64,000 bases of DNA from an uncultured Rhodobacteraceae bacterium (GTDB lineage Bacteria > Pseudomonadota > Alphaproteobacteria > Rhodobacterales > Rhodobacteraceae): the NCBI GenBank assembly GCA_947497985.1, contig CANMIX010000013.1, forward strand, positions 23,641 through 87,640. Reading direction: 5' to 3'. Made by a program: the position numbers and the translations under genes. This document shows, piece after piece, positions 1 through 64,000 of the stretch. The notes under the pieces were generated by a model. It saw only the letters and a program-made list of their open reading frames with translations, searched no databases and was not told where the DNA came from. Position 1 is the stretch's first letter, and the number at the start of each line of letters is the position of its first letter.

Positions 1-274
1 TGAGCGGCTGCATGGTGAGAGCCCAGATATCTCTAAAACGTCCACCGTCCGTGTTATTCACTGACGGAGCAATGCGCCGGTAGCTGCCATTGGCGACAAC
101 GCGGCGAAAGCTCGCTGCGTCCGCATACCTGGCACTAGACTGACGCTCGCTCAACGGCAGCGATGCTGAGAAATTGCTTAAGAAGTCTGTGTCTTGGTTT
201 CTTGATTGACCTCTCAAGAGAAGGTAGTCGCCTCGATCTTTCGTCAATGCGCTCGCATTGAGAATGTTAGCCAC
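1..274 (-). CDS. hypothetical protein, N-terminal part only (gene runs off the left edge)
   Basis: Stop-free minus-strand frame from a GTG at 274 down to position 1 (MANILNASALTKDRGDYLLLRGQ...). Absent from the ORF track because no stop lies in the window. No recognisable motif. AT-richer than the ICE backbone. Confidence 0.25.
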   Translation of the reverse strand, partial: MANILNASALTKDRGDYLLLRGQSRNQDTDFLSNFSASLPLSERQSSARYADAASFRRVVANGSYRRIAPSVNNTDGGRFRDIWALTMQPL

Positions 275-344
275 AGGGGTGGCTCAGCTCTCTTGTTTCA
301 AATATCCGTGTTTGAAATTCACGTTTAGTTTCGAGAATGTGTCT

Positions 345-407
345 AAGTTATTGATTTAATTGGAGGCGAGTACCGGAATCGAACCGGTGTACACGGATTT
401 GCAATCC
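345..407. repeat. attL: duplicated 3-prime 47 nt of tRNA-Cys plus 16 nt of imperfect flank
   Basis: 361-407 is identical to 47849-47895. 345-360 (aagttattgatttaat) matches 47833-47848 (aagtcattgattttat) at 14 of 16 positions. Confidence 0.9.
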
Positions 408-504
408 AGAAAGAGAGGGTTCAAAAACAACGACTTAGGGGTGCAAAATGCCCCCTGACAGAAAGTGAACAAAAAGCGAAAGTTTCAAAGCCAATTTCGC
501 CGGT

Positions 505-551
505 TCAAAATGAAAAAGGCCCCGTCACAGCGGCAACTGTGAACCGGGGCC
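505..551 (-). terminator. terminator-like hairpin read on the minus strand
   Basis: ggccccgtcacag-cggcaa-ctgtgaaccggggcc (518-551). On the minus strand it is followed by TTTTTCATTTTGA (517-505). Confidence 0.3.
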
Positions 552-657
552 AAATAGAAAAAGCCTGTCAGCTTTCACTGCACATTAGCATGGTCCAGTG
601 CCGTATCGCAAATGCTCAGTCGGCTTTTTCCTGGCCTCTGACCGGTGAGGTGACCCA

Positions 658-1536
658 ATGAGTTGGCGCATCGCAAACGAATGCGCCGAGCGCCGCTTTG
701 GCAGCGCTGCACGCAAGCAGATCATCATGTTCCTGGCCGACAAGGCGAGCGATGACGGCTCAGGCATCTGGTGCTCGAAGGGGACCATCCAGCGTCACAC
801 AGAGCTTAGTGAGAGCACGGTGAAGCGCACCATCATCGACTTTCTGCGTGAAGGCATTCTGATCGAGACCGGGCGGCGACACTGCAAGAACGGCTACACC
901 GTCATTTACCGCATCGTTCTGGAGCGCGTGGCCGCGCTCGAACCCACGGCGGAGCCCGAGATTGAGACGGGGGTCACTGTGAACCCCGTCCAGCCTGAAC
1001 CCAGTACGGGGTCCACGGTGAACGGGGTACGGGGTTCACGGTGGACCCCAAACCATCCTAAAACTATCCATAAACCACCTACGCGCAGGCGCGAGGCGGC
1101 GGAGGAGGTTGAAGATCTTGAAGCTGAGAAGATCTTGGCGGCCTATCCAGAGGACAGGATCCGAGACCGGCGGACCAGTTTGCGCTTGATCTCAGGGGCC
1201 GTGAAGGCCGGGGTAAAGCCCGATGACTTGCAGCAGGCGGTCAAAGCCTATGCCAAGGAAAGCGAGGGCTACACGCGCAGCAAGGTTTGTTTTTCAGACA
1301 ACTGGTTCAAGATGCGCCCCGATGGTTCTTTCAGGTGGGAGAAGGGGCTTGTCCAGATGCAGGCCGACCGCGAGAAGGCGCGAGAGGCCGAAGTCAAAGG
1401 CCGTGCCAGCCTCGCCGAGTGGATCCACGAGCGCCATCCCCTGTGCCGCCACATCACAAACCGGCAGATTGAGGACTTGATAGCGTCAAAGCTAGTGACC
1501 CCTGAGCAGGTTCGCGCTGCGGGACTGCAGGCGTGA
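658..1536 (+). CDS. helix-turn-helix domain protein of the ICE (regulator or replication-type, function unknown)
   Basis: 292-aa ORF with a GAGGTGA RBS before the ATG. N-terminal winged-helix-like segment GTIQRHTELSESTVKRTIIDFLREGILIE. First gene inside attL. Confidence 0.55.
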   Translation: MSWRIANECAERRFGSAARKQIIMFLADKASDDGSGIWCSKGTIQRHTELSESTVKRTIIDFLREGILIETGRRHCKNGYTVIYRIVLERVAALEPTAEPEIETGVTVNPVQPEPSTGSTVNGVRGSRWTPNHPKTIHKPPTRRREAAEEVEDLEAEKILAAYPEDRIRDRRTSLRLISGAVKAGVKPDDLQQAVKAYAKESEGYTRSKVCFSDNWFKMRPDGSFRWEKGLVQMQADREKAREAEVKGRASLAEWIHERHPLCRHITNRQIEDLIASKLVTPEQVRAAGLQA

Positions 1537-1594
1537 GTGCATTGGCGAAGTCTGGGATACAGCTACCAATGCTGTCGAGCTTTATGGTGCTTAG

Positions 1595-1643
1595 ATCATA
1601 TTGCGCACATATGATTTGGGGATCATATTGACAATTTATGATC
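1595..1643. promoter_or_regulatory. two palindromic operator-like sites upstream of hipB
   Basis: ATCATAT-N7-ATATGAT (1595-1615) and GATCATA-N9-TATGATC (1621-1643). The second contains TTGACA (1628-1633). Both lie 30-80 nt upstream of the hipB ATG. Confidence 0.45.
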
Positions 1644-1675
1644 CAGAGGCCATATGGGGTGGCAGGAGAACCGCC

Positions 1676-1927
1676 ATGAAGCAACTCGTTCGTACATCAA
1701 AAAACTTGGGCCACGCAATTCGCCAGGCTCGGAAAGCCAAGAACCTGACACAGACGGAACTCGCCTCGATGAGCGGTGTCTGGCAGGAAACGATCTCCAA
1801 GATCGAAAACGGCAGCGGTGGCACCAAGCTGGAAACGCTATTTGATTTGATCGCGGCACTCGACCTCGAGATTACAGTGACCGAACGCAGTAGAGGCACA
1901 TCAGACGGGTTAGAGGACATTTTCTGA
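1676..1927 (+). CDS. hipB: HipB-type XRE-family antitoxin
   Basis: Internal ATG at 1676 preceded by GGCAGGAGA. HTH core LTQTELASMSGVWQETISKIENG. Stop lies 1 nt before the hipA ATG. Confidence 0.8.
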   Translation: MKQLVRTSKNLGHAIRQARKAKNLTQTELASMSGVWQETISKIENGSGGTKLETLFDLIAALDLEITVTERSRGTSDGLEDIF

Positions 1928-1928
1928 C

Positions 1929-3230
1929 ATGGGTCGCAAACGCAGCTACACACCGCTGAACGTCTTTCTGAACTCGCGGCTCGTGGGTCAATTGGTACGT
2001 GAGCCCTCAGGCGGCGTCAGTTTTGCCTATGCACGAGACTGGCTCGACTGGGAGCACAGGATGCCAGTGTCGCTATCGTTGCCATTGCAGGAAAACCGCT
2101 ACATCGGCGCACCTGTGATGGCTGTCTTTGACAACCTGTTGCCCGATAGTGATGTCATCCGCCGAAGGGTCGCGGAACGTGTCGGGGCCGAAGGCGTCGA
2201 TGCCTTCAGCTTGCTGTCACAAATTGGGCGGGACTGCATCGGTGCGCTTCAGTTTCTGCCCGACGGGCAAGAGCCACAGCCAATGTCCGAGCTGACTGGA
2301 GAACCTGTCGACGAGGCGCAGATCGGGGCCATTTTGAGCGACCTCGATCTAGCACCACTGGGTATCCGCCGAGAGAATGATTTCCGCATTTCTGTCGCTG
2401 GTGCACAGGAAAAAACCGCGCTACTTCGTAAAGATGGCCAGTGGGTTGAGCCAACCGGCACGACGCCAACCACGCACATCATTAAGCCGCAAATTGGTAG
2501 ACTGCCCAACGGTATGGACCTGTCCGATAGTGTTGAAAACGAATACCTGTGCCTCAAACTGATGGAGGCGTTTGGGCTTCGGGCTGCGAATGTCGAAATG
2601 GCTCAGTTTGGCGATAAGAAAGCCTTGGTGGTTGAGCGTTTTGATCGGCGCTGGACGTCTGATGGCCGCTTGATCCGTCTGCCACAGGAGGATTGCTGCC
2701 AAGCACTATCCATTGTGCCCACGCAAAAGTACCAGAACGAGGGCGGTCCAGGGATCTCGGATATCATGGATCTTTTGTTGGGAAGTGATGATCCCAACAA
2801 AGACAGGTACGATTTTTTCAAAGCGAATGTCCTGTTCTGGTTGGCGGGCGCGACAGACGGACATGGTAAGAACTTTAGCGTCAGCCTCTTACCCGGCGGC
2901 CGTTTCCGCATGACACCGCTTTACGACGTGCTGACGGTGCAGCCGACCGTCGACGCCCGGCAGATCGAGCGGAAATACTTCAAGCTCGCTATGAATTTCG
3001 GAAACTCAAACCACTACAAAGTGGCAAATATAGTCGGCCGCCACATCGTGGAGACAGGAGTTAAATCCGGCTTGTCCCGCGCTGTTGTGCAGGGCCTGTT
3101 CGAAGAGCTGCAGGAGACTTCGCACGCGATCGTTGAGGCTACATTCAATCAGCTTCCGGATGGTTTCCCTGAGACGTTGCTTTCTTCGATCGACGGCGCG
3201 CTGAAGGCTAGGTTGCACCTGTTGACCTAA
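1929..3230 (+). CDS. hipA: HipA-family serine/threonine kinase toxin
   Basis: 433 aa. HipA N-terminal motif ISVAGAQEKTALL and catalytic loop DGHGKNFS. Immediately follows an XRE antitoxin gene. Confidence 0.85.
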   Translation: MGRKRSYTPLNVFLNSRLVGQLVREPSGGVSFAYARDWLDWEHRMPVSLSLPLQENRYIGAPVMAVFDNLLPDSDVIRRRVAERVGAEGVDAFSLLSQIGRDCIGALQFLPDGQEPQPMSELTGEPVDEAQIGAILSDLDLAPLGIRRENDFRISVAGAQEKTALLRKDGQWVEPTGTTPTTHIIKPQIGRLPNGMDLSDSVENEYLCLKLMEAFGLRAANVEMAQFGDKKALVVERFDRRWTSDGRLIRLPQEDCCQALSIVPTQKYQNEGGPGISDIMDLLLGSDDPNKDRYDFFKANVLFWLAGATDGHGKNFSVSLLPGGRFRMTPLYDVLTVQPTVDARQIERKYFKLAMNFGNSNHYKVANIVGRHIVETGVKSGLSRAVVQGLFEELQETSHAIVEATFNQLPDGFPETLLSSIDGALKARLHLLT

Positions 3231-3499
3231 AGCTGGTCGCGCTTGCTTGGTGCCAAGATGCGTCATTCTGGTTCAAACGAAACCAGGTCAGATCGCCTTA
3301 GCCAAAAGCAGATCCTCAACGCCGTGTTTCTGATTTCTGAACATAAGCGGGCAGCCGTGACAGACGCGGTGCATGCCCCGCTTCAACAAGAAAATTCCCC
3401 TGCGCCAGCGCATTCCTCGCCAAGCAAGTTTCTAGCTGACAGCCCCTTGGTACCAGCTTTGGTCATGTTCATCGAAACACTCAAAGTGAGGATCAAAAA

Positions 3500-3697
3500 A
3501 TGGCTACTCAAACTCTGAAACTGAACGTCAAATCCGGTGAAAAAGACGGCAAGAACTTCTGGGACCGCTGCGGCGTCCTCTTCGTCAACACCGACGACAG
3601 CGGCAACATCAACTCGATCAACGTCAAACACAGCATGTTCCCCGATGTCGAAATGGTCGCCTTCCCGCGCCGCGATGACGATCCGGTCACCGAGTGA
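3500..3697 (+). CDS. small hypothetical protein (65 aa)
   Basis: ORF with a GAGGA-type RBS (gtgaggatcaaaaaATG). Followed directly by a strong hairpin. Vague resemblance to DUF736-type small ICE proteins (LKLNVK...), not secure. Confidence 0.4.
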   Translation: MATQTLKLNVKSGEKDGKNFWDRCGVLFVNTDDSGNINSINVKHSMFPDVEMVAFPRRDDDPVTE

Positions 3698-3705
3698 CCT
3701 CAGCG

Positions 3706-3728
3706 CCAAGGCGGGTCTCCCGCCTTGG
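3706..3728 (+). terminator. perfect 10-bp stem hairpin after the small ORF
   Basis: CCAAGGCGGG-tct-CCCGCCTTGG, 9 nt after the stop at 3697. The U-tract is weak (tcatacc), so it may be regulatory rather than a terminator. A second hairpin ATTTGCGG-N9-CCGCAAAT lies at 3760-3784. Confidence 0.35.
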
Positions 3729-3832
3729 TCATACCTGCGCCCCCCTGACGCTATGCAGGATTTGCGGATGCGAATCCCGCAAATAGCTGCTAGCAATACA
3801 GAAAAAACAATTTCGAGTAGGGACAACCTGTC

Positions 3833-6556
3833 GTGAATGCCGTTGAAATAGAAGAAGCCATTTCCGCGCTGGCGGAGCAACCGTTTGATGCGGTTGAATT
3901 TCCTTATGCTTTTCTGCTCGCCTTCGGCAACAAAGAAACCACGCTCAAACGTCTTCGCTCGGGCACATCGAACAAATCCGATCTGGACGGGGTTCTGCAA
4001 ACGAACAACATCCACCTGAAGCCCTGCGCGGCGGGCATGGTGTCTGAAACGCTGGCGGCGCTCAAATCCAGCCCCGCGACGACCAAAGCCAAAGCAAAAT
4101 TCATCCTCGCCACCGACGGACAGACGCTTGAGGCCGAGGATCTGAATAACGGCGACACCATCGCCTGTGACTTCAAAGAATTCCCCGATCACTTCGGCTT
4201 CTTCCTGCCGCTCGCAGGCATATCGACCGTCAAGCAAATCCGCGAAAGCTCGTTCGACATCAAGGCGACCGGCCGCCTCAACCGCCTCTATGTCGAGCTG
4301 CTGAAAACCAATCCCGATTGGGGCACAGCTGAGCGCCGCCATGACATGAACCACTTCATGGCGCGGTTGATCTTTCTGTTCTTCGCCGAAGACACCTCGA
4401 TCCTGAATGGTGAGGACCTGTTCACTGCTACCGTCACGCAAATGTCGGACAAAGACAGCTCGAACACCCACGAGGTGATCTCCGAACTGTTCCGCGCCAT
4501 GAACACCAAGATCGAGGACCGTCCCACTGCGAACCTGCCCCGCTGGGCTGAGACCTTCCCTTATGTGAATGGCGGGCTGTTTTCAGGCAGCACCGAGGCC
4601 CCCAAATTCTCCAAGATCGCGCGCAGCTACCTGTTGCACATCGGCTCGCTCGACTGGACCAAGATCAACCCCGATATCTTCGGCTCCATGATCCAGGCCG
4701 TGGCCGATGATGAAGAACGAGGCGCTTTGGGGATGCACTACACCTCAGTGCCCAACATCCTAAAGGTTCTGAACCCGCTCTTCCTCGATGATCTGAACGC
4801 ACAGCTTGAGGCGGCGGGGGACAACAAACGCAAGCTCGACAAACTGCGCTCGCGCATGTCGAAAATCCGCGTCTTTGATCCGGCCTGTGGCTCGGGCAAC
4901 TTCCTTGTCATCGCCTACAAGGAAATGCGCGCGATTGAGGCCAAAATTAACGCCTATTGCGGCGAACCCGATCGGCGCACGGAGATTCCGCTGACCAACT
5001 TTCGTGGGATCGAGCTGCGCGATTTCCCGGCCGAGATTGCCCGCCTTGCGCTGATTATCGCGGAATACCAGTGCGACGTGACATATCGCGGGCACAAGGA
5101 TGCACTGGCCGCCTTCCTGCCGCTGGATGCAGAGAACTGGATCACACAAGGCAACGCCTTGCGCCTTGATTGGCTGACTGTCTGTCCGCCGACTTCGCAA
5201 AAGGTCGACATGCGCGGCGAAGACCTGTTCATGTCCCCGCTAGAAAAGGCCCAGATCGATTTTAAGAACGAGGGCGGCGAGACCTATATTTGTGGTAACC
5301 CACCGTATATAGGTGATAAAAACCAATCGGCTGAACAAAAAAGCGATCTGAAACTCCTGGCCAGTGGCCAGAGAAACTCAAAAGCAATCGACTATGTTGT
5401 TGGTTGGATGTGGAAGGCGTCAGAGTACATAAAGCTGGGTGGGGCATTCGCATTTGTGACAACAAATTCGATTTGCCAAGGCATCCAGGTCCCGCTGATT
5501 TGGCCCAGAATTTTTGAGAACGGCCAAGAGCTGTTTTTTGCGCACAAAAGCTTCTATTGGCGCAACAGTGCCAGCAATAATGCTAATGTAATCTGCGTAA
5601 TTGTTGGTGTTCGGAATTGCATGAGCGGGAAAAAGTCCATTTTTGATGGAAGCATCGAAAAGCAGGCAGACAACATAAATGCTTATCTTGTCGATGGACC
5701 GAATGTTATTGTTCAAAAGCACTCTACCTCGATCTCAGATCTTCCGGCGATCGTTGCTGGGAACATTCCGCGCGACAAAGCGAACTTAATGCTTACGTCA
5801 GACGAGAAAGAGCGTTTGATAGCTGATGACCCCGAAGTGTCACAGATTGTTCGGAAAATATTGGGTTCGAAAGAATTCATCAACGGACTTGAACGGTTCT
5901 GTCTCTGGATACCTGACCAACTGGCAGACATTGCCTACGAAAACACGGTTATTCGCGAGCGCTTAGATCGGATTGTTGAATACAGGGAAAATGGAAGTGA
6001 GCGAGGAAAGCTTGGAGTTGCGACTCCGCACCGTTTTGAGAGAACAATTGTTGGCGAAAAAGATGCCATCATAATACCCCGGGTCTCCTCTGAACGACGT
6101 GAGTATCTTCCTGCTGGCCTTCTCGATAGTTCGACAATAATCTCCGATGCGGCGCAGGCGATTTACGATGCTCCGCTGTACACTTTTGCTGTTATTAGCT
6201 CTCGGATGCACATCGCATGGACTGGTTTGACAGCCGGTAGGATGAAGTCAGACTTCAGATATTCGGCGGGAGTTTGCTATAACAGCTTCCCAGTCCCTAA
6301 ACTGACCGAGAAAAACAAAGCGGACCTCACCCGCTGCGCCGAGGACATCCTGCTGGCCCGCGAGGCGCATTTCCCTGCCACCATCGCCGATCTCTACAAA
6401 CCCGACGCCATGCCCGAAAACCTCCGCGCCGCCCACGATCGCAACGACGAGGTGCTGGAACGTATTTACATAGGCCGCCGCTTCCGCAACGACACCGAAC
6501 GGCTGGAAAAGCTGTTTGAGCTCTACACCAAGATGACGACGAAGGCGGCGGTGTGA
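3833..6556 (+). CDS. MmeI/YeeA-like gamma-class N6-adenine DNA methyltransferase (907 aa)
   Basis: SAM motif VFDPACGSGNFLV. Catalytic NPPY (ICGNPPYIG, codons at 5297-5308). Size and order (N-terminal domain, MTase, long C-terminal TRD-like part) match MmeI-family layout. Confidence 0.8.
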   Translation: MNAVEIEEAISALAEQPFDAVEFPYAFLLAFGNKETTLKRLRSGTSNKSDLDGVLQTNNIHLKPCAAGMVSETLAALKSSPATTKAKAKFILATDGQTLEAEDLNNGDTIACDFKEFPDHFGFFLPLAGISTVKQIRESSFDIKATGRLNRLYVELLKTNPDWGTAERRHDMNHFMARLIFLFFAEDTSILNGEDLFTATVTQMSDKDSSNTHEVISELFRAMNTKIEDRPTANLPRWAETFPYVNGGLFSGSTEAPKFSKIARSYLLHIGSLDWTKINPDIFGSMIQAVADDEERGALGMHYTSVPNILKVLNPLFLDDLNAQLEAAGDNKRKLDKLRSRMSKIRVFDPACGSGNFLVIAYKEMRAIEAKINAYCGEPDRRTEIPLTNFRGIELRDFPAEIARLALIIAEYQCDVTYRGHKDALAAFLPLDAENWITQGNALRLDWLTVCPPTSQKVDMRGEDLFMSPLEKAQIDFKNEGGETYICGNPPYIGDKNQSAEQKSDLKLLASGQRNSKAIDYVVGWMWKASEYIKLGGAFAFVTTNSICQGIQVPLIWPRIFENGQELFFAHKSFYWRNSASNNANVICVIVGVRNCMSGKKSIFDGSIEKQADNINAYLVDGPNVIVQKHSTSISDLPAIVAGNIPRDKANLMLTSDEKERLIADDPEVSQIVRKILGSKEFINGLERFCLWIPDQLADIAYENTVIRERLDRIVEYRENGSERGKLGVATPHRFERTIVGEKDAIIIPRVSSERREYLPAGLLDSSTIISDAAQAIYDAPLYTFAVISSRMHIAWTGLTAGRMKSDFRYSAGVCYNSFPVPKLTEKNKADLTRCAEDILLAREAHFPATIADLYKPDAMPENLRAAHDRNDEVLERIYIGRRFRNDTERLEKLFELYTKMTTKAAV

Positions 6557-7311
6557 GCTTTGTGTTGAAACATATCTCTGTAGCAAAGGCATTGGCTTTG
6601 TTGGCCTTTGCGTGCGTCGCCCCATTTGTGAGTTTGGAAAACCCCTTCACGCATTGGGCTTGGCTCATCTTCGGCTGTCTAGCGATAACCATCGCAGCAT
6701 TGGAAGTTACTCACAATCGATCGCAAAACCTAGCGCCGGAAGAACAGGTGCGACAGTATTTGCTCGATTTCGATGGTTGGAAAAAAACTGAAAATGTAGA
6801 GCACTACGTGGCAGATCCCCAGTTCAGTATTCGCGAAGTCGAGAGCGATGTCTCATTGTCGTTCCAGCAGGAGTGGACGCGTGGTGAAATAGGCCGTCAC
6901 TATGATCACGGGAACGCTGCATTTTGTCTTGGTGTTTTTCACGGCTCAACGCTACTTCAAAAAATCCATTTAGTGTTATTCGATGGTGGCAAAAAGATCG
7001 CCGTCTCGCCGGACTGGAGCGCCATCGGAAAGGGCCGGATCTACTACTATGTCGCTGACAGTATCGAATATGCCTATCAAAGATTTCTCACTCGAGAGCG
7101 TATGACTGATCACTCTAAGGGCATAAACAACCCGGTTGGGTCAGGTTCAATCGACATCCCAGTTTTTGAGAATAAGTCTGAGCTTGAAAAATTTATGTCT
7201 CAGTACAGCATCGAACCAGTCGACTCGACCTCTGATGAGGAAGAGCAGAACAGGCTGTTCTTAGAGAATTTAGAGAAATATCGTTGTTTTAAAGAAGGTT
7301 GGGCCGTCTAG
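6553..7311 (+). CDS. membrane protein, two N-terminal TM helices plus soluble domain, unknown function
   Basis: GTG start overlaps the MTase stop (GTGA, 6553-6556). TM segments ALALLAFACVAPFV and WAWLIFGCLAITIAAL. Clearly AT-richer than its neighbours. Confidence 0.55.
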   Translation: MSFVLKHISVAKALALLAFACVAPFVSLENPFTHWAWLIFGCLAITIAALEVTHNRSQNLAPEEQVRQYLLDFDGWKKTENVEHYVADPQFSIREVESDVSLSFQQEWTRGEIGRHYDHGNAAFCLGVFHGSTLLQKIHLVLFDGGKKIAVSPDWSAIGKGRIYYYVADSIEYAYQRFLTRERMTDHSKGINNPVGSGSIDIPVFENKSELEKFMSQYSIEPVDSTSDEEEQNRLFLENLEKYRCFKEGWAV

Positions 7312-9365
7312 TGTCAAATTCAAAATCTGTTCCCTCCGTTTCCGTCACGTACGCGCAGAACCGCTCTTCCACTACCTCGAACGAGCTGGGCATGCGAAAG
7401 ATGCAAGAGCGCGCCTATGAGATGCGGGGTGAGCAGTATCTGCTAATCAAGTCGCCGCCCGCTTCGGGGAAATCGCGGGCGCTGATGTTCATTGCGCTCG
7501 ACAAGTTACACAATCAGAGTTTGAAACAGGCCATCGTGGTCGTGCCTGAAAAGTCCATCGGGTCGAGTTTTAACGACGAGCCGCTGAGCAAGTTCGGCTT
7601 TTGGGCAGATTGGCAAGTGAAGCCGCAATGGAACCTGTGCAACGCACCTGGCGAGGATGACGGTAAGGTGGGGGCGGTTGGACGGTTCCTTGAGAGTGAT
7701 GGTCAGGTGCTGGTCTGCACCCACGCGACGTTCCGTTTTGCCGTCGATAAATTCGGGATCGAGGCCTTTGACGATCGGGTGATTGCAGTGGATGAATTCC
7801 ACCACGTCTCGGCCAATCCCGACAACAAGCTCGGCGCGCATCTGGGCACGTTCATTGCCCGCGACAAGGTTCATCTGGTTGCGATGACAGGGTCGTATTT
7901 CCGGGGCGACGCCGAAGCCGTCTTGTCGCCCGAGGATGAAGCCCGGTTTGAAACGGTCACCTACACCTATTACGAGCAGCTCAATGGCTATGAGCATCTG
8001 AAGACGCTCGATATCGGCTATTTCTTCTACACAGGGTCCTATGCTGACAGCATTCTGGAGGTTCTGGACCCCGCCGAGAAAACCATCGTCCACATCCCGA
8101 ATGTGAATTCGCGCGAAAGCACCAAAGACAAGCACAAAGAGGTCGAGCATATCATCGACAGCTTGGGTGAGTGGAAGGGGCTTGATCCTGATACCGGTTT
8201 CCAGTTGGTCGAAACGCCCGAAGGCCGCGTGTTGCGCATCGCTGATTTGGTGGATGATGAGGCGGCGAAGCGTGACAAGGTTGCGAGCGCCTTGAAAGAC
8301 CCCGCGCAAAAAAACAACCGCGATCACGTTGACATCATCATCGCGCTCGGGATGGCGAAAGAAGGGTTCGACTGGATCTGGTGTGAGCATGCCTTGACCG
8401 TTGGCTATCGTGCGAGCTTGACCGAGATCGTGCAAATCATCGGCCGCGCGACCCGTGATGCCGAAGGTAAAATGAAGGCGCGCTTCACCAACCTGATCGC
8501 GGAACCCGATGCGGGTGAAGAGGCCGTGACCGAGGCCGTAAACGATACGCTCAAAGCCATAGCGGCAAGTTTGCTGATGGAGCAGGTTCTTGCGCCGCGT
8601 TTCAACTTTACGCCCAAGACACACACGAGCGGACCTGTCGAAGGTTTCGACTACGGTGAAGGCGGCTATGATCCCAATAAAGAGAACGTCGGATTTGATG
8701 CGGCCACAGGGCAAATCCAGATGGAAATCAAAGGCCTTGCTGAACCCAAAAGCGAATTCGCGCGACGTATCTGTGATGAGGACCTGAACGAAGTCATAAC
8801 CGCATTTGTTCAGGACAAAACGACGATTGAACGCGGGCTCTTTGACGACGAGATGGTCCCAGAGGAGCTAACGCAAGTGCGAATGGGCAAGATTGTCGGC
8901 ACCAAGTTTCCAGAACTTAATGCGGAAGACCAAGAAGCCGTACGCCAGCATGCAATCGCGGCTCTGAACCTCACCCAGAAAGCGAAAGAAATCGCACTGT
9001 CAGATGCAGAAGCGGATGAAACTGGCGGCAATACAGCCTTGATTGATGGTGTGCGAAAATTTGCGATGGATGTACGTGAGTTGGATATCGATTTGATCGA
9101 TCGCATCAATCCGTTCGGCGAGGCCTATTCGATCCTTGCGAAAACCATGAGCGAAGATAGCCTCAAACAGGTTCAGGCCGTCATTTCGGCGAAAAAGGTA
9201 AAGCTTTCGCCAGATGAGGCCCGAGACTTGGCCAAACGTGCAGTCAAGTTCAAGCAGGAGCGTGGACGGTTGCCATCGATCACCTCTGCGGATGCCTGGG
9301 AAAAGAAAATGGCTGAAGGCGTCGCCTTCCTTGCGCGCATGAAGCAGGAGGCAGCAAATGTCTAA
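7299..9365 (+). CDS. DEAD/DEAH-box (DExH) superfamily-2 helicase
   Basis: Motif I SPPASGKS, motif II VDEFHH, motif III MTGS, motif VI QIIGRATRD. The start is either TTG 7299 or GTG 7311; the latter overlaps the upstream TAG. Confidence 0.8.
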   Translation: MGRLVSNSKSVPSVSVTYAQNRSSTTSNELGMRKMQERAYEMRGEQYLLIKSPPASGKSRALMFIALDKLHNQSLKQAIVVVPEKSIGSSFNDEPLSKFGFWADWQVKPQWNLCNAPGEDDGKVGAVGRFLESDGQVLVCTHATFRFAVDKFGIEAFDDRVIAVDEFHHVSANPDNKLGAHLGTFIARDKVHLVAMTGSYFRGDAEAVLSPEDEARFETVTYTYYEQLNGYEHLKTLDIGYFFYTGSYADSILEVLDPAEKTIVHIPNVNSRESTKDKHKEVEHIIDSLGEWKGLDPDTGFQLVETPEGRVLRIADLVDDEAAKRDKVASALKDPAQKNNRDHVDIIIALGMAKEGFDWIWCEHALTVGYRASLTEIVQIIGRATRDAEGKMKARFTNLIAEPDAGEEAVTEAVNDTLKAIAASLLMEQVLAPRFNFTPKTHTSGPVEGFDYGEGGYDPNKENVGFDAATGQIQMEIKGLAEPKSEFARRICDEDLNEVITAFVQDKTTIERGLFDDEMVPEELTQVRMGKIVGTKFPELNAEDQEAVRQHAIAALNLTQKAKEIALSDAEADETGGNTALIDGVRKFAMDVRELDIDLIDRINPFGEAYSILAKTMSEDSLKQVQAVISAKKVKLSPDEARDLAKRAVKFKQERGRLPSITSADAWEKKMAEGVAFLARMKQEAANV

Positions 9366-10551
9366 GGGGTTCACCGACGAGGATGATGCGCTGCTCGCGG
9401 AACTTGGTGTTGAAATCGAGACCAAGAAGATTGCCGCACGTACCCCGCGAGAGGAACGTATTATTGCGGGCTTTGAAGAAATCCAGAGGTTTGTAGACAA
9501 GAATGGGCGCGTCCCTGGCCATGGCGACGACAAGGATATCTTTGAACGCCTCTTTGCGACCCGGCTTGAACGGCTGCGTGAACTTGGCGAGGGAAGAGAT
9601 CTGATTTCAGACATGGACCATCAAGGTCTTCTTGCTGCTGAAAACCCGGTCGAAGATACTGCCCTCGAAGATCTTGATGACGATGCATTGCTGGCAGAGC
9701 TTGGCATCGCCGTAGAAGCGCCATCCATTTCGGAACTGAAACACGTTCGCTCCACGTCGGAGAAAAAAGCTGCCGAGGAGGTTGCAGGGCGTGAAAAGTG
9801 TGAAGAATTCGACACCTTTAAACCGCTCTTCGAGCAGATTCAGAAGGAACTGGATTCTGGCTTACGGGAAACGCGTAAGTTTGAGCTTAAGGCTGAGATT
9901 GAACCAGGCCGTTTCTTTATCGTCGGAGGGCAAAAAGCCTACGTCGCGGAAATGGGCGACATAGAGCTTACAGACCACGGCCGAACAGATGCACGCCTGC
10001 GGGTGGTGTTCGACAACGGCACACAAAGCAAGATGCTCATGCGGTCGCTTCAGCGTGCACTCAATGCTGATGGGGATGCCGGGCGCAGGATCACAGAGCC
10101 GAATGCTGGCCCGCTGTTTGCCGACGAAACCGCTGAAGGTGATGAAGCGAGCGGAACCATCTATGTGTTACGAAGCCGTTCAGATCATCCATTGGTCGCC
10201 GCAAACCGAGAGCTTGTTCACAAGATTGGCGTGACGAGCAATGACGTTGAGAAGCGCATTGCGGGCGCGCAGCTTCAGACAACCTTCTTGATGGCCAAGG
10301 TTGATGTTGTAGCAACCTACGATCTCTACAATATCAATCGCAGCAAGTTGGAAACACTTCTGCACCGGATTTTCGCGCCAGCCCAATTGGATATCGAGAT
10401 TCCCGATCGACTTGGTCGCCCGATGAAACCAAGGGAATGGTTCTTAGTGCCTTTGTTCGCCATCGAGGAAGCGGTTGAGCGGATCAAGGACGGCACGATT
10501 TCGCGCTATGTGTATGACCCGAGCAACGCCGCACTAGTTCTGCGAGACTAA
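9358..10551 (+). CDS. T5orf172/GIY-YIG-superfamily domain protein (putative nuclease)
   Basis: ATG overlaps the helicase stop by 8 nt. C-terminal half has GTIYVLRS ... HKIGVTSNDVEKRI ... REWFLVP, typical of T5orf172 (MUG113-like) domains. N-terminal half is acidic, with a duplicated DDALLAELG motif. Confidence 0.7.
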   Translation: MSKGFTDEDDALLAELGVEIETKKIAARTPREERIIAGFEEIQRFVDKNGRVPGHGDDKDIFERLFATRLERLRELGEGRDLISDMDHQGLLAAENPVEDTALEDLDDDALLAELGIAVEAPSISELKHVRSTSEKKAAEEVAGREKCEEFDTFKPLFEQIQKELDSGLRETRKFELKAEIEPGRFFIVGGQKAYVAEMGDIELTDHGRTDARLRVVFDNGTQSKMLMRSLQRALNADGDAGRRITEPNAGPLFADETAEGDEASGTIYVLRSRSDHPLVAANRELVHKIGVTSNDVEKRIAGAQLQTTFLMAKVDVVATYDLYNINRSKLETLLHRIFAPAQLDIEIPDRLGRPMKPREWFLVPLFAIEEAVERIKDGTISRYVYDPSNAALVLRD

Positions 10552-10825
10552 CATAGGTGAATTTTGGGTGGAAACGGCCCTTAGCGGACCTTCGAACGAA
10601 GCGCAGCAGATGACCGCTGTCAGCTCTTTGCAGACCGTGGTGCAAGGCGCAGGATCGCTTGGCGCCGACACGACGGGCACAAAGCGGACGATCGGCACAC
10701 ATCGCAAAAAAATATGTGTTATACGCAGTTAGCGACCTTGGCTTCTCCCCACTAAAGCGGCCACCATCTGCGCCTAGATCAGGTATAGCCAAAAGGCTCT
10801 CAATACAGAGTTTCGGAGTATTATT

Positions 10826-12331
10826 TTGACGCGAATAATTGACTTGGAATTTTCTGCGGCAAGGACTTATCTGGAAAAGCCAGAATGCTATTTCCGGTCA
10901 GACTTCCCCCCGTACATCAGCTTTGAAGCTATCTTAAAGGATACGGCAGCGGTATTGGGCAGTGATACCTACCTTGCCTTCCAAAAGCCAAAGCCCAACC
11001 GTGCCGTTGACATATCTGGTGTCAATTATGAACTTCTGAGCACCAAAGATGGTCGCTTTGCTTGGCGACCGTTCGAGCTTATACACCCAGCAATTTACAT
11101 GACATTGGTTGGGATTTTTTGCGAAGAGGCAAACTGGAAGCTGCTTCAAGAACGGTTCGAGGAGCTTCACTCAGGTATAGTAGAATGCACCAGCTTTCCC
11201 ATGGCGTCAAATGGGGAAGACAAACATGATGCTGTCCAAGTTCGAAATTGGTGGCTGCGATACGAACAGCGCTCGCTAGAGCTATCAATGGACTACACAC
11301 ACCTATTGAAAACGGATGTGTCTAATTGCTACGGGTCACTCTATACGCACAGCATTGCATGGGCTCTGCACGGATACGAGGCCGCCAAGGCAGCCCAGAC
11401 TGACAAGAACCTGCTTGGAAACCAGATCGATTTCCACATTCGCAATAGCCGATATGGTCAGACGAATGGAATCACCCAGGGCTCCGTTCTTATGGATATC
11501 GTCGCTGAGTTGGTTTTGGCGTACGTCGATCACCTGATCACTGATAAGATTGAAGGAGAAAAGGATTTTCATATCCTTCGGTATCGTGACGATTACAGCA
11601 TCTTCACAGTGAATGATCAGCGGGCGTTCGAGATCGTCAGAGTGATTAGCGACTGTCTCAGGAAGGTTGGAATGCAGCTCGGCGCGGCAAAGACTTCGGT
11701 GAACAGCAATATCATTGAAGGCGCTATTAAGCCAGAAAAGCTGGCAGGTGTGCAACTCGAAGACATGGATATCACGCAAGCTAAGACCGTTCAAAAGCAG
11801 CTATTGCGACTACACGCGTTTGCTCGTTTGTATCCCAACACTGGCGCAATCAAGCGGCTAGCGGATGCTGCGTTCCAAAAGATATCGAAGATCACTGAGC
11901 CCCCCGAAGATTTGGGCGTTCAGGTGGCGATTTCTTGTGATATCGCTGTGGTTTCGCCCGGCGCTTTTCCTGCCATATCGGGCATTCTTGCCAAGTTGAT
12001 TTCGCTTGCGCCAGAACCGGATCGCCCGGAGATGTGGGGAAGGGTCGCTGAGAAGATGAAGAGGATACCGCACAACGGTCACCTCGAGGTTTGGCTACAG
12101 CGGGTCACAAAGGCGAAAGGTGTTGAGCTCGCCTTTGCAAGCACCGAGCCGATTTGCGAGATAGTCAACGGTAAAAGTGTTCAGCTGTGGAACAATGACT
12201 GGACTAGCAGTCCCGATCTACTTGCTGCCCTAGATGTTTCCAAGATCGTTGTTAGCAGTCCGGGAGATCTCGACCCAGTTCCGGATACAAGTGAGCTTTC
12301 TCTTTTCCGTGAGTACGCTGAATTCTCCTAG
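10826..12331 (+). CDS. stand-alone reverse transcriptase, Abi/UG (defence-associated) type
   Basis: RT motifs TDVSNCYGSLYTHS, GITQGSVLMDIVAELVL, YRDD (11582-11593) and GAAKTS. About 170-aa helical C-terminal region. TTG start. No endonuclease, maturase-like or Cas domain seen. Confidence 0.75.
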   Translation: MTRIIDLEFSAARTYLEKPECYFRSDFPPYISFEAILKDTAAVLGSDTYLAFQKPKPNRAVDISGVNYELLSTKDGRFAWRPFELIHPAIYMTLVGIFCEEANWKLLQERFEELHSGIVECTSFPMASNGEDKHDAVQVRNWWLRYEQRSLELSMDYTHLLKTDVSNCYGSLYTHSIAWALHGYEAAKAAQTDKNLLGNQIDFHIRNSRYGQTNGITQGSVLMDIVAELVLAYVDHLITDKIEGEKDFHILRYRDDYSIFTVNDQRAFEIVRVISDCLRKVGMQLGAAKTSVNSNIIEGAIKPEKLAGVQLEDMDITQAKTVQKQLLRLHAFARLYPNTGAIKRLADAAFQKISKITEPPEDLGVQVAISCDIAVVSPGAFPAISGILAKLISLAPEPDRPEMWGRVAEKMKRIPHNGHLEVWLQRVTKAKGVELAFASTEPICEIVNGKSVQLWNNDWTSSPDLLAALDVSKIVVSSPGDLDPVPDTSELSLFREYAEFS

Positions 12332-12631
12332 TTATGACGTATGAAAATTGGCTGGCGTTAGCATGTTCGTAGGCCAGTTCCGGAAACCTCATATCTGCAA
12401 GTATAACGGGCGCACCGCTTACTACTCTCCGCCGTATTGTCCAGAAAAATCGGACTGTAACTGTTGGCGTAAGATGATAATGAACCCACGCTCAAGCGCG
12501 CGGGCAATATTTCCCAATTGACTGCACCGGGGTTCAACGGGCCGTTGGCCTGCTCACCCCGATCCAGGCATCATTCTATTTGTTTGGTCCGCCCAACATC
12601 CCTGACCGGGGCGGTCAACCTTAGTCCATCC

Positions 12632-12706
12632 CCAAAATCAGCCACCAATTTCCCCTGTCTCGCAGGCGAGCCATTCCTCGCGCGACAAATTGGCGTCTGA
12701 TTTTGG
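12632..12706. repeat. long imperfect inverted repeat in the non-coding region upstream of ardC
   Basis: ccaaaatcagccaccaattt (12632-12651) pairs with aaattggcgtctgattttgg (12687-12706) at 18 of 20 positions. The loop is 35 nt. Confidence 0.6.
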
Positions 12707-12896
12707 CGCAGACATTTTCTTCGCAAATGTGGCCGATTGACAGCCCCGTTCAGGGCCGTGGGTCGGGCTTTGCCCTCTCCCACTCTGTTCCGCCGAATAC
12801 ATGCGTATTCGGTCAGATCAGGTGGCCGAGGCGCAGCCCATCGGCGGAAGGGGGCGCAAAGCCTCACCCGCGTCACTTTGATCAAGGAGGCCACAA

Positions 12897-13775
12897 ATGG
12901 CACCGAAGTTTGATGTTTATGCCCATGTCACCGAAACCATTATTGCAGAGATTGAGGCAGGCACTCCGCCATGGCGCAAGCCTTGGACTGGGAGCGCGTC
13001 CGGCATTGCCCTGCCGACCCGCCACAACGGGGAGGAGTATCGCGGAATTAACGTCCTGATGCTCTGGATCATGGCGGCCAAGCATGGCCATGTGTCCAGC
13101 CGCTGGATGACTTATAAACAGGCCCAAGAGCTGGGCGGTCAGGTCCGCAAAGGCGAAACGTCGTCGACAGTGGTGAAGTACGGGACGTTCACACGAGAGA
13201 ACGAGTTGGGCATCGAGGAAGAGCTGCCCTATGCGCGCGCCTATCGCGTGTTCAACGCGGATCAGATCGAAGGTTTACCGGAGGATTACTACATCCGGCC
13301 CGAGGCCCCGCGCGACCTTGGGACGGCCGAAGATCCTGAGCTTGAGGCGTTTTTTGGCCGGACAGGGGCGGAGATCCTCACCAGCGACGACCCGCGCGCC
13401 TATTACAGCCCCGCCAAAGATCACATCCATATGCCGCCGATCGCCACGTTTCACGATGCGGCAGGCTACTATGGGACTTTGGCCCATGAGGTGATCCATT
13501 GGACTGGCAGCGAAAAGCGGTTGGAGCGGATCAAGAAATTTGCGAACCGCGAAGCCTATGCCTTTGAAGAGCTGGTGGCGGAAATCGGTGCTTGTTTCCT
13601 TGGGGCTCAGATTGGCGTCGCGCCGGAGTTCGACCAAAGCGCCGCTTATGTTGAAGGTTGGTTGAAAGCGCTCAAAGAGGACAAAAAGGCGATTTTTCGG
13701 GCAGCGTCTGAGGCCCAGAAGGCAGCCGATTTTGTTTTGCAAGCAGCAGGTCAGAGCAAGGAGGTGGCAGCATGA
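12897..13775 (+). CDS. ardC: ArdC-like antirestriction protein (ssDNA-binding N-domain plus zincin metalloprotease)
   Basis: PPWRKPW motif near the N-terminus. HEVIHW (HExxH) in the C-terminal half. AAGGAGG RBS before the ATG. Confidence 0.85.
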   Translation: MAPKFDVYAHVTETIIAEIEAGTPPWRKPWTGSASGIALPTRHNGEEYRGINVLMLWIMAAKHGHVSSRWMTYKQAQELGGQVRKGETSSTVVKYGTFTRENELGIEEELPYARAYRVFNADQIEGLPEDYYIRPEAPRDLGTAEDPELEAFFGRTGAEILTSDDPRAYYSPAKDHIHMPPIATFHDAAGYYGTLAHEVIHWTGSEKRLERIKKFANREAYAFEELVAEIGACFLGAQIGVAPEFDQSAAYVEGWLKALKEDKKAIFRAASEAQKAADFVLQAAGQSKEVAA

Positions 13776-13975
13776 TCCCGGACTATCACAGCGATGATTA
13801 TTCGACAGCACGTCTGGAAGACACTGTCAGCTTGCGAAGTGCCGCCCGTGAGGCCCGCGCAACGCTTTACGCGGTGTTGAACCGGCTGGAGCTGAACGAT
13901 CTGGAGGGCGAGGAGCAGCCCTATATCGACGATTGCCTTGGGGCTCTCGCAATTCTTGAGGAAGCGTTGCGATGA
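13772..13975 (+). CDS. small acidic hypothetical protein (67 aa)
   Basis: ATGA start/stop overlap with ardC. Codon usage matches the backbone. Confidence 0.5.
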   Translation: MIPDYHSDDYSTARLEDTVSLRSAAREARATLYAVLNRLELNDLEGEEQPYIDDCLGALAILEEALR

Positions 13976-14196
13976 CCTTGGCAGGCATCAAGGCAGCAGT
14001 GGACGCGGGCAACCGCGTTCATTGGGTCAACAGCGGGTATGTGGTGACGCGTGATGACCTCGGGCAATACCTCATCACTTTCACGCGAAACGGGTCGGCT
14101 ATCGGTTTGACCAGTTGGGATGGCACCCGCCTGAACGGCAAGCCTGACGAATTTTTCATCGGGGAAAACGCCGAGGTTTGCCATGAAGTATTCTGA
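13972..14196 (+). CDS. small hypothetical protein (74 aa)
   Basis: ATGA overlap with the previous ORF. Same strand and operon. Confidence 0.5.
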   Translation: MTLAGIKAAVDAGNRVHWVNSGYVVTRDDLGQYLITFTRNGSAIGLTSWDGTRLNGKPDEFFIGENAEVCHEVF

Positions 14197-14464
14197 CATC
14201 AGGCAGGCGGCCCGTGAGGGCCGCTCCAGCGTGCATCTTCATGGGTTTTGCAATCTGCCCGATGGCGGGCAGGAGTATTGTGACGATCTGGTGCTGATCG
14301 ATGGCTGGGCGATTTATGTCCGAGTTGAGACCCCGGACGACCCGCAACAGCCCTTTGATCTACACGAGCTGCCCGATCATCAAACCTATGCCAGCGCCGA
14401 AGGCGCGGCCCGCGCAATAGCGCTGCAATTGCTTGGCGATGCTGAGGCGTGGAACCACGATTAG
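14183..14464 (+). CDS. small acidic hypothetical protein (93 aa)
   Basis: Overlaps the previous ORF by 14 nt. Ends 24 nt before the oriT-like structured region. Confidence 0.5.
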   Translation: MKYSDIRQAAREGRSSVHLHGFCNLPDGGQEYCDDLVLIDGWAIYVRVETPDDPQQPFDLHELPDHQTYASAEGAARAIALQLLGDAEAWNHD

Positions 14465-14487
14465 TGGTGCCATGCCTTGCGCATAGG

Positions 14488-14605
14488 GCCGGGCTTTGCC
14501 CGGCGGTCGCAGCCTATGGCTGCTCCAAACGGAATACAGGCAGTTGATGCAATATTATAATATTGAATCAATTATGGCGAAATGCCATAACAGGGCTGCC
14601 TGTAT
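14488..14605. other. candidate oriT / relaxosome assembly region
   Basis: Nested inverted repeats directly upstream of mobC-relaxase. GCCGGGC-ttt-GCCCGGC (14488-14504). GCAGCC-tat-GGCTGC (14509-14523). ATACAGGCAG (14534-14543) pairs with CTGCCTGTAT (14596-14605), and this pair encloses the 16-bp palindrome CAATATTATAATATTG (14550-14565) and TTATGGC-gaaat-GCCATAA (14572-14590). Confidence 0.6.
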
Positions 14606-14638
14606 GATGCTGGCAAGAAATAGGGGTGATTACTTCAC

Positions 14639-15229
14639 ATGGGCCGACCGCGCGCACCACGGCACAAGCGACTGACGCAAAATCAACGTTTTGCCATCGT
14701 GCGCAAGCGTGCCGAAGGGGTGCCGATCGAGGATCTGGCCCGTGAATTCGGGGTAACGACCCGCAGCATCTTCTACACATTGAAGGCCGATCAAAGCCGC
14801 AAGCTTGATGCGCGCGTGCGCTCTGAACTGGTGAATGTCCGGCTCACGCCAAAGGAGCTTGCGAGCTTTGATGCGGTGCTGACGCGGCATGATATCACCA
14901 ACCGCGCCGAGGGGCTGAGGCGGCTGATCCATGCCTCAAACGATCTCTTTGTTCCCGACGATGAACTGGCCAATCAGATGCAGGGGCTCTCGGCCTCGCT
15001 CAATCGCACCGGCAACAACATCAACCAGATCGCGCAGCGCCTGAACGAGGCAAAGCGCCAGGGCAAGACGCCGCCTTATGGCAATTCTGCCCATGGTCAG
15101 GTGCGCGCTTTGGCCGGGCTGATCTTCGACATCGCGGACCAGGTCCAAGACATGGCGCAGCGCCGCCGAAGCGCGCTGTCTGGCGAGGTTGCCCGCGTTC
15201 TGGGAGGCTTTGCCGATGGCCCGGAATAG
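14639..15229 (+). CDS. mobC: MobC-type relaxosome accessory protein with N-terminal HTH
   Basis: RLTPKELASFDAVL ... RAEGLRRLI and NNINQIAQRLN motifs, typical of MobC-family mobilisation proteins. Overlaps the relaxase start. Confidence 0.75.
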   Translation: MGRPRAPRHKRLTQNQRFAIVRKRAEGVPIEDLAREFGVTTRSIFYTLKADQSRKLDARVRSELVNVRLTPKELASFDAVLTRHDITNRAEGLRRLIHASNDLFVPDDELANQMQGLSASLNRTGNNINQIAQRLNEAKRQGKTPPYGNSAHGQVRALAGLIFDIADQVQDMAQRRRSALSGEVARVLGGFADGPE

Positions 15230-17024
15230 CGCCGTTGCCGCCGCGCAGCAGGCCTTCTTCGATCGTGACTGGAGCCGCATTCGCGGCAGCGTTCCACGCG
15301 CCCGTGCAAAGCAGATGGCGCGCGCGGCCATGGGCCATTCACCCGCGATCTTCAAAGCCATTCGCGACGGCGGCACACACAACAAAACGCAGCTGCGCAA
15401 CCAGCTGGAATACCTGACCACCAAGTCGAGCTTTATCATCGATAGCCGTGGCACCTATGACGGCCAAAGCGTGCTATCAGGCAAGGAGATCGAGCAGGTT
15501 ACGCGCCGGTTTTCCGCACGGTGGAATGAGGGGTTCCATCCCAAACTGGGACATACCTCGCACCTCTTGATGGCCTTCCCGATTGGCACGCGCGGCGAGG
15601 ATGTCGCCGAGATCACGCGCGAGATCTGCGAGCGTTTCTTTCAAGGTGAAGGCAGCCAATTTGACTACATCGCCGCCGTGCATGAGGACCGGGACCATCC
15701 ACACGCTCATATCGTCCTGAACCGGCGCAGCAAGGACGGTGAATTCTTTTTTCTGAAAGAAGGGCACCATTTCAACTACGACAGTTTTCGCGAGGCAATG
15801 GTTGAGGTGTCGGACCGCTATGGGTTGCGGCTTGAGGCGACCCGAAAGCTCGAACGTGGGATCACGACGAAGAGGCCAAGCGATGCAGACCAGCGTCGCG
15901 CGGAAGCCAAGGGCCAGAAGCTGACCGAACGTGAGCGCGTGGGGCCGGAGCTTGACCGTGCCTTGGCTGACGTGGCGCAGAACGCGCGGCTTTATCGCGG
16001 CCTGGCCGCCGAGGCCTCGCGCGAGAACCAGCATGACATTGCAGCAGCCTTGGAGAAGGCCGCGACGTTATTGGCGCAGGGCAAACCGATTGAAGCAGAT
16101 GGAAAGGTATATGGCATGGCCGAAGAACAGCATTCGTTTGATGAGGTCGTGGATGCCTTTCACGACAAGATCAACCAAGCCGAACGCATTGTGGCGGACG
16201 CCCCGGTGGAGCGGCGTGCCGCGCTGGAGCATGAGCTGAACGACATCTATCGCTCTTTGTCGCATCTCAGCCCAATGGGAACGCAGTCCCATACCTTGCT
16301 TGAGGATGCGTCCAAGAGTGGGATCTATTCGGCCGCGAACATTCAGGCCGACGCCCAAGTTGCATTGCAGGATCCAGCTCTTTCTGAACGTCTTCAGCAG
16401 GCTTTGAAAGGCACAGGCATTGACGCGCAGGATGTTGCGCGTCGCGTCGAAATAGGCGCGGGCAATGCCGCACTGGAGCGGCAATGGCTTGGCCAGGATT
16501 TGAAGGCGATTGCCGAGAAGGAAGGCTTTGACCTGTCACGCGCCGATCAGCTGGAGAAGGCGATCGACCGTCTCGACGAGGTGCACAGTGAGCTGGGCCG
16601 TGTCTTGGCCGATGCTGAGGTTCTCAAGGACAGTGGTTCGGTGGAGTCTGACCGGCAAGAAGCCATAATCGACCGGTTGCCGCCGACCACCTCTGACATC
16701 CTGAGCCGTTTGAGAGATGATCCGACCGCAGATCCATTCCGTAGCGATCTGGAACGCGAGACCTTGCGCTCCGAGCTGGAGGAACTGGTCGGTGAAGAAA
16801 ACACACCGGACTTGGCGATTGGCGATGAGACCACGCTGGAGGAACATATCGAAGACCGTCTGGACCGTCTCTATGCGGCCAAGGCCTATCTGCAGAGCGA
16901 TGCCGCTTTGGCGAACAGCGTGGCGATGGAGCATGTCCTCGACGAGATCGCCAATGAGGAAATAGATCTCCAACGCGAGCGGCATGTCGATGCCGACGGC
17001 GAAAAGGGCGTGACGCATGGGTAA
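15216..17024 (+). CDS. conjugative relaxase (VirD2/MOBQ-P-like)
   Basis: Histidine triad VHEDRDHPHAHIVL (HxDxxxPHxH). Preferred ATG at 15216 (MARNSAV), inside the ORF called from 15189. Long acidic helical C-terminus. Confidence 0.85.
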   Translation: MARNSAVAAAQQAFFDRDWSRIRGSVPRARAKQMARAAMGHSPAIFKAIRDGGTHNKTQLRNQLEYLTTKSSFIIDSRGTYDGQSVLSGKEIEQVTRRFSARWNEGFHPKLGHTSHLLMAFPIGTRGEDVAEITREICERFFQGEGSQFDYIAAVHEDRDHPHAHIVLNRRSKDGEFFFLKEGHHFNYDSFREAMVEVSDRYGLRLEATRKLERGITTKRPSDADQRRAEAKGQKLTERERVGPELDRALADVAQNARLYRGLAAEASRENQHDIAAALEKAATLLAQGKPIEADGKVYGMAEEQHSFDEVVDAFHDKINQAERIVADAPVERRAALEHELNDIYRSLSHLSPMGTQSHTLLEDASKSGIYSAANIQADAQVALQDPALSERLQQALKGTGIDAQDVARRVEIGAGNAALERQWLGQDLKAIAEKEGFDLSRADQLEKAIDRLDEVHSELGRVLADAEVLKDSGSVESDRQEAIIDRLPPTTSDILSRLRDDPTADPFRSDLERETLRSELEELVGEENTPDLAIGDETTLEEHIEDRLDRLYAAKAYLQSDAALANSVAMEHVLDEIANEEIDLQRERHVDADGEKGVTHG

Positions 17025-18909
17025 GGCGCGGATCGCACTTGGCGTCATGAGCTTTGCTCTTCTCGGCGCGATGCTGGGGTATGTTCTGGCGTCGGCCTTT
17101 CTGACATTCCGCTGGTTCGGGGTCGGGGCGGATATCGATTTCTTGATGCTGGCGCGCAGTTATGGAGTTCTTCGATCGACCCATCCGGGCGATATGCAGA
17201 TCGTTCACTTGATCGTCGGGATCAGTACCGGTGCCGGTGTCTTGCTCAGCGCTGTGCTGATGAACGAAGCACTGACCAAGTTCGGTGAAACCCACTGGCA
17301 GCATATGTCCGAGATGAAGCGGAACGGCTTTTTCGGAAAGCCCGGCCACGGCTTCGTCCTCGGCAAAATGGGCAAGCCCAAAAGTCGCAAACCCTTCGTT
17401 ATGTCTAAGGTGTTCCCCCATGCCCTGATCGTCGCCCCGACCGGACGCGGCAAAACGACGGGGTTCGTCATCCCGAACCTTCTGACCTATCAGGGCAGTG
17501 CGGTGGTGCTCGACGTAAAAGGCGAAAATTTCGAGGCAACAGCGCGCCACAGGGTAGCGCAAGGTGACAAGGTGTTCCGGTTCGCGCCAACAGATTGGAA
17601 AGATGGCCGCTCGCACCGGTACAATCCCTTGCTGCGCATATCGGCGCTGGAAAACGTCGACCGCCAGCAGATGGAGCTGCAACTTCTGGCTTCGCTGTTC
17701 CTGCAAGCAGATAGCGACCGCGTCCAAGGGCTCCTCGATGGCGGTATCGATCTGTTTGTGGCGGCAGGGCTTTTGGCGTTCGAGCGAAAGCGGCCTACCT
17801 TGGGTGAGATCTACCGCATCACAGCATCAGGCGGTGACAAACAGAAAGAGTATCGCCGCCGCGCCGACGAAGTCGTTAATCCAGCTGCCAAGCTGATCTT
17901 CATGCGCATGGCCTCGACCAACAACGACACGCTCACCTCTTATCTGTCGCTCTTGATGACGTCCGGCCTGAAGCAGTGGTCAAACCCCGCCATCGACCGT
18001 GCGACCGCAACGTCAGACTTCGATTTCCGCGACATCCGAAAATCGCCGTTTTCGGTTTATCTCGTGGTCGAACCGCTTATGGTGAAACCCCTCGCGCCGT
18101 TGATCCGCTTGTTCTTCTCGGACTTGCTGGCATCGCTGCAGGACCACGAACCCGGCAAGGACGAACCTTGGCCGGTGATGATCATGCTCGATGAGTTTAA
18201 CCGCCTCGGAAAAATGCCGATCGTTCTCGACAGCATCGAAACCCTGCGGTCCTACCGCGCCAACCTCGCGATCGTCACACAGACGATCCCGGCTTTGGAC
18301 GAGATCTACGGTGAAAATGCCCGGCGTGCCCTGCAGGGCAACGCGGGCATCAAGCTCTATCTGACTCCATCAGATGAAAAGACCATCGAAGAGCTCAGCA
18401 AAGCCGTAGGTAAAACAACCAAGCGCGTTGTGACCCGTTCGCGCTCGGTCGGTCGCAACCCTTTCGCCGGGCGCAGCATGTCTGAACGGACCGAAGAAAC
18501 CGCGTTGCTGCCCGAGGATGAGGCGCGGCGCATGGATCTTGATGACATCGTTCTGGTGGTCGACGCGCAGATGCCCGTCCGCGCCAAGCGGATCAAATAC
18601 TATGAGGATCAGTTCTTTAAGCAGATTTTCGACAAGCAGACCGGCGATCTGCCATATCCATCTGCGGGAGACCAGATGCGTGGACTGCAAGGGCAGATCA
18701 AGGCGCTGGAGGCGAAGATCGGGGCGTTGGAAGTGCCAAGAGGGGCTGTAGATGATGCCTTTGAAGGTGGTGGGAAACGGCGCGATGAGATTGAGGAATT
18801 GGCGTCCGGCAGTCAAAATGCACAGTCAGGTGATCAGGCCAGTTTGGGTGATTATCAGGCCGGAACTGAAAGGGTGGAACGGTTCATGGAAGAGGCTGCT
18901 CGGGGATGA
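17017..18909 (+). CDS. virD4: type IV coupling protein VirD4/TraG
   Basis: N-terminal TM helices. Walker A VAPTGRGKTTG. Walker B MIMLDEFNRLG. Overlaps the relaxase stop. Confidence 0.9.
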   Translation: MGKARIALGVMSFALLGAMLGYVLASAFLTFRWFGVGADIDFLMLARSYGVLRSTHPGDMQIVHLIVGISTGAGVLLSAVLMNEALTKFGETHWQHMSEMKRNGFFGKPGHGFVLGKMGKPKSRKPFVMSKVFPHALIVAPTGRGKTTGFVIPNLLTYQGSAVVLDVKGENFEATARHRVAQGDKVFRFAPTDWKDGRSHRYNPLLRISALENVDRQQMELQLLASLFLQADSDRVQGLLDGGIDLFVAAGLLAFERKRPTLGEIYRITASGGDKQKEYRRRADEVVNPAAKLIFMRMASTNNDTLTSYLSLLMTSGLKQWSNPAIDRATATSDFDFRDIRKSPFSVYLVVEPLMVKPLAPLIRLFFSDLLASLQDHEPGKDEPWPVMIMLDEFNRLGKMPIVLDSIETLRSYRANLAIVTQTIPALDEIYGENARRALQGNAGIKLYLTPSDEKTIEELSKAVGKTTKRVVTRSRSVGRNPFAGRSMSERTEETALLPEDEARRMDLDDIVLVVDAQMPVRAKRIKYYEDQFFKQIFDKQTGDLPYPSAGDQMRGLQGQIKALEAKIGALEVPRGAVDDAFEGGGKRRDEIEELASGSQNAQSGDQASLGDYQAGTERVERFMEEAARG

Positions 18910-19098
18910 CGGGCAGAGAGCGGTCGTTCGCTGCACTGGTATCGTTTCACTTGATTTGTTAGTTAAGCAGACATTCGCGGGAGGTCGTAATGTGGATCGG
19001 GAGTGGTCCCCCCTTCGTGTGGACTATGCTGACTTTCTCATCCAATTGCAGGTCTGGCAGTGTAGGCTTATTAACGGAATAGTTGGTGGGATTGTGAC

Positions 19099-21375
19099 AT
19101 GAAAAGGCTTGGAAATCTGTCACCTCCGGATTTTGAAGATCTGTGTCGTGATATCCTGCAAGCTGAAACCGGTCAGCGATTTTCTGCGTTTGGCGCGGGA
19201 GCTGATGGCGGTATTGATGGCAGGCATTCCAAGGGTCCTAAGTCGACCATTCTTCAGTGCAAGCATTATCTGAATTCAACGTTTTCTCAGTTGAAGTCGG
19301 CTTTGAAAAAGGAAGTGCCGAAGATCGATCTTCTGAAACCAAGTCGTTACATTTTCTTGACGTCTCAATCGTTGACACCTGCACGCAGCGACGAACTGGC
19401 AGATGTGTTAGGTGATCGCCTCAAACATTCGGAAGACATTTGGAGTGCGGAAGACATCGAGGCCGCGCTGAAGCGTCACCCCGACATCGAAAAGGCACAT
19501 CTGAAACTCTGGATGACCAGTACGGCAGTTTTGGAGAAGGTGCTGCAGTCAGGTCTTGAGGCCCACACAGCAGCGACCAAAGCTGAAATCTTGGACGAGT
19601 TGCGAGTCTATGTTCGTAACCCAAGTTTTGACGCCGCGTTTGAAACGCTCGAACGACATCGTGTCCTCGTTGTGTCTGGCCCGCCAGGGGTGGGAAAGAC
19701 CACGTTGGCCAAAATGCTCACATATCACTATCTCAATGACGATTGGCAGTTTTGCGCGATAAGATCTCTCGACGATGGCTTTGCCAAACTTGATGAGGAA
19801 AAGCGAACCATCTTCTTCTTTGATGACTTCCTTGGACAGATTGAGCTTGATCGCCAAGCACTTGTTCAACGGGATGGGCAACTTGCGAGATTTGTGAAAC
19901 GCGTTAGAGCTTCCAAAAACTCTCGTTTCATTCTTACCACGCGCGCACACATTTTTGAGGAAGCACGACGGCTTTCAGATCATATGGATGAGGGCCGCTT
20001 CCAGCTTTCAAAATTTCTGCTGGATGTCGGTCAATATACTCGCGCAATCAAAGCGCGCATATTGTTCAACCATCTTGCCGCATCAGATTTGAGTGGCGAA
20101 CACATAGAAGCTTTGCTTCAAGGTGACTGGCTGAAGAAGATCGTCGACCACCGAAACTATAATCCGCGCCGAATCGCTCATGCTGCCGCAGAGTGTCCTG
20201 AGGGCTTGGAAGCATCCGCCTATCCGACATTTGCTTTCAAGACCCTAGAAAATCCTGCTCCGATCTGGGCAAAGGCATACCGCAGTCTCAGTATACGCTG
20301 CCAGAACCTGCTTGTGGCTCTCTACTTCGGCAATCAGTATGGCCAGTCCATTGAGGTTCTGCGGGAAAACTACAACGCGATACACAATAAGATATGCGAA
20401 CACTATTCACAGCCGTCAAAGCCAGAGGACTTCGAAGAAGCTCTTAAATCACTCGAGTCTGGTTTTGTTGCAATATCGGATCAGCAGGTCCGGTTTGTGA
20501 ACCCATCAGTCCGCGACTTTCTCAAAGAGCATTTATCTGATGCAGATTTTCTGGGCCTGCTGCCGACTTTTTGTGTTCGAGCTGAATGGGCACAGAACCT
20601 ATGGATTCACTTGAAGCATAGGTTCCAGACCGATCCTGATAAACTGAAAACGCTGGCGCTGGCATTCTTCCAATTTGCAAACAAACTGGACCAAATTCCC
20701 AACTTCGCAAAGGTAAAGTCGAAACAGTACAATTATTGGTTCCGCGAACTAGTTGACCTTTCTATCTCTGAGCGCGGATCCCTTCTGTTCGACCTGTTTG
20801 AGCAATCTGACGACCGTAGCTTTCTCGATGCCGCGATCTCAGTTGTGAACAGCGAGGTTCTTGGGATCGAAGCGTCACGTGATTCCAGAGACCTACCGGA
20901 ACTTCATTGGAGGGTTTCCAACTTTGTCGATGATGATGTGGAGGGCAAGGCGGTCCTGCTCACGTCAGTTGAGGTCGCTCTGGTGAAGGCGATCGAAGCT
21001 GGCGTCCCGATGGACGAGTTGGTCGCAGTGAATGACGCCATAAACGAGTACCTTGATGAAGCTATTGATCTCGGCCCCATCGAGGACGCGATCAATTCCG
21101 CGATTGACTATGAGTTTGATGAGATTTCAGAAAGAATCTCTGACCTTTCGTCCGAAAGTGAGCTGAATGAGCACCTAGAGATGCTGGAGTTCATTGCACA
21201 ACACACTGATCGAAGTGCCGAGACTGCGAAAATGGTGATACTAGAGAAAATCAGTGAAAATGAAGTGCCTGACTATGATGACTACCAACCGAGTTCTCGC
21301 GGGCGAAGTAGTCACGTTGATGCAGAGTTTTCCGACAATGATCTCGTAAGCTTGTTCTCGACTCTTTCGAAATAA
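19099..21375 (+). CDS. Mrr-like restriction-endonuclease domain fused to a P-loop STAND-like NTPase (758 aa)
   Basis: N-terminus FEDLCRDIL...GAGADGGIDG...ILQCKHY (Mrr_cat-type core). Walker A VSGPPGVGKTTLAK. Walker B IFFFDDFLGQ. Helical, very acidic C-terminal region. AT-richer than the backbone. Confidence 0.7.
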   Translation: MKRLGNLSPPDFEDLCRDILQAETGQRFSAFGAGADGGIDGRHSKGPKSTILQCKHYLNSTFSQLKSALKKEVPKIDLLKPSRYIFLTSQSLTPARSDELADVLGDRLKHSEDIWSAEDIEAALKRHPDIEKAHLKLWMTSTAVLEKVLQSGLEAHTAATKAEILDELRVYVRNPSFDAAFETLERHRVLVVSGPPGVGKTTLAKMLTYHYLNDDWQFCAIRSLDDGFAKLDEEKRTIFFFDDFLGQIELDRQALVQRDGQLARFVKRVRASKNSRFILTTRAHIFEEARRLSDHMDEGRFQLSKFLLDVGQYTRAIKARILFNHLAASDLSGEHIEALLQGDWLKKIVDHRNYNPRRIAHAAAECPEGLEASAYPTFAFKTLENPAPIWAKAYRSLSIRCQNLLVALYFGNQYGQSIEVLRENYNAIHNKICEHYSQPSKPEDFEEALKSLESGFVAISDQQVRFVNPSVRDFLKEHLSDADFLGLLPTFCVRAEWAQNLWIHLKHRFQTDPDKLKTLALAFFQFANKLDQIPNFAKVKSKQYNYWFRELVDLSISERGSLLFDLFEQSDDRSFLDAAISVVNSEVLGIEASRDSRDLPELHWRVSNFVDDDVEGKAVLLTSVEVALVKAIEAGVPMDELVAVNDAINEYLDEAIDLGPIEDAINSAIDYEFDEISERISDLSSESELNEHLEMLEFIAQHTDRSAETAKMVILEKISENEVPDYDDYQPSSRGRSSHVDAEFSDNDLVSLFSTLSK

Positions 21376-21484
21376 CTCTCCTGCTCCAATGATTCTGCGT
21401 TTTCTCATAAAGGGCACTTGACTTAGCTTGTGGCGAACCAACAGCGGCCCATCGCTGTTCGGCATTTATAAGGACATTAGTTTA

Positions 21485-24187
21485 ATGGCATTTGAGGAAC
21501 TTATTACTTGGTCAGATCAAAAAGTACGGCCGGATTGGCAAAAGGATGCGCTTCGGCGGCTGGCGACAACAGGCGAGTTGAGCAAAGAAGACTTGTCGGA
21601 CCTACGAAAGGTTGTTGAGAAGGCAACAGAACTGATCGACGACGAGGTCGCTGCGGTTACTCCCCTAGCTGCGGAGTACCTATCTGATCCGGCAGCCGAC
21701 GCCCCACGCACAATTCTTGGTGCGATTGGACCTGTCCGTCGGGTAGACCGGCTAGCAGGCGACCAGCCTCCGATCAAATTCGCGAAAAATGGGATCACAC
21801 TTGTTTATGGTGCCAATGCATCAGGTAAGAGCGGCTACTGCCGAATAGCTAAACAGCTTTGCAGGTCTCTCAGTCCTCAAGACCTCAAAGGCAATGTTTA
21901 TGAGGCCGCCTCAGCCGACCCACCAGAAGTTGACCTTGTGTTCGGCATGGAAGGCGACGAACCCGATCGCCAAGAGGCAACCTGGCGACATGGCGATCCG
22001 TCTCCGGCAGAACTAGCAAGGATATCCGTATTCGATACGGCGACGGCGCGCGTTTACGTAGACAAAGACCGCAAGGTTGAATTCCTACCCTACGAGCTCG
22101 ACCTTTTGAACAAGCTCGCTCTGGCAGCAAAGGCGCTGGACGGTGATTTTGAGGTGCGGGAAAACGGGATCGATGCGGCGATCCGTACGCCACTGCCTGC
22201 TGGTTATACGGATGGCACCGCTGTCTCGCAGGCTCTTGCAAAACTCGTCCCTGAAACAGAGCTAGCCGATCTTCCCGATGAAGCGGGCCTGCGCGCGCTC
22301 TCCGTATGGAATGATGAAAAGGAGGCCGATCTCCAGAGCGTCAGCGATGAAATTCGCGATGATCCTAAGGAGCGGCTGCGGTCTCACAGATTGGCGAAGC
22401 AGGGGCTAGAGAATATAAAGACCGCGCTTTCCGGTCACCTTGGACTTCTTGCCGATGATGGCGTTGCCAAGATCAAAGATGCCCACACCGATATGACGAC
22501 AAAGGCCGAGGCGGCCAAGACAGCAGCCCAAGGTCTGGGAGAAGGGATGCCGATCCCGGAAATCGGTTCGGAATCCTGGCGAAAGATGCTGATCTATGCC
22601 CGCGACTTTGCCGGTGAAGCTTTCCCTGTGCGCGATGACCCCAAGCTGGCCACTGGCGAATCCTGCGTCCTTTGTCAGCAACCTTTGGAGGATGACGCAG
22701 CTTCACGGATGGCGAGGTTCGATGAGTATATTTCTGGGCGCACTGCCAGCGACAGTCAGAAAGCCACAGAAGACTACGAGGTGCTTGTCGCTTCGATCAA
22801 TGCTCTCCGCCTTGGCACGCAGGATCAAACCAAAGCGCTTCTTGGCGTTTATGGCGGGTTGAGCGATGACCATCAGGCTTTTGTCGATGAGATTACGCTT
22901 GGTTACCATGTTCTTGCTTCACGTCTTGAGGCGGTGAAGGCGATGATCGCAGCGGGCACTTTTGATGGGGCGGATGCTTTGGAAGCTGTCCAAGTCGATC
23001 TCATCCAAAAGATCGATGCAGCGCTTGAAAACCTGCAGGCGCAGATCGATGTTCTTGAAAACGCAGATGCCGATGAAGAGCGCATGAAAACGCTCGCATC
23101 CGAAAAGGCAGAGCTCGAAGATGCAAAGAAGCTGAGTCAGGAGATCGAAATTGTGGTCGCCCGGTTTAAGCAGCTCGTGGAGCGGCTCAAGATCAAAGAG
23201 GCGCGCAAGCTGTGTGCGTCAGGTCCCATTGCGCGCCAGCTCACGGCCCGTCGCCGTGTCATATTGACCAAGAGCCTGAAAACGCAGCTCACAGAAGAAC
23301 TGGAAACTCTCAAACTCTCGCATATTCCCATCGATCTCTCCGACCGCAGTGCGGGCCCTGACAGTGTTATTGAAGTTGGCCTGACTGCCCATCAGCGTGT
23401 GGCAAACAACAGCGATGTGCTCAGCGAGGGTGAACAGAGAGCGCTCGCGTTGTCATGTTTCCTTGCCGAACTGATCGAGGTTGGTGCCGAACACGGCATT
23501 ATAGTCGATGATCCGGTTTCCTCGCTGGATCACTCCCGAATGGAAGCTGTGGCAAAGCGGCTTGTGGCGGAGGCTTCGGCTGGCCGCCAGGTCATCATCT
23601 TTACGCACAATATCGTGTTTCATTACATGATGGAGAATGAGGCACGCCGTGCCGATATTCCCTGCCATACCGAATGGATGTCGAGTCTAGGTGGAACCAA
23701 ATTCGGGATTATTGATGACTCGGGTAAGCCGAACCACACCAAGAAGGCAAAGCAACGCATCGGCGAGCTCAACGAAGCTAAGGCTAAATTGTATAAGGAC
23801 GGTTATGATCCGGCGGTTCAGGAATTTCGCGATCCGCTCACGGCCATCTATACGCTAATGCGCGAAACCTGGGAGCGGATCGTCGAAGAAATCCTGTTCA
23901 ACGGTACGATCCAGCGTTTTCGTCCGGAGGTAATGACCCAAAGCCTAAAGCATGCTTGCTATGATCCCGCAGATGATTATCCGGCGATTTTCGAGGGCAT
24001 GAAGCGATGCTCGCATCATTCCGGGCACGATAGGGCGGCAGACTTGCCACAGGAGCTACCTGAAAAGGTAGATATTGATGCTGACCTGCAGGCCCTTGTC
24101 GAATTTCACAAGAAGGTCTCTGACCGAAAGGCCGTTCTCGAGAAAGGACATAGCTATGAGAAAGGTCCTGAGCCAGAGTTCCTTTGA
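21485..24187 (+). CDS. ABC/SMC-type ATPase with coiled-coil CxxC hook and RloC/PrrC-like C-terminal region
   Basis: Walker A YGANASGKSG (21809-21832). Signature LSEGEQRAL. Walker B IIVDDPVSSLD. H-loop FTHN. About 480 aa of coiled coil between the head halves, with CVLC at 22664-22675. Tail carries RETWE and KRCSHHSGHD. ATG 21485 is preferred over TTG 21428. Confidence 0.7.
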   Translation: MAFEELITWSDQKVRPDWQKDALRRLATTGELSKEDLSDLRKVVEKATELIDDEVAAVTPLAAEYLSDPAADAPRTILGAIGPVRRVDRLAGDQPPIKFAKNGITLVYGANASGKSGYCRIAKQLCRSLSPQDLKGNVYEAASADPPEVDLVFGMEGDEPDRQEATWRHGDPSPAELARISVFDTATARVYVDKDRKVEFLPYELDLLNKLALAAKALDGDFEVRENGIDAAIRTPLPAGYTDGTAVSQALAKLVPETELADLPDEAGLRALSVWNDEKEADLQSVSDEIRDDPKERLRSHRLAKQGLENIKTALSGHLGLLADDGVAKIKDAHTDMTTKAEAAKTAAQGLGEGMPIPEIGSESWRKMLIYARDFAGEAFPVRDDPKLATGESCVLCQQPLEDDAASRMARFDEYISGRTASDSQKATEDYEVLVASINALRLGTQDQTKALLGVYGGLSDDHQAFVDEITLGYHVLASRLEAVKAMIAAGTFDGADALEAVQVDLIQKIDAALENLQAQIDVLENADADEERMKTLASEKAELEDAKKLSQEIEIVVARFKQLVERLKIKEARKLCASGPIARQLTARRRVILTKSLKTQLTEELETLKLSHIPIDLSDRSAGPDSVIEVGLTAHQRVANNSDVLSEGEQRALALSCFLAELIEVGAEHGIIVDDPVSSLDHSRMEAVAKRLVAEASAGRQVIIFTHNIVFHYMMENEARRADIPCHTEWMSSLGGTKFGIIDDSGKPNHTKKAKQRIGELNEAKAKLYKDGYDPAVQEFRDPLTAIYTLMRETWERIVEEILFNGTIQRFRPEVMTQSLKHACYDPADDYPAIFEGMKRCSHHSGHDRAADLPQELPEKVDIDADLQALVEFHKKVSDRKAVLEKGHSYEKGPEPEFL

Positions 24188-24315
24188 TGTTGCGTCATTA
24201 GGCTATGCTGGTCCATCCCAATTGTCCGATAGAGAGAATTGCTGCGAGTTGCACCAATGTCAGCTTGCGGGGACCTAATTGTGGGGCGCTGAATGTCGGC
24301 TCAGGGCCGAAATCC

Positions 24316-25314
24316 CTATTCCAACCGCTTTGCCCTTTCAGCGACCCTCTGAACCATAGAAACAGTCGCACCGCCTGCCTGCCGTATCCCAGCCCCCGCG
24401 ATCTCAGCATTTGACCTGGTCCCAAAGCGAGCCCGCGCCCGTGACCCCTTGGTGCCGATCAATCCCTTTGCGAATCCACCCGGACCGGGAATGCTCGGCG
24501 GTCCGGCCATCATGAAGTTGCCTGAGATCGATCGCACGATTAGCGGGGTCGCGATGATCATGCCCCCTGCAAGGAACATCATCATGAAGAAGGGCACCAG
24601 TGCGCCGATGTTGCTTGCGCCTGACGGATCTCCGAGTTCCGTCATCAGCGAGCGCGACATTCCGACAACGGTGGAAAACACGCCTGCGATTACGAGGGGG
24701 TAGAGCGCGTAGGATACCGTGCTGGACAGCCAGCGGTGGAAATAGTCCTTGCTGACGTCGAACAGCGAAAGCGCGATCATGATTGGGGCGATGCCGATCA
24801 TGAAAGCCAGCATGATCTTTGCGAAGATCAGGACAAGGCCGCAGAGCGCGCCGATGACGCCCAGGAGGAATGCGCCGATCGCACCGATGAGGGCTCCGGC
24901 CATCCAATGCATGTTGTCACCGGCCGCGTTCAGGTAGTCGCCAAATTCCTCTATAAGATCGTCGAAGGCCCCGGCAAAGTAGGACGCGCCAGCCCCGCCA
25001 CCGCCAAGCCCCGCCACCATGCCGCCCGCGAGCTGGTCGAGCCCATTAATCAGCGCGCTGGTCACCGCATTGAATTGGACCCAGTTCATCGCGAATAAAG
25101 AGATCAGCATGAGCTTGAGGGCGAACCAGAAGGCGGTTCGCCCATCCATGGATTTGTACTGAAATACCATGTTGAGGAAGACGCCGATCACGGCGAGCGT
25201 GGAGGCGACCGCAACGATGCCGCCAAGCTGACCCGCGACGTTGCCAAATGTGGTTTGGGCCGCGTCTTCCAGAAAGTTGTCGGTTGTCTCAACCATCCAG
25301 GTGACGACGCCCAT
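24316..25314 (-). CDS. virB6: T4SS inner-membrane protein VirB6/TrbL family
   Basis: 332 aa, polytopic, Gly/Ala/Ile-rich TM helices. Last gene of the virB operon. Confidence 0.7.
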   Translation of the reverse strand: MGVVTWMVETTDNFLEDAAQTTFGNVAGQLGGIVAVASTLAVIGVFLNMVFQYKSMDGRTAFWFALKLMLISLFAMNWVQFNAVTSALINGLDQLAGGMVAGLGGGGAGASYFAGAFDDLIEEFGDYLNAAGDNMHWMAGALIGAIGAFLLGVIGALCGLVLIFAKIMLAFMIGIAPIMIALSLFDVSKDYFHRWLSSTVSYALYPLVIAGVFSTVVGMSRSLMTELGDPSGASNIGALVPFFMMMFLAGGMIIATPLIVRSISGNFMMAGPPSIPGPGGFAKGLIGTKGSRARARFGTRSNAEIAGAGIRQAGGATVSMVQRVAERAKRLE

Positions 25315-25334
25315 AGGATCCCCCTCAGTTAGGT

Positions 25335-25511
25335 TTAGGCGGTCGCGCCGGTGCGACGTTTCAGGAAGGCTTTCAGAATGTGCTCACCGTCGAAATCCGG
25401 CACCACCGACACCAGCTCCCAGCCAGCTTGGCCAAGGGCGGTCAGCTGCGCTTCGATCTTCGGTGGCTTGGTTTTGGCGGTGTTGATCTGTTCAATCTTG
25501 TATTCAAACAT
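25335..25511 (-). CDS. small protein, DUF4177-like
   Basis: Internal ATG at 25511 (MFEYKIEQINT...) overlaps the virB11 stop by 8 nt. The longer ORF called to 25580 overlaps virB11. Confidence 0.5.
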   Translation of the reverse strand: MFEYKIEQINTAKTKPPKIEAQLTALGQAGWELVSVVPDFDGEHILKAFLKRRTGATA

Positions 25512-26505
25512 GGGCTGTTTCCTTTGAATGGGCCGGATCAACCGGCAGGTAAAATTCGGTGATGCCGCGCGCACCTTCATGGCGACCGGCCTGGATAATC
25601 ACATCGATCGAGCGGGAGATGTAGTCGTTCATGTCCTGGTATGTCATGGGCACATCGGTCTTCAGGGCGGCTATGGCCAGGCGCTGAACCGCCAGCTGCG
25701 GCGTTTCAGCATGGAGCGTGGTGAGTGAGCCACCATGGCCGGTGTTTATGGCCTCGAGGAAGGTCATGGCCTCTTTGCCGCGTACTTCGCCCAAGACGAT
25801 GCGGTCCGGCCGCACGCGCAGGGTGGAGGTCAGCAGGACATCAGCGCTGCGTGTGGCTTCGTCGCGATCAGACATCAGCGTGACGACATTGGGCTGCGTC
25901 GGACGCAGTTCAGCGGCCTCTTCGATCGTGACGATACGCTCGTCGGCGGGCACGAAGGAGAGGATTTTACGTGCCGTGACGGTCTTGCCGGTCGAGGTGC
26001 CACCGGAGACGATCATGTTGAGCTTGTGGGTGACGCAAAACTTGATCGCGGCGTCGATGTCGCCGGTGGCCACGACATCGCGCAGCTCGGCATTGCGCTC
26101 GCGTCTTGCACCCTCGTTGCTGCGCTCTTTTCCGAACAGGTAAGACAGCTTGATCTGTTCTAACGGAAGGTCAGCGAAGAACCGCAGAGAAACTGCGTAA
26201 CCGCCATCGACGGCCGGTGGTTGGATGACTTGCGCGCGGATCGGGCGGTCACGGTAGGTGATGCTGACCGACACGATCGGTTTCGTTCGGCTGAGCGTAG
26301 TGTTCGCGGCCGAAGCAATCTGGTTGCCCAGATCCTTGATCTCGTTCTGCGAAAGCCGTCGATTTACGGACCGCATGAAGTGATCACCCTGAAACTCCGC
26401 CCAAAGCGTACCGTCGGGATTGATGCAGAGCTCAATCAACTTTGGGTCACGTGCCTCGGGGATCTTGTCCATCGAGCTTTGCAAATAGCTGGCCGCCATG
26501 GTCAA
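25504..26505 (-). CDS. virB11: T4SS ATPase VirB11
   Basis: Walker A SGGTSTGKTVTARK. Walker B-like region and GHGG motif. 333 aa. Confidence 0.9.
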   Translation of the reverse strand: MTMAASYLQSSMDKIPEARDPKLIELCINPDGTLWAEFQGDHFMRSVNRRLSQNEIKDLGNQIASAANTTLSRTKPIVSVSITYRDRPIRAQVIQPPAVDGGYAVSLRFFADLPLEQIKLSYLFGKERSNEGARRERNAELRDVVATGDIDAAIKFCVTHKLNMIVSGGTSTGKTVTARKILSFVPADERIVTIEEAAELRPTQPNVVTLMSDRDEATRSADVLLTSTLRVRPDRIVLGEVRGKEAMTFLEAINTGHGGSLTTLHAETPQLAVQRLAIAALKTDVPMTYQDMNDYISRSIDVIIQAGRHEGARGITEFYLPVDPAHSKETAHV

Positions 26506-27815
26506 AAAATCTCCAGATCACGATCAACCATCACGGTGACACGGGCACCTTGATCGACATAGATCACGGGCGAGACGGAGAGGTATTCGCCGATCACGCT
26601 TTGCGCGCTGTCTTGCAGGTCTTCGCCAATGCCTTCCAGAACATCAGAGGTGATCTCATCTTCGGTGTTCTGGGCTGCCACGGCGGGCAAGGCTCCGATC
26701 AGCGATATCAGTGCGGCTGACCCGAACCGCGTGCCAAAGCGGCTGTCGACGAAACCGGTTGTGCCGGAGCGCCCCAACTCATCACCGCCAAAGGCGCTGA
26801 TTTCGACGGTCTGGTTGCTGGGCAGAATGATCCGGTCCCAGGCGATGGTCACGCGTTGTTGCGCGATGTCGAGGCCAGATTGATATCGCCCGATCAGACG
26901 CGCGCCGCGCGGGATCAGGATCTGCGAGCCGTCATAGGCATGAACATCTTCAGACACCATCGCGCGGACCTGACCGGCGAGCGAGCTGTCGATCGCTGTC
27001 TCCAACACCGCCTGGATCATCGTGCCCTGAACGACCGTGTTTGACGGGTTCACAATCACCTGGGCCTGCGTCACCTCGGCGGGTTCAGCGCCATTACGGA
27101 CAAAGTCTGTGTCGCCATCAAGTCGACGCTGCTCGGCGGCGGTTTCATTGTTGCCGTTTCCGGTGCCGCCAAAGGCGATGATCGGGCTGGCGATACGGGC
27201 TTGCAGTTCCTCAAGTTCGGCTTGCCGCCGCCGCTCGAGCTCCTGAAGGCGCAGTTCTTCGGCCGTGGGTCCGGTTGGTGCAGGCGAGCGCGGGGCTTCT
27301 AGGCGTGCAAGCTCCAGATCATTTTGCAGGCGCTGGATTTGCCGTGTGCGTTCTTCCAGCTCCTCGCGCAAGGCGGCTTGCGTTGCTGCTGCCTCGCTGC
27401 GCAGGGCATCGATTTCTGCGCCCAAGGTATCCAGCGCTTCTGTATCGACGGTCGGAGCCTCAGGTGCTGGCGCGTTGCGCAGTGCTTCAAGTTCGGCCCG
27501 CATAGCGTCCATTTGCGCGCGCAGCTCTTCTGTTTCTCTGTCTGCTTGCGGCTCCGGCGGCGGGGTTGTGTCTATCGGTGCAGGCGTGGGCTCGAGCGCA
27601 CCAAAGCCCGGTCCCGCCGCTTGGAATTCATCCGGTGATGCGGTTTCCAGGCTTTCGGGTTCAGAGCTGCCAGAGAACAGCAGCAAGAGACCACCAAGGG
27701 CTGCGATTGCCCCAATGCCCAGGGCGATGGTGACAAAAGATGGCCGCGCTTTTAGATTCTTTGGTTTTCCTTCAAGTGCTTCGAGGCGCTTCTTAAGCTC
27801 GGCTGTTTCACTCAT
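26502..27815 (-). CDS. virB10: T4SS VirB10/TrbI
   Basis: N-terminal TM, Pro-rich and coiled-coil linker, conserved C-terminal beta-barrel-type region. ATGA overlap with virB11. Confidence 0.85.
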   Translation of the reverse strand: MSETAELKKRLEALEGKPKNLKARPSFVTIALGIGAIAALGGLLLLFSGSSEPESLETASPDEFQAAGPGFGALEPTPAPIDTTPPPEPQADRETEELRAQMDAMRAELEALRNAPAPEAPTVDTEALDTLGAEIDALRSEAAATQAALREELEERTRQIQRLQNDLELARLEAPRSPAPTGPTAEELRLQELERRRQAELEELQARIASPIIAFGGTGNGNNETAAEQRRLDGDTDFVRNGAEPAEVTQAQVIVNPSNTVVQGTMIQAVLETAIDSSLAGQVRAMVSEDVHAYDGSQILIPRGARLIGRYQSGLDIAQQRVTIAWDRIILPSNQTVEISAFGGDELGRSGTTGFVDSRFGTRFGSAALISLIGALPAVAAQNTEDEITSDVLEGIGEDLQDSAQSVIGEYLSVSPVIYVDQGARVTVMVDRDLEIF

Positions 27816-28503
27816 CCTGATGTGCCTCGCTCATCTCTTGGACGCAGATCTCGTCATCACCAAGCCTGAGAACCCATCTATCGCTGACGCCTGAAACGCG
27901 GATCACACCGTCTGGCCGCGCGAGCGCATTCACGCTGCGCTCATTGCCACCGGACCAGCGAAAGATCGCAGGTAGCGGCGCGTTCGCGGCAAAGCGGAAA
28001 TAGGTGAAGGTCCCGTCGTCCCAGATTTCGCGCGGGGTGATCTCGGATCGCGCGCTGACGCCATAGGCATGGTTTGCTGGTTGGTTCGTTGCCACACGGG
28101 ATTGCCTAGGGGCTGCCTCGGGATAGGTGAAACGAATAACGTAAAAGGTCGGCGAGCTCGCCTCGGTCACATTGAAATAGTAACTGCGCCGGTTGGTATA
28201 GACGGTGATGTTGGTATGCGCGCCGCGCGAGACTGGCTTGATCGCAAAGGCCTGGCCTCCGGGCACGCCGTCCAAAAGGAAGCCCTCGGTATCGCCCGCA
28301 ATGATCGAGCGGATGGTCTCGCCCTGACCAAACTCGATGCTGGTCACGTGGGTCAGGCTTGTGCGGATGCGATAGACCTGCCCATCCTGATAGGTGGCCT
28401 GCCTGACACGTGCATCATAGGGGCCTTGTCGCGGCTGAGTCTCCGCATAGGCGGTGCCAGTAATGGGAACAATGAGGGCGAGGATCAAGAACAGGCGACG
28501 CAT
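27808..28503 (-). CDS. virB9: T4SS VirB9
   Basis: Signal peptide MRRLFLILALIVPITGTAYA. 231 aa. Position between virB8 and virB10. Confidence 0.8.
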   Translation of the reverse strand: MRRLFLILALIVPITGTAYAETQPRQGPYDARVRQATYQDGQVYRIRTSLTHVTSIEFGQGETIRSIIAGDTEGFLLDGVPGGQAFAIKPVSRGAHTNITVYTNRRSYYFNVTEASSPTFYVIRFTYPEAAPRQSRVATNQPANHAYGVSARSEITPREIWDDGTFTYFRFAANAPLPAIFRWSGGNERSVNALARPDGVIRVSGVSDRWVLRLGDDEICVQEMSEAHQDE

Positions 28504-28506
28504 GGT

Positions 28507-29157
28507 TTACTCCAGACGATCCGAGCGGATCGCGTATTCTGTGACGGTGAAGCCAAATGGGTTCTGCCAGACATCGTCGATTGACCGGCTATTCTCGGGC
28601 CGAAATTCAAACATCAGGGTTGCGGTGAAGAGCCCGTTTTGACTGCCGCGCGGTGAGTTGAGCCGCTTGCGAAGGCGCACTTGGGCACGATTGGTGCTGA
28701 TATGGGTGATCGACAGAATCTCGACCTCAAGCCGGGCATCTGTGCCATAGCTATCGGGCGGATAGGCCTCATGGCCGCTGGTCCAAAGTGCGCGCAACCC
28801 TGCGGCTGCCGCGCCGTCCGACTGGTCCAGGACCCGCCGCACACGCACGTCATTGTCGAGCTGATTGTACGTCTCTCGATCGATGACATAGCGGTAGACC
28901 TGAGCCTCGATGATAGCGGGGCGTTCCGTGAGTGAGACCGCTTCAACCATGGCATTGGGGAGGGCCATGCCGGTTTCGCTATCAAAGGGCACGATCATAG
29001 GCGACGGGTCCACGTCGAACAGGGCAACGAGGGCGGCGGCGAGGCAACCTGCCATGCCAAACGCCATGCCTGTCAGCCCCAGTTTCTGCCACATGAGCTC
29101 GCGTCGTCGTGCGCCATAGACGAGCTCCTCTTCGATGATTTCTGCCTCGCTGTTCAT
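28507..29157 (-). CDS. virB8: T4SS VirB8
   Basis: Internal ATG at 29157 (MNSEAEIIEEE...). Single TM (LGLTGMAFGMAGCLAAALVALF) followed by an NTF2-like-size periplasmic domain. The longer ORF start overlaps the upstream gene. Confidence 0.75.
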   Translation of the reverse strand: MNSEAEIIEEELVYGARRRELMWQKLGLTGMAFGMAGCLAAALVALFDVDPSPMIVPFDSETGMALPNAMVEAVSLTERPAIIEAQVYRYVIDRETYNQLDNDVRVRRVLDQSDGAAAAGLRALWTSGHEAYPPDSYGTDARLEVEILSITHISTNRAQVRLRKRLNSPRGSQNGLFTATLMFEFRPENSRSIDDVWQNPFGFTVTEYAIRSDRLE

Positions 29158-29161
29158 GGGA

Positions 29162-29941
29162 TCAGTCCGCGCGCAAGTCTGGCAGGGTGAAGTCCATATA
29201 TCGGCGCTCTTCGGCCAGGGTGGCTGCATCGACCACACCGGATTGGCCCGCGCCGACGGTCTGGATGGCTTCAAGCTCCCACATGCGCGTCATGGCAATG
29301 GCCAGCTCGGCTGTGACGCGAGTGTTGTGATCGACGGCTTCCTTGAGCGTTTCCATGTCCGGGATCAGTGAAACCAGTTGTTCGACCCGCTCGAGGGATT
29401 GCGCGGCCTCGTCATAACTGTTCTCAGCGGCCGCCGACATCACCGCCCCGGTGCCCGCCTGACTGGCAATGCGTTCCGCGCCCGGATTGCCGCTGCTGGC
29501 CATGTCGGACAGGCTGTCTTGGTCAAATCCTGCGTCCTCGAGGGCTTGCGTCATGCGGCCTTCCATTTGAGGGGCCGCGTTGCCGATCAGGCCGCTGAAA
29601 TCGCCGCTTTGGATTTGCCGTATGGTGCCAAGAAGATCGCCGAATTCCTGATCAAGAAGCCCGTCGAGATCACCACCCATGGCCATCTCGATGATGTCTG
29701 TCGCACCGGTCAGGGCTGCGTAGGTCTCGTTAAGCGTGTCGAGTTGCTGCTGCACTAGGTCGAGCTGTTCTAGAAGCGTGTCGAGCTGGTCGGTCTGGAT
29801 CCCGAAATCCTCCAACATTTGCTGCAGCTGGCGAATTTCCTGGGCGATGTTGCGTGTGTCGATAGTCGGAACACCTTGGGCAGATGCGGGAGACGCAACC
29901 AACAATGCGCAGGTGGCTGCGGTTGAAAGAAAACGGATCAT
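29162..29941 (-). CDS. VirB5/TrbJ-like T4SS protein
   Basis: Signal peptide, then AQGVPTIDTRNIAQEIRQLQQ and a helical body. ATGA overlap with the upstream gene. Confidence 0.6.
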   Translation of the reverse strand: MIRFLSTAATCALLVASPASAQGVPTIDTRNIAQEIRQLQQMLEDFGIQTDQLDTLLEQLDLVQQQLDTLNETYAALTGATDIIEMAMGGDLDGLLDQEFGDLLGTIRQIQSGDFSGLIGNAAPQMEGRMTQALEDAGFDQDSLSDMASSGNPGAERIASQAGTGAVMSAAAENSYDEAAQSLERVEQLVSLIPDMETLKEAVDHNTRVTAELAIAMTRMWELEAIQTVGAGQSGVVDAATLAEERRYMDFTLPDLRAD

Positions 29942-31086
29942 CGGAGTACCTCCAGATCGAATTGCATGAAGTCTTGTTCGCGTGCCTGTGCGGCCGCCAT
30001 GGCCAGTTCTGCGGCGCTGAGCGGGCGAGTATGGGCGGCCTTGAGGCGCGTGCGGATCGCGAACAGGCGAGCGAGTTCGGCCCGCGCGTAGGTGTTGAGC
30101 GACATGGCCGCGTGAATGTCGTCGGTTTCGCCAATGCGGGTGATGATGTCCTGCACGCGCAGGGCGGCCGCTTGCACCGAGAGCAGTGAGTAGTCGCCAT
30201 AGACGCCTGCGCCGAAGGAGGTCAGGCTCATGGTGGAGTTGGCGAGCAGAACAGGATCAATGGTGCCGAGCGCGTCAACGCCGCCCACGCGGGCAAGGTA
30301 GAGATTGTAGCGCTCGGGGATCACCTGAACGTAGTGCTGGGTCTCAGCGAAAGGGGGCACGCCGCCGTAGCGTTGCACATTGCCGGGACCTGCATTGTAG
30401 GCGGCGAGTCCATGAATGATGTTGCCGTCAAACATAGCCAACATCTGCGCCAGATAGCGCGCGCCGCCCGTGACCTGGATGTAGGGGTTTTCATAGTAGG
30501 CCGGATAAATCCCGAGATCCTGTGCGGTGCCGGGCATAATCTGGGTCAGGCCGAACGCGCCGACAGGGGAACGCGCACCGATGGTGAAGCGGCTTTCTTG
30601 CCAGATCAGCGCCTGCAATAGGCAGCGCCATTGCTTGGGCGACAGGCCCGCTGCGCGCACACCGGACATATGGTGCGTTTCTTGCGCGGCACGAATGATC
30701 AGCTCTTCAATCGATCCCGAGGCATCGCCGAACATCTGGGCTGCGCCTGGGTTCGGGTCGACCGAACCATAGAGCGTGTCTGCGGCGCTCTCAGGCGATG
30801 CACCAGCTTCCAAGCTCGCGACCAGTGCGCCTGAATTTCCGCTGGCAAGCGTCGCGGCATCGAGGATGTCTTCCAGCGCTTGAAGTTGTTCTTGTTCCAG
30901 CTCCTCAAGCTCTTCTTCTTTGGTCAGCCGCTCCCGCTGCAGTGCTAGATCTTGTTCGCCCTGCTGCAGCACGCGCTCGCGCTGCAAGAACATGCCCGCA
31001 TCGAAGGTCGGCACGCCTTGGGCAAAGGCCATTGGTGCTGCGAGCGACACCAGGCCTGCAAAGATATGCGGGCGGAGGCTATTCAT
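29938..31086 (-). CDS. VirB5/TrbJ-like N-terminal region fused to a lytic transglycosylase (SLT) domain
   Basis: ATG 31086 (MNSLRPHIF...) is preferred. AQGVPTFDAG near the N-terminus. SLT motifs LIWQESRF, AFGLTQIMPGTA, AAYNAGPGNV. Confidence 0.75.
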   Translation of the reverse strand: MNSLRPHIFAGLVSLAAPMAFAQGVPTFDAGMFLQRERVLQQGEQDLALQRERLTKEEELEELEQEQLQALEDILDAATLASGNSGALVASLEAGASPESAADTLYGSVDPNPGAAQMFGDASGSIEELIIRAAQETHHMSGVRAAGLSPKQWRCLLQALIWQESRFTIGARSPVGAFGLTQIMPGTAQDLGIYPAYYENPYIQVTGGARYLAQMLAMFDGNIIHGLAAYNAGPGNVQRYGGVPPFAETQHYVQVIPERYNLYLARVGGVDALGTIDPVLLANSTMSLTSFGAGVYGDYSLLSVQAAALRVQDIITRIGETDDIHAAMSLNTYARAELARLFAIRTRLKAAHTRPLSAAELAMAAAQAREQDFMQFDLEVLR

Positions 31087-31237
31087 TCGGTGCACCAATT
31101 GGCCCGAGCAGTTCGAAATTGCAGTTGCTGCGGCTGACCTCAGCAAAGGAGGTGAAGCATTCCGCTTCGGACGGCCGGTATTCCGCGCAGGCTGTCAGGG
31201 TCAAAAGGGTAAGGGTCAGCACGCAAAGTCTACGCAT
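31079..31237 (-). CDS. small lipoprotein, VirB7-like by position
   Basis: Internal ATG 31237 gives MRRLCVLTLTLLTLTAC (lipobox LTAC). It has 8-nt overlaps with virB4 upstream and the SLT gene downstream. Confidence 0.55.
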   Translation of the reverse strand: MRRLCVLTLTLLTLTACAEYRPSEAECFTSFAEVSRSNCNFELLGPIGAPNE

Positions 31238-33596
31238 CAATCTGTCTCCAAAAATCGGGGTTCTGACGGTAATCCGCGCCAACCAGCGCCTCACCTTTTT
31301 CCATGCCGCCAAGGATCGTAAGGTAGGGACCAAGGGCGCTGAGATCAGCGTCGATCACCACCGAGCCTTGATCATCACGCACCAGCGCCAGACGGGAATT
31401 GCTGCCTGTGCTGAGCAGAACGCTGAGCTCTTTTTCAGTGAGGCCCAGCATAGTGTAATCGGACGCCGAAGCGCGGATGTTTGGAAGCAGAAGCTGTGTC
31501 GGTACGGCTTCGACAATCGTTTTGCCGGTGCGGGTCTTCTCAAGCTGGCTTGCGTATTGGGTCATCATCACAACGACGGCGTTCTGTTTGCGCGCCGTGA
31601 CCAGCCAGTTGCTCAGCCGGTCTGCGAAATACGGATTGTCGAGTGCTTTCCAGGCTTCGTCGATGATGATCAACGTCGGCTTGCGGTCCTCGATGACGCG
31701 CTCCACGCGGCGGAACAGGTAGGACAGGACCGCCATGCGTTCCTTCTCGCTTTCGCTGTCGAGAATGCCGGTCAGGTCGAACCCCACGACATCGCCATCG
31801 AGCGAGAAAGTATCCGCAGAACTTTGCCCGAAGATCCAGCCGTAGCGGCCCTCAGCGGTCCATTCCTGTATCCGTTCGAACAGATCCCCCTCATCCGCCC
31901 CGGCCACAAAGAGCGAGGCCAGATCTTGCCAATTGCGAAGGGCGGCATCGCTCGCCCCGGCGTTTTGGCGCACCACTTCTTGGATGCGGTTGATCTGAAC
32001 CGGGCTCAGGGGCTTGTCGGCACGATGCAGCAGCGTGGCCAACCAATCGGAGAGCCAGGCTTGCCCGCGCCCGTCGATTTCCGTGCGGAGCGGGTTGAGG
32101 CCGGTTGCTTCACCCGCCTTGATGGCGCTGTAGCGCCCGCCATTGGCGCGCACCGCCATTTCCATGCCTGCGCGATAGTCGAAGACAAAGACGCGCGCGT
32201 CGCAGCGACGGGCTTGGGTCATGAGGAAAGCTGACAAGGCCGATTTTCCCGAGCCAGGGCGGCCTAGGATCAAGGTGTGCCCGCCTGTCGGCTCTTTGTC
32301 TGGCTGACCCGTCTCATGGTAGTTGAACAGAAAGCCCGAGCGTTCAGGCGTCGGGAAGAGAGTGATCGGCTTGCCCCAAGGCACTTTGTGCCCGGGTTTC
32401 CCCAGTTGACCACGATGCAGCGCCGCGAGATCAGCAAAGTTGGTGTTGGTGATGGCGGCCTTGCGGCTGCGCATTTGCCCATTGCCCGGATGTTGCGCGA
32501 AATAGTGGGTGCGCGCCGCAAAGCTCTCGTTCACTAGGTTTACGCCTTCACTGGCTGCGATGTTGCGTACCTCGGCGGCGATTGCTTCCAGCTTTTCCTC
32601 GGTCTCGGCGAAAACCGTGACCGTCATGTGATGGTCGCCGAAACTGAGCCGCTTGGATTCCAGATCATCGAGCGCGTCGACCAGTTCTTCGGCGAGCGAA
32701 ATCGCGCCATCATCGCTGGCCTTCATCAGGCGCTGTTGACGCTTAATCCGGCTGGCCATGAAATTGCTGTTGATCGGCGTGAAGGAATGCGTGACCACCA
32801 TGTCGACGGGCAGGTTCAGCTCATCAAACATGGTGCAGTTGGTTTTGGCTGGGTAGGTCTTGATCGCAAAGCTCGTACCAAACCGCTTGCCCGCCGTCCC
32901 GTCGTCGAGCGTAAAGCCTCGCCCCTGAAACGTGACGCGCGTGTTGGCCACATCCTCGGCAATGATGCCAAAGCGGGATTTTGCGAAAAGCGGCCGTTCC
33001 TGACCAATATTGAGCGCCCCGAGGAACCCGAGCAGTTCGCCGCTCTCAGCCCCAAGCAGGCGCGGGTTCATCTCGGCAAAAGATGACAGCAGAAATCCGA
33101 CGACCTCTTCGAGCTTGCGCAGCTGCTTTGCCGTCTGTTCCTTCAGCTGTGCGATTGAATCTGCACGTTTTAAGCGCAGCTGCGCGCCCAAGGGTGGACG
33201 CTTCAGCACCGTGAGCGTGAGTGTTTTGTCTCGAAGGCCCGCCCGCGTCATGGCCGCTTGCCATCGGGCATCCAATGCTTGCGCAAACCCTTCTTCAGGC
33301 ACAGGTGGCAAGGCGGTCTCGATCGCTTTTGAGACCTTGTGGACGTAGAAACTGTACTCTGGCCCGATCTGCGCGATGATCGCCGCGAAAAGCGCGCGGA
33401 TCTTCTCCAAATGCGCGTCATCGCTGGTCATGCTGTTGACGCCATCAAGGCGGATGCACTGGAACAGGGCATTGCCGCGCGTGCGGATCGTCACGTCATT
33501 CACGAGGCTGACATAGGGCAGCATGCTGGCCATAGGGCGCTCTTTGCGCGCCCAGTCCGGTAGCGTCGCAAGATCATCCGAGGGGTTATGGAGCAT
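31230..33596 (-). CDS. virB4: T4SS ATPase VirB4
   Basis: 788 aa. Walker A LILGRPGSGKSA. Walker B LIIIDEAWKAL. Confidence 0.92.
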   Translation of the reverse strand: MLHNPSDDLATLPDWARKERPMASMLPYVSLVNDVTIRTRGNALFQCIRLDGVNSMTSDDAHLEKIRALFAAIIAQIGPEYSFYVHKVSKAIETALPPVPEEGFAQALDARWQAAMTRAGLRDKTLTLTVLKRPPLGAQLRLKRADSIAQLKEQTAKQLRKLEEVVGFLLSSFAEMNPRLLGAESGELLGFLGALNIGQERPLFAKSRFGIIAEDVANTRVTFQGRGFTLDDGTAGKRFGTSFAIKTYPAKTNCTMFDELNLPVDMVVTHSFTPINSNFMASRIKRQQRLMKASDDGAISLAEELVDALDDLESKRLSFGDHHMTVTVFAETEEKLEAIAAEVRNIAASEGVNLVNESFAARTHYFAQHPGNGQMRSRKAAITNTNFADLAALHRGQLGKPGHKVPWGKPITLFPTPERSGFLFNYHETGQPDKEPTGGHTLILGRPGSGKSALSAFLMTQARRCDARVFVFDYRAGMEMAVRANGGRYSAIKAGEATGLNPLRTEIDGRGQAWLSDWLATLLHRADKPLSPVQINRIQEVVRQNAGASDAALRNWQDLASLFVAGADEGDLFERIQEWTAEGRYGWIFGQSSADTFSLDGDVVGFDLTGILDSESEKERMAVLSYLFRRVERVIEDRKPTLIIIDEAWKALDNPYFADRLSNWLVTARKQNAVVVMMTQYASQLEKTRTGKTIVEAVPTQLLLPNIRASASDYTMLGLTEKELSVLLSTGSNSRLALVRDDQGSVVIDADLSALGPYLTILGGMEKGEALVGADYRQNPDFWRQIDA

Positions 33597-33864
33597 AGCT
33601 GTCCCCCGAATGGATCTTGCGGTTCGGGGTGGGCGGCGTTTCCTGCAGGGTGGTGACCATCACCTCAAGAAAGGCAGGATCCCAATCCGCCGCTTTCCAC
33701 AGTGCGGGATAGGCCAGAGCGGCGATAATGATTACCGGCCAGCTCTGGACCCACAGAAACAGCAACACAAACCCGAAGAGCCAAACCATGGCATACATGA
33801 TCGGCAAGCCGATGAGCTTTGGCGGCCGGATCAGACCGAGGAAGAGGCGAGTTTGCGTTGCCAT
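33586..33864 (-). CDS. virB3: T4SS VirB3
   Basis: 92 aa with two TM helices, immediately upstream of and overlapping virB4. Confidence 0.75.
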   Translation of the reverse strand: MATQTRLFLGLIRPPKLIGLPIMYAMVWLFGFVLLFLWVQSWPVIIIAALAYPALWKAADWDPAFLEVMVTTLQETPPTPNRKIHSGDSYAP

Positions 33865-33871
33865 GCCGGAT

Positions 33872-34162
33872 TTACGCGCCCCAGATCGCGGTCACAATGG
33901 TCGGCGCAGCTGCAATGCCTGCAATCGCAACCAGCACCCAAAGGGCTTGGCGGAAGTCGAGGATGCCAAAGAGCCAGGAGAGGAACACACCGATCAAAGC
34001 CAAGGTGCCGATGACAATGCCCAAGGGGCCGGTGATCGTGTCGACGATCCCCTGCAAAAGGTTTTGCACCGGAGAGAGATCGATGCTCTGCGCAAAGGCC
34101 GGGTTGGCAATCATCAAGCTGGCCAGCGCCAGCGACAGGATCGTGCGGAATTGTGTGTGCAT
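33872..34162 (-). CDS. virB2: T4SS pilin VirB2/TrbC family
   Basis: 96 aa. Long signal peptide ending AFA-Q, then two hydrophobic helices. Confidence 0.75.
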   Translation of the reverse strand: MHTQFRTILSLALASLMIANPAFAQSIDLSPVQNLLQGIVDTITGPLGIVIGTLALIGVFLSWLFGILDFRQALWVLVAIAGIAAAPTIVTAIWGA

Positions 34163-34848
34163 CAGGAGGCTCCAGTCAGTCGGTCACGCACGGCCATGAC
34201 GCGGCGCACGTGATTTTGGGTTTCTTGGTAGGGAGGGATGCCGCCATAGCGCGCGACCGCGTCAGGCCCCGCGTTGTAGGCGGCAAGCGCGAGTTCGGGC
34301 GTGCCGAACTGTGCCAGCATCATCAGGAGATAACGAGCAGAGCCGTCGAGATTGGCTTGCCAGTCATGCGGATCTACGCCGAGCTGCGCGGCTGTTGCGG
34401 GCATCAACTGTCCAAGGCCAATCGCGCCTGCGGAGCTGCGCGCAGTCGGGCGATAGGCGCTTTCAATCTCAATATTGGCTTGGAAGAGGGCCTGCCATTC
34501 GGAAACAGACAGACCGGCGCGCCGAAGCGCAGGGTGCCCGCCATATCGATGCGCGGTACTTTCAATGGCTGCAAGGATTTCGGGGCGGGGGATCGCGTGG
34601 GTTGGTGCAGGAGGCGATTCCTCAGGTTCAGGTTCTGCGAAAACGATCAGCTCTGGAGGGTTTGCGCCAATCCCGTCGACATAACTTTGCGCAAAACCTG
34701 ATTGGGGTGCTTTGGTCTCCAGCTGGCCATCGGCCCGCATGGAAAGCACGAAGCCTTCAGAATAGGCGGGGGCAGCAAAGAATGCTGCAAGTACGGCAAG
34801 TCGTTTAGCCTTCGTCGTATAGGTTGTGCGAGGCGACTTTGCCCTCAA
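34162..34848 (-). CDS. virB1: VirB1-like lytic transglycosylase
   Basis: SLT motifs EIESAY, AIGLGQLMPATA, AAYNAGPDAV. In-frame TTG at 34848 gives a good signal peptide (RAKSPRTTYTTKAKRLAVLAAFFAAPAYS-EG). The ATG at 34740 would delete it. The start is uncertain. Confidence 0.7.
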   Translation of the reverse strand: MRAKSPRTTYTTKAKRLAVLAAFFAAPAYSEGFVLSMRADGQLETKAPQSGFAQSYVDGIGANPPELIVFAEPEPEESPPAPTHAIPRPEILAAIESTAHRYGGHPALRRAGLSVSEWQALFQANIEIESAYRPTARSSAGAIGLGQLMPATAAQLGVDPHDWQANLDGSARYLLMMLAQFGTPELALAAYNAGPDAVARYGGIPPYQETQNHVRRVMAVRDRLTGAS

Positions 34849-35158
34849 ACATTGGAATAGAAATGATCGAAGCGCCGAGCCCGGCAAGGAAGCTGGATAG
34901 GCCGTTGATTGTCTTGAATTCTCGCGCAGCCATGTTGTTGCGCGCGGTGACGAGCAAGCGGCGCGTCTCGCCGTCTGGCGAGACGCAATGCACGGTCCAA
35001 ACTCCGGACCACTGAGCACCTGTACGTTTGGGCGTAACTCGGCACACGACATCCGCCGAATGACCCTCGGCAAGCAGCGTGCGCAGCCCATCTTCACTGA
35101 CAACATTAGGGGCGTCTTGCATCAAATTCATAGGATCGAGCCTTGCAGAATTGTGCAT
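34805..35158 (-). CDS. hypothetical protein, first gene of the virB operon
   Basis: 117-aa ORF with backbone codon usage. No recognised motif. Confidence 0.5.
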   Translation of the reverse strand: MHNSARLDPMNLMQDAPNVVSEDGLRTLLAEGHSADVVCRVTPKRTGAQWSGVWTVHCVSPDGETRRLLVTARNNMAAREFKTINGLSSFLAGLGASIISIPMFEGKVASHNLYDEG

Positions 35159-35190
35159 TGGCCCGGCAGTCCCTCATGGACTACCCAACC

Positions 35191-35216
35191 GATACAATAT
35201 TATAATCTTGCAATCA
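35191..35216. promoter_or_regulatory. operator-like site upstream of the virB operon, near-copy of the oriT palindrome
   Basis: GATACAATATTATAATCTTG (35191-35210) matches GATGCAATATTATAATATTG (14546-14565) at 18 of 20 positions. Both are followed by AATCA. Confidence 0.55.
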
Positions 35217-35294
35217 GTAGATGCAATATGAGTTAGGGCACCTTTCATGCGTTGAAACAAATTTACTGCAACGGAGTGGCTGAGCCAAGATAAT

Positions 35295-35582
35295 ATGGCG
35301 CTTTTGAAACAAACATGGGCGATTATGATCGTTCTGAGCTGGAGTTCTGCGGCGATCGCGGGCAGTTGTCTGCCGCCTGCTCCGCCCTGGATGCCGACCA
35401 ATGCCGATGACGTATGGGCCTATGCGGACCTGTTGAGGCGTGATGCGGAGACGTATTTTACCGAAGTTGAGCGGTACTTCCGTTGCCAGGACCTGGAGCG
35501 TCGTGAGATCTTCGAGCAAGCGCGCGTCGCCAGCGAAGACTACGCGCGCGTTTTGGAGCTTCTGGACGACGTGAGGAAATGA
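35295..35582 (+). CDS. secreted hypothetical protein (95 aa)
   Basis: Signal peptide MALLKQTWAIMIVLSWSSAAIAGS. Divergent from the virB operon. Confidence 0.5.
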   Translation: MALLKQTWAIMIVLSWSSAAIAGSCLPPAPPWMPTNADDVWAYADLLRRDAETYFTEVERYFRCQDLERREIFEQARVASEDYARVLELLDDVRK

Positions 35583-35692
35583 CACCTGTCCTCACGTAGA
35601 GAAAGATGCCTTTCAACAAAGCGGCGGCGAAGGTCGCCAACGCGCTGACGAAGTGAAATTGCGCTGCGACTGAACCAACGTCGACTTTCCAA

Positions 35693-36082
35693 CTAGCGGG
35701 CTTTTAAAGCATCCAACATCGGACAGTCGCTTTGTCCCTTTGCGCAGTTCGCGACCAGCTCGACCAGAGCCTTCTCAAGTTTCCGAAGCTCCGCCAGTTT
35801 CGCCTGAACGTCCGAGAGATGCTTGCTTCCAAGTCGCTCGACCGTCTCACATGCATCGGACGGTGCATCGGCGAGATTGCGAAGCGCAACTGCGTCTTGG
35901 ATGGAGAACCCAAGATCACGGCATCGTTTGATGAAGCGAAGCTCTGAAATCTCAGTGTCCGAATAAGCTCGTCGCCCAGAAGCAGTGCGGACTGCCTTTG
36001 ATATTATCCCCTCACGCTCATAGTAGCGGATCGTCTCTATTGAAACGCCACTAAGGCGGGATGCCTCACCAATCGCAATCAT
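35693..36082 (-). CDS. merR: MerR-family metal-responsive regulator (Hg-type cysteine pattern)
   Basis: HTH IGEASRLSGVSIETIRYYEREGI. Cysteines in DAC and NCAKGQSDCP. Divergent from merT-like genes. Confidence 0.8.
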   Translation of the reverse strand: MIAIGEASRLSGVSIETIRYYEREGIISKAVRTASGRRAYSDTEISELRFIKRCRDLGFSIQDAVALRNLADAPSDACETVERLGSKHLSDVQAKLAELRKLEKALVELVANCAKGQSDCPMLDALKAR

Positions 36083-36103
36083 GTGATCGAACTCCGCTTG
36101 CTT

Positions 36104-36118
36104 CTGTAGTGACTACAG
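36104..36118. promoter_or_regulatory. MerR-type operator dyad in the divergent promoter
   Basis: CTGTAGT-G-ACTACAG, a perfect palindrome between a TTGCTT -35-like hexamer and a TAAGAT -10-like hexamer with a long spacer, as in MerR-activated promoters. Confidence 0.65.
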
Positions 36119-36135
36119 GATGCATAAGATCAGCC

Positions 36136-36519
36136 ATGATGTCGAATACTGAAACTCTTCAAGATGAAACCAATGGGCCAAACCGACTGCTGATCGGCGG
36201 CGCTGGTCTGTTGGCTTTGCTAAGCGCATCCTGCTGCGTATTGCCGATTGGCCTTTCAATCATAGGGCTGGGTGGCACGTGGCTGGTTTTGCTTGGGCCA
36301 TTTGTCGAGTATCGCACCGAGATATTGGTTGTCGTGGGACTTGTACTTGCTTGGGGATGGTTCCGCCTTTGGCGGCGTTGGGCATGCGCAAAACGCAGGC
36401 GCTCAACTGTCGTTATGCTTGGCTTCACGACGCTGGCTTTCGCTCTCGCTGCCAGTTCACCTCTCTGGGAAGAAGACGCGGCGAGGACGATGTTTGCCTT
36501 GTTTAGGCAGTATCGATGA
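36136..36519 (+). CDS. MerT-like mercuric-ion transport membrane protein
   Basis: ATG 36136. First TM carries the vicinal cysteine pair LSASCCVLPIG, as in MerT/MerF. Confidence 0.65.
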   Translation: MMSNTETLQDETNGPNRLLIGGAGLLALLSASCCVLPIGLSIIGLGGTWLVLLGPFVEYRTEILVVVGLVLAWGWFRLWRRWACAKRRRSTVVMLGFTTLAFALAASSPLWEEDAARTMFALFRQYR

Positions 36520-36725
36520 GGGGCTGGTTGCTTCCACTGAGCCTGGGCGGTTTGGGATTGGCCGCGGTCTGCTGCCTGACGCCTTTTCTACCATGGCTGT
36601 TTTCGCTTCTTGGGATCAGCGGAGCACTCGGTTACGTCTATAGAGACGACGTGCTGCTGCCAATCCTTGCTGGATTTCTACTACTTACAGGATACGCGCT
36701 ATGGCGACGCAAACGAGCGAAGTGA
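36516..36725 (+). CDS. small two-TM protein with CC pair (MerF/MerE-like transporter)
   Basis: 69 aa. AAVCCLTPF motif in TM1. ATGA overlap with the previous gene. Confidence 0.55.
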   Translation: MRGWLLPLSLGGLGLAAVCCLTPFLPWLFSLLGISGALGYVYRDDVLLPILAGFLLLTGYALWRRKRAK

Positions 36726-36925
36726 ACTTTCAATCTACGATTACCTGCCCCGAATGTGGACACGCTACCGAAGAGACGATGCCGACGGATGCATGTCAGT
36801 GGTTCTATGAATGTAAGTCCTGCCACACTGTTCTAAAACCGCTCGAAGGGGACTGCTGCGTGTACTGCTCCTACGGCACGGTCAAATGTCCGCCAATCCA
36901 AGAGGGAGGCTCGTGCTGCGGGTGA
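36701..36925 (+). CDS. GDCCVxC-domain cysteine-rich protein
   Basis: Contains CPECG, CKSCH, EGDCCVYCSYG and a C-terminal SCCG. This family is known to associate with mer loci. Confidence 0.7.
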   Translation: MATQTSEVNFQSTITCPECGHATEETMPTDACQWFYECKSCHTVLKPLEGDCCVYCSYGTVKCPPIQEGGSCCG

Positions 36926-37342
36926 TCAGTGCTCGTTTTCGCAATGCTCATGGTCAGCAAGTGAAGCCAGAACGTAGCAGTCCTCGGACACACCATGTCC
37001 GTCGCATCCCTTGGCCATGCGAACCAACTCCCTTTCGAGCGCCTTCAGCTTTTTGACCTTCGCGCGAACATCCGCGAGTTGTGCCACCGCAATTTTCGTA
37101 GCGGCTTGGCATGACCGATCCGGGTGTTCCTGTAGCTCGATCAGGGACAAGATTGCCTCAATCGAAAAGCCCAGATCGCGTGCATGGCGGATGAAACTGA
37201 GCCGTTCCAATCCCGCTTTGTCATAGCGTCTTTGGTTGCCGCTTGTGCGCTCGGCCTCCACCAACAGGCCCATCTCCTCATAGTAGCGGATGGTTGGAAC
37301 CTTGACCTTGGTGCGTCTTGAAAGCTCGCCGATAGAAAACAT
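36926..37342 (-). CDS. MerR-family heavy-metal regulator (CadR/ZntR-like)
   Basis: ATG 37342 (MFSIGELSRRTKVKVPTIRYYEEMGLL). C-terminal Cys/His cluster CDGHG...DC...HEHCENEH. Confidence 0.8.
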   Translation of the reverse strand: MFSIGELSRRTKVKVPTIRYYEEMGLLVEAERTSGNQRRYDKAGLERLSFIRHARDLGFSIEAILSLIELQEHPDRSCQAATKIAVAQLADVRAKVKKLKALERELVRMAKGCDGHGVSEDCYVLASLADHEHCENEH

Positions 37343-37359
37343 GAAGAAACCTCTTGAAC

Positions 37360-37374
37360 CTCTAGTCACTAGAG
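37360..37374. promoter_or_regulatory. MerR-type operator dyad
   Basis: CTCTAGT-C-ACTAGAG, a perfect palindrome just after TTGAAC (37354-37359). Same architecture as the dyad at 36104-36118. Confidence 0.65.
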
Positions 37375-37412
37375 ATTGTAAATAGGGTGGGACACAGACT
37401 CAAGAGGCTACG

Positions 37413-38183
37413 ATGACCGATCAATTCCTGTCCCCAACATCCCTTCTGGATTTCGAGGCTGGCCCTATTCAGCGCCTTGTTGCTGATCGTGGCTGGATGA
37501 ACCTTTCAAACGCCGACCGTATCGGTGCCGCCTATGACTTTGTCCGCAACGAAATCCTGTTCGGTTACAACTCCGATGATGCGCTGCCGGCGTCCAGGGT
37601 GCTGTCCGATGGCTATGGGCAGTGCAACACGAAGGGCACCTTGCTGATGGCGCTTCTGCGCGCCCTTGGTGTGCCGTGCCGCTTTCACGGTTTCACCATC
37701 GACAAGCGGTTGCAGCGCGGAGTCGTGCCAGAGCTGGTCTATCCGCTTGCCCCTGCCAACATCATCCACTCTTGGGTCGAAATCCATCATAGAGAGCAGT
37801 GGTTGAACCTGGAGGGCTTCATCCTGGATGCACCCATCCTGGCGGCGCTGCAAAATGCTTTTCCAGAACGTCAATCGCTCTGCGCCTATGGTGCTGGCAC
37901 GGATTGTCTTCAGAACCCAAACGTCGAATGGCACGGGGTCAGTACCTATATTCAAAAAACCGGAATCAACAACGACTTCGGCACCTTCGATGACCCCGAT
38001 GCCTTTTATGCAACCCACCGTCAGCTGACCGGCGTGAAGGGGCTTCTCTATCGTGTCATCATTCGCCATTGGATGAACCACCGCGTCAGGAGGATGCGCA
38101 AAGGCCACGTGCCGGATATTCCCGGCGGCGAAGCAGCCCTTGTTCCAGATCAATCAATCCCTGAAACGCAGGAGGCAACCTAA
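37413..38183 (+). CDS. transglutaminase-like cysteine protease-fold protein
   Basis: Core DGYGQCNTKGTLLMALLRALGVP (catalytic Cys context) and a downstream HSWVE His. Confidence 0.6.
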   Translation: MTDQFLSPTSLLDFEAGPIQRLVADRGWMNLSNADRIGAAYDFVRNEILFGYNSDDALPASRVLSDGYGQCNTKGTLLMALLRALGVPCRFHGFTIDKRLQRGVVPELVYPLAPANIIHSWVEIHHREQWLNLEGFILDAPILAALQNAFPERQSLCAYGAGTDCLQNPNVEWHGVSTYIQKTGINNDFGTFDDPDAFYATHRQLTGVKGLLYRVIIRHWMNHRVRRMRKGHVPDIPGGEAALVPDQSIPETQEAT

Positions 38184-38818
38184 TGCCTGGATGCTGTGGA
38201 CACGATGCCAAATTCGAAGGCGTCTCGGACGACTATAAACGGCGGCTTTGGATCGTCATTGCCCTGAACGCAACGATGTTCGTGGTCGAGATGGCTGCGG
38301 GCCATCTGGCCAACTCGCAAGCCCTGCAAGCGGATGCCCTCGACTTCGCAGGCGACGCCCTGACCTACGGCATTTCGCTGGCGGTCATCGGGGCTTCAAT
38401 CAGAGCGCGCACGAACGCCGCCTTGTTCAAGGGGGTCAGCCTTCTGTTGATGGGGTTGTGGGTCTTCGGCTCTACCGTCTACCGCGTCTTCTACGTTGGT
38501 GTCCCAACCGCCGAGATCATGGGTGCAGTGGGCTTTCTTGCCCTGCTCACCAATCTGGCGAGTGTTCTCTTGCTTGTCAGATACAAAGACGGCGACGCCA
38601 ACGTTCGGTCAGTTTGGCTGTGCTCGCGCAACGACGCTATTGGAAATGTCGCGGTCATGTTTGCTGCGTTAGGCGTCTGGGGCACGGCAAGTGGCTGGCC
38701 GGACTTGATCGTCGCAACCGTCATGGCGGGACTGTTTCTGTCCTCGGCCTATCAGATCGTGCGCCAGGCTCTCGCGGAGCGCCGCCAGATGATCGAGCAC
38801 GGGCATGTAGAAACATGA
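38183..38818 (+). CDS. cation diffusion facilitator (CDF) family metal efflux protein
   Basis: 211 aa, six TM-like segments, HLANSQALQADALDFAGDA motif typical of the CzcD/ZitB family. Confidence 0.75.
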   Translation: MPGCCGHDAKFEGVSDDYKRRLWIVIALNATMFVVEMAAGHLANSQALQADALDFAGDALTYGISLAVIGASIRARTNAALFKGVSLLLMGLWVFGSTVYRVFYVGVPTAEIMGAVGFLALLTNLASVLLLVRYKDGDANVRSVWLCSRNDAIGNVAVMFAALGVWGTASGWPDLIVATVMAGLFLSSAYQIVRQALAERRQMIEHGHVET

Positions 38819-39366
38819 TGCAGACAGCTATCATCTATCTCGGCTTCGGGGTTGCAGCAGCGACGCTCACAGCAATCCTATGGTCGATTGTTTTTCCCAA
38901 GCGCCGCATATGGCCGCCGAAACAGTATACCGCCCTTACGCCAGTGTTCGTCTGGGTGCCGACTTTCACGCTGTTCGGCATCCTCATCGTCTTGGGGATA
39001 CTGGGTTGGGGCAACGCCGCCATTCAAGGTTGGCTGCGCTTCGGGGTCGGACTTCCACTAATAGTGATCGGCAATGTCATTGTCTGGCTGGAGGTCTCGC
39101 ACTTCGGAGTGCCCCAGACGGGTGGTGCCAAGGGCACGCTGCGCACCGAAGGCATGTATCGGTATTCTCGAAATCCGCAATATGTGGCCGATATTGCTAT
39201 CGTCGGCGGGTGGATGATCTTGTCAGCTGCGCCCTGGGTGTTCGCGGTTGGCGCTCCGGTAATTGCGATATTGGTGGTCACCCCATTTGCTGAAGAGCGT
39301 TGGCTAAAGGATCAGTACGGCACTGCGTTTGAGGATTATGCTAAACGGGTCAGACGGTTTTTCTGA
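38815..39366 (+). CDS. ICMT/PEMT-family membrane methyltransferase
   Basis: ATG 38815 overlaps the CDF stop (ATGA). GMYRYSRNPQYVADI motif. The upstream part of the 372-aa track ORF is out of frame with the CDF gene and is discounted. Confidence 0.65.
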   Translation: MMQTAIIYLGFGVAAATLTAILWSIVFPKRRIWPPKQYTALTPVFVWVPTFTLFGILIVLGILGWGNAAIQGWLRFGVGLPLIVIGNVIVWLEVSHFGVPQTGGAKGTLRTEGMYRYSRNPQYVADIAIVGGWMILSAAPWVFAVGAPVIAILVVTPFAEERWLKDQYGTAFEDYAKRVRRFF

Positions 39367-39507
39367 AAGTTGAATGAGCGACAAAACCGACCTTCGCTAT
39401 TTTACGTCAACCTGCCGTCCAAAGTTGCTCAATCTTATGGTGACAGTCTCGGGCAAAATACCCGTTGGCTGTGCAAGCTCCAATCACTGCTTCTTGGCTG
39501 GATCGCA

Positions 39508-40035
39508 TCAGTGATGCGGATCTTCACCGGAAGCCATCTGTATGTGGTGCGCCTGATGGTGCGCACCGATTGTCATAACGCCGAAGAACCCGAGGCCAAG
39601 GACGCGGGCAAGCTCCTGTTCGGTCTGGACCTCGATGCGCATGGTCGCTCCGTCCGTGGACGGTTCAGCAGTCACCGTCCATCCAGTTGCCAATTCCAAC
39701 ATCGGTGAATGTGCCGTCGCCATGCGCGCGACGGCATCGGCCACAATCCCCTCGCCGGTAACGCGAAACTCGACTTTCCTGCCTTCGGTCTGAGTGTTCA
39801 CGGTCGCTTGGGTCGTGACCAACTCCATATCCACGAGGTGATCGCGCAGCGCCTGAATATTGACCTTGGTCCAGTCGGTACCGGGGTCGTCTGACAGGAT
39901 TTGTACGATTTCCGAAATTGCGGCGAAGGCGGACTGCCCTGTTTCCAAAGGGCCGTCCGAGCCCTGATGGGCATGTTGGGCGGCGGCTGGAAGGGCTATG
40001 AGCGCCACGATGGCGCAAAGTGTCGTTCTGATCAT
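39508..40035 (-). CDS. periplasmic His-rich hypothetical protein
   Basis: Signal peptide MIRTTLCAIVALIALPAAAQ. N-terminal HAHQ and C-terminal HHQAHHIQMASGEDPHH. Confidence 0.5.
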   Translation of the reverse strand: MIRTTLCAIVALIALPAAAQHAHQGSDGPLETGQSAFAAISEIVQILSDDPGTDWTKVNIQALRDHLVDMELVTTQATVNTQTEGRKVEFRVTGEGIVADAVARMATAHSPMLELATGWTVTAEPSTDGATMRIEVQTEQELARVLGLGFFGVMTIGAHHQAHHIQMASGEDPHH

Positions 40036-40110
40036 GGTATGTCCGTTCTTGCATTTGGGGTTGGTGGCTTGCTACACCCCAGACGCAGATCCGAATATGA
40101 TTGAAATCAC

Positions 40111-40701
40111 ATGTTACCCACCCCGTTCGGCGCATTGGATGAAAAATCTCTGTCTCAAATGCGTTATTCCATTGGAGACCACGTGTTCCGGCAGGGCGAC
40201 ACCACAAAGGGCATATTCTTTGTGGCGTCAGGTGGCATCTGCCTAACTCGCGTGACGGAATCTGGAAACTCCGTAACGATCTACAACGCTCAGACTGGCG
40301 ACATGTTTGCCGAAGCATCCATTTATTCGGATCACTACCACTGCGACGCGATTTGTACTGCTCCATCCGAAGTTGTTCGGATTTCGAAGCAAGCCATCCA
40401 GAAGCAACTACGTGAAGACACGGCTTTTTCGGAAGGGATCACCAAGCGATTGGCGGTGCAGGTGCAGGATTACCGCCAGCTATTGACGCTGCACGCTATG
40501 AAATCAGCGAACGACCGCGTATTGCTGGCGGTAGAATTGGGCAAGCTGACCGGTTCGGTCACACAATTCGCCAACCAGATCGGGTTGACCAAAGAAGCCT
40601 GCTATCGGGCCCTCAGAGATCTGTCTGATCGGGGATTGCTGACAAAAACCGGGCGCGGGCGCTATGCTCCCACGCCACGTAGCGAAGACCGCCTTCCTTA
40701 G
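40111..40701 (+). CDS. Crp/Fnr-family transcriptional regulator
   Basis: cNMP-binding-like N-domain (GDTTKGIFFVASGGICL). C-terminal HTH (TQFANQIGLTKEACYRALRDL). Confidence 0.75.
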   Translation: MLPTPFGALDEKSLSQMRYSIGDHVFRQGDTTKGIFFVASGGICLTRVTESGNSVTIYNAQTGDMFAEASIYSDHYHCDAICTAPSEVVRISKQAIQKQLREDTAFSEGITKRLAVQVQDYRQLLTLHAMKSANDRVLLAVELGKLTGSVTQFANQIGLTKEACYRALRDLSDRGLLTKTGRGRYAPTPRSEDRLP

Positions 40702-41129
40702 TTGTGCGGTGGGTTGCGACCGGCTTGAATTTGCTGAACGCGGTCCGGCCAGGTTGATCTGATATAGGCCAGGATGTCCCAAATATCGTCATCGGTGAGA
40801 GCATCGCCAAAACCCGGCATACCGCTTGCGAAGCCGGTGATACCGCGCGCAGCCAATGCTTCCTCTCCACCAAGCCGAGTGTATTCGAACAAAAGCTGGT
40901 TATCGTGGTGCCATGTGTGCCCGGTCTCATCATGGGGCGGTGCGGGCAAGACGCCGTTTTCATCAGGCGTGCGCCAGTCGGGTTTCCCTTCAAGACTGGC
41001 CCCATGGCAGGACGCGCATTGTTCGCTGTAGAGGGTTTGACCATTGGTCAAATCTCGGTCATCCAATTCGTGACCGGCGATTGCACCGGTCGCGATACAG
41101 CATGCGGCAATGATCAAAACGCGTTTCAT
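40698..41129 (-). CDS. c-type cytochrome
   Basis: ATG 41129 (MKRVLIIAACC...). Heme motif CASCHG. ATGA overlap with the oxidase stop. Confidence 0.75.
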   Translation of the reverse strand: MKRVLIIAACCIATGAIAGHELDDRDLTNGQTLYSEQCASCHGASLEGKPDWRTPDENGVLPAPPHDETGHTWHHDNQLLFEYTRLGGEEALAARGITGFASGMPGFGDALTDDDIWDILAYIRSTWPDRVQQIQAGRNPPHN

Positions 41130-42445
41130 GCGACTTCCACCCATGTCTTCATGCCCGCCGCTTGATGGCCTAGCATGTGGCAGTGCAACAGCCATTTCCC
41201 GGGGTTGTCGAACACGCAGACGATGTCGCGGGCCTCACCTGCATCCACAAGTGTGGTGTCTCGAAAAGCGCCCAGATTGTTGTCAGCCCGGACCTCAAAG
41301 AAATGATGCCCGTGCAGATGGATGCCATGCGGGAAACGGGTGTCGTTCACCAGACGAATACGCGCTGTCTGCCCACGTTCGAACAGATGAAACGGGGTAT
41401 CCGTCAGACCGGACTGCCCGTTGAACGCCCAGATATCGCCACCCATCATACCTTGCATCATGCGACGGCTCATGGCCCCACCTTCCATGGTAAGCGTCAG
41501 GGAAACCGCATTGTCTAAGTCGGGCTGCGTAACCTCGTTTGGTAGCAACGCAGAAATCTCCGATGGTTGCCGCTCCGTGTTCGCGTCCTCAACGGGGATT
41601 TCACCCAGCAAGTAGGGGCCGTCCTGCGTGGGAAACATGAAGGCGATTTGGTCCGGGGAAGTGATGTCCGCGATGATATCCGCGCGTTGGGCCGGGGCAA
41701 GAATGAGACTGGATAACTCCTGTGGACTGACAAGGGGCATTCCGTCATTTGCAACGATCTTGCCGTCGACACCTTCAATCTCAATCGGGAAAATCCTGTC
41801 GGTCGCAACATTGATCAGACGAAGGCGCACACGATCACCACGACGGACGGGCGTGCTCGGTTCGACAAGAGCACGGGCATAGTTGCCGAGCCGCCCCTGA
41901 TGCGCCTGATCGTGCATATTTTCGAAACCATCGGCCAGCGTGCCCGCTTCGGTCATGCGCCAATCATCTATCAACACGATCAAATCGTGATCCACGTCCG
42001 GTGGCGTCAACTCTTCCACGATCAACGGGCCATAGAGTCCCTTTGCAACCTGTTCCCAAGATCGGTTGTGCGAATGGTACCAGAAGGTGCCTGCATCCGG
42101 CGCACGGAAACGATAGGCGAACTCGGCATCCACTTCGACGACGTCTTGCGTCAGGCCCGGAACGCCATCCATTGCATTGTCGATACGCAGCCCATGCCAA
42201 TGCACCGCCGATCCCTCGCCGATCTGGTTCCGGAACCGGATGTCAAAGATTTCTCCCTGACGGGTCCGCAGCACTGGTCCGGGCGTGCTGCCGTTGAATC
42301 CCAGCATAGGCGTTGCCGGTTCCCCAACGGGCAGGATTTGCGCGCTGACCGGCTGCGCAACCAGTTCCGTTGGGGTCGAAGCAAGTGTGATACGCGGAAC
42401 CAATGCCGCCACGCTTGTCGTGATCAAGAATTCTCGTCTGTTCAT
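41126..42445 (-). CDS. multicopper oxidase
   Basis: Tat-type signal MNRREFLITT. Copper motifs VHWHGL, WYHSH, HLHGHHF, HCHMLGHQAAGM. Confidence 0.88.
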   Translation of the reverse strand: MNRREFLITTSVAALVPRITLASTPTELVAQPVSAQILPVGEPATPMLGFNGSTPGPVLRTRQGEIFDIRFRNQIGEGSAVHWHGLRIDNAMDGVPGLTQDVVEVDAEFAYRFRAPDAGTFWYHSHNRSWEQVAKGLYGPLIVEELTPPDVDHDLIVLIDDWRMTEAGTLADGFENMHDQAHQGRLGNYARALVEPSTPVRRGDRVRLRLINVATDRIFPIEIEGVDGKIVANDGMPLVSPQELSSLILAPAQRADIIADITSPDQIAFMFPTQDGPYLLGEIPVEDANTERQPSEISALLPNEVTQPDLDNAVSLTLTMEGGAMSRRMMQGMMGGDIWAFNGQSGLTDTPFHLFERGQTARIRLVNDTRFPHGIHLHGHHFFEVRADNNLGAFRDTTLVDAGEARDIVCVFDNPGKWLLHCHMLGHQAAGMKTWVEVA

Positions 42446-42453
42446 GGAAGGCC

Positions 42454-43326
42454 TCAGTTCGGAAGGGTCTGAACGCTGGTGAGTGTTGCGGTTGCCGCAA
42501 GCACGACCAGGATGACCGCTGTTTCAATTTCGATGGAGCGCGCCAGATGCTGCGCGGCTTTGCTGTCTCCGGCCTGCATGGCGGGAACAAAGCGAAGCTT
42601 GTTTGCGGCTGCCAGAATCAGGATCGCGCCGACAAGCACCAGCTTGATCAGAAGGGTTTGCCCATACCCGGTTGACAAGAGTGCCCTCAGATCGCCCAGC
42701 AACAGCCAGGCCATCAACAGGCCTGCCAGGATCAGCACCGGGACAATCACTGCCGCCGCTTGCCCAAAACGATGCCCCAGCAGGGCCGCGTCGTCCAAGT
42801 GTTCTGGCAGTCGTGACAGGTTCCGTAAGGGGCCAAGGATACCGATCCAGAACGCGATACCAAGAAGGTGCAATAGAAGGAGCAGACGGATGCCAGTTTG
42901 CTGCAAATCAGGTACGTGCCCGATTTTTGCAAAGGACCATAAGGCAATGGTCCCGCCAGCAAGTGAAACCCACGTCCCAAAACGGGGAATGAACATTCCC
43001 GCGATTAGGATTGCCACACCAACAACCCGATAAACCAAAACGTCGCCAACCGGTGTTTGCCACAACAGCCCGAGCATTTCGGGATCCGTCATGCCATCGG
43101 CTCCACCCGTCAGAGCGGCCCCGCGCAGCATGAAGCCGAACACCGCTGCGAAAATGGCAAGTCCCGCCAACACCACAGCCTTCGCCTTGATCCGGCGGCA
43201 TAGTGGTAGCACCAGATTTGGAAAGGCCGCTAGAATGATCACAAGCCCGGTCGACCCAACGACGCCAAAATACAGCGTCAGTTTGGCGAATATCGCGGCT
43301 ATTCCCCAGATATCCGGCATGGTCAT
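42454..43326 (-). CDS. copD: copper resistance protein CopD
   Basis: Polytopic membrane protein. ATG 43326 overlaps the copC stop (ATGA). Confidence 0.7.
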   Translation of the reverse strand: MTMPDIWGIAAIFAKLTLYFGVVGSTGLVIILAAFPNLVLPLCRRIKAKAVVLAGLAIFAAVFGFMLRGAALTGGADGMTDPEMLGLLWQTPVGDVLVYRVVGVAILIAGMFIPRFGTWVSLAGGTIALWSFAKIGHVPDLQQTGIRLLLLLHLLGIAFWIGILGPLRNLSRLPEHLDDAALLGHRFGQAAAVIVPVLILAGLLMAWLLLGDLRALLSTGYGQTLLIKLVLVGAILILAAANKLRFVPAMQAGDSKAAQHLARSIEIETAVILVVLAATATLTSVQTLPN

Positions 43327-43664
43327 TCCACCGTGAACGAGAATTCGCCCTGCATGGCGTGCCCGTCTGAACCTAATCCCCGCCATTCGATGCGGTAGGT
43401 GCCTTTCCCCATGCCTTCGAGGGGCAGCGTGAACACACGGTCAAAGCTCGTCTGATCCCCGAGATCAAGCCGGACAGACGGATGATCCTGATGGTGCATA
43501 TCAACCCGTGTAAGACGGATATCATTGGCAAAGTTGAAGCTGATCTCGGGCGGGACTTCCGTGATTGTCGCGCCATTCTCAGGCGTTGTGTGATCTACGG
43601 GTGAATGCGCAAACGCACTGGTCGCCAGAACGGTCATCAACGCAAATGTGGTAAGTTTGTTCAT
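43323..43664 (-). CDS. copC: periplasmic copper-binding protein CopC
   Basis: Signal peptide, then mature N-terminus HSPVDH. 113 aa. Precedes copD. Confidence 0.8.
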   Translation of the reverse strand: MNKLTTFALMTVLATSAFAHSPVDHTTPENGATITEVPPEISFNFANDIRLTRVDMHHQDHPSVRLDLGDQTSFDRVFTLPLEGMGKGTYRIEWRGLGSDGHAMQGEFSFTVE

Positions 43665-43675
43665 TTGAGTATTCC

Positions 43676-44107
43676 TTAGTTTATTCCATTGGCACGCTGG
43701 ATTTCGCGGATGTAGGCGGTGACCATGGCAACGTCACCACGGGTCAAGCCTTCGACCGGTGGCATGTCACCAAAACGCCAGTGATGGCTTCTGACTCCGT
43801 TCGCGACAGCGCGCTGAAAGGATTCGTCAGCGTGATGGCTGGGCTCATAGATCACATGGATCAATGGTGGTCCCGCGCCCTCAACACCAACAGCGTTGGT
43901 GCCGTGACAGGCGGTACAGGTATTCTCGAATATGCGTTGGCCTATCGCTGCGTTGCCGTCGATTTGCGGCATCTGGATCGCAACAATTGCGTTACCTTCA
44001 ACAGGTGCCGCTTGCGCGACTTCCTCTGCGGGGCCGGGTCGAAGAACGAGGTATGCAGCGACGGCTGCCACGGCGCACGCGCCGATCACGATGTATTTTT
44101 TGTTCAT
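43676..44107 (-). CDS. membrane-anchored c-type cytochrome
   Basis: ATG 44107 (MNKKYIVIGACAV...). Heme motif CTACHG. Confidence 0.7.
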   Translation of the reverse strand: MNKKYIVIGACAVAAVAAYLVLRPGPAEEVAQAAPVEGNAIVAIQMPQIDGNAAIGQRIFENTCTACHGTNAVGVEGAGPPLIHVIYEPSHHADESFQRAVANGVRSHHWRFGDMPPVEGLTRGDVAMVTAYIREIQRANGIN

Positions 44108-44205
44108 GGATTGGTCCTTACCTTGTGAAACAGGGGCGGGCCGCAGTGTTCCTGCGACCTTTCTAAAACGCTGATCACTCACGCAAGCAGCGCTGAAATC
44201 CTGAT

Positions 44206-44574
44206 TCAAAGGTTGGGTGGTCTGTCCGGGTTGTCCGGCTCTTCCAGAGTTGAGAGGTGGCCAACCTGCCAACCCAATACGGCCTCGGATTGGTCAAAAA
44301 CTGCGTCGGAAGTTAGCAGTATTAGCGCGAGAGAATTGCACAGGAATGGATTGCATTCGTCATGCTCTATCCCATCTGATCCAAGCAGTGTGCTGCTCGT
44401 CAATTCCCCCAAAGCGTGGCCAGTGTGGTTTTCGACCACAGGCATGACCTTGTGCTCGTCACAATGCCCACCAACGCAACCCATGGATAAAGCATGCGCA
44501 GCGCTGCTTAGCCCCGTCATAAAGACCAGAAGAACAACAAGCAGTATTGAGGTTATGTTTCGAAGGCACTTCAC
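44206..44574 (-). CDS. secreted Cys/His-rich hypothetical protein
   Basis: Signal peptide plus MGCVGGHCDEH and HDECNPFLC motifs. First gene of the copper block. Confidence 0.45.
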   Translation of the reverse strand: MKCLRNITSILLVVLLVFMTGLSSAAHALSMGCVGGHCDEHKVMPVVENHTGHALGELTSSTLLGSDGIEHDECNPFLCNSLALILLTSDAVFDQSEAVLGWQVGHLSTLEEPDNPDRPPNL

Positions 44575-44725
44575 ACAGCGAAGCTATCTCAGTTTCCGAT
44601 CCATTACAACGCGAGCCCTCTGTCAGGTGGTATGAACTCCAACCGCCCTAAGAAAAAAGCCACTCACCCGATTGCAGACCTCCAGGCAACACGCCGCATT
44701 TGATAAAATGAGCTTTTTCCGGCCG

Positions 44726-44926
44726 TTAGCTGCGGTTTGCGCCAATGTCCGTTTCAGCGGGATGATCTGAGCAGTTTGATGTTTCAGGATGACCATCATC
44801 GTAAAGCGCCGCCTGTGTTTCACCATTGTCCCAATGGTACAGCAAGCCGATTTCTTCGCCTGTATTGATACATGTAATGCGGCCGATGGCTTCGGCCGTT
44901 GTGCGAGCACTCTCAAATTCGGGCAA
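44726..44926 (-). CDS. small hypothetical protein (66 aa)
   Basis: Starts 2 nt after the XRE gene stop, on the same strand. Confidence 0.35.
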   Translation of the reverse strand: MPEFESARTTAEAIGRITCINTGEEIGLLYHWDNGETQAALYDDGHPETSNCSDHPAETDIGANRS

Positions 44927-44928
44927 AA

Positions 44929-45141
44929 CTAGCCCCTCTCGTTAAACAATTCCTTTGGATCGACGCCGAGAGCATCCGCGATCCGCTCCAGAACATCGAT
45001 TGATGCCGAATTTCTGGCGAGTTCGATCTCGCTGATATAGCTGCGATCGACTTCCGCAGCTAAGGCTAATTGTTCTTGGCTCAATCCTCTGGAATTTCTT
45101 AGATTCCGTACATTTAGCCCTACTCGTTCCCGCAATTTCAT
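44929..45141 (-). CDS. XRE-family HTH transcriptional regulator
   Basis: LRNSRGLSQEQLALAAEVDRSYISEIELARNSASIDVLERIADAL. Confidence 0.8.
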   Translation of the reverse strand: MKLRERVGLNVRNLRNSRGLSQEQLALAAEVDRSYISEIELARNSASIDVLERIADALGVDPKELFNERG

Positions 45142-45274
45142 GGCCTGTATTCGGCCAGATCACAAGAACTGCTCTACGGAATATATTCCACAAAACGCGC
45201 GCGAGCATCACAAATGATGTTCTCGTATATGGTGTGATGGGGGCTGTTGGAGCTACATTTACAATAATACAGTA

Positions 45275-45940
45275 ATGCAGCAAAGGACATATATTGATAT
45301 GTGGTGCAGATCTATCAGGAATTGGTTCTTTGGGGTCGCAATGTCTCTGCTTTCCAGTGTGGCTCCGCAGGCGGTAAAAGCCTATCAGGTTGACTGCGCC
45401 ATTCTGCTTTGCCTGGCTGGTGGGTGGCCCGCGTCAGCAGAATGCGCTCATGCCCGTGCTGTGTTCATCCGTCGGATTACTCCTTGGCCGATCGAGCCAC
45501 CATTACAAATCTGGCGTTGTCCTATGGGGGTTTCTGAGCGCGCGCCATTGCAAAGCAAGGCCCCGAAAATCTGGGAAGCCAGCAACCAAACAGGTCAAAC
45601 GCTCGGCCAAGTCATTCTGGCGCAAGTGGTCGAAGATGGTGCCGATATCGACATCAGTGGCTTGGAATTCGATTTCGTGCGCTCGATCCGTGTCTGGGAT
45701 GTTCGGCATTACAGTCATCGCGAACGTGGTCGCGACGATGATTGCTCCGAGAATTACAATATGCTCCTCGGCACCTACGGCACGCAGGGCGATTTCGGCT
45801 GGCAACGCACGACGCCAGCGGCCGCCCCGCAGTGGGTGCTTCCATCGCGGCGCTGTTCGTCATCAAATTGGCGTCGCGGAGTCGGCGTTGAATGGGAGGA
45901 TCACGAAGGCAGCCACGGATATGAGTGGGTGGCCTATTAG
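45275..45940 (+). CDS. secreted protein, TrbM-like (tentative)
   Basis: Signal peptide, then DCAILLCLAGGWPASAECAHARAVFIRRI, reminiscent of the Cys-rich core of TrbM conjugal transfer proteins. Confidence 0.4.
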   Translation: MQQRTYIDMWCRSIRNWFFGVAMSLLSSVAPQAVKAYQVDCAILLCLAGGWPASAECAHARAVFIRRITPWPIEPPLQIWRCPMGVSERAPLQSKAPKIWEASNQTGQTLGQVILAQVVEDGADIDISGLEFDFVRSIRVWDVRHYSHRERGRDDDCSENYNMLLGTYGTQGDFGWQRTTPAAAPQWVLPSRRCSSSNWRRGVGVEWEDHEGSHGYEWVAY

Positions 45941-45942
45941 GG

Positions 45943-46257
45943 CTATTCCCCGATATCCTTCATGCGTTCCGAGATATCGACCGCAATGCGCTCATACAAG
46001 GCTGCTTGCTTGTCTCTGGGAGAGCCGGGCTTCGGACTTCTTCGGCGGATGCGCTTCGCGAGCCAGAAGAGCAGCCGCGCGGCGGGGTCTTCCAGTTTTT
46101 CCGGCACAGGGGCCGGATAATTTTCTTCGAGTAGGGCAACGACCTCAGCATTCATACTGCGGTGGTTGGCCTCAGCCGCGAGGCGTATCCTATCGCGCAG
46201 GCCGTCCGGCAGCCGCACGATAAATTTATCCTGATTCTGAGAGCTTTGTTCTGCCAT
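45943..46257 (-). CDS. Arc/MetJ ribbon-helix-helix DNA-binding protein
   Basis: ATG 46257 (MAEQSSQNQDKFIVRLPDGLRDRIRLAAEANHRSMNAEVVALLE). Confidence 0.7.
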   Translation of the reverse strand: MAEQSSQNQDKFIVRLPDGLRDRIRLAAEANHRSMNAEVVALLEENYPAPVPEKLEDPAARLLFWLAKRIRRRSPKPGSPRDKQAALYERIAVDISERMKDIGE

Positions 46258-46258
46258 G

Positions 46259-46310
46259 ATGGCACTGTGCCATAAAAATCGATTGACGCAATAGTGGCTA
46301 AGTGCCACTA
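46259..46310. promoter_or_regulatory. two palindromes in the divergent RHH promoter region
   Basis: ATGGCAC-T-GTGCCAT (46259-46273) and TAGTGGC-taagt-GCCACTA (46292-46310), with TTGACG at 46283-46288. Confidence 0.5.
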
Positions 46311-46341
46311 ACGGGATATTGTTTCAACCTGGAGGCGTTTC

Positions 46342-46536
46342 ATGAACAGTCGTAAACCAATGCAACTTCGGCTTCCGCAAGAGCTCAAGGAGTGGATCAA
46401 GGCGGAGTCCGATCGCAATGGCAACTCCCAGAATTCTGAGGTGATCCGCGCAATTCGCGCGGCAAAGGACAGGCGCTCCACTCCCGCTTCAATCGGAAAT
46501 ATCAATATAGATCAGGGTGATAATGCGCGTTGTTAA
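46342..46536 (+). CDS. Arc-like ribbon-helix-helix protein (regulator or excision factor candidate)
   Basis: MQLRLPQELKEWIKAESDRNGNSQNSEVIRAIR. Confidence 0.65.
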   Translation: MNSRKPMQLRLPQELKEWIKAESDRNGNSQNSEVIRAIRAAKDRRSTPASIGNINIDQGDNARC

Positions 46537-46560
46537 CGAGGTGAGAGAGGTGTCGATAAG

Positions 46561-46752
46561 ATGACGAAAGTAAGTGCACAGACGAAAGCGAAACAAGCGG
46601 CCTCGGCTTTTATCCGCGAGGCGCGGGAGGCAGGTTGGCAACGCGCGAAGTTCGAGATCAAGCCAGATGGCAGTGTCATCGTCGATGCCAACATGGTCGC
46701 GCCAGAGGCAGCTGACGACTTTCTCAACAGTGACCTGAGAATGGGCGAATGA
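46561..46752 (+). CDS. small hypothetical protein (63 aa)
   Basis: ATGA overlap with the integrase start. Confidence 0.45.
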   Translation: MTKVSAQTKAKQAASAFIREAREAGWQRAKFEIKPDGSVIVDANMVAPEAADDFLNSDLRMGE

Positions 46753-47780
46753 CCCGCAAGAGCCTTCCAAAATACGTCTACAATGACAGAGGATACCTTC
46801 GGTTCATCCGGCGTTCGCGCGGCATCTCTGTCATGATGCATGAGGAAGCGGGCACTCCGGAATTTTGGGATCATTACAATCGCCTGCTTAAAGGAAAGCC
46901 AGCGCCTGCGCCGGTGAAGCGTAACTTTGAGGCCTTAATCCTGAGCTATTACGAGAGCGACGCCTACAAAAAGCTGAAGCCCCGGACGAGATCCGACTAT
47001 CGGCGGTATATCAGCCACATTCGTGAGATCTGGGCCGAGAAAGACCCGGCCAGGATCGAGACCCATCATATCTACGAATTGCACCGCGCCAATGCGGATC
47101 ACTGGCGGCAAGCCAATTATCTCGTCCAGGTCATGGTCGTCTTGATGAACCACGCACGATTGATTGGCTTTATTAAGAAGGAGCACGGCAATCCGGCGAA
47201 AGGCATTCCGCTCTTAAAGCAGCAGAGCGATGGCTGGGAGCCTTGGCCGGACGATGTCCGCGCAGAGTTCGAAGCGCTGGCTTCTGAGCGTGCGCGACTG
47301 GTCTACGAGCTTTGCGTTGGCACAGGCCAGCGAATTGGCGACGTCGTAAAGATGAAGTGGGCACACTTTTCCGACGAAGGATTCGATTTCACTCAGGGTA
47401 AAACCGACAAGCCGCTGTGGATCCCGCTCACTGATCGTCTCAAGGCTCACCTGGACGGGCTCGAGCGAACGGACGGCACGGTCGTGACTGACGCTAAGGG
47501 CAGGTCGGTCAGCTATCGCATCATCGCCGAGGAAATGCGCTCCATCAAAAAGAAGATGAAGCACGAGAAGGCGAGCTACTACAAAACGCACGGGCTCAGG
47601 AAAAATGCGACGATTGAGCTGTATCTGGCTGGGTGTGATGACGAGATGGTCAAAGCCGTCACCGGCCATTCAGGCGTTGAGATGCTCAAAAAGTACGGTG
47701 GGCCGATCCGGCAAAGAGAGCTCGCGAAGCGCGCTCAAGAGGCAAGAAATCAAATGGAACGAAGCAAGACCGAAACGTGA
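46749..47780 (+). CDS. int: tyrosine recombinase / ICE integrase
   Basis: Catalytic-type motifs GQRIGDV, HGLRKNA, GHSGVEMLKKYG. Adjacent to the tRNA-Cys 3-prime end. Confidence 0.9.
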   Translation: MTRKSLPKYVYNDRGYLRFIRRSRGISVMMHEEAGTPEFWDHYNRLLKGKPAPAPVKRNFEALILSYYESDAYKKLKPRTRSDYRRYISHIREIWAEKDPARIETHHIYELHRANADHWRQANYLVQVMVVLMNHARLIGFIKKEHGNPAKGIPLLKQQSDGWEPWPDDVRAEFEALASERARLVYELCVGTGQRIGDVVKMKWAHFSDEGFDFTQGKTDKPLWIPLTDRLKAHLDGLERTDGTVVTDAKGRSVSYRIIAEEMRSIKKKMKHEKASYYKTHGLRKNATIELYLAGCDDEMVKAVTGHSGVEMLKKYGGPIRQRELAKRAQEARNQMERSKTET

Positions 47781-47832
47781 AAGTTTCAACGGTTGTTTCA
47801 AAAATGGCAGTGAAGGAGAGAAAGGATGAAGC

Positions 47833-47895
47833 AAGTCATTGATTTTATTGGAGGCGAGTACCGGAATCGAACCGGTGTACACGGATTTGCAATCC
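47833..47895. repeat. attR: repeat copy overlapping the 3-prime part of the intact tRNA-Cys
   Basis: See attL. The 47-nt identity is 47849-47895. Confidence 0.9.
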
Positions 47896-47922
47896 GCTGC
47901 GTCACCACTCCGCCAACTCGCC
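47849..47922 (-). tRNA. tRNA-Cys (GCA)
   Basis: Reverse complement GGCGAGT...GCGGA-TTGCAAA-TCCGT...ACCGGTTCGATTCCGGT-ACTCGCC-TCCA. 74 nt, cloverleaf pairs by eye. Confidence 0.9.
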
Positions 47923-48017
47923 TTACCGGTGGTGTGAGGCGTGATTAATCACATGCATTGTCGGGGTGCAAGAGGGGTTTTGCCGGATGAGGTAAGATTT
48001 CCTATATTTTTGAAACC

Positions 48018-48719
48018 TTAGACCGGATCATGCGAGGAGGGATCTACGCGCTGTAGGGCATTGGCAATTAATTGCGCAACTCCGGGCAGGGCGCCCAGCA
48101 CAGGTAAGGTGGAGCCGGGAAAATTGGCCTCAGCCAAGGAGGTTGGGACGTCGTCACGCACATGGTCTCCTGCTTGCGCAAAGAACGGAAGGCACAGGCT
48201 TTGGGTCGGCAAAAGAGCAGCCGCGGCGGCAATGCTTGGTGATTGCTCGACAAAACCGCAATTGATGCGCGGACCAGGGAGGGCGAGGGAGAGGGCCTTG
48301 GCGAATTTGAACGCGGCTGCCGCTGCGTGACGTCCGCGCGCTGATCCGTGGGCGGCAAGCAAAATGTCGACCTGGTCCAGGGGCCATGAGCGCGTTTCGG
48401 TTTCAGCCCGCATCGCGTCAGCAGCCAATGGTGCAAGGGCCGGATCTAATCCAAAGGGGGCGGTTATCTGTGCTGCGGTGTCACCCAAACGTTGCGGTAG
48501 AACCTTGGTTGTGAACCACCCCTGGGACATAAAGAACGGGTAGATCAGCGCGCCATCCTCTGCGACCAATTCCAATCGACCCGGTGTCGACAGGGTTGCA
48601 GAACGAACGTCCCATCCCGGCATAAACGCGGCAACCTCCCGTGCTAAATCGGCCAATGCGGCCTCGGGCGCATCAGGGGCAGAGGGTTGACCGTGGGCGG
48701 TGATGACAGCGACAGGCAC
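48018..48719 (-). CDS. CbiX/SirB-like chelatase family protein
   Basis: Two-lobed 233-aa protein with LLAAHGSARG and PFFAQAGDHVRDDVP motifs. Confidence 0.55.
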   Translation of the reverse strand: MPVAVITAHGQPSAPDAPEAALADLAREVAAFMPGWDVRSATLSTPGRLELVAEDGALIYPFFMSQGWFTTKVLPQRLGDTAAQITAPFGLDPALAPLAADAMRAETETRSWPLDQVDILLAAHGSARGRHAAAAAFKFAKALSLALPGPRINCGFVEQSPSIAAAAALLPTQSLCLPFFAQAGDHVRDDVPTSLAEANFPGSTLPVLGALPGVAQLIANALQRVDPSSHDPV

Positions 48720-48924
48720 GTTAATTTTCCTTGCTCAGTGTTGGCGGCTAGGGCTTTGGCAATAGCGGGATACCGGCCTAGTGGCGGCGTGGAGACACAG
48801 GTGCAACTTCTGTTGGACAAGGTTCGGTGACAGATATGAGACAAAAACACCTTGAGCAGAAAAAACAAGCAAATTAGTCGGTTGACCTTCTTCAAAGCTT
48901 CACATACATCACTGCCACATTCGA

Positions 48925-48998
48925 GCGGGTATGGTGAAATGGTATCATAAGAGCCTTCCAAGCTTAAGGTGAGGGTTCGATTCCCTCTACCCGCTCCA
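48925..48998 (+). tRNA. tRNA-Gly (UCC)
   Basis: GCGGGTA...AGAGC-CTTCCAA-GCTTA...AGGGTTCGATTCCCT-CTACCCGC-TCCA. 74 nt. Confidence 0.8.
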
Positions 48999-49188
48999 AA
49001 ACACATCCTCCTGACAATATCTGCTCTATTTGCGAACTCTTTTCGGGTGCCATCGCCATAGTTTACGCGACGATCGCCCTGCGCGGCACTTGGTCGCTTG
49101 ACCTTGGGGAGGGAGATGGCCATGAAACCCAAGTCTTTTACGGACCATTGCGGTTCGACCGGGATCAGACAGGGAAGAGGGAGCCATC

Positions 49189-50988
49189 ATGGCACGACGA
49201 CAGGCCGCTCCAGGCGCAGAAGAAGAGCGCGAAGGCTCAAAAAAGATCGGCGTCTTGCGCGCGTTATGGCCGTTCATGAAGCCCTACCGCTTGCTCATTC
49301 TTGGAGCTTTGGCTGCATTGATCCTCACGGCGGGTGTGTCGCTGACGTTGCCGCTTGCGGTGCGCCGTGTTGTCGACAACTTCCGATTTTCCGAAAACGC
49401 ACTGCTGAACCAGTATTTTCTAGCGGCGATTGGCATTGCCGGATTGCTGGCCGTTGGCACGGGCCTGCGGTATGCGCTGGTCACCCGTTTGGGCGAACGG
49501 GTTGTAGCTGATATCCGCAAGGCCGTGTTTGACCGGGTTATCGCCATGAGCCCCGCGTTCTTTGAAAACATCCTGACGGGCGAGGTTCTGAGCCGGATCA
49601 CCACGGATACAACCCTTATCCAATCCGTACTTGGCTCATCCGCCTCAATTGCACTGCGCAATCTGCTGATCTTCCTTGGTGGTTTGGTGCTGATGCTACT
49701 GACCTCTGCCAAATTGACATTGCTGGTTCTGCTAATCGTGCCTGCGGTTGTCGTGCCGATCATGACACTGGGGCGTCGTTTGCGCGTTATCAGTCGCGAG
49801 AACCAGGACTGGATCGCGGCGTCATCCGGCAATGCTGGGGAGGCTTTGGGTGCGGTGCAGACTGTCCAGGCCTTTACGCATGAAGCGATCAGTCGCACGC
49901 AGTTTGCGGAGCTGACCGAAACCGCATTCGACAGCTCGCAACGGCGTATCCGCACCCGTGCGTTTTTGACCGTGATCGTGATCTTTTTGGTGTTCTCGGG
50001 CGTGGTTGGCGTCTTGTGGATTGGTGCCAACGATGTGCGCGCGGGCACGATGACCGAAGGGGCATTGGTGCAATTTGTCATCTATGCCGTGCTGGTCGCC
50101 GGATCGGTTGCGGCCCTGTCCGAGATCTGGAGCGAAATACAGCGAGCGGCGGGGGCGACCGAACGTCTGGTTGAACTGCTTGAGGCTGAAGATAGTGTGA
50201 TTGACCCCGAGACGCCGCGCCCGTTGCCTGCACCAGTGCAGGGGCGTATTGAATTCGACGCGGTCAAGTTCCGCTATCCCGCGCGCCCGGACACCGTCGC
50301 CCTTGATGATATCTCGCTGACGGTTGAACCGGGGGAAACCGTGGCCTTTGTCGGCCCGTCGGGCGCGGGGAAAACGACCATTATTCAACTGCTTCAGCGG
50401 TACTATGATCCAAATACCGGGCAGGTGCGTCTAGATGGCGTCGCTCTGGATCATATGCGCCGCGATGAATTCCGTCAGTCCATCGCGTTGGTGCCGCAAA
50501 GCCCGATTATCTTTGCCACATCGGCGCGCGAAAACATCCGCTTTGGTCGCCCTGGCGCGACTGATGCAGAGATCGAGGCCGCAGCACAAGCCGCAGCCGC
50601 ACATGATTTTATCACCGCCTTGCCAGAAGGGTACGACAGTTTCCTAGGCGAACGTGGTGTGATGCTGTCGGGTGGGCAAAAGCAACGTATCGCTATTGCG
50701 CGCGCGATCCTGCGGGACTCGCCTGTTTTGTTGCTGGACGAGGCCACATCGGCACTGGATGCCGAAAGCGAGCGTCTGGTTCAGGCTGCGGTGGATGAGC
50801 TGAGCCAGGGACGGACCACTTTGGTTGTGGCCCACCGACTGGCGACCGTGAAGAAAGCGGACCGGATTGTTGTCATGGACGCAGGTAAAATCGTGGCAAT
50901 GGGCACGCATGATGAATTGGTCGCCGAAGGTGGGCTTTATGCACGGTTGGCGCGTTTGCAGTTCACGGATGGCATGGCGGCTGAGTAA
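49189..50988 (+). CDS. ABC exporter, fused permease/ATPase (MsbA/ATM1-like)
   Basis: Six-TM N-domain. Walker A GPSGAGKTT. Signature LSGGQKQR. Walker B LLLDEATSALD. Confidence 0.9.
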   Translation: MARRQAAPGAEEEREGSKKIGVLRALWPFMKPYRLLILGALAALILTAGVSLTLPLAVRRVVDNFRFSENALLNQYFLAAIGIAGLLAVGTGLRYALVTRLGERVVADIRKAVFDRVIAMSPAFFENILTGEVLSRITTDTTLIQSVLGSSASIALRNLLIFLGGLVLMLLTSAKLTLLVLLIVPAVVVPIMTLGRRLRVISRENQDWIAASSGNAGEALGAVQTVQAFTHEAISRTQFAELTETAFDSSQRRIRTRAFLTVIVIFLVFSGVVGVLWIGANDVRAGTMTEGALVQFVIYAVLVAGSVAALSEIWSEIQRAAGATERLVELLEAEDSVIDPETPRPLPAPVQGRIEFDAVKFRYPARPDTVALDDISLTVEPGETVAFVGPSGAGKTTIIQLLQRYYDPNTGQVRLDGVALDHMRRDEFRQSIALVPQSPIIFATSARENIRFGRPGATDAEIEAAAQAAAAHDFITALPEGYDSFLGERGVMLSGGQKQRIAIARAILRDSPVLLLDEATSALDAESERLVQAAVDELSQGRTTLVVAHRLATVKKADRIVVMDAGKIVAMGTHDELVAEGGLYARLARLQFTDGMAAE

Positions 50989-51163
50989 TCTGCACATCCA
51001 ACCCCGCACCTATTTATGCTGACCGCCGCGTTTCCATTTGTTTTGAGACGCGGCCCGGCCTCTCTGGTGCCATTAAACTTTCGCAACTATGATCTAGTGA
51101 TCCGGCGGCGTGCGGGAGCCACTTTGCGCCGGCCAGTCGGTTAACGAGGGAGGAGAGGACGAG

Positions 51164-53050
51164 ATGGGATTTGCCACCGCTCAAGAGTGTGCCCAATTCG
51201 AAAGTGAGATGACGTATAAAGAACGTGGGATGCCTGCGACTTTATTTGCATTGTTGACGCAAACCGCTGGGAAATTCCCAACCCACAATGCGATCAGTTA
51301 TCAGTTGTTCTCTGGCGCAAAAGACCCGGCGGAAACGGTCACGTGGGGCACATTTCTCACGCGGGTGACCCAGGCCGCCAACATGTTTCGCGCTCTTGGC
51401 ATCGGTGAAGACGACACAATCGCCTATGTGCTGCCAAATTGTAATGAGGCGCTTTATACGTTCTTGGGCGGTGCGATTGCGGGCATTGTAAATCCAATCA
51501 ACCCGCTGTTGGAACCCGAACAGATCGCCTCGATCCTGCGGGAAACAGGGGCCAAGGTTGTGGTGACCCTGAAGCCTTTCCCAAAGACCGATGTCCCGCA
51601 AAAAGTTGCCGAAGCGGTGCGTCACGCGCCCAATGTGAACACGGTGTTAGAGGTGGATTTGAACCGCTATCTGACACCGCCGAAATCCTGGATCGTGCCG
51701 TTCCTGCGGCCCAAAATGGCTGACAGGGAGCATCTGGCCCACGCGGACTATCTTTGTTTTAACAAGGAAATGCGCAAACAACCGACGCAGCTTGCATTCG
51801 CCGACAGCGCGGGCGACCGGGTCGCTTGCTATTTTCACACCGGCGGCACAACCGGCATGCCAAAGGTTGCCCAGCACAAATACTCTGGTCTGATTTACAA
51901 TGGTTGGATTGGATCAACACTGCTGTTCACTGAAACCGACAACATCATGTGCCCCTTGCCGATGTTCCATGTGTTTGCCTGCCATGTGATTGTCATGGCT
52001 GCGATTGCCTCGGGTGCACATGTGGTGTTTCCAACCCCGCAGGGTTATCGCGGAGACGGGGTGTTCGACAACTTCTGGAAGCTCATCGAACGGTGGAAGA
52101 TCTCTTTCATTATCACGGTGCCCACGGCGGTATCCGCTTTGATGCAACGACCGGTGGACGCGGATATCTCCTCTGTCAAAACGGCTTTTTCCGGATCCGC
52201 GCCCATGCCAATGGAGCTGTTCAATCGGTTTCAGTCCACCTCGGGCGTGAATATCGTCGAAGGCTATGGTTTGACCGAGGCGACCTGTCTGGTGGCCTGT
52301 AACCCGGTCGAAGGTGAGAAACAAATCGGCTCTGTTGGTCTTCCGTTTCCTTATACGGATATCAAAATCATCCAATCTTCGCCCAACGGCCTGCAGGATG
52401 CAGAAACCGGTGAAGTGGGTGAGATCTGCGTGTCCAGCCCTGGAGTTTTCCCGGGCAACACCTATACCGAGACGGCAAAGAACGCCGATCTTTACTACCG
52501 CGATATCTATCTGCGCACCGGAGATCTGGGGCGCATGGACAGCGACGGCTATCTCTGGATTACGGGACGGGCCAAGGACCTGATCATTCGTGGAGGCCAC
52601 AACATCGACCCGGCCGAAATCGAGGAGGCCGTGCTGGGCCACGAAGCGGTCGCGTTTGCAGGTGCCATTGGCCAACCGGATGCGCACTCGGGCGAGCTGC
52701 CTTGCGTGTATGTAGAACTGGTGGACGGCGCCCAGGTGAGCGAGGTTGAGTTGCTGGAATACTGCAAGATACATGTCCATGAACGCGCGGCCATTCCCAA
52801 AGCGTTGACCATTCTGGACGCTCTTCCCAAGACCGCCGTTGGCAAAGTTTTCAAACCTGACCTGCGCAAGCTGGCGATCACACGTGTGTACAACGCAGCA
52901 TTGGAAAATGCTGGGCAGGCGGCACGTGTCGAGAGCGTCGTTGACGACAAGCACAAAGGCCTTGTGGCGCAAGTTTCCTTGCAGGGCAGCGACCCGGACG
53001 CTGTTGGCCATGTGTTGGGCAGTTTCACTCGGCCTTGGGAGCAGGTGTGA
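51164..53050 (+). CDS. acyl-CoA synthetase (AMP-forming adenylating enzyme)
   Basis: ATG 51164 after GAGGGAGGAGAGGA. AMP-binding motif YFHTGGTTGMPK, plus GYGLTE and TGDLG motifs. Confidence 0.88.
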   Translation: MGFATAQECAQFESEMTYKERGMPATLFALLTQTAGKFPTHNAISYQLFSGAKDPAETVTWGTFLTRVTQAANMFRALGIGEDDTIAYVLPNCNEALYTFLGGAIAGIVNPINPLLEPEQIASILRETGAKVVVTLKPFPKTDVPQKVAEAVRHAPNVNTVLEVDLNRYLTPPKSWIVPFLRPKMADREHLAHADYLCFNKEMRKQPTQLAFADSAGDRVACYFHTGGTTGMPKVAQHKYSGLIYNGWIGSTLLFTETDNIMCPLPMFHVFACHVIVMAAIASGAHVVFPTPQGYRGDGVFDNFWKLIERWKISFIITVPTAVSALMQRPVDADISSVKTAFSGSAPMPMELFNRFQSTSGVNIVEGYGLTEATCLVACNPVEGEKQIGSVGLPFPYTDIKIIQSSPNGLQDAETGEVGEICVSSPGVFPGNTYTETAKNADLYYRDIYLRTGDLGRMDSDGYLWITGRAKDLIIRGGHNIDPAEIEEAVLGHEAVAFAGAIGQPDAHSGELPCVYVELVDGAQVSEVELLEYCKIHVHERAAIPKALTILDALPKTAVGKVFKPDLRKLAITRVYNAALENAGQAARVESVVDDKHKGLVAQVSLQGSDPDAVGHVLGSFTRPWEQV

Positions 53051-53116
53051 ACCAATTGTCCTTCGGACCTTTTCACCGCGCGTTCTCTGCCTTACCCTGA
53101 GGGACGTCCATATGGA

Positions 53117-54049
53117 GTGTGTGCGGTGAACTATGAAAAACTCATCGACGAGGAAACCTGGGCCTTTATCAGACGCACGGATGAACTGTTGCCTGATGAT
53201 GACCCGTCGTTGCCTTTGGCAGATAAGCGAAAACACTACGACGAATGGGCGGCAGCCTTCCGTGCACGACGTCCAACCGGGGTGACGTGCGAAGATCTGG
53301 ACGCCGATGGAGTTGGTGTGCGTGTTTATGCGATAGGGCAGCCAACTTGCACTGTCGTTTTCTGTCACGGCGGCGGTTTCATCTTTGGAGATCTCGATAG
53401 TCATGACGACGTTTGCGCCGATATCTGTGCGCAAACCGGTTACCGGGTGGTTGCCGTTGACTACCGACTGGCTCCGGAACATCCTCACCCAGCGGCGTTT
53501 GAAGACAGCTGGCGCGCGCTCAATTGGGTCAAGACAAAGTACCAAACAGATCTGGTTTTGATGGGCGACAGCGCCGGCGCGACGCTGTGCGCGACAATGG
53601 CGCATAAGGCGCGCGGATCCGATCTAAATATCCTGGGGCAGGTGCTTGTTTATCCGCTGCTCGGCCAGGACACCGACACTGCATCTTACCGCGATCACAT
53701 GTCGGCCCCCTTGCTGACCCGCGACGACATCATCGGGATGTTGGCCCTGCGCGGTGCTGCTTTGCACGCGACAGGCGACGTAACCTATGCGCCTTTGAAT
53801 GATACGAATTTCAGCGATTTGCCACCAACCGTCGCGTTCTCTGCGGATTGTGACCCGCTGCGCGATGATGCCCGCCTATACGTCGAAAACCTGCAACAGG
53901 CAGGTGGGAAGGCGCAGTGGATCAATGAACAGGGGTTGGTGCATTCCTATCTGCGCGCCCGTCACAGCGTCAGGCGGGCAGCAGACAGTTTTGAACGTAT
54001 CGCCATCGCGGTTGAGGCATTGGGGCAGGGGGTCTGGTCCTGGGACTAA
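53117..54049 (+). CDS. alpha/beta hydrolase (HSL-type esterase/lipase family)
   Basis: Oxyanion HGGGF and nucleophile GDSAG motifs. GTG start (53117 or 53126). Confidence 0.8.
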   Translation: MCAVNYEKLIDEETWAFIRRTDELLPDDDPSLPLADKRKHYDEWAAAFRARRPTGVTCEDLDADGVGVRVYAIGQPTCTVVFCHGGGFIFGDLDSHDDVCADICAQTGYRVVAVDYRLAPEHPHPAAFEDSWRALNWVKTKYQTDLVLMGDSAGATLCATMAHKARGSDLNILGQVLVYPLLGQDTDTASYRDHMSAPLLTRDDIIGMLALRGAALHATGDVTYAPLNDTNFSDLPPTVAFSADCDPLRDDARLYVENLQQAGGKAQWINEQGLVHSYLRARHSVRRAADSFERIAIAVEALGQGVWSWD

Positions 54050-54059
54050 GCTGCTGCTG

Positions 54060-54506
54060 CTAGGTTTGGTTGGTATCGATCCAAATCGTGACCGGACCAT
54101 CATTCACAAGCGATACCTTCATATCCGCACCAAACTCGCCTGTTGCGACCTTTAAGCCGTCATTTTTCAGGCGCTCAACGAAATCAAGGTACAGTTGTTT
54201 CCCAAGCTCAGGTCGGGCGGCAGTTGAAAACCCCGGACGATTGCCGCTGCGTGTATCGGCGGCCAGCGTGAATTGGCTGACCACCAAAACCGCGCCGCCT
54301 TGATCCAGCACCGACCTGTTCATCTTGCCGGCCTCATCGCGAAAGATCCGCATCTTGGAAGTTTTACGCGTGAGGTAGGCGCTTTGCTCCTCGGTATCAC
54401 CCTCCATCGCGCAGATCAGCACCAAAAGGCCGGCACCGATCTCACCGATCGTCTCTCCATCCACACGTACGGCCGCTTCGGCCACCCGCTGCACCAATGC
54501 TCGCAT
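54060..54506 (-). CDS. dtd: D-aminoacyl-tRNA deacylase
   Basis: MRALVQRV...[18 protein letters not shown]. 148 aa. Confidence 0.9.
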
Positions 54507-54519
54507 TTTTCAAATGTCC

Positions 54520-55671
54520 TTATTTTGCGCCAGCCACCAACGCCACGCCGCCCAAAACCACAAGTCCCAGAACAACCGCAATGGCAATTTTCCACGCGGA
54601 ATAAGGGCGTTCGCCCTGCACCCGCCCGGATTGGCCGTTCACAACAAACCGGTAGGTCTTGCCCCGGTATTTATAGGCGGCCAGCCAGACTGGCAGCAGT
54701 ACGTGTTTGAACGTCACATCGCTCACTTCGGTGCGCAGACTGTCGATCCGCTGCCGGTCGCCGCCGATGTCAAAGCGCACGTCGCGTTCGATCACCCGGT
54801 CCATCTTGGCGCGCGCTTCGGTAAAACCCGCTTCGATATCCACCGCATAGGCCTCGGCACGAAATCCCGCCAGATATTGTGGTTGATACGGCTCCAACTG
54901 TGACAGGTCCCAAGGTTCCAATCCCTCGGTATTACGCTTGGGCAGAGATTTTGTGGCGAGGATCAGCACATCGTCAAAGAACCGTTGCACCCTGCCTGAA
55001 ACACCACGCCAGCGGACTTTGGCCACGCGCCGCGTCTCGGTCTTGCCGTCGACAACAACCCGCTGTTCAACATAGTACACCGTGCCACGTTGGCCGCGAT
55101 ATTGGGTGCGTGTCTGCGCATCATAGGTCCAGAACGGCACATATATCCCGTCCATCTTGCGTCCTTTGCGAGCGTATTCCTGCAGCCCGTTTGGCGCAAA
55201 CCACAAGCGCCCCAGCCAATCCGTCATTGCTTTCTGCGCATTGCGTTCGTCAAAGGTGAAGGGGACGACGCCCTTGGGTTTGATGTGACGGTTTGGCCCG
55301 GTATCGGCGACAACGGGGGTGGCGCAAAACGGACATTCCTGTGCGTGGGTGGTTGGATCAAACTCCACTTGGGCTGCGCAGTTTGGACATGCCGTAACGC
55401 GCGTCACTTCCATCTCTGCTTCGGGCAGTGCGTCGTTCAGCGCCGCCTTGAAATCCAACTCTTCCATCGCTGTGTTGACGGGGGCGCCTTTACCCCAAGG
55501 TCCTGCAGACGGCGTGGGCACATGGATCTGGTCCGTGTGGCCGCAGTGATCGCAGGTCAGGGTGCCATTGTCCGGATGATAACGATAGTCCGCCCCGCAT
55601 TGTTCGCAGGGAAACCGATGTGTCTCTTCCGCCTCTTTGGGCGCAGGCGGTGGGGGAGGCATCTGGCTCAT
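54520..55671 (-). CDS. zinc-ribbon protein with C-terminal TM anchor, unknown function
   Basis: CEQCG...CDHCGH and CPNC...CPFC pairs. C-terminal hydrophobic helix IAIAVVLGLVVLGGVALV. Confidence 0.55.
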   Translation of the reverse strand: MSQMPPPPPAPKEAEETHRFPCEQCGADYRYHPDNGTLTCDHCGHTDQIHVPTPSAGPWGKGAPVNTAMEELDFKAALNDALPEAEMEVTRVTACPNCAAQVEFDPTTHAQECPFCATPVVADTGPNRHIKPKGVVPFTFDERNAQKAMTDWLGRLWFAPNGLQEYARKGRKMDGIYVPFWTYDAQTRTQYRGQRGTVYYVEQRVVVDGKTETRRVAKVRWRGVSGRVQRFFDDVLILATKSLPKRNTEGLEPWDLSQLEPYQPQYLAGFRAEAYAVDIEAGFTEARAKMDRVIERDVRFDIGGDRQRIDSLRTEVSDVTFKHVLLPVWLAAYKYRGKTYRFVVNGQSGRVQGERPYSAWKIAIAVVLGLVVLGGVALVAGAK

Positions 55672-55744
55672 TTAGGGCTCTCAGTCAGATGAAAGGCGGC
55701 AGCATTGAAGCCGCCGCCGCAGGGAAGGATGATCAGATGCGGGC

Positions 55745-56917
55745 TTATCCCGCAGGAGGAGGTGGCGGAGGCGGGGGCGGCAGAATTGTGAACAATTGCG
55801 CCAGCTCGGCCACATCGCCTGCGGCCTTCCAACCGTCCTGACCGGGTGTCCAGACCAATGTCTCTCGGCTCAACGTACCTTCTTGTGCCATGCGCCCCAT
55901 GCGTGCTTTTGAATAAGGCCCAGTTGTCGCGCCGTTCTCTGCGATGTGCCACACATGTTCGACCGGTGGTGGGGGCGGCGGCGGTGCTGCGTGGGGCGCG
56001 GCTGGCGCAGGGGCCTGCGTTGCAGCGGGGACGGGACGTGCGCCCCAAGGACCGGGCTGTTGACCCGCTGCCATGTTCCCCATTTGCTGGGCCATCGCCA
56101 TGCCCATTCCCATACCAAGGCCTGCACCCATACCGCTGTTTGGGGTTTGGGCAGCAGCCGTCATCGCTTCAGCCGCAGAGAATTGCGTATAGGCGCCAAG
56201 GTCGCCGACAATCCCCATCTGGGTGCGTTTGTCCATCGCGGCCTCGACCGCAGGTGGCAATGAGATGTTTTCGATATAAAGCTCTGGGATCGACAGGCCA
56301 TATTCAGCGATCACGCCAGAGATCTCGGCCGCCACCAGCTTGCCCAGATCGCCGGTGTTCGCGGCCATATCCAACACCGGAATGCCAGAACCTGCCACAA
56401 CCCGGCTGAATTCCTGAACGATGATATTGCGCACCTGGAATGAGATTTCATCCATGGTGAATTCGCCGTCAGTTCCCACGATCTCTGTCAGGAACCGGGC
56501 AGGGTCCGCCACCCGCACGCTATAGGTGCCAAAGGCGCGCAGACGCACGGGGCCGAATTCCGGATCACGGCAGATGATCGGGTTCTTAGTTCCCCATTTC
56601 AGATCGCTGAACCGGGTGGTGTCGACGAAATAGATCTCTGACTTGAACGGGGACTTAAACCCGTGGTCCCAATGCTGCAGTGTTGTCATCACCGGCATAT
56701 TGTTGGTCTCAAGCATATAGAGACCGGGGGTGAACACATCCGCCAGCTGTCCTTCGTGGACAAAAACAGCTGCCTGTCCTTCGCGCACGGTCAGCTTGGC
56801 CCCGTATTTGATCTCATGGCCTTCGCGCTCAAAGCGCCAGACCATCGTGTCTCGCGTATCATCCACCCAATGGATGACATCGATAAACTCGCCCTTCAGG
56901 AAGTCGAAAATACCCAT
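55745..56917 (-). CDS. SPFH/band-7 domain protein with Pro-rich linker and GYF-like C-terminal domain
   Basis: N-terminal MGIFDFLKGEFIDVIHW...SPFH-type core. Gly/Met-rich and poly-Pro segments. Confidence 0.6.
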   Translation of the reverse strand: MGIFDFLKGEFIDVIHWVDDTRDTMVWRFEREGHEIKYGAKLTVREGQAAVFVHEGQLADVFTPGLYMLETNNMPVMTTLQHWDHGFKSPFKSEIYFVDTTRFSDLKWGTKNPIICRDPEFGPVRLRAFGTYSVRVADPARFLTEIVGTDGEFTMDEISFQVRNIIVQEFSRVVAGSGIPVLDMAANTGDLGKLVAAEISGVIAEYGLSIPELYIENISLPPAVEAAMDKRTQMGIVGDLGAYTQFSAAEAMTAAAQTPNSGMGAGLGMGMGMAMAQQMGNMAAGQQPGPWGARPVPAATQAPAPAAPHAAPPPPPPPVEHVWHIAENGATTGPYSKARMGRMAQEGTLSRETLVWTPGQDGWKAAGDVAELAQLFTILPPPPPPPPPAG

Positions 56918-56954
56918 GGTCTGATCCTCTTCACCGTGCTCGCCGCCGAAGCGG

Positions 56955-57899
56955 TCAGAGCGTTTCTCCAGTCAGTTCATATGCAATTGTGCGCACAATG
57001 GGCCGGGCGTCGTCAGTTGACATGCCGGGCTCCAGGCGCGGGTCGTATAGCATCTTTAGCAACAGCTCATCATGGCTGGTCAGACGCGCAAATTCATCAT
57101 CGTCGTTAAAAATCGACGGCCGTGCCTTTGGGCTATCATTGCGCAAACCCAACCCTTGGGCCACTTCTTCATGCAGGCAGGCCCGCCGTGTCAGCGCCGG
57201 ATGCTCCGCCCGGATCAACGCAACGCCTTGGGTATAGGCAAAGGGCGCTGATAGGGGGCCGCCCGCAACCACCAGACAGAAGTAGATCTCAGGCGTGTTG
57301 ACCAGCGTGTCCAACTGGCTGGCATTGATACGCGGCAGTTGGCGCAGAACCTCGGTGCGGATAAAGCTTTTGTCGTCGACGCCTGCATAAATCACTTTGA
57401 AATTGCCGCCCCGTTGAACAGCGCTCACTGGATGGCCTGTGATGCGGGCCAGACGTTCGGCGTATTTCTCGAGCTCCTGCTGGTCGCTCTGACGCTGCTC
57501 TGCGGTCACCGAAGGCGCAAAGACGGCTTCCAATCGTACCGGATTTTCCCATTTGCTCAGTGCGCCTTTGGTGCCGACCCCTTGCCGAAAGTGTTCATCG
57601 AAAAACGCAATGGCTTCAAAGTTGCGGATCAAATCGTCCGCATCATAGGGGGTATCCGGTCCGCCCCCATCTTCACGTAGCAGGCCTCGCGTCATCAGAT
57701 CCTGCTGCAACGAGCGATAGAAATTCGACAAGCGTTCGCTTTGAGCAGAGGGCACAGGTGCGGCCAGCGAGACCGGGCGGGACGGCGGAACCAAAGATAT
57801 CGGCTGCCCTGGTTCTTCACAGCCCGCAAGCGCCAACGTCAAGAGGGCCGCGCCGAAGCGCGAACCCCATGTGATCTTCTGGCGAATGTGAGACTGCAT
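56955..57899 (-). CDS. lipoprotein, DUF2927-like
   Basis: Lipobox LALAGC. Conserved HEEVAQGLGL (HExxxQ-like) segment. The family call is from memory only. Confidence 0.45.
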   Translation of the reverse strand: MQSHIRQKITWGSRFGAALLTLALAGCEEPGQPISLVPPSRPVSLAAPVPSAQSERLSNFYRSLQQDLMTRGLLREDGGGPDTPYDADDLIRNFEAIAFFDEHFRQGVGTKGALSKWENPVRLEAVFAPSVTAEQRQSDQQELEKYAERLARITGHPVSAVQRGGNFKVIYAGVDDKSFIRTEVLRQLPRINASQLDTLVNTPEIYFCLVVAGGPLSAPFAYTQGVALIRAEHPALTRRACLHEEVAQGLGLRNDSPKARPSIFNDDDEFARLTSHDELLLKMLYDPRLEPGMSTDDARPIVRTIAYELTGETL

Positions 57900-57917
57900 G
57901 AAACGGTTGTCCGATCC

Positions 57918-59114
57918 TTAGGCGGGGAGCGCGGTGCCCGCGTTGTCGCCAACGCCATCGCGGCGGGCCTTGGCCGCAGCCAGGGTATCGCGCAGTTCGG
58001 CTTCCATCTTCTGCAGATCTTCCTCTGCGGCGGCGCGTTTTGCCTTGCCTTCGTCGGCGATTTGCAAGCTGTCTTGAATGGTGCCGATCAGCGCCGCATT
58101 TGCAGTTTTGACCGCTTCGATGTCAAACACACCGCGCTCCATTTCCTGGCGGATCATCTTGTTGCTTTCGCGCAGATTTGCCGCGTTGGACGTCAACAGC
58201 TCATTCGTAAGATCATTGGCGTCACGCACCGCCGCCGCAGCCTCGGTCGAGCGTTGGATGGTTACCGCCTGCGCCAGTTGGGTTTCCCACAAAGGCACCG
58301 TGTTCACGAGGGTGGAGTTGATCTTGGTCACCAGCGACTTGTCGTTTTCCTGCACCAAACGGATGGAGGGCAGGGACTGCATGGTTACCTGACGGGTCAG
58401 TTTTAGATCATGCACTCGGCGTTCCAGATCGTCACGGGCGGCGCGCAGGTCACGCAGCTCTTGTGCTTTGATGACTTGATCGTCTTCGGGAGCGGCCTGA
58501 ACCTCAGCTTCCTTGGCGGGGATGTCTTTGGTGTCCAACTCTTCCAGCTTGGCCTCACCAGCCGCAATATAGAGCGCCAGTTCGTCGTAGAAATTCAGCG
58601 TCTTATCATAAAGCATATCCAGCGACTTGATGTCTTTCAGCAGGGTATGTTCATGGGCCAGCAGATCGTCGGTGATCTTGTCGATCTGACCTTGGACCAT
58701 CTCAAAACGGGCAGTGAACTTCGCAAAAGGCGCCGCGCGGCCCAGAATGCGTTCAAAAAAGCTCGGCTTGCGGCGAACATCCAGTTCCGACACCGAAAAG
58801 CCGCGGATTGTGGTGACGATACCGCGCAGGCTGTCGCCGGCGGGGCCGACGTCCTTGTTGCGCACGTCCTGCAACATGGCTTGGCTGATTGTTTGCAGCT
58901 CCGCCTGTGCACCAGAACCAAAGGCGATGATCGAATTGGTATCGCTCATGTTGATTTCATCCATGCGCGAGCGGATGGCGTCTGAGGTTGGTGCATCGGC
59001 TTCGACCAGCGCTTGCACGGTTTCCACGGGCGCGACCAATTCGACACCTGTTACTTCTTTCACCAAGACTTCCGCTTCGGCGGCTTTTTTCTGGATCATT
59101 TCAGACATGAGCAC
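57918..59114 (-). CDS. telA: TelA-like toxic anion resistance protein
   Basis: 398-aa all-helical protein whose size and sequence feel match TelA/KlaA. Followed by an XpaC-like gene, as in other bacteria. Confidence 0.55.
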   Translation of the reverse strand: MLMSEMIQKKAAEAEVLVKEVTGVELVAPVETVQALVEADAPTSDAIRSRMDEINMSDTNSIIAFGSGAQAELQTISQAMLQDVRNKDVGPAGDSLRGIVTTIRGFSVSELDVRRKPSFFERILGRAAPFAKFTARFEMVQGQIDKITDDLLAHEHTLLKDIKSLDMLYDKTLNFYDELALYIAAGEAKLEELDTKDIPAKEAEVQAAPEDDQVIKAQELRDLRAARDDLERRVHDLKLTRQVTMQSLPSIRLVQENDKSLVTKINSTLVNTVPLWETQLAQAVTIQRSTEAAAAVRDANDLTNELLTSNAANLRESNKMIRQEMERGVFDIEAVKTANAALIGTIQDSLQIADEGKAKRAAAEEDLQKMEAELRDTLAAAKARRDGVGDNAGTALPA

Positions 59115-59140
59115 TTCCTCGTTCTGTCGCCAAATTCGAA

Positions 59141-60037
59141 TTAACCTTCGTCCAACCGGACGCCTTCGCGCTGCAGCCGTTCGCGCAGCACATCAATTTC
59201 CACAGTCAGATCGCTGCGGTCTTCCAATAACATCTTGCGGTTTCGGGCCGCGAAATTCTGTTCCAGATCGTCCAACAGCGTCAGGTAGTCGCTGCGTGCG
59301 TCTGCGTCTTGGCTGCGACCATAGATATCGGCAAACTTGATTGTCGCATCGCGGGCCCCCAGCAAATAGACGGTCAGATATTTGCGCGCAGCAGTCAGAT
59401 CGCGAGGGTCCTCTTCCACGGTGCGAAACAGGTCGCGCACCACGGATTGGAATTGCTCCACTCGGGCCTCAACACGGCGGTCCTTGGCACGCAGCACTGC
59501 ATCACGCATCGCGGTTAAATGGGTTTCAGCCTCGTCAATGACACGTGCCACGCGGTTTTGTTGAAACTGATCAATGCCTTCGACGCCCTTATCCCGCATC
59601 GGATCAATGCCAAAGGTCGCCAGATGCAGACCAGCCGCCGCCACAGCGTAGACAATTGCGATTATGGCGCCGGGTTCAGCCTTCCAGGCGGCAAAAGCGG
59701 CACCGATACCAACCAGAGCTGCGGCCAAAATCTTGCGCGGCAGGGCGGGGCGTTTGGCGACGCGACGGTCGTTATAGGCGGCTTCGGCACGCAAGCCTTC
59801 GCGCAGCATGAACCAGGCCCCGACCCAAGCCGCAGCGCCAGCCAAACCCATCGCCATGCCGCTTGCACCGCTGAAGAGGGAGAAGAACAGCAAAACGGCC
59901 ACGGGAACAGCCATCAGATTGGCGCGCAGGCCAATCGGGTTCACGCGTGCATTTTTGAACGCTCCACCGGTTGGCGTGGATGAAGACGTATCAGGAGAGC
60001 CATCGGGGCTGAATTTTCCGCCAAATCGTCGTGCCAT
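59141..60037 (-). CDS. XpaC-like (5-bromo-4-chloroindolyl phosphate hydrolysis family) membrane protein
   Basis: Several N-terminal TM helices plus a helical C-domain. Classical partner of telA-like genes. Confidence 0.45.
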   Translation of the reverse strand: MARRFGGKFSPDGSPDTSSSTPTGGAFKNARVNPIGLRANLMAVPVAVLLFFSLFSGASGMAMGLAGAAAWVGAWFMLREGLRAEAAYNDRRVAKRPALPRKILAAALVGIGAAFAAWKAEPGAIIAIVYAVAAAGLHLATFGIDPMRDKGVEGIDQFQQNRVARVIDEAETHLTAMRDAVLRAKDRRVEARVEQFQSVVRDLFRTVEEDPRDLTAARKYLTVYLLGARDATIKFADIYGRSQDADARSDYLTLLDDLEQNFAARNRKMLLEDRSDLTVEIDVLRERLQREGVRLDEG

Positions 60038-60212
60038 CCAATCAGACCCCCACGATCCAACCGGTGCTGAGGCCCAGCATTAACAGCAACAGCGCTACAA
60101 ACGCGAGATTTTGCACGGAACTTTTCTCCCCACCTGCAAGAGCATGCATTCTTGCTGCAAAAGGTAAGGGATGATGCGCCCTCTTACTAGGGGGAAGCTA
60201 CATGCAAATGTC

Positions 60213-61202
60213 TCAACGGCGGGGATTTTTACCGCCTGGACGTCCTTTGGGCGCAGCTTTCGGGCCAGTCGGGCGTCCCGAGGGTTTGCCGGGACCCTTG
60301 CGCTGGCTGGCAGATGGATCAGCTGCGCGGCGCCCTTTTGGTGCGGGTCCTTCTTGTGCACCCCGTTTGAACGGCGCTTTTCCTTTGCCGGGCATAGGTT
60401 TGCGGCTGCGTGTCGGGCGCAATGGGGCGGGCTCATCGGCGTCTTGCAGGCCCAATTGGTCCCGCATCACCTTGCGGCGCACCTCTTCAACCTCACCCGG
60501 TTTCAAGTTGCCCAGCTGGAACGGTCCGTAGGAGATCCGCAATAGGCGGTTCACAGCAAAGCCAATGTCTTCCATCGCGCGGCGAATTTCGCGGTTCTTG
60601 CCTTCGCGCAGCCCAACGGTGACCCAGGCGTTTGCGCCCTGTTGCCGGTCCAGGGTGACTTGCATCGGCTGGAAGCGCTCGCCGTCGATGACCAGACCTT
60701 TGCGCAAAGGTTCAAAATCCGTCTCTTTAGGGCGGCCATTAATCCGCACGCGGTATCGGCGCAGCCATCCTGTTTCCGGCAGCTCCAGCTTGCGTTTGAT
60801 GCCGCCATCATTGGTCAGCAACAACAGACCTTCGGAATTGATATCCAGACGGCCGACGCTCATCACCCGTGGCAGTTCCTCGGGCAGCTCGTCATAGATC
60901 GTGGTGCGGCCTTTTTCATCGGCATTGGTGGTGACCAGACCGATGGGTTTGTAGTAGAGCCACAGGCGCGCATCCTCAGCTTCGGGCAGGGGTTTGCCGT
61001 CCACCGTGATCCGATCGCGCGTGGTCACATTCAATGCAGGGCTGTCGATCTTTTTGCCGTTCACGGTTACCCGCCCCTCAGCAATCATCCGCTCGGCTTC
61101 ACGACGCGAAGCGACGCCCGCGCGCGACAGCACTTTGGCGATACGGTCACCTTCAGGCGTTTTTGTGGATTTCGGATCGGAGGAGGCAGGTTTCTGTGTC
61201 AT
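60213..61202 (-). CDS. rluB: 23S rRNA pseudouridine synthase RluB-like
   Basis: S4 domain (RIAKVLSRAGVASRREAERMI). Catalytic RLDINSEGLLLLTNDG. Basic C-terminal tail. ATG 61202 is preferred. Confidence 0.85.
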   Translation of the reverse strand: MTQKPASSDPKSTKTPEGDRIAKVLSRAGVASRREAERMIAEGRVTVNGKKIDSPALNVTTRDRITVDGKPLPEAEDARLWLYYKPIGLVTTNADEKGRTTIYDELPEELPRVMSVGRLDINSEGLLLLTNDGGIKRKLELPETGWLRRYRVRINGRPKETDFEPLRKGLVIDGERFQPMQVTLDRQQGANAWVTVGLREGKNREIRRAMEDIGFAVNRLLRISYGPFQLGNLKPGEVEEVRRKVMRDQLGLQDADEPAPLRPTRSRKPMPGKGKAPFKRGAQEGPAPKGRRAADPSASQRKGPGKPSGRPTGPKAAPKGRPGGKNPRR

Positions 61203-61264
61203 GTCCCCGCCATAGAACATTCCCGCGTCTTGCGAAAGCGTCCATTCTGGGGCAGGGAGGTTTC

Positions 61265-61723
61265 ATGCAGTTCACATCCCACATGGATCAGGCTCTGGAA
61301 GAAGCGCGCAAAGCGGCCGACCGTGACGAGGTTCCCGTTGGTGCGGTTCTCGTGGCACCCAATGGTCAGGTGGTTGCCGCTGCGGGAAATCGCACCCGCG
61401 AGCTTAACGATCCGACCGCCCATGCCGAGGTCCTGGTGATCCGACAGGCCTGCGCAGACGCCGGGGTTGAACGCCTTGCGGGCCATGATCTTTATGTAAC
61501 GTTGGAACCCTGCGCCATGTGTGCGGCGGCTATTGCAGCGGCGCGGTTGCGGCGGGTGTATTACGGCGCGCCTGATCCCAAATCCGGCGGGGTGGCCCAT
61601 GGGGCCTGTGTCTTTGATCATCCGCAATCTCATCACGCGCCAGAAATCTATGACGGGTTGGCTGAACAGGATTGCGCACAAATTCTGCGGGACTTCTTTG
61701 CCCAAAAACGTGAGGCGGAATGA
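61265..61723 (+). CDS. tadA: tRNA-specific adenosine deaminase
   Basis: HAEV and PCAMC zinc-binding motifs. ATG 61265. Confidence 0.9.
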   Translation: MQFTSHMDQALEEARKAADRDEVPVGAVLVAPNGQVVAAAGNRTRELNDPTAHAEVLVIRQACADAGVERLAGHDLYVTLEPCAMCAAAIAAARLRRVYYGAPDPKSGGVAHGACVFDHPQSHHAPEIYDGLAEQDCAQILRDFFAQKREAE

Positions 61724-62556
61724 CCCCTTCTGTGTCGGTATCTCAGGCCGCGCTGGCCGTTGATGTGACGTTGAAATCCTGTCTTCAGAACAACCAGGTT
61801 TCCGATGTGTGGCGCGTCAGTCGCGCGGATGGCGGTTCTGCAATCCTCAAGGTCTATCACAAGGGCATGGGGAACGAGGCCGCCGGGTTTGCGTATCTTG
61901 ATCAGTTTGCAGGCCAAGGTGCAGTTACCTTTTTTGGCATTCGCGACAATGCGGTTTTGATGGAAGATCTGCCGGGGCCGTCCCTTGGCGATTTTGCGCG
62001 CGACGGACATGACGAGGAAGCGGCCATTGAATTGGCCAATCTGGCACGCGGATTGCAGGCACGGGCCAAGCCTTGTGCGAATTTGTTGCCCGTCTCGCAA
62101 GCCTTTCAACCGATGTTTCATGAGAGCTTTGACGGCCTGCTGTCACCGGTCCAAGTGAAGCTCTATCGGCAGGGCGTATCTGTTGCGCAGAACTGCGTGC
62201 AAAACCAATCTCGTCCATGTCCCCTTCACGGGGATCTTCATCACGACAATGTCCTGAATACTCCGCGTGGGTATTGTGTGTTTGACGCTAAGGGGATGAT
62301 CGGGGATCCAGCCTATGAGCTGGCCAATGCATTTCGTCACCCGCGTGGCCGGCCAGAATGGACAACAGACGTTGCCCGCGCACAGCGGGTCGCATCGGTC
62401 TGGGCGACGGCGCTGCAGGTCACGCCGTATTATTTGCTGTCTTGGGCAATGGCCAAGGTGACGCTGTCAATCTTTTGGCAATTGCGACGGGGGCAGGTAT
62501 CTAGCGTCGAATTTGACCATTTCGAAACCTTTGCCAAGGCGCGCGCACGTATTTGA
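61720..62556 (+). CDS. aminoglycoside-phosphotransferase-fold kinase
   Basis: HGDLHHDNVL catalytic loop and FDAKG motif. Confidence 0.7.
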   Translation: MTPSVSVSQAALAVDVTLKSCLQNNQVSDVWRVSRADGGSAILKVYHKGMGNEAAGFAYLDQFAGQGAVTFFGIRDNAVLMEDLPGPSLGDFARDGHDEEAAIELANLARGLQARAKPCANLLPVSQAFQPMFHESFDGLLSPVQVKLYRQGVSVAQNCVQNQSRPCPLHGDLHHDNVLNTPRGYCVFDAKGMIGDPAYELANAFRHPRGRPEWTTDVARAQRVASVWATALQVTPYYLLSWAMAKVTLSIFWQLRRGQVSSVEFDHFETFAKARARI

Positions 62557-62632
62557 AATTCGAAGACTTGCATTAATTAGGTCGGGTGTCCTATATCTGT
62601 TTTAGGTCAAATGTCCTAGGATTCGATAACCC

Positions 62633-63214
62633 ATGTCCACACGTGAAAATATTGCCGCTGCTGCCGATGATCTCTTCTATGAACGAGGGTTCGAAGCGAC
62701 GTCATTTGCCGATATCGCAGGGGTTGTCGGGATCTCACGTGGGAATTTTTATCATCATTTCAAAACCAAGGATGAGATCCTGGACGCGGTGATCGACCGC
62801 CGTATCGCCAAAACACGAAAGATGCTGGAGACTTGGGAGGCCAAAGGCCAGACACCGGTTGACCGGATCGGTTGCTTTGTCCGGATCCTGATCCGAAACC
62901 GCGCCAAAATCACCCTTTATGGCTGCCCTGTTGGGACGCTGGTCTCAGAATTGGGTAAGCTCAATCACGTCAGCCAATCCCGTGCAAATGCACTGTTTTC
63001 ACTGTTCAGCGACTGGCTTGCGATGCAGTTTCGCGCGATGGGCTGTGATGAGGTCACGGGGGTGCAACATGCCCGCCATTTGTTGGCCCGCAGTCAGGGC
63101 GTTGCATCCCTTTCGCAGGCGCTGCGTGACGATGATTTCATTGATGCCGAAGTCGATTTGATGCTCGCATATGCCGCCGCTGCGGCCCCCGATTATTCCG
63201 AAAAAGGAGACTGA
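62633..63214 (+). CDS. TetR/AcrR-family transcriptional regulator
   Basis: N-terminal HTH AAADDLFYERGFEATSFADIAGVVGISRGNFYHHFKTKDEI. Confidence 0.85.
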   Translation: MSTRENIAAAADDLFYERGFEATSFADIAGVVGISRGNFYHHFKTKDEILDAVIDRRIAKTRKMLETWEAKGQTPVDRIGCFVRILIRNRAKITLYGCPVGTLVSELGKLNHVSQSRANALFSLFSDWLAMQFRAMGCDEVTGVQHARHLLARSQGVASLSQALRDDDFIDAEVDLMLAYAAAAAPDYSEKGD

Positions 63215-63216
63215 AG

Positions 63217-63507
63217 ATGTTCACCGTATTTCTGAAACTTTCCGAAAATCGCGCTTCGGCGGCGGAGCATATGGAAGGGCACCGCGCCTGGATTGCGCAA
63301 GGGTTCGAGCGAGGGCTGTTTTTGGCCGTGGGTTCTTTGGCCGACAAATCTGGTGGTGGGATCTGGGCGCATAATTGCACGTTTGACGCATTGCAGGACT
63401 TTGTGAACGAGGATCCATTTGTCATAAACGGCGTTGCCACACCCGAAATTACCGAGATGTCGCCCGCCCGTGTGGATCCGCGTCTCGCCTTTTTGAAAGA
63501 CGACTGA
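63217..63507 (+). CDS. YciI-family protein
   Basis: 96 aa. HMEGHRAWI...DPFVINGV pattern. Confidence 0.65.
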   Translation: MFTVFLKLSENRASAAEHMEGHRAWIAQGFERGLFLAVGSLADKSGGGIWAHNCTFDALQDFVNEDPFVINGVATPEITEMSPARVDPRLAFLKDD

Positions 63508-63508
63508 C

Positions 63509-64000
63509 ATGAGCGAGTTATTCATGGCCCCGGATGGGGAGCCGCGTTGCAAATGGGCGGGCAGCGCGCCGGACTTTCTGCACTATCACGACACGGAATG
63601 GGGCTATCCCGTGGGGGACGATACCCGTTTGTTTGAGAAAGTCTGCCTTGAGAGTTTCCAGTCCGGCCTTAGCTGGCGCACGATCTTGGACAAGCGCGAG
63701 AACTTTCGCGCAGCCTTTGCGGGATTTGATTATCGTAAAGTCGCGGAATTTGGCGACGAAGATGTAGCGCGCCTTTTGCAGGACGCGGGCATTGTACGGC
63801 ATCGGGGAAAAATCACGGCAGTGATCAACAACGCGGCCCGCGCGATTGAACTTGAGGCAGAGGCCGGCACATTGGCTGCCTTCTTCTGGTCCTTTGAACC
63901 AGATCCTGAAACCTTGCCGCCGCCGCAAACTCAGACAACCAGCCCCGAATCCACCGCCCTTTCAAAAGCGCTCAAGAAACGGGGATGGAAATTTGTGGGC
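63509..64000 (+). CDS. tag: DNA-3-methyladenine glycosylase I, C-terminally truncated by the window edge
   Basis: Stop-free frame from ATG 63509. YHDTEWGYPV, LFEKVCLESFQSGLSW and GIVRHRGKI motifs. Confidence 0.85.
   Translation, partial: MSELFMAPDGEPRCKWAGSAPDFLHYHDTEWGYPVGDDTRLFEKVCLESFQSGLSWRTILDKRENFRAAFAGFDYRKVAEFGDEDVARLLQDAGIVRHRGKITAVINNAARAIELEAEAGTLAAFFWSFEPDPETLPPPQTQTTSPESTALSKALKKRGWKFVG

Follow-up and report, generated by a model that had tools for sequence, protein, structure and literature searches.

The window, a 64,000-nucleotide stretch of DNA from an uncultured Rhodobacteraceae bacterium, carries four overlapping plus-strand genes, which encode an MmeI-like m6A methyltransferase (MTase), a 2-TM protein (P2), an SF2 helicase, and a T5orf172/GIY-YIG protein. 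These genes and their main features are as follows.

3756..3832, plus strand: conserved 5′ leader directly upstream of the MTase start (77 nt, 87% identity)
3833..6556, plus strand: DnmA/YeeA-type MmeI-family N6-adenine DNA methyltransferase with fused target-recognition domain (907 aa, GTG start; assigned by Pfam, PADLOC, and phmmer)
3833..4306, plus strand: MTase N-terminal domain, homologous to the MmeI nuclease domain (residues 1-158)
4874..4903, plus strand: SAM-binding motif I, FDPACGSGNF (residues 348-357)
5297..5308, plus strand: catalytic motif IV, NPPY (residues 489-492)
5693..6304, plus strand: target-recognition domain, TRD (residues 621-824; Pfam MmeI_TRD, 2e-72)
6553..7311, plus strand: P2, embedded guest gene (252 aa; PADLOC PDC-S50)
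6574..6726, plus strand: N-terminal 2-TM module of P2 (hydropathy, AF2 helices)
6730..7302, plus strand: conserved soluble domain of P2, related to PADLOC candidate PDC-S50
7311..9365, plus strand: YeeB-type SF2 helicase/translocase (684 aa from GTG 7311; 688 aa from the alternative TTG 7299)
7467..7475, plus strand: helicase motif GKS (residue 53)
7791..7802, plus strand: helicase motif DEFH (residue 161)
8433..8456, plus strand: helicase motif QIIGRATR (residue 375)
9195..9281, plus strand: PMBR-like repeat near the helicase C-terminus (Pfam PMBR)
9358..10551, plus strand: YeeC-type T5orf172/GIY-YIG-superfamily protein (397 aa; Pfam)
10153..10485, plus strand: nuclease-like domain of the T5orf172 protein (residues 266-376)

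Direct reading of the junctions bore out the overlapping stops and starts described in the first-pass annotation. The MTase and P2 genes share GTGA at 6553-6556, and P2 overlaps the MTase stop by 4 nt and the helicase start by 1 nt. The P2 stop is a TAG at 7309-7311, and the helicase could begin at TTG 7299 or GTG 7311; we favor GTG 7311 because homologues are 682-684 aa in length. The helicase and T5orf172 genes overlap by 8 nt at 9358-9365 (ATGTCTAA), with an AGGAGG Shine-Dalgarno sequence 5′ of the overlap. Over its 77 nt, the leader is 87% identical to the equivalent position of a Maritimibacter locus (L012), and this stretch is likely to be an operon boundary or regulatory region; a consensus promoter scan gave no hit. 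Every gene of the operon is full length compared to its orthologues, with reading frames intact. The operon is carried on a conjugative element amid other defense genes, and its neighbors are defense or mobile-element genes (HipBA, AbiP2, ArdC, relaxase/T4SS, PDC-S73, and PDC-S06).

The MTase contains the Pfam domains MmeI_N, MmeI_hel, MmeI_Mtase (2e-109), MmeI_TRD (2e-72), and MmeI_C, and matched the PADLOC REase_MTase_IIG profile over its full length (960 bits). Its phmmer alignment with MmeI (5HR4; 2.6e-136) begins only at residue 88. The γ-class N6A motifs noted earlier, FDPACGSGNF at residue 348 and NPPY at residue 489, are present, and NPP[Y/F] is retained in all 65 full-length MTase orthologues. 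Mean pairwise identity was 0.43 for the TRD versus 0.70-0.86 for the other MTase domains; as judged from sequence, the TRD is a fast-diverging specificity determinant. We predict that the MTase is the specificity and modification subunit.

The first-pass annotation left unsettled whether the N-terminal nuclease core of the MTase is intact, and both sequence comparison and published biochemistry speak against an intact core. When a 72-sequence family profile was compared with residues 1-205 of MmeI by hhalign, the domains matched with 97% probability, and D50 paired with MmeI D70, the invariant H61 with E80, and the non-conserved K63 with K82. By sequence, the ExK half of the MmeI nuclease motif has been lost, and in published assays neither YeeA nor MslORFHP acted as an endonuclease (PMC2731913). 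The residues proposed earlier as nuclease candidates, ATD (93-95) and DFK (113-115), match MmeI positions ~113-135, outside the catalytic D70/E80/K82 set, and neither D113 nor K115 is conserved across the MTase family. The N-domain is highly conserved (mean pairwise identity 0.75), and Foldseek searches with its AF2 model (pLDDT 78) recovered neither a nuclease fold nor any other fold. Because D50, Q56, H61, D95, and E102 are invariant in the family, an unconventional catalytic site may exist. Our prediction, however, is that the N-domain serves for docking of, or communication with, the helicase and nuclease, with which it would form a complex.

Pfam searches and motif inspection confirmed that an SF2 helicase and then a T5orf172/GIY-YIG protein follow; across the operon, MmeI_N, MmeI_Mtase, MmeI_TRD, DEAD/ResIII (weakly), and T5orf172 were all matched. 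In the helicase, which also matched PMBR, the GKS, DEFH, and QIIGRATR motifs are invariant among five aligned orthologues. Helicase homologues form at least 8000 clusters, and the protein occurs in at least 576 species representatives; identity is no lower than 78% in the best 80 of these, which span phyla. A search of the PDB found no sequence relative of the helicase. The T5orf172 protein matched MUG113 (7.5e-16) and T5orf172 (3e-12), its IYVLRS, KIG, R, and REWF elements are conserved among 79 orthologues, and by these sequence features it is the predicted DNA-cleaving subunit.

We surveyed 80 orthologous loci with helicases at least 78% identical and scored gene order in the 76 with sufficient contig. 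The MTase-helicase-nuclease trio was present in the same order in 76/76, and the T5orf172 start overlapped the helicase stop in 52/52, an arrangement far beyond chance. One homologous locus, on a Roseomonas plasmid (L001), has an apparently frameshifted MTase. The co-conservation expected of four genes holds for three of them: P2 was found in 0/80 loci. The earlier reading of a split, restriction-modification (R-M)-like module likewise stands for an MTase lacking the nuclease motif with a separate helicase and GIY-YIG-type nuclease, and fails for the membrane gene.

The operon is an intact copy of the already described DnmA/YeeA methylase–YeeB helicase–YeeC nuclease system, and the suggested resemblance to Bacillus yeeA-yeeB-yeeC corresponds in gene order and protein types. 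Neither the system class nor the split mechanism is new. Morgan et al. (2009; PMC2731913) described a 'second set' of MmeI homologues without PD-ExK, always with genes for a YeeB-like helicase and a YeeC-like GIY-YIG protein after them, and put forward the same split mechanism; the MmeI domains, loss of ExK, and adjoining SF2 helicase and T5orf172 genes place the window operon in this set. In Bacillus subtilis, m6A at GACGAG depends on DnmA (YeeA), which is also sufficient for it, and dnmA deletion is viable (Nye et al., 2020; PMC7261158), which fits MTase-dependent cutting. The B. subtilis dnmA-yeeB-yeeC genes neither restricted transformation nor protected against phage, and DnmA influences gene expression (PMC9973331; PMC7261158); hence, activity should not be presumed for every copy. 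Fernandez et al. (2023; PMC9973331) surveyed the synteny of the DnmA-YeeB-YeeC cluster and reported that the active Vibrio proteins have C-terminal stretches missing from B. subtilis YeeB and YeeC. In Vibrio crassostreae, yeeAB confers phage resistance, and its inactivation restores sensitivity (Piel et al., bioRxiv 10.1101/2021.05.05.442762).

What varies among the loci is the junction between the MTase and helicase genes. This slot was empty in 30/76 loci and occupied in 46/76, and the 46 occupied loci held at least 25 unrelated families (26 ORF clusters counting that of P2). Occupants included RhuM, YhcG/DUF1016, GmrSD_N, SLFN_AlbA_2-HATPase_c_4, and PLD-like genes as well as the toxin-antitoxin-type genes BrnT, YafQ/RelB, ParDE, and CcdB. 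Middle genes were non-homologous among five compared loci, one locus (L092) had two slot genes in tandem, and 27 of 45 embedded first ORFs overlapped the MTase stop by 4 nt. Across the operon family, defense and toxin-antitoxin genes use this junction as a general landing site.

P2 is the occupant in the window. Its predicted 2-TM character holds by hydropathy peaks at residues ~17 and ~44 and by helices 8-25 and 31-58 in an AF2 model (pLDDT 86), which found no structural match in the PDB or BFVD. Residues 60-227 match positions 171-341 of the 387-position PDC-S50 profile in PADLOC (E = 1.2e-14). The family is rare (22 clusters; 271 representatives), and other proteins carry its C-domain joined to AlbA_2, TIR, caspase, FRG, or DUF4062. 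Distant relatives are solitary, outside the operon and without R-M genes (L007, L009, L011). By contrast, the nearer relatives examined (P0009 and P0004; 51-89% identity) all occupy the same MTase-helicase slot, so P2 may be functionally tied to the operon that hosts it, and the order MTase, P2-type gene, helicase, nuclease recurs at three loci (L005, L006, L092). The PDC families are PADLOC candidates that were derived from embedded genes of BREX, DISARM, and Type I R-M systems, and we found no experimental test of PDC-S50. P2 is a separate guest gene and most likely encodes a self-sufficient membrane effector of the abortive-infection type, an activity that we infer.

We hold with reasonable confidence that genes 1, 3, and 4 constitute a DnmA(YeeA)-YeeB-YeeC-type, MTase-guided, restriction-like defense system on a conjugative element and that gene 2 is an independent guest. 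In this model, the MmeI-family protein would read a short asymmetric site via its TRD and methylate one adenine (m6A), marking host DNA. Its N-domain, having lost the ExK pair, would couple the MTase to the co-translated helicase and nuclease. At an unmethylated site, the MTase-bound complex would damage foreign DNA by ATP-driven translocation and cleavage by the separate T5orf172 protein, and restriction would thereby be MTase-dependent, like that of Type I systems. Gene 2, with its 2-TM effector module and PDC-S50-type domain, would have been spliced into the translation chain of the operon.

A different role for P2 would be that of a guard or back-up with functional wiring to the operon around it, on the model of PrrC and the EcoprrI Type I R-M system: the MTase-helicase-nuclease complex would silence P2 until a phage anti-restriction protein disabled the complex, whereupon P2 would permeabilize the membrane. 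The exact 4-nt and 1-nt overlaps of P2, the recurrence of the 4-nt overlap among other embedded ORFs, and the shared slot of its nearer relatives are consistent with such wiring, as are the citation of PrrC as a gene found almost only within Type I R-M systems and the joining of effector-type N-modules (2-TM, TIR, caspase) to a constant, possibly sensing, domain. We nonetheless consider this role unlikely, as distant family members are solitary, PDC-S50-type proteins were defined from other hosts (BREX, DISARM, Type I R-M), and the slot also accepts plain toxin-antitoxin modules that need no host complex. Less probable still is that P2 is an integral fourth subunit, a membrane anchor placing the R-M-like complex at sites of DNA entry. 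Translational coupling at both ends and the three loci with the same four-gene order would suit an anchor, but none of the 80 surveyed loci has the gene, the slot is empty or filled by unrelated genes, the presence or absence of P2 makes almost no difference to the helicase, nuclease, and MTase N-domain, and its soluble domain is fused to TIR, caspase, and AlbA_2 in unrelated contexts. We therefore rejected P2 as a subunit, and with it the extra membrane gene as part of the split architecture.

The operon might instead be a decayed relic in which only the MTase works, as an orphan epigenetic regulator like that proposed for B. subtilis DnmA. The B. subtilis phenotypes and the frameshifted Roseomonas MTase point in this direction. 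We judge decay very unlikely, as the window genes are intact, helicase and nuclease catalytic motifs are conserved across dozens of orthologues, helicase identity across phyla implies strong purifying selection, the TRD is diversifying, and the operon lies on a conjugative element amid other defense genes. Moreover, the Vibrio homologue is active, and the B. subtilis proteins are those lacking the C-terminal stretches.

The preferred reading, an MTase-guided defense trio with a guest gene, can be set beside several known systems. Like MmeI (PDB 5HR4) and Type IIL/IIG enzymes, the MTase has the order N-domain, helical spacer, γ-class m6A MTase, TRD, C-domain. Unlike MmeI, which works without a helicase or separate nuclease, the window family does not retain D70-X9-E80-X-K82, with E replaced by an invariant H and K not conserved. 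The B. subtilis cluster shares an MmeI-like MTase-TRD without PD-ExK followed on the same strand by SF2 helicase and T5orf172/GIY-YIG genes, in horizontally acquired, defense-rich DNA, a likeness to YeeB and YeeC drawn from published descriptions rather than direct pairwise alignment. It differs in having no gene between MTase and helicase, in shorter YeeB and YeeC proteins, and in reported inactivity in restriction (PMC9973331), whereas the window copy comes from a proteobacterium and lies on a conjugative element. The yeeAB genes of V. crassostreae 7F1_18, likened here by name rather than sequence (methylase and helicase), lie in a strain-specific region beside another defense system, and the paper describes no embedded gene. 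P2 carries a 2-TM N-terminus where its ~370-aa relatives have a Schlafen/AlbA_2 domain, and it is embedded in a methylation-based defense operon, the way PDC families were found. Methylation-based operons also host unrelated defense genes in Type I R-M systems with PrrC (EcoprrI) or TgvAB (V. cholerae VPI-2; PMC11411939), as do the multi-gene Hma, BREX, and DISARM operons (Payne et al., 2024; bioRxiv 10.1101/2024.01.29.577857), and several occupant types, such as GmrSD-like genes, are common to these hosts and ours. The window operon differs from them in lacking HsdS/HsdR, PglZ/BrxC, DrmA-C, and Hma proteins, and a term search of Payne et al. (2024) found no mention of IIG, MmeI, GIY-YIG, or T5orf172 hosts. 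Our modest new point is that 'embedding' has a hotspot in this operon family, with guests in 46/76 loci, a proportion similar to the 62.7% of Hma loci (Payne et al., 2024).

The operon comprises four consecutive genes, each overlapping the next:

3833-6556, forward strand, methyltransferase (MTase) of 907 residues
6553-7311, forward strand, P2, a protein of 252 residues with two transmembrane (TM) helices
7299-9365 or 7311-9365, forward strand, SF2 helicase of 688 or 684 residues, depending on the start chosen
9358-10551, forward strand, T5orf172 protein of 397 residues

The sequence GTGA at 6553-6556 forms the MTase/P2 junction, as read directly from the DNA. The TAG stop codon of P2 (7309-7311) overlaps a GTG at 7311, which we favor as the helicase start over an alternative TTG at 7299 because homologues have 682-684 residues. 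The helicase and nuclease genes share ATGTCTAA at 9358-9365, and the helicase gene contains an AGGAGG Shine-Dalgarno sequence at its end. Pfam searches matched all five MmeI domains in the MTase (MmeI_N, 1e-35; MmeI_TRD, 2e-72; and E-values from 6.5e-25 to 2.2e-109 across MmeI_hel, MmeI_Mtase, MmeI_TRD, and MmeI_C, the lowest being that of MmeI_Mtase), weak DEAD/ResIII domains plus a PMBR repeat in the helicase, and MUG113/T5orf172 in the fourth protein. The MTase contained FDPACGSGNF at residue 348 and NPPY at residue 489, the helicase contained GKS, DEFH, and QIIGRATR, and both hydropathy and an AF2 structure model gave P2 two hydrophobic helices. Thus, the reading frames, junctions, motifs, and two-TM protein described in a first-pass annotation of four overlapping forward-strand genes were all confirmed, and among the domains for which it proposed a search, MmeI_N, MmeI_Mtase, MmeI_TRD, ResIII, and T5orf172 were matched, ResIII weakly. 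A scan of 3200-11000 for consensus promoters and terminators returned fewer matches than did shuffled sequences. By eye, the PMBR match at the helicase C-terminus (…FKQERGRLPS…, 9195-9281) resembles an N-terminal stretch of the T5orf172 protein (…FVDKNGRVPG…, 9445-9570); the two look like the same short helical repeat, possibly one through which both proteins bind a common partner or DNA.

The core trio of MTase, helicase, and nuclease-like genes was strongly conserved. A protein search returned at least 8000 candidates for the helicase family, and when each species was represented by a single genome, at least 576 carriers were detected. Among the best 80 of these carriers, helicases were at least 78% identical to that of the window, including in isolates of Alpha-, Beta-, and Gammaproteobacteria and Firmicutes (Tumebacillus, Cohnella) and in MAGs of Acidobacteriota, Bacteroidota, and Desulfuromonadales. 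The corresponding loci (L012-L091, with the helicase match usually at 8001-10040) include Roseobacter-group bacteria, Halomonas/Vreelandella, Cupriavidus, Tumebacillus, Cohnella, and Acidobacteriota and Bacteroidota MAGs. Such identity across these taxa implies strong constraint and wide horizontal transfer, and the YeeB-type helicase is unusually conserved for a defense gene. Gene order was MTase-helicase-nuclease in all 76 loci where the contig permitted the comparison, and the helicase and nuclease genes overlapped in 52 of 52 loci (8 nt in 42 loci, 20 nt in 10). The TRD was the one fast-diverging part of the MTase (mean pairwise identity 0.43, compared with 0.70-0.86 elsewhere), NPP[Y/F] was kept in 65 of 65 orthologues, and the GIY-YIG-type residues IYVLRS, KIG, R, and REWF were conserved across 79 nuclease orthologues. 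Such features characterize a horizontally mobile system that is under selection and diversifying in specificity, as opposed to a relic. PDB sequence searches with the helicase and with the nuclease gave no match for either, and near-identical DNA was absent from E. coli genomes and phages, with only diverged alphaproteobacterial matches in plasmids. At a related locus on a Roseomonas mucosa plasmid (L001, NZ_CP025190.1), the MTase region (5924-8749) has no annotated CDS; a stop-codon map suggests a frameshift near 7436-7515, and the downstream helicase and GIY-YIG genes are intact. This state would be consistent with cleavage that depends on the MTase, or could reflect a sequencing error.

Conservation did not extend to the slot between the MTase and helicase genes. 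In five loci compared directly, the helicases were 78-90% identical, the nucleases 58-72%, and the MTases 62-70%, and the middle genes had no detectable similarity in any pair. The MTase-helicase gap was 100 bp or less in 30 of 76 loci, and in the other 46 (61%) the slot held 0.3-2.7 kb of same-strand ORFs, which fell into 26 clusters including that of P2. Occupants identified by Pfam were RhuM, a YhcG/DUF1016 nuclease, GmrSD_N, NucS-like, PLD/NgoFVII-like, SLFN_AlbA_2-HATPase_c_4, BrnT, YafQ with RelB, RHH with ParE, and CcdB. The commonest occupant, found in 12 loci (L015, 5791-6207; L022, 3535-3948; L034, 7591-8004; L002, 6201-6614; and 8 others), was an unannotated family of ~137 residues that had no Pfam or PADLOC match and in some cases was stacked with a second gene, PLD-like or other. 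The 135-residue product of the second slot gene in locus L092 was considered as a member of this family and rejected. The first embedded ORF overlapped the MTase stop codon by exactly 4 nt in 27 of 45 loci. P2 of the window occurred in none of the 80 surveyed loci. Hence, the co-conservation anticipated in the first-pass annotation held in the surveyed loci for the order of the core trio and failed there for P2, and the membrane gene, which had been taken as an extra member of the architecture, is a guest of the operon and not a subunit. A modest new point is that operons of this family act as hosts for embedded genes, which insert at a precise junction; a term search of the embedding study of Payne et al., 2024 (bioRxiv 10.1101/2024.01.29.577857) found no coverage of a host operon of this kind. 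In a minority of loci (L002-L006, L014, L015, L024, L047, L056, L062, and L063), RHH/VapB-like and PIN (VapC) genes precede the MTase gene, with the PIN stop codon overlapping the MTase start, and L092 has an XRE-type HTH gene in place of this pair. A tblastn search of 3100-3900 in the window found no vapBC, RHH-PIN, or HTH remnant upstream of the MTase gene.

As a guest of this kind, P2 is unusual in its architecture. Residues 60-227 matched the PADLOC phage-defense candidate profile PDC-S50 (1.2e-14) over profile positions 171-341 of 387 only, and the N-terminus of P2 is a two-TM module in place of the AlbA_2 region of the profile. The PDC families are candidates that were found embedded within BREX, DISARM, and Type I R-M systems, and embedded genes occur in 62.7% of Hma loci (Payne et al., 2024, bioRxiv 10.1101/2024.01.29.577857); a literature search for 'PDC-S50' found no paper. 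The P2 family is rare, with 271 relatives in a profile search of 1.84 billion representatives and 22 clusters. Closer relatives occupy the same MTase-helicase slot, including one in L092 that shares it with a second small gene beside CBASS, and more distant relatives stand alone in unrelated neighborhoods. In Hydromonas duriensis (L009, SNZE01000001.1, 8424-10116), an AlbA_2-fused relative lies between gcvH and gcvP of the glycine-cleavage operon (gcvTHP) together with a small stand-alone GIY-YIG gene, and the pair looks like a mobile two-gene insertion. The C-terminal domain of P2 is joined elsewhere to Schlafen/AlbA_2 (the most frequent partner among ten members checked), caspase, TIR, FRG, or DUF4062 modules, and in the lineage of the window to two TM helices. 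The AF2 model of P2 was confident (pLDDT 86), and Foldseek found no match to it in PDB or BFVD at E ≤ 1e-3. Because one domain stays constant and the effector-type modules joined to it change, P2 may be a self-contained sensor-effector protein, and we infer that its two-TM form would act on the membrane. A more elaborate reading combines these points: the slot would serve specifically to dock second-line immune genes, with precise coupling, and P2 would be a new kind of membrane-acting abortive-infection effector, with two TM helices and a sensor domain of uncharacterized fold that in other proteins drives a TIR or caspase module, triggered in the manner of PrrC when phage counter-defense disables the R-M-like host complex. 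We regard this combination as unlikely and the PrrC-like guard relation between P2 and the host operon as a minority possibility; if true, it would place a PrrC-like arrangement in a system for which none has been described.

The surrounding genes place the operon on a conjugative element:

1601-3230, forward strand, hipBA toxin-antitoxin pair (HipB, HTH_3; HipA, Couple_hipA and HipA_C; Pfam), directly upstream of the operon
10826-12331, forward strand, full-length AbiP2-type defense reverse transcriptase (PADLOC AbiP2, 2.2e-169; Pfam RVT_1)
12897-13775, ArdC-type anti-restriction protein (ArdC-N/MPTase-PolyVal)
19099-21375, full-length match to the candidate profile PDC-S73 (Mrr_cat and nSTAND3; PADLOC, 4.9e-132)
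21428-24187, full-length match to the candidate profile PDC-S06 (AAA_13; PADLOC, 2.4e-164)

The AbiP2-type gene is a separate gene, 274 nt downstream of the operon. Conjugative genes over 12897-26505 encode the ArdC-type protein, a relaxase, a TraG coupling protein, TrbL/VirB6, and a VirB11-like ATPase (T4SS), and the PDC-S73 and PDC-S06 genes are situated among them. The element carries an anti-restriction gene together with several defense genes. Between hipA and the MTase gene, a spacer of 600 bp contains a forward-strand ORF of 65 residues (MATQTLKLNVKSGEKDGKNFWDRCGVLF..., 3500-3697) that is protein-like and non-repetitive and had no PADLOC match; the longer ORFs that overlap it, at 3243-3518 and 3537-3836, look spurious, their translations being of low complexity. 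Genes for tRNA-Cys (47849-47922, reverse strand) and tRNA-Gly (48925-48998, forward strand), ~37 kb downstream, could lie at the boundary of integration, should the element be an ICE and not a plasmid.

Could the MTase restrict DNA on its own, as the single-chain Type IIL enzyme MmeI does? A phmmer alignment with MmeI (PDB 5HR4) was highly significant (2.6e-136) and began only at residue 88. For the N-domain, we compared a 72-sequence family profile with MmeI residues 1-205 (hhalign, 97% probability), checking the MmeI residues against the PDB sequence. In this alignment, family-invariant D50 lies opposite MmeI D70, catalytic E80 of MmeI is replaced by the family-invariant H61, and the position of MmeI K82 (K63 here) varies within the family. 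We therefore rejected a Type IIL assignment, as the D-X9-E-X-K motif is incomplete. Nor do the nuclease residues previously suggested (ATD 93-95 and DFK 113-115) rescue it, as their counterparts are MmeI residues ~113-135, which are not part of the catalytic motif, and D113 and K115 vary. An unconventional active site built from D50, Q56, H61, D95, and E102 is conceivable from the sequences. For the N-domain, an AF2 model (pLDDT 78; residues 20-125 form a confident core) gave no significant Foldseek match in the PDB and no nuclease fold, only weak matches to aaRS anticodon-binding domains (TM ~0.2), a result equally compatible with the presence and the absence of a degenerate PD-(D/E)XK fold. 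Mean pairwise identity in the N-domain was 0.75, and this strong conservation fits a retained non-catalytic role, such as docking.

Assignment to other multi-gene defense classes also failed. BREX membership asks for PglX with PglZ, BrxC, and BrxL; NCBIfam PglX models scored 19-24 bits on the MTase against cut-offs of 400-900, and the neighbors are HipBA, AbiP2, and ArdC instead of BREX genes. With respect to Hma and DISARM, the helicase matched only PbeA and SngC in PADLOC, weakly, the MTase matched DrmMI partially, over the TRD and C region, and no Hma model was among the listed PADLOC matches. Likeness to Type I R-M is functional only: HsdR is a ResIII helicase fused to a PD-(D/E)XK nuclease, whereas the helicase here has no nuclease domain and the nuclease is a separate T5orf172 protein, and the TRD is fused to the MTase, with no separate HsdS. 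PADLOC recognizes only the MTase, as a Type IIG enzyme, and the three-gene system therefore goes unreported as such.

The class that does fit has been described. MmeI homologues form two sets, with and without a PD-ExK motif; in the second, the first ~100 residues are unlike MmeI, and the gene is "invariably located next to" genes for a YeeB-like DEAD-family helicase and a YeeC-like protein with GIY-YIG motifs (Morgan et al., 2009, PMC2731913). Those authors proposed that the MmeI-like subunit provides specificity and protective single-strand methylation and that its N-domain contacts separate helicase and endonuclease subunits; in their hands, neither YeeA nor MslORFHP showed endonuclease activity. 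YeeA, renamed DnmA, makes m6A at GACGAG, and its gene can be deleted with viability retained and transformation unrestricted (Nye et al., 2020, PMC7261158). Across bacteria, the genes at positions +1 and +2 relative to DnmA homologues are of YeeB and YeeC type, an "uncharacterized protein family" was noted as a possible further locus member in some, and the B. subtilis copy, for which phage protection was not found, was termed a relic (Fernandez et al., 2023, PMC9973331). In Vibrio crassostreae, yeeAB mediates resistance to one phage group (bioRxiv 10.1101/2021.05.05.442762). A literature search for a newer name of the DnmA-YeeB-YeeC system found none.

Our analysis therefore upholds the likeness to Bacillus yeeA-yeeB-yeeC and the split R-M-like architecture proposed at first pass, an idea published in 2009 (PMC2731913); what it adds is the embedding-host behavior. 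The operon is very widespread and has guests at one junction in ~60% of loci, and applying the "guilt-by-embedding" reasoning of Payne et al. to this slot could give further defense candidates, such as the ~137-residue family and the P2 domain common to TIR- and caspase-fused proteins. The core system is known, and an intact copy on a conjugative element would be a reasonable model in which to study the handover from an MmeI-like MTase to a motor and a nuclease that are separate proteins.

Compared with the second set, the window encodes an MmeI-like MTase with fused TRD (MmeI_hel, MmeI_Mtase, MmeI_TRD, and MmeI_C) and an N-terminal ~100 residues unlike MmeI and without the PD-ExK motif, a YeeB-like helicase gene directly after the MTase and P2 genes (a likeness at the level of domains and synteny), and then a YeeC-like GIY-YIG/T5orf172 gene (Pfam T5orf172 and MUG113, with conserved residues). 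Single-strand m6A at an asymmetric site by an MTase that alone has no endonuclease activity is biochemistry from YeeA/DnmA only; on this point, the window shows the motifs NPPY and FDPACGSGNF. With each defining feature that can be tested in sequence present, the three core genes are members of the DnmA/YeeA-YeeB-YeeC class, and their mechanism remains the 2009 proposal, in which the MTase would guide recognition and the motor and the GIY-YIG nuclease would be separate proteins.

Follow-up and report, generated by a model that had tools for sequence, protein, structure and literature searches.

The stretch of DNA analysed here (the window; 64,000 nucleotides) contains an ICE of ~47.5 kb in tRNA-Cys, with 49-bp direct repeats at 359-407 and 47847-47895 and genes for an integrase, a relaxase, a T4CP and a VirB-type T4SS. 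Within it, a single gene at 10826..12331 on the + strand codes for an Abi-P2 family RT-like DNA polymerase of 501 amino acids. The preliminary description had placed a solitary reverse transcriptase (RT) here, on an ICE and next to other immunity modules, and this layout is borne out. Upstream, an overlapping operon (3833-10551) encodes an MmeI-type IIG restriction-modification enzyme, a 252-aa protein, a DEAD/ResIII helicase and a T5orf172 protein; downstream lie an Mrr-nSTAND3 gene (PDC-S73-like) and an AAA_13 gene (PDC-S06-like). The RT gene is separated by 274 nt from the preceding ORF, which ends at 10551, and by 565 nt from ardC, which begins at 12897. Near the RT gene there is also a strongly structured conserved region that is a candidate oriT or leading-region element. 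Megablast comparison of the whole region with plasmids matched the ardC side and did not match the RT.

The gene has a TTG start codon, 7 nt downstream of a Shine-Dalgarno motif (GGAG, 10815..10818, + strand) read from the sequence, and the N-terminus of the encoded protein agrees with the family consensus MKRIIDL. As first described, the gene is AT-richer than its carrier, with a GC content of 0.499 against 0.562 in the remainder of the ICE; at third codon positions the corresponding values are 0.549 and, for backbone genes, 0.67-0.69. Pfam recognizes RVT_1 alone (residues 142-293), in agreement with the reported absence of nuclease, nitrilase, Cas or maturase domains. Two sequence motifs noted by eye are likewise present: GITQGSVLMDIVAEL at residues 215-229 and YRDD at residues 253-256.

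The N-terminal part of the protein, residues 1 to ~295 (10826..11710, + strand), is an RT-like domain comprising fingers and palm that includes the RVT_1 match and aligns with the RT-like domain of the Abi-P2 structure 7r08. We assessed its catalytic residues in two conservation alignments, A1 and A2 (14 and 34 sequences), which extend down to 28% identity. Tyr30 (codon at 10913..10915, + strand), the predicted priming tyrosine, is invariant in both, and its context FPPY30ISF aligns with LPAY61INF around Tyr61 of the family prototype. Asp164 (11315..11317, + strand), the RT motif A catalytic aspartate in KTDVSNCYGS, is also invariant in both alignments, as are R254, D255 and D256 of the motif C sequence Y253-R-D-D256 (11582..11593, + strand); Y253 is invariant in A1 and nearly so in A2. 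Y(R/V)DD is the active-site signature of Abi RTs (PMC8632793). Judged from these residues, the predicted catalytic apparatus (Tyr30, Asp164 and YRDD) is intact.

An AF2 monomer model of the protein (pLDDT 82, pTM 0.83) places Tyr30 in a loop (residues 23-33) between helices 19-22 and 34-44, which agrees with the helix 2-helix 3 fingers loop described for the prototype. The final palm strand in the model comprises residues 291-293, after which there are ~12 helices and no strand of at least three residues. The helical C-terminal region reported earlier is thus predicted to be an all-helical α-solenoid domain, residues ~296 to 501 (11711..12328, + strand), that replaces the thumb. In Foldseek searches the model matches all six chains of 7r08 over its full length (~520 alignment columns) with TM scores of 0.79-0.83; scores are 0.55-0.61 for DRT4, DRT6 and UG15, ~0.5 for AbiK and ~0.4 for AbiA. 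The predicted fold is therefore the bilobal one of Abi-P2, in which a thumb is lacking and a C-terminal α-helical solenoid follows the palm and fingers.

Sequence profiles agree with the fold. The original reading, a stand-alone RT of the Abi/UG type, had left the subgroup open and proposed classification with RT-specific HMMs. With the PADLOC models, AbiP2 is the top match and extends from end to end (562.4 bits, E=2.2e-169; residues 1-498 on profile positions 4-487 of 489). The next best models are Drt6 (162 bits) and UG14 (160); Drt4 reaches 136 and AbiK 101 bits, so that neither the DRT4 nor the DRT6 profile gives a full-length match of comparable score. As a control, the prototype, ORF570 of P2-EC30, scores 536.8 bits on the same AbiP2 model with an identical order of runners-up. 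The top sequence match in the PDB is again Abi-P2 7r08 (E=5.6e-58), in an alignment over residues 2-462 that runs into the C-terminal domain, and tblastn aligns 99% of the query with the P2-EC30 RT, at 29% identity. The Drt4 model of NCBIfam aligns with residues 79-293 only, scoring 125.9 bits where 450 is required. No model in that library attains its cut-off with this RT, suggesting that NCBIfam lacks an Abi-P2 model. A family-profile E-value of 2.2e-169 and more than 2,300 homologues put the observation far beyond chance. Profile, solved structure and predicted fold together assign the protein to Abi-P2, in Class 1 of the UG/Abi RTs.

The same data bear on whether this is instead the RT of a group II intron, a retron or a DGR whose RNA element was overlooked, the first two of which the preliminary description had named as cases that would contradict it. 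There is some similarity to such enzymes, confined to the RT domain and weak: TIGR04416 gives 42 bits and retron St85 28.7 bits, far below the respective cut-offs of 300 and 235 bits. Rfam detects no intron or msr/msd RNA, no repeats of the template/variable-region type are present, and the protein has neither a maturase nor an endonuclease domain. TM scores to group II intron and retron RTs are 0.38 or less (0.36 or less for group II intron RTs), against ~0.8 for Abi-P2. The flanks are unstructured, and there is no recurrent neighbour that might serve as a retron effector gene. We regard this possibility as effectively refuted.

Comparison with a related ICE, L083, defines the unit in which the Abi-P2 gene moves. 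Window positions 10575..12415 (+ strand) form a cassette of 1,841 bp that is 98.4% identical to L083 3242-5081, with sharp junctions at both ends. The backbones of the two elements are only 87-89% identical, and in L083 the cassette occupies a different cargo slot. The RT genes are 99% identical, differing at 13 of 1,506 nt (0.9%). The 5' flank of the cassette (10575..10825, + strand), which presumably holds the promoter and 5' untranslated region, differs at 13 of 251 nt (~5%), and the 84-nt 3' flank (12332..12415, + strand) is common to both elements with four differences. Of the two gaps beside the RT gene, the cassette thus takes up no more than 251 nt on the 5' side and 84 nt on the 3' side. 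The final 160-170 nt before ardC (from ~12733) are conserved conjugative-backbone DNA, and the intervening 12416 to ~12732 is assigned to neither. A consensus scan of the 5' flank found no sigma-70 promoter. A + strand scan for terminator-like sites found only a weak one inside the ORF (10870-10884) and none in the 3' flank. Three small ORFs were considered and rejected as genes: those at 10568-10732 and 10659-10829 are broken by a 1-nt indel (10706) in the L083 copy, and that at 12348-12521 spans the cassette boundary. The slot in the window equivalent to the RT slot of L083 carries copper and metal-resistance genes. We therefore rejected it as a defence hotspot, and it lends no guilt-by-association support to the RT.

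The earlier claim that the gene is solitary and has no effector partner also stands. Clustering of the ORFs within 4 kb of the RT at 81 related loci revealed no recurrent family that might represent a hidden partner; the most frequent family occurs at 7 of the 81, in inconsistent positions. DNA similarity to relatives ends at the ORF boundaries, and distant relatives are found as single-ORF integron cassettes, a setting for which the literature on RT integron cassettes offered only general reports of defence cassettes. Class 1 UG/Abi proteins, AbiP2 among them, are described as stand-alone and as frequent on plasmids and prophages (PMC9226505), and the present gene is truly solitary.

The arrangement in the window might still suggest a larger multi-gene system formed with the overlapping upstream operon. 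The RT gene lies on the same strand, 274 nt beyond the end of that operon, no terminator-like site is present on the + strand between them, and all of the genes are defence-like. Against this, the edge of the cassette (10575) falls 24 nt past the operon stop codon, L083 carries the same cassette without any gene of the operon, and the operon neighbours occur at none of the 81 related loci. Together with the published description of AbiP2 as stand-alone (PMC9226505), these observations make membership of such a system highly improbable.

The position of the gene on an ICE, near ardC, the relaxase and the structured region mentioned above, raises the question of whether the RT serves the mobile element, through addiction, stabilization or conjugative establishment, or is a neutral passenger. 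Mestre et al. suggest addiction or anti-defence roles for some UG/Abi RTs borne by mobile elements (PMC9226505). In L083, however, the cassette is far away from the relaxase and ardC and lies between the T4SS and the integrase side, indicating that it is not tied to the transfer region. In addition, the catalytic residues are conserved, Abi-P2 proteins are over-represented in defence islands (PMC9226505) and the prototype excludes phage T5 (PMC8632793). A role in the upkeep of the element, or none at all, accordingly seems highly improbable.

Some RTs of phage defence systems (DRT2, DRT3, DRT9, DRT10 and retrons) use a neighbouring non-coding RNA, and this option had been raised earlier. For the present gene, such an RNA would act as template or scaffold and would have to come from the 251-nt 5' flank or the downstream gap. 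Both gaps are fairly long, and the 5' flank includes a leader block of ~100 nt (10728..10825, + strand) that contains a 6-nt inverted repeat (TTGGCT/AGCCAA, with TTGGCT at 10738-10743) and a small palindrome, AGCCAAAAGGCT (10787-10798). The five closest relatives keep these features and likewise have start codons other than ATG. The leader is kept only within this closest sub-clade (85% amino-acid identity or more; alignment A3), however, and is missing in relatives at 80% identity or less. Rfam finds nothing at E<=1 across 9000-14000, the flanks fold like shuffled sequences (z=-0.20 for the 5' flank and +0.72 for the 3' flank), and RNAalifold on the sub-clade leader yields an unfavourable covariation term (+2.24) with 1 of 20 pairs compensatory. 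The ~5% divergence of the cassette flanks from L083, against 0.9% for the ORF, also argues against such an RNA, as does the occurrence of the end of the downstream gap (from ~12733) as backbone DNA in plasmids that have no match to the RT region. The ncRNA-dependent Class 2 DRT profiles all remain below their cut-offs (Drt2 20.9 bits, Drt3a 26.7, Drt3b 112). The prototype, moreover, polymerizes DNA in vitro without any nucleic acid (PMC9508834). Dependence on a neighbouring RNA is thus unsupported for the Abi-P2 subgroup, and we consider it very unlikely for this enzyme.

Two more speculative ideas concern the cassette itself. The leader at 10728-10825, found in a sub-clade whose genes start with TTG or GTG, could act as an operator or a functional RNA by which the polymerase is gated, in its expression or in its activity; this marine sub-clade would then be an Abi-P2 variant regulated, or even assisted, by RNA. 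Relatedly, the cassette might change ICE cargo slots by a dedicated mechanism and not by ordinary homologous exchange. A search for DGR-like or cassette-flanking repeats returned only short matches at chance level. We think it very unlikely that either idea is correct.

The locus is very probably an intact Abi-P2 single-gene anti-phage module, carried as a 1.84-kb cassette in the cargo region of a tRNA-Cys ICE of a Rhodobacteraceae-type alphaproteobacterium. A role in anti-phage defence would follow from homology, and the likely mechanism is protein-primed, template-independent synthesis of single-stranded DNA (ssDNA) leading to abortive infection. The prototype is a trimer that carries out protein-primed, untemplated synthesis, and its Y61F substitution abolishes polymerization (PMC9508834). 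P2-EC30 excludes phage T5 and needs the region encoding the YRDD motif for this (PMC8632793). By homology, the protein encoded in the window would assemble as trimers or hexamers, in which the hydroxyl of Tyr30, on the fingers loop between helices 2 and 3, would prime DNA synthesis. The Asp164/Asp255/Asp256 site would then extend ssDNA of random sequence without a template, and the product would remain covalently bound to the protein. Neither an ncRNA nor a second protein should be required. On phage infection, the activity or its product would become toxic or block phage replication, with an outcome of the abortive-infection type. The most speculative step is the switch: by analogy with the activation model for DRT4 and DRT6 (PMC12783706), a phage ssDNA-binding protein may shield the product from a host 3'-5' exonuclease. 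Since identity to the single characterized member is only 28-29%, what triggers the enzyme, how long its product is and what outcome follows could depart from the prototype.

The practical value of these results lies in annotation: the solitary RT is an Abi-P2 protein, a family that PADLOC and DefenseFinder already model and that has been characterized by a solved structure and basic biochemistry. Within this family the gene is an unexceptional, intact representative. A modest addition is that related marine ICEs carry it in two different cargo slots, which shows it to travel autonomously as a 1.8-kb unit. Such movement, here between ICE slots and elsewhere as an integron cassette, argues cleanly, on comparative grounds, that neither a partner gene nor an RNA is necessary for Abi-P2. 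Being abundant in Rhodobacteraceae and sharing only ~28% identity with the single enzyme studied so far, the clade of this RT could offer a further, divergent model in which to ask how phage is stopped by untemplated, protein-linked ssDNA, although the present findings do not make that question newly testable.

The closest known system is Abi-P2 of the Escherichia coli prophage P2-EC30 (ORF570; PDB 7r08; Odegrip 2006; Figiel 2022), with which the protein shares the family profile from end to end. Both are two-lobed, with fingers and palm, no thumb and a helical solenoid (TM ~0.8 for the model), and both conserve the priming tyrosine, the motif A aspartate and YRDD. Both are also single genes, AT-richer than their surroundings, in the variable cargo region of a mobile element. 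They differ in that amino-acid identity is only 28-29% and that the protein described here is shorter (501 against 546 residues), lacking several insertions in the C-terminal part of the prototype and also its 31-residue N-terminal extension, a segment that is disordered in the crystal structure. Its gene has a TTG start and is carried by an alphaproteobacterial ICE, whereas the prototype resides on a P2 prophage.

DRT4 (UG15) and DRT6 are second-tier matches by both profile and fold. They too are single-gene, protein-primed, template-independent ssDNA synthesizers with a helical C-terminal domain, but only their RT core aligns with this RT and their profile scores are three to four times lower than that of AbiP2. 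The model proposed for their activation provides the best current analogy (PMC12783706). Lactococcus lactis AbiK (PDB 7r06/7r07) is a protein-primed, untemplated DNA polymerase that is built of trimer units and whose priming tyrosine sits on the same fingers loop (PMC9508834). Its similarity to the present RT is confined to the RT core (PDB E=5e-10, residues 161-272; TM ~0.5), and the helical domains of the two proteins share no sequence homology.

The reverse transcriptase (RT) encoded at 10826..12331, whose subgroup the preliminary description had left unassigned, is an Abi-P2 protein. Classification with RT-specific profiles matched it end to end to the PADLOC AbiP2 model (562 bits, E=2.2e-169; RT residues 1-498 against profile positions 4-487 of 489), with the runner-up models Drt6, UG14 and Drt4 reaching merely 136-162 bits. 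As a control, ORF570 of prophage P2-EC30, the experimentally studied prototype, was scored with this model: it reaches 537 bits, with an identical order of runners-up, and two relatives at ~53% identity reach 618-638 bits. Searches of phage records by tblastn recovered the RTs of P2-EC30 and P2-EC58, which align with 99% of the query at 28-29% identity, and the top sequence match among solved structures is the Abi-P2 crystal structure 7r08 (E=5.6e-58, residues 2-462). The AlphaFold2 prediction, made from 34 homologues (pLDDT 82, pTM 0.83), matches all six 7r08 chains over its full length with TM scores of 0.79-0.83, against 0.55-0.61 for DRT4/UG15/DRT6, ~0.5 for AbiK and ~0.4 for AbiA. Though divergent, the RT is typical of this known family, whose structure has been characterised, and present-day defence-annotation tools would name it automatically.

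A group II intron, retron or DGR identity was rejected: profile scores lie far under the cut-offs, no RNA element is present, and TM scores against group II intron, retron, DGR and telomerase RTs are at most 0.4. In NCBIfam no model reaches its cut-off for the RT, with Drt4, Drt3b, group II intron and retron models far under threshold. Neither profiles, Rfam nor fold places the protein with group II introns or retrons and their RNA elements, the placement against which the preliminary description had set its reading.

The gene itself fits that description. It is a 501-aa ORF on the + strand with a TTG start, preceded at 7 nt by a Shine-Dalgarno GGAG (10815-10818). The start call is sound because the N terminus agrees with the family consensus MKRIIDL. 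The RT motifs reported earlier are in place (YRDD at Y253-D256, nt 11582-11593; GITQGSVLMDIVAEL at residues 215-229), and the gene is indeed AT-richer than its surroundings (GC 0.499 and GC3 0.549, against 0.562 for the ICE and a backbone GC3 of 0.67-0.69). RVT_1 (residues 142-293) is the sole Pfam domain, and Pfam detects no nuclease, nitrilase, Cas or maturase domain, as had been noted by eye. Past residue 295 the model is helix throughout, matching the helical C-terminal region described earlier.

According to Figiel et al. (PMC9508834), Abi-P2 forms a trimer, potentially a hexamer, whose two-lobed protomers combine RT-like palm and fingers that lack a thumb with a C-terminal alpha-solenoid; it polymerises DNA without template or primer. 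The same study found synthesis abolished by Y61F but not by Y46F, and placed Tyr61 on the loop that joins fingers helices alpha2 and alpha3. In our alignment FPPY30ISF pairs with LPAY61INF of the prototype. Tyr30, the motif-A Asp164 and R254-D255-D256 are invariant in alignments of 14 sequences (down to 28% identity) and 34 sequences; Tyr253 is invariant in the former and nearly so in the latter. In the model Tyr30 sits in the loop that connects helices 19-22 and 34-44. Both the catalytic and the priming apparatus appear intact, since these residues are conserved, Tyr30 occupies the expected loop and the C terminus is helical.

The possibility raised earlier that such an RT uses a neighbouring ncRNA is not supported here, and the idea that this one works through an ncRNA was rejected. 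An Rfam scan of 9000-14000 returned nothing at E<=1, and the 251-nt 5' and 84-nt 3' flanks of the RT cassette (10575-12415) are no more stably folded than dinucleotide shuffles (z=-0.20 and +0.72). Relative to L083, a related ICE, these flanks differ by ~5% and the ORF by 0.86%, and a 1-nt indel at 10706 disrupts both small upstream ORFs. What stands in favour of an RNA is a ~100-nt leader block immediately before the start codon (10728-10825; TTGGCT, AGCCAAAAGGCT and the Shine-Dalgarno), which is recognisable in the five closest relatives (>=85% amino acid identity), all with TTG or GTG starts. The block is missing from relatives at <=80% identity, and RNAalifold gives it an unfavourable covariation term, with 1 of 20 pairs compensatory. 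We take it for a promoter/5'-UTR passed down in a young sub-clade; conceivably it also has a regulatory role.

Four independent lines of evidence make the RT a solitary gene, in agreement with the earlier claim that it has no adjacent effector; the fourth, the integron-like setting of distant relatives, is described below. In 81 related loci from many phyla, every ORF of >=70 aa lying up to 4 kb from the RT was clustered, and no neighbour family recurred; the commonest neighbour, an ABC-type ATPase, occurs in 7 of the 81 loci at inconsistent positions and strands. DNA similarity to relatives ends at the ends of the ORF, except that the closest relatives share short upstream stretches and one locus, L005, shares 44 nt downstream. 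L083 carries a protein (P0001) 99% identical to the RT. Its backbone is 87-89% identical to that of the window, and the 1,841-bp cassette, here 10575-12415 and there 3242-5081, is 98.4% identical, with the RT as its single ORF and sharp junctions at both ends. In L083 the cassette stands in for window 35689-44697, in a different slot with the integrase side on one flank and the T4SS side on the other. With no fixed position relative to the transfer genes, the RT is unlikely to serve ICE maintenance or transfer.

The gaps reported on either side of the gene match the neighbouring ORF ends: 274 nt from the upstream stop codon (10551) and 565 nt to the ardC start (12897). The upstream neighbour, which encodes a 397-aa T5orf172/MUG113 GIY-YIG-like protein, closes an operon of four genes whose stop and start codons overlap (3833-10551). 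An MmeI-type IIG restriction-methyltransferase (907 aa) heads the operon, and the other two products are a 252-aa protein that has a PDC-S50-like match and a DEAD/ResIII helicase of 688 aa that carries a C-terminal PMBR repeat. This operon may be a composite restriction-modification-plus-helicase-nuclease defence system. The cassette begins 24 nt past the T5orf172 stop codon; functional coupling to the operon is contradicted by the L083 cassette and the 81-locus survey.

Downstream, just the first 84 nt of the gap belong to the cassette, and the gap as such is not RT-associated. Its final 160-170 nt (~12733-12896) share 80-89% identity with sequence found on many Rhodobacteraceae plasmids; the copies that were checked lie directly upstream of ardC homologues. 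This core (~24 plasmids, mostly Rhodobacteraceae) is more conserved than the ardC coding sequence (72-77%). As ssDNA, 12620-12900, with a 20-nt inverted repeat (12632-12651/12687-12706), folds much more stably than shuffles (z=-6.1) and is a candidate oriT or leading-region single-strand promoter/regulatory element of the conjugative backbone. The intervening ~317 nt (12416-12732) match neither L083 nor the plasmid collection and contain no convincing ORF; they may be left over from an earlier cargo insertion.

Carriage on an ICE was borne out. The ~47.5-kb element lies between two exact copies of a 49-bp direct repeat (359-407 and 47847-47895), which give its att sites; the right copy is the 3' part of a tRNA-Cys gene (47849-47922, - strand) and adjoins a tyrosine integrase (46749-47780). 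Other backbone genes encode ArdC, a relaxase, a T4CP and a VirB4/6/10/11-type T4SS. The immunity modules reported nearby are also present, the defence-like cargo including HipA, the IIG operon, the RT, an Mrr_cat-nSTAND3 NTPase (19099-21375; PADLOC PDC-S73, E=5e-132) and a 919-aa AAA_13/SMC-like ATPase (21428-24187; PDC-S06, E=2e-164). The last two, between the T4CP and T4SS genes, match candidate rather than validated defence families. A second cargo slot between the T4SS and the integrase side (35689-44697; L083 3183-5246) holds a copper/metal-resistance block in the window (MerR regulator, cation-efflux protein, multicopper oxidase, CopD and cytochrome c) and the RT cassette alone in L083.

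Homologues occur on 118 plasmid records. At least 13 distant relatives of ~50% identity, from diverse phyla (L018, L026, L027, L028, L034, L036, L046, L049, L056, L058, L062, L070 and L074), carry a GTTRRRY-like integron attC core, R' being GTT(A/C)GG(C/T), ~30 nt before the ATG (~60 nt in L034 and L049). In L026 and L056, the two loci studied more closely, an imperfect palindrome and an R'' box (exact and near-consensus, respectively) lie upstream; L056 has a further attC-like site after the RT stop (9520-9645; ssDNA fold z=-8.1). Because of these cores, the palindromes and R'' boxes, and the recurrence of the motif at cassette spacing in several loci, the family seems to circulate as single-ORF integron cassettes. 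Defence cassettes in integrons have been reported (Kieffer 2025 and Darracq 2025, as cited in PMC13434031). In the P2-like phage pro147 (L002, 1556-5545) an Abi-P2 homologue adjoins a retron Ec48-type RT and its membrane effector, placing two unlike RT-based defences side by side in the P2 hypervariable region.

Taken together, the rival accounts (an ncRNA partner, the upstream operon, an ICE role, or an intron, retron or DGR identity) are improbable. This RT is shown to belong to the family, to retain the priming and catalytic residues and to be genetically autonomous, and its predicted fold is that of Abi-P2. By analogy with the published properties of the family, it would oligomerise and Tyr30 would prime DNA synthesis; the Asp164/Asp255/Asp256 site would then extend random-sequence ssDNA kept covalently on the protein. 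Such polymerisation could underlie abortive-infection-type exclusion resembling that of P2-EC30, whose Abi-P2 excludes phage T5 (PMC8632793). For how untemplated ssDNA stops a phage, the nearest worked-out analogy is DRT4/DRT6: a host 3'-5' exonuclease clears their constitutively made ssDNA, which turns toxic once a phage ssDNA-binding protein shields it (PMC12783706). Transferring that model to this RT is speculation.

The RT shares the priming tyrosine, motif-A aspartate, YRDD and fold with the Abi-P2 prototype, yet is only 28-29% identical to it. Its place on an ICE amid other defence genes is what the literature predicts, and its solitary, mobile character agrees with Mestre et al., who describe AbiP2 as a stand-alone multi-domain Class 1 UG/Abi protein, highly mobile across MGEs (PMC9226505). 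To that picture, its movement as a 1.84-kb single-gene cassette, and elsewhere its apparent occurrence as an integron cassette, adds a clean demonstration that is useful but minor.

Follow-up and report, generated by a model that had tools for sequence, protein, structure and literature searches.

RloC, a type of protein known since 2008 and represented by the 804-aa protein of Geobacillus kaustophilus (Davidov & Kaufmann 2008; PMC2610378), combines ABC ATPase motifs with a C-terminal triad, R-X3-E-X36-52-H; a helical insert that bears CX2C at its centre interrupts the ATPase head. The protein matches Pfam AAA_13, is encoded by a single gene and is seldom linked to restriction–modification (R-M) genes. 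PrrC of E. coli joins an ABC NTPase to an RNase at its C terminus that has a catalytic Arg-x3-Glu...His, the His being the H of the HEPN Rx4-6H motif (PMC3710099). Among STAND proteins, Avs5 (AVAST type 5; SIR2-nSTAND3-repeats) has been validated experimentally (bioRxiv 10.1101/2025.07.08.663546). In Lamassu, including its tested Lamassu-Mrr subtype, a nuclease effector gene, LmuA, sits beside a gene for an SMC-like ATPase, LmuB, most subtypes having LmuC as well, and the ABC operons of ABC-3C systems include dedicated middle components and effectors. In Avs4, a STAND NTPase with TPR bears an Mrr-like nuclease at its N terminus. The PADLOC catalogue holds two further single-gene candidates found by guilt-by-embedding, PDC-S06 and PDC-S73 (Payne et al., bioRxiv 10.1101/2024.01.29.577857), and treats them as unrelated singles. 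In the literature we found PDC-S06 in a listing or a correlation only, PDC-S73 not at all, and no mention either of their adjacency or of a recurrent adjacency of PDC-S73 to ABC ATPases.

Here, the two are neighbors. In the window (the whole stretch of 64,000 nucleotides that was analysed), the slot between virD4 and virB6 is filled by two genes on the same (+) strand, the first a PDC-S73 and the second a PDC-S06, and we have tried to answer one question about them: do they make up one system, or are they two systems that share a ride? Our answer, which we hold to be probable, is that this is a horizontally acquired two-gene defence cassette and that its parts are most likely two autonomous single-protein immune candidates travelling together. 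By their profile matches, both genes belong to families already catalogued as candidates for anti-phage defence, so the finding, though real, is for the most part ordinary. The features are as follows, each with its basis in brackets.

17017-18909, + strand: virD4 (Pfam T4SS-DNA_transf, 5e-86)
18910-19098, + strand: intergenic region upstream of gene 1, presumed promoter region (sequence)
18927-24309, + strand: mobile two-gene block (nucleotide homology to other replicons)
19099-21375, + strand: gene 1, 758 aa, PADLOC PDC-S73 family (ORF, PDC-S73 match)
19099-19608, + strand: Mrr-type PD-(D/E)xK module with helical extension, residues 1-170 of gene 1 (Pfam Mrr_cat, PADLOC, invariant columns)
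19609-20088, + strand: nSTAND3 P-loop NTPase, residues 171-330 of gene 1 (Pfam nSTAND3, invariant columns)
20089-21372, + strand: C-terminal region of gene 1, residues 331-758, presumed sensor (conservation gradient, charge)
21376-21484, + strand: spacer of 109 nt between gene 1 and gene 2 (sequence)
21485-24187, + strand: gene 2, 900 aa, PADLOC PDC-S06, Pfam AAA_13 (ORF, family matches)
22091-23308, + strand: helical (coiled-coil) insert splitting the ABC head, residues 203-608 of gene 2 (model secondary structure, Foldseek)
22664-22675, + strand: C394-V-L-C397 of gene 2, candidate zinc hook (invariant columns, model position)
23642-24184, + strand: four-helix tail, residues 720-900 of gene 2 (invariant columns, model)
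24316-25314, - strand: virB6 (TrbL/VirB6, 2e-33)

An earlier, sequence-only reading of this DNA had placed two co-oriented genes, 109 nt apart, between a convergent virD4 and virB6, and both the ORF coordinates and Pfam agree with it; the ORF list contains no third gene within 18910-24315. The motifs that it quoted were all found in their places: GPPGVGKTT, FEDLCRDIL, GADGGIDG, ILQCKHY and IFFFDDF in gene 1 and GANASGKSG, LSEGEQRAL, IIVDDPVSSLD and FTHN in gene 2. Its description of the 5.4 kb as AT-richer than the conjugation genes needs a qualification. Both genes lie below the flanks in GC and GC3 (gene 1, 0.490 and 0.515; gene 2, 0.544 and 0.563; virD4, 0.576 and 0.693; virB6, 0.597 and 0.751), and by composition both are foreign to the conjugation backbone, but the two differ from each other, and marked AT-richness is confined to gene 1.

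Among Roseobacter-group plasmids and marine metagenome contigs, the two genes travel as a single block. By megablast, Phaeobacter inhibens pP24_b carries window positions 18927-24309 at 91% identity in another genomic context, outside any T4SS, and a Thioclava plasmid carries 19724-24309 at 89%, there too adjoining virB6; a metagenome scan returned three contigs with the same cassette and nothing else. Related plasmids hold other cargo in the same place, the gap between virD4 and virB6 being a variable cargo slot of a conjugative replicon of Tritonibacter multivorans; given that other cargo and the Phaeobacter copy away from conjugation genes, the cassette is dispensable for the plasmid backbone. 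The neighborhood is rich in defence genes, with HipA, a type IIG R-M gene and an AbiP2-type reverse transcriptase.

Gene 1 matches the PDC-S73 model (PDLC05079) at 4.9e-132, residues 7-727 aligning to positions 9-732 of 752, and more than 2,000 homologues of about 755 aa have the same Pfam architecture. That it fuses an Mrr nuclease to a STAND NTPase, as had been proposed, is borne out: both Mrr_cat (1.3e-7, 32.1 bits, cut-off 21) and nSTAND3 (8.7e-50, 168.9 bits, cut-off 27.2, model positions 1-154 of 155) score above their curated cut-offs, and across 23 homologues the putative catalytic residues (E13, D36, D40 and Q53-x-K55) are invariant, as are Walker A (19678-19704), Walker B (FFFDDF) and R282. 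Residues 4-169 also match a PADLOC model from Argonaute-associated genes, Aga_TIR-PNTD1-PNTD2 (8.8e-53), where this N-terminal module is joined to TIR effector proteins. The roughly 430 aa that lie C-terminal to the nSTAND3 match have no family match; identity to homologues declines from the N to the C terminus, leaving a C-terminal region that is increasingly variable and that we presume to be the sensor. About 480 aa of this end had been called strongly acidic, a description that fits only the last 200 aa or so (residues 561-758: 48 D/E against 13 K/R, pI 4.05). The protein closes with a conserved F-x-D...LF..L, in which F744, D746, L752, F753 and L756 are invariant.

With Avs5, gene 1 has in common the nSTAND3 NTPase, the single-gene habit and, apparently, the layout of effector, NTPase and variable C-terminal region, but where Avs5 has a SIR2 NADase as effector, gene 1 has an Mrr nuclease. 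With Avs4, it has in common an N-terminal Mrr-like nuclease and a STAND NTPase, although Avs4 proteins are about twice as long. No AVAST model appears among the 12 PADLOC matches at E <= 1, which sets aside membership in Avs1-5, and gene 1 is therefore not an Avs4 member by sequence. On our reading it is nonetheless an Avs-like STAND protein: its variable C-terminal region would sense a trigger, recognition would cause the nSTAND3 NTPase to oligomerise, and the Mrr-type nuclease domains, brought together in this way, would cut DNA and abort the infection.

Gene 2 matches PDC-S06 (PDLC04891) at 2.4e-164, residues 3-881 on positions 4-856 of 858, and, in Pfam, AAA_13 (PF13166; 2.1e-18, 66.9 bits, gathering threshold 36), SMC_N and AAA_21. 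Its ABC motifs are invariant (GANASGKSG, LSEGE, DDP with SLDH, and TH708). That the ABC head is split by a coiled coil, as the sequence-only reading had it, agrees with a full-length AlphaFold2 model (pLDDT 81.7), for which Foldseek finds an SMC head with coiled coil (4.7e-6) and Mre11-Rad50 (4e-5); a search of PDB sequences with the gene 2 profile gave generic P-loop or ABC heads only. Near the middle of the insert of about 400 aa, helical arms of some 177 and 206 aa in the model flank a CxxC, the same CVLC that had been likened to the Rad50 and RloC hooks. It falls, in the order of secondary structures, where a short non-helical stretch separates helices 363-379 and 403-417. Among 16 sequences, the most distant at 26% identity, C394, L396 and C397 do not vary, nor do they among 101 closer ones. 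Position and conservation together make it a candidate zinc hook.

What does the tail of gene 2 do? The residues that had been singled out there from the letters are exactly the invariant ones: R793 and E797 of an R-x3-E motif (RETWE, 23861-23875) and R841 and H848 of R841-x6-H848-D849 (24005-24031, within KRCSHHSGHD). R793-X3-E797-X50-H848 fits the published RloC definition, R-X3-E-X36-52-H (PMC2610378), and R841-x6-H848 fits the HEPN motif Rx4-6H (PMC3710099). On these motifs, the tail is a candidate PrrC/RloC-type HEPN anticodon nuclease, and the suggestion that gene 2 is an RloC-like tRNase stands as far as they reach. The modelled tail (four long helices, pLDDT 82.6) is compatible with HEPN, but its best Foldseek match (E 0.29) falls short of significance, and the HEPN structures among the top matches (1wol, 7bxo, 2hsb, 6m6u, 3o10 and 4nqf; E 0.3-2) are interspersed with unrelated helical bundles. 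A profile of the tail had no match among PDB sequences, and PADLOC's PrrC model aligns to residues 646-724, which is the ABC part only (1.6e-8). The tail is confined to the C terminus of proteins of about 860-920 aa, in 1,757 clusters at 50% identity.

Gene 2 thus resembles RloC in its ABC motifs, its split head with a central CX2C, its AAA_13 match, its single-gene habit with R-M genes seldom nearby and, compared by way of the published definition, its C-terminal triad. It is about 100 aa longer, with an extra N-terminal helical domain of about 75 aa and a longer insert, and has S-G-H ahead of and at the His where RloC has S-H. With PrrC, it shares an ABC NTPase, an RNase (predicted in gene 2) at the C-terminal end and the Arg-x3-Glu...His; unlike gene 2, PrrC is without the coiled-coil/zinc-hook insert and lies within a type Ic R-M locus. 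If Geobacillus RloC is taken as the guide, the Rad50-like head, coiled coil and zinc hook of gene 2 would watch DNA or DNA damage, and the head, through ATP binding and hydrolysis, would govern the C-terminal RNase, which would cleave tRNA anticodon loops and so halt translation. The analysis demonstrates the domain architectures, the invariant motifs, the mobility of the block and the lack of an obligate link; for both genes we infer a defence function, the triggers, the substrates and independent action.

Should the two be counted as one? The likeness to Lamassu that had been noticed, a nuclease effector gene beside an SMC-like ATPase gene, does not extend to membership: gene 1, with a P-loop STAND NTPase, has no LmuA match, gene 2 matches LmuB weakly (3.5e-11, against 2.4e-164 for PDC-S06) and has an effector tail of its own, and there is no LmuC or any further gene in the cassette. 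Nor does a cassette of only two genes lend support to membership of ABC-3C, with its middle components. The same reading had left open either a two-component system or two adjacent single-gene systems, and it is the second that the genomic contexts favour. In all close relatives that carry gene 2, the pair is tightly linked and co-oriented. Beyond them, relatives of gene 2 at 26-79% identity are solitary in all six sampled contexts, the 79%-identical one hardly differing in length (899 aa) and matching the same Pfam families. Relatives of gene 1 are solitary in several contexts, one of them flanked by trpS and an aminotransferase gene, or have another partner. Plasmid records include 208 with a gene 2 relative and 39 with a gene 1 relative; those with both, among the matches listed, are two near-identical cassettes only. 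A scan of genome contigs with the gene 1 alignment, which used generic P-loop patterns, gave at least five true relatives among the matches listed. Outside the close clade, then, neither family depends on the other, and their linkage is not obligate; the evidence leans toward two adjacent autonomous genes.

There is, all the same, a pattern in the company that gene 1 keeps. Its relatives directly adjoin some ABC/SMC ATPase in 12 of about 24 independent contexts, which hints at functional, modular coupling. The ATPase is PDC-S06 in two, from different subfamilies (the window and a second, independent pairing with an Mrr-nSTAND3 gene, in Sinorhizobium numidicum), PDC-S46 in two, LmuB-like in three, AriA/OLD-like in two and GajA, Ppl/TrlF-like or YhaN-like in one each. 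The layout is operon-like: nine of the 12 pairs are co-directional, seven with gaps of 10-118 nt and two with a small intervening ORF, and a Vibrio pair keeps its 10-nt spacing across three genomic contexts. Two of the three LmuB-like pairs, at 55% (gene 1) and 43% (ATPase) identity, have a common ORF of 65-67 aa in between. In Pseudovibrio, a gene 1 relative at 89% identity has a different ATPase downstream, DNA homology to the window stopping about 35 nt past the gene 1 stop codon, as though the partner had been swapped exactly at the intergenic boundary. Among the neighboring ORFs tested, none matched LmuA, LmuC, AriB or GajB.

From these observations one could argue for a single functional module in which Mrr-nSTAND3 is an exchangeable partner of ABC/SMC defence ATPases, serving as effector, guard or second layer, and in which the window's partner merely happens to be RloC-like. 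We regard this as possible but doubtful. Solitary relatives on both sides speak against it, as does the self-sufficiency of the proteins: an effector is already part of gene 2, and an NTPase switch is part of gene 1. No segment of gene 1 covaries with the kind of partner, and because the partners come from at least five unrelated ABC families, a specific physical interface is unlikely. Furthermore, ABC ATPases are among the commonest genes of defence islands, so part of the enrichment is to be expected. Broader still, and a shade more tentative, is the idea that PDC-S73 marks an unrecognised two-gene STAND-plus-ABC class with an exchangeable ATPase (PDC-S06, PDC-S46, LmuB-like, AriA/OLD-like, GajA or Ppl-like), the window pair being one instance; the STAND protein might then be the effector or might guard the ATPase.

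Gene 1 could instead be a type IV-like, NTP-dependent restriction enzyme that attacks modified or foreign DNA directly and is not a trigger-activated, oligomerising, abortive STAND protein. Its intact Mrr_cat catalytic residues would suit such an enzyme, RefSeq names its homologues "restriction endonuclease," and its profile, run against PDB sequences, gave generic P-loop matches only, McrB weakly among them (E 0.006). We think this improbable: McrB/AAA+ matches span the P-loop only, whereas nSTAND3 matches along its full model, the apparent three-part layout, with conservation declining to the C terminus, is the pattern of STAND sensors, and the same N-terminal module serves in the Argonaute-associated TIR fusions. 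Less probable still is a non-immune role, gene 2 as an SbcC/Rad50-type repair or plasmid-maintenance ATPase and gene 1 as a nuclease for conjugation or plasmid competition, which the Rad50- and SMC-like structure of gene 2 and the place of both genes inside a conjugation gene cluster would favour but against which stand the lack of an Mre11/SbcD-like partner in the cassette, a conserved R-x3-E...H tail missing from Rad50 and SbcC, the dispensability of the cassette and the listing of both families as defence candidates.

Read as two autonomous candidates, the cassette is a compact mobile pairing of a DNA-targeting candidate with a probable tRNA-targeting one, and it shows that, in conjugative plasmids of marine Roseobacter-group bacteria, the stretch from virD4 to virB6 is a defined slot for defence cargo. 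Activity of gene 2 would extend RloC-type anticodon nucleases to a large divergent subfamily, the clusters counted above; activity of gene 1 would make it an nSTAND3 immune protein whose effector is a nuclease in place of SIR2. And if the adjacency of gene 1 to ABC ATPases is functional, it would be a new way of combining STAND and ABC modules in bacterial immunity.

A few smaller matters concern expression. A consensus scan of 18910-19098 gave no sigma-70 match, and promoter and terminator consensus scans of the 109-nt spacer gave none, with totals at or below shuffle expectation. The regions upstream of solitary relatives of gene 2 show no alignment to the spacer and so lend no support to a promoter that travels with gene 2. 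Gene 2 starts at the ATG at 21485, its homologues beginning MAFEEL; an upstream TTG at 21428 has no such support from homologues. The spacer carries a hairpin, AACAGCG-GCCCAT-CGCTGTT, at 21440-21459.

Read from the sequence alone, the two genes between virD4 and virB6 had appeared to encode a nuclease joined to a STAND-type NTPase and a Rad50-like ABC ATPase, and at the level of domains that reading is real and correct; every motif that it quoted was found at the position given. The cassette (gene 1 plus gene 2, window 18927-24309) adds one member each to two known kinds, RloC-like ABC-HEPN and nuclease-STAND, and no new kind. What chiefly remains of interest is that Mrr-nSTAND3 genes may associate with ABC ATPases in a modular way. 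ORFs and Pfam confirm two co-oriented long genes between convergent conjugation genes:

17017-18909, + strand: virD4 (Pfam T4SS-DNA_transf 5e-86, TraG-D_C); GC 0.576, GC3 0.693
19099-21375, + strand: gene 1, ORF of 758 aa; GC 0.490, GC3 0.515
21485-24187, + strand: gene 2, ORF of 900 aa; GC 0.544, GC3 0.563
24316-25314, - strand: virB6 (Pfam TrbL/VirB6 2e-33); GC 0.597, GC3 0.751

Upstream there is a relaxase gene, and downstream virB11, virB10 and virB9. The composition of the cassette is foreign to this conjugation backbone, and its two genes are also unlike each other; the AT-richness first ascribed to the whole insertion is strong for gene 1 and only mild for gene 2. A longer reading of gene 2, from a TTG at 21428, found no support, the homologues all beginning MAFEEL. 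The 109-nt spacer between the genes holds a perfect 7-bp hairpin (window 21440-21459, AACAGCG GCCCAT CGCTGTT) without a T-tract, mostly kept in the Phaeobacter and Thioclava copies of the block.

What sort of protein does gene 1 encode? Pfam finds Mrr_cat at residues 6-94 (32.1 bits against a cut-off of 21) and nSTAND3 at residues 171-327 (8.7e-50, the whole model covered), and PADLOC matches the full length to the single-gene candidate PDC-S73 (4.9e-132), while its AVAST and LmuA models gave no match. The family exceeds 2,000 proteins at E <= 1e-10, nearly all of about 755 aa and of the same Pfam architecture. In 23 sequences, the most distant at 38% identity, the nuclease residues (E13, D36, D40, Q53-x-K55) and those of the NTPase (Walker A GPPGVGKTT, Walker B DDF, R282) are invariant, as is a C-terminal motif, F744-x-D746...L752-F753..L756. 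Identity falls from the N- to the C-terminus, through 92/97/86/83/79% in the closest relative and about 65/70/48/38/35% in the next tier, and such a drop is typical of a STAND protein whose putative sensor evolves fast. The NTPase of Avs5, a SIR2-STAND protein with experimentally confirmed anti-phage activity (bioRxiv 10.1101/2025.07.08.663546), is likewise nSTAND3; the effector is SIR2 in Avs5, whereas it is the Mrr nuclease in gene 1. From the domains, the invariant residues, the conservation gradient and the NTPase common to both, gene 1 is predicted to encode an Avs-like protein whose effector position is taken by an Mrr nuclease and which by sequence lies outside Avs1-5.

One detail of the first description did not hold: of the roughly 480 aa said to be strongly acidic, only the last ~200 residues are so (48 D/E against 13 K/R, pI 4.05). 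After that stretch, at residues 744-758 (window 21328-21372), comes the conserved F-x-D-(5)-L-F-x-x-L, and the region preceding it is the protein's most variable part; the motif may serve in autoinhibition or as a docking peptide. At the other end, residues 1-170 (window 19099-19608) match the PADLOC model Aga_TIR-PNTD1-PNTD2, the N-terminal module of Argonaute-associated TIR proteins, at 8.8e-53, far better than Mrr_cat. On plasmids of rhizobia and the Roseobacter group, TIR-domain proteins share this module at their N-termini with 41-54% identity (tblastn, plasmid search matches H37-H47).

The protein of gene 2 is 100% identical to one deposited as Tritonibacter multivorans, which assigns the replicon to that species. 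Gene 2 matches AAA_13 (66.9 bits against a Pfam cut-off of 36) and, over its full length, PDC-S06 (2.4e-164); PADLOC scores it weakly against LmuB (3.5e-11) and, within the ABC part only, against PrrC (1.6e-8). Among 16 sequences reaching down to 26% identity, with confirmation in 101, the ABC motifs (Walker A, LSEGE, DDP plus SLDH, T707-H708) are invariant, together with C394-x-L-C397 and, in the tail, Y789, R793, E797, F812, R841, H848 and D849. The whole-protein AlphaFold2 model (pLDDT 81.7) places an N-terminal helical domain before an ABC head that a helical insert (residues 203-608) divides in two. The insert has arms of ~177 and ~206 residues, joined by a short non-helical stretch that contains the CxxC. 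Foldseek matches the model to an SMC head with coiled coil (4.7e-6) and to Mre11-Rad50 (4e-5), as well as to condensin, cohesin, MukB and JetC, and so the Rad50-type head and coiled coil with a central CxxC, as first read, are borne out.

The likeness of the tail to RloC, PrrC and HEPN proteins stands in its residues and helices; the HEPN fold itself did not reach significance in structural comparison. RloC is defined by PrrC-like ABC motifs, a coiled-coil/CX2C insert and a C-terminal Arg-X3-Glu-X36-52-His, each residue of the triad being essential (Davidov and Kaufmann, PMC2610378); the counterpart in gene 2 is R793-X3-E797-X50-H848. In PrrC and RloC, in turn, the His of the HEPN motif Rx4-6H is the catalytic one (PMC3710099); for that motif, gene 2 has R841-x6-H848. 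Modelled alone, the tail forms four long helices (pLDDT 82.6) with no significant Foldseek match (best E 0.29), the top matches including the HEPN proteins 1wol, 7bxo, 2hsb, 6m6u, 3o10 and 4nqf amid unrelated helical bundles. In RloC itself, mutation of the triad abolishes toxicity and mutation of the hook makes the protein hyperactive. Searched against 1.84 billion representatives, a profile of the tail retrieves 1,757 clusters at 50% identity; in the best 150 of these, the tail is the C-terminus of proteins of ~860-920 aa, shorter matches being fragment-like, which points to a tail specific to the gene 2 architecture. We conclude that gene 2 is probably an RloC-like ABC-HEPN protein of a divergent, already catalogued candidate subfamily and, from motifs and a compatible fold, that its tail is a candidate nuclease.

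PDC entries are defence candidates from guilt-by-embedding (bioRxiv 10.1101/2024.01.29.577857). In the literature searched, PDC-S06 appears in lists only, or once in a correlation with resistance, and no mention of PDC-S73 was found.

Are the two genes one system, then, or two? At close range they travel together: the block occurs at 91% identity, in a different context, in Phaeobacter inhibens pP24_b (beside repABC, an integrase and scpB, with an AbiEii gene downstream), again adjoining virB6 in a Thioclava plasmid (where IS1247 truncates gene 1), and on three metagenome contigs. Beyond that, linkage is absent. A search of 72,556 plasmids gave 39 records with a gene 1 relative and 208 with a gene 2 relative, and among the matches listed only two near-identical cassettes had both. 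Gene 2 relatives of 26-79% identity are solitary in all six contexts (some among housekeeping genes, one beside tmexCD1 in Klebsiella), and several gene 1 relatives are standalone genes. In Pseudovibrio, the place of gene 2 behind an 89% identical gene 1 relative is taken by a 67-aa ORF and a gene for an 822-aa LmuB-like ATPase, nucleotide homology with the window stopping ~35 nt past the gene 1 stop codon; no gene 1 region was found to covary with partner type. The solitary relatives, the swapped partner, the missing covariation and the plasmid lists together argue against an obligate two-component system.

Might Mrr-nSTAND3 (PDC-S73) genes nonetheless be functional partners of ABC ATPases in general, coupled in a modular way? 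We hold this to be possible but rather doubtful. An ABC/SMC-type ATPase, from at least five families, directly adjoins a gene 1 relative in 12 of ~24 independent contexts, and the pair is co-directional in nine of the 12; but since ABC ATPases abound in defence islands, some of the enrichment would be expected anyway.

ATPases directly adjoining gene 1 relatives
PDC-S06: 2 contexts (window clade; 701-aa subfamily in Sinorhizobium numidicum)
PDC-S46: 2 contexts
LmuB-like: 3 contexts (two with a common conserved 65-67 aa ORF)
AriA/OLD-like: 2 contexts
GajA: 1 context
Ppl/TrlF-like: 1 context
YhaN-like: 1 context

Of these nine, seven pairs are separated by 10-118 nt and two by a small ORF; a Vibrio pair is 10 nt apart in each of three genomic contexts. 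ABC ATPases are rare elsewhere in these loci, and LmuA, LmuC, AriB and GajB, the usual partners of those ATPases, had no match among the neighbouring ORFs tested. The adjacency set comprises the compared loci L003, L004, L005, L006, L011, L022, L026, L027, L028-L031, L032 and L048. The last (Sinorhizobium numidicum plasmid NZ_CP120372.1, L048:1816-6205) is a second, independent pairing with PDC-S06, in reversed order: the 701-aa protein (subfamily PDLC04889, 8.5e-296) is encoded 56 nt upstream of a ~35% identical gene 1 relative, on the same strand. The 65-67 aa ORF, which has no family match, lies between gene 1 relative and LmuB-like ATPase at L022:8508-8711 and L027:8379-8576, distant loci with gene 1 relatives 55% and ATPases 43% identical; its conserved position suggests an old three-gene arrangement. 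Elsewhere, two gene 1 relatives of greater distance each have a convergent PD-T7-5 gene downstream (L013:10349-11509, L044:6348-7505), and DUF4238 genes flank two others (L003:3741-4733, L012:10545-11513).

In related plasmids, the stretch behind the coupling-protein gene (virD4/traG) takes varying cargo (L041, L042, L032). One related Rhodobacterales plasmid carries IS66 with GAF and aldehyde dehydrogenase genes between virD4 and virB6, and another has DUF4143 and a 1,334-aa protein there. A gene 1 relative and an AriA/OLD-like ATPase gene occupy the comparable site, between coupling-protein and T4SS genes, of one integrative conjugative element. The replicon is defence-rich, with the following upstream of the cassette:

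1929-3230: HipA toxin gene
3833-10551: MmeI-family type IIG restriction-modification gene (PADLOC REase_MTase_IIG 3.8e-289, 907 aa) plus three ORFs
10826-12331: AbiP2-type defence reverse transcriptase (PADLOC 2.2e-169)
12897-13775: ArdC, near the AbiP2-type gene

The three ORFs after the MmeI-type gene are overlapping and co-oriented (252, 688 and 397 aa), the first with a weak PDC-S50 match and the last with a T5orf172/MUG113 domain, and the four genes may form a larger operon. A second patch of low GC (~0.49-0.51) holds the AbiP2-type gene.
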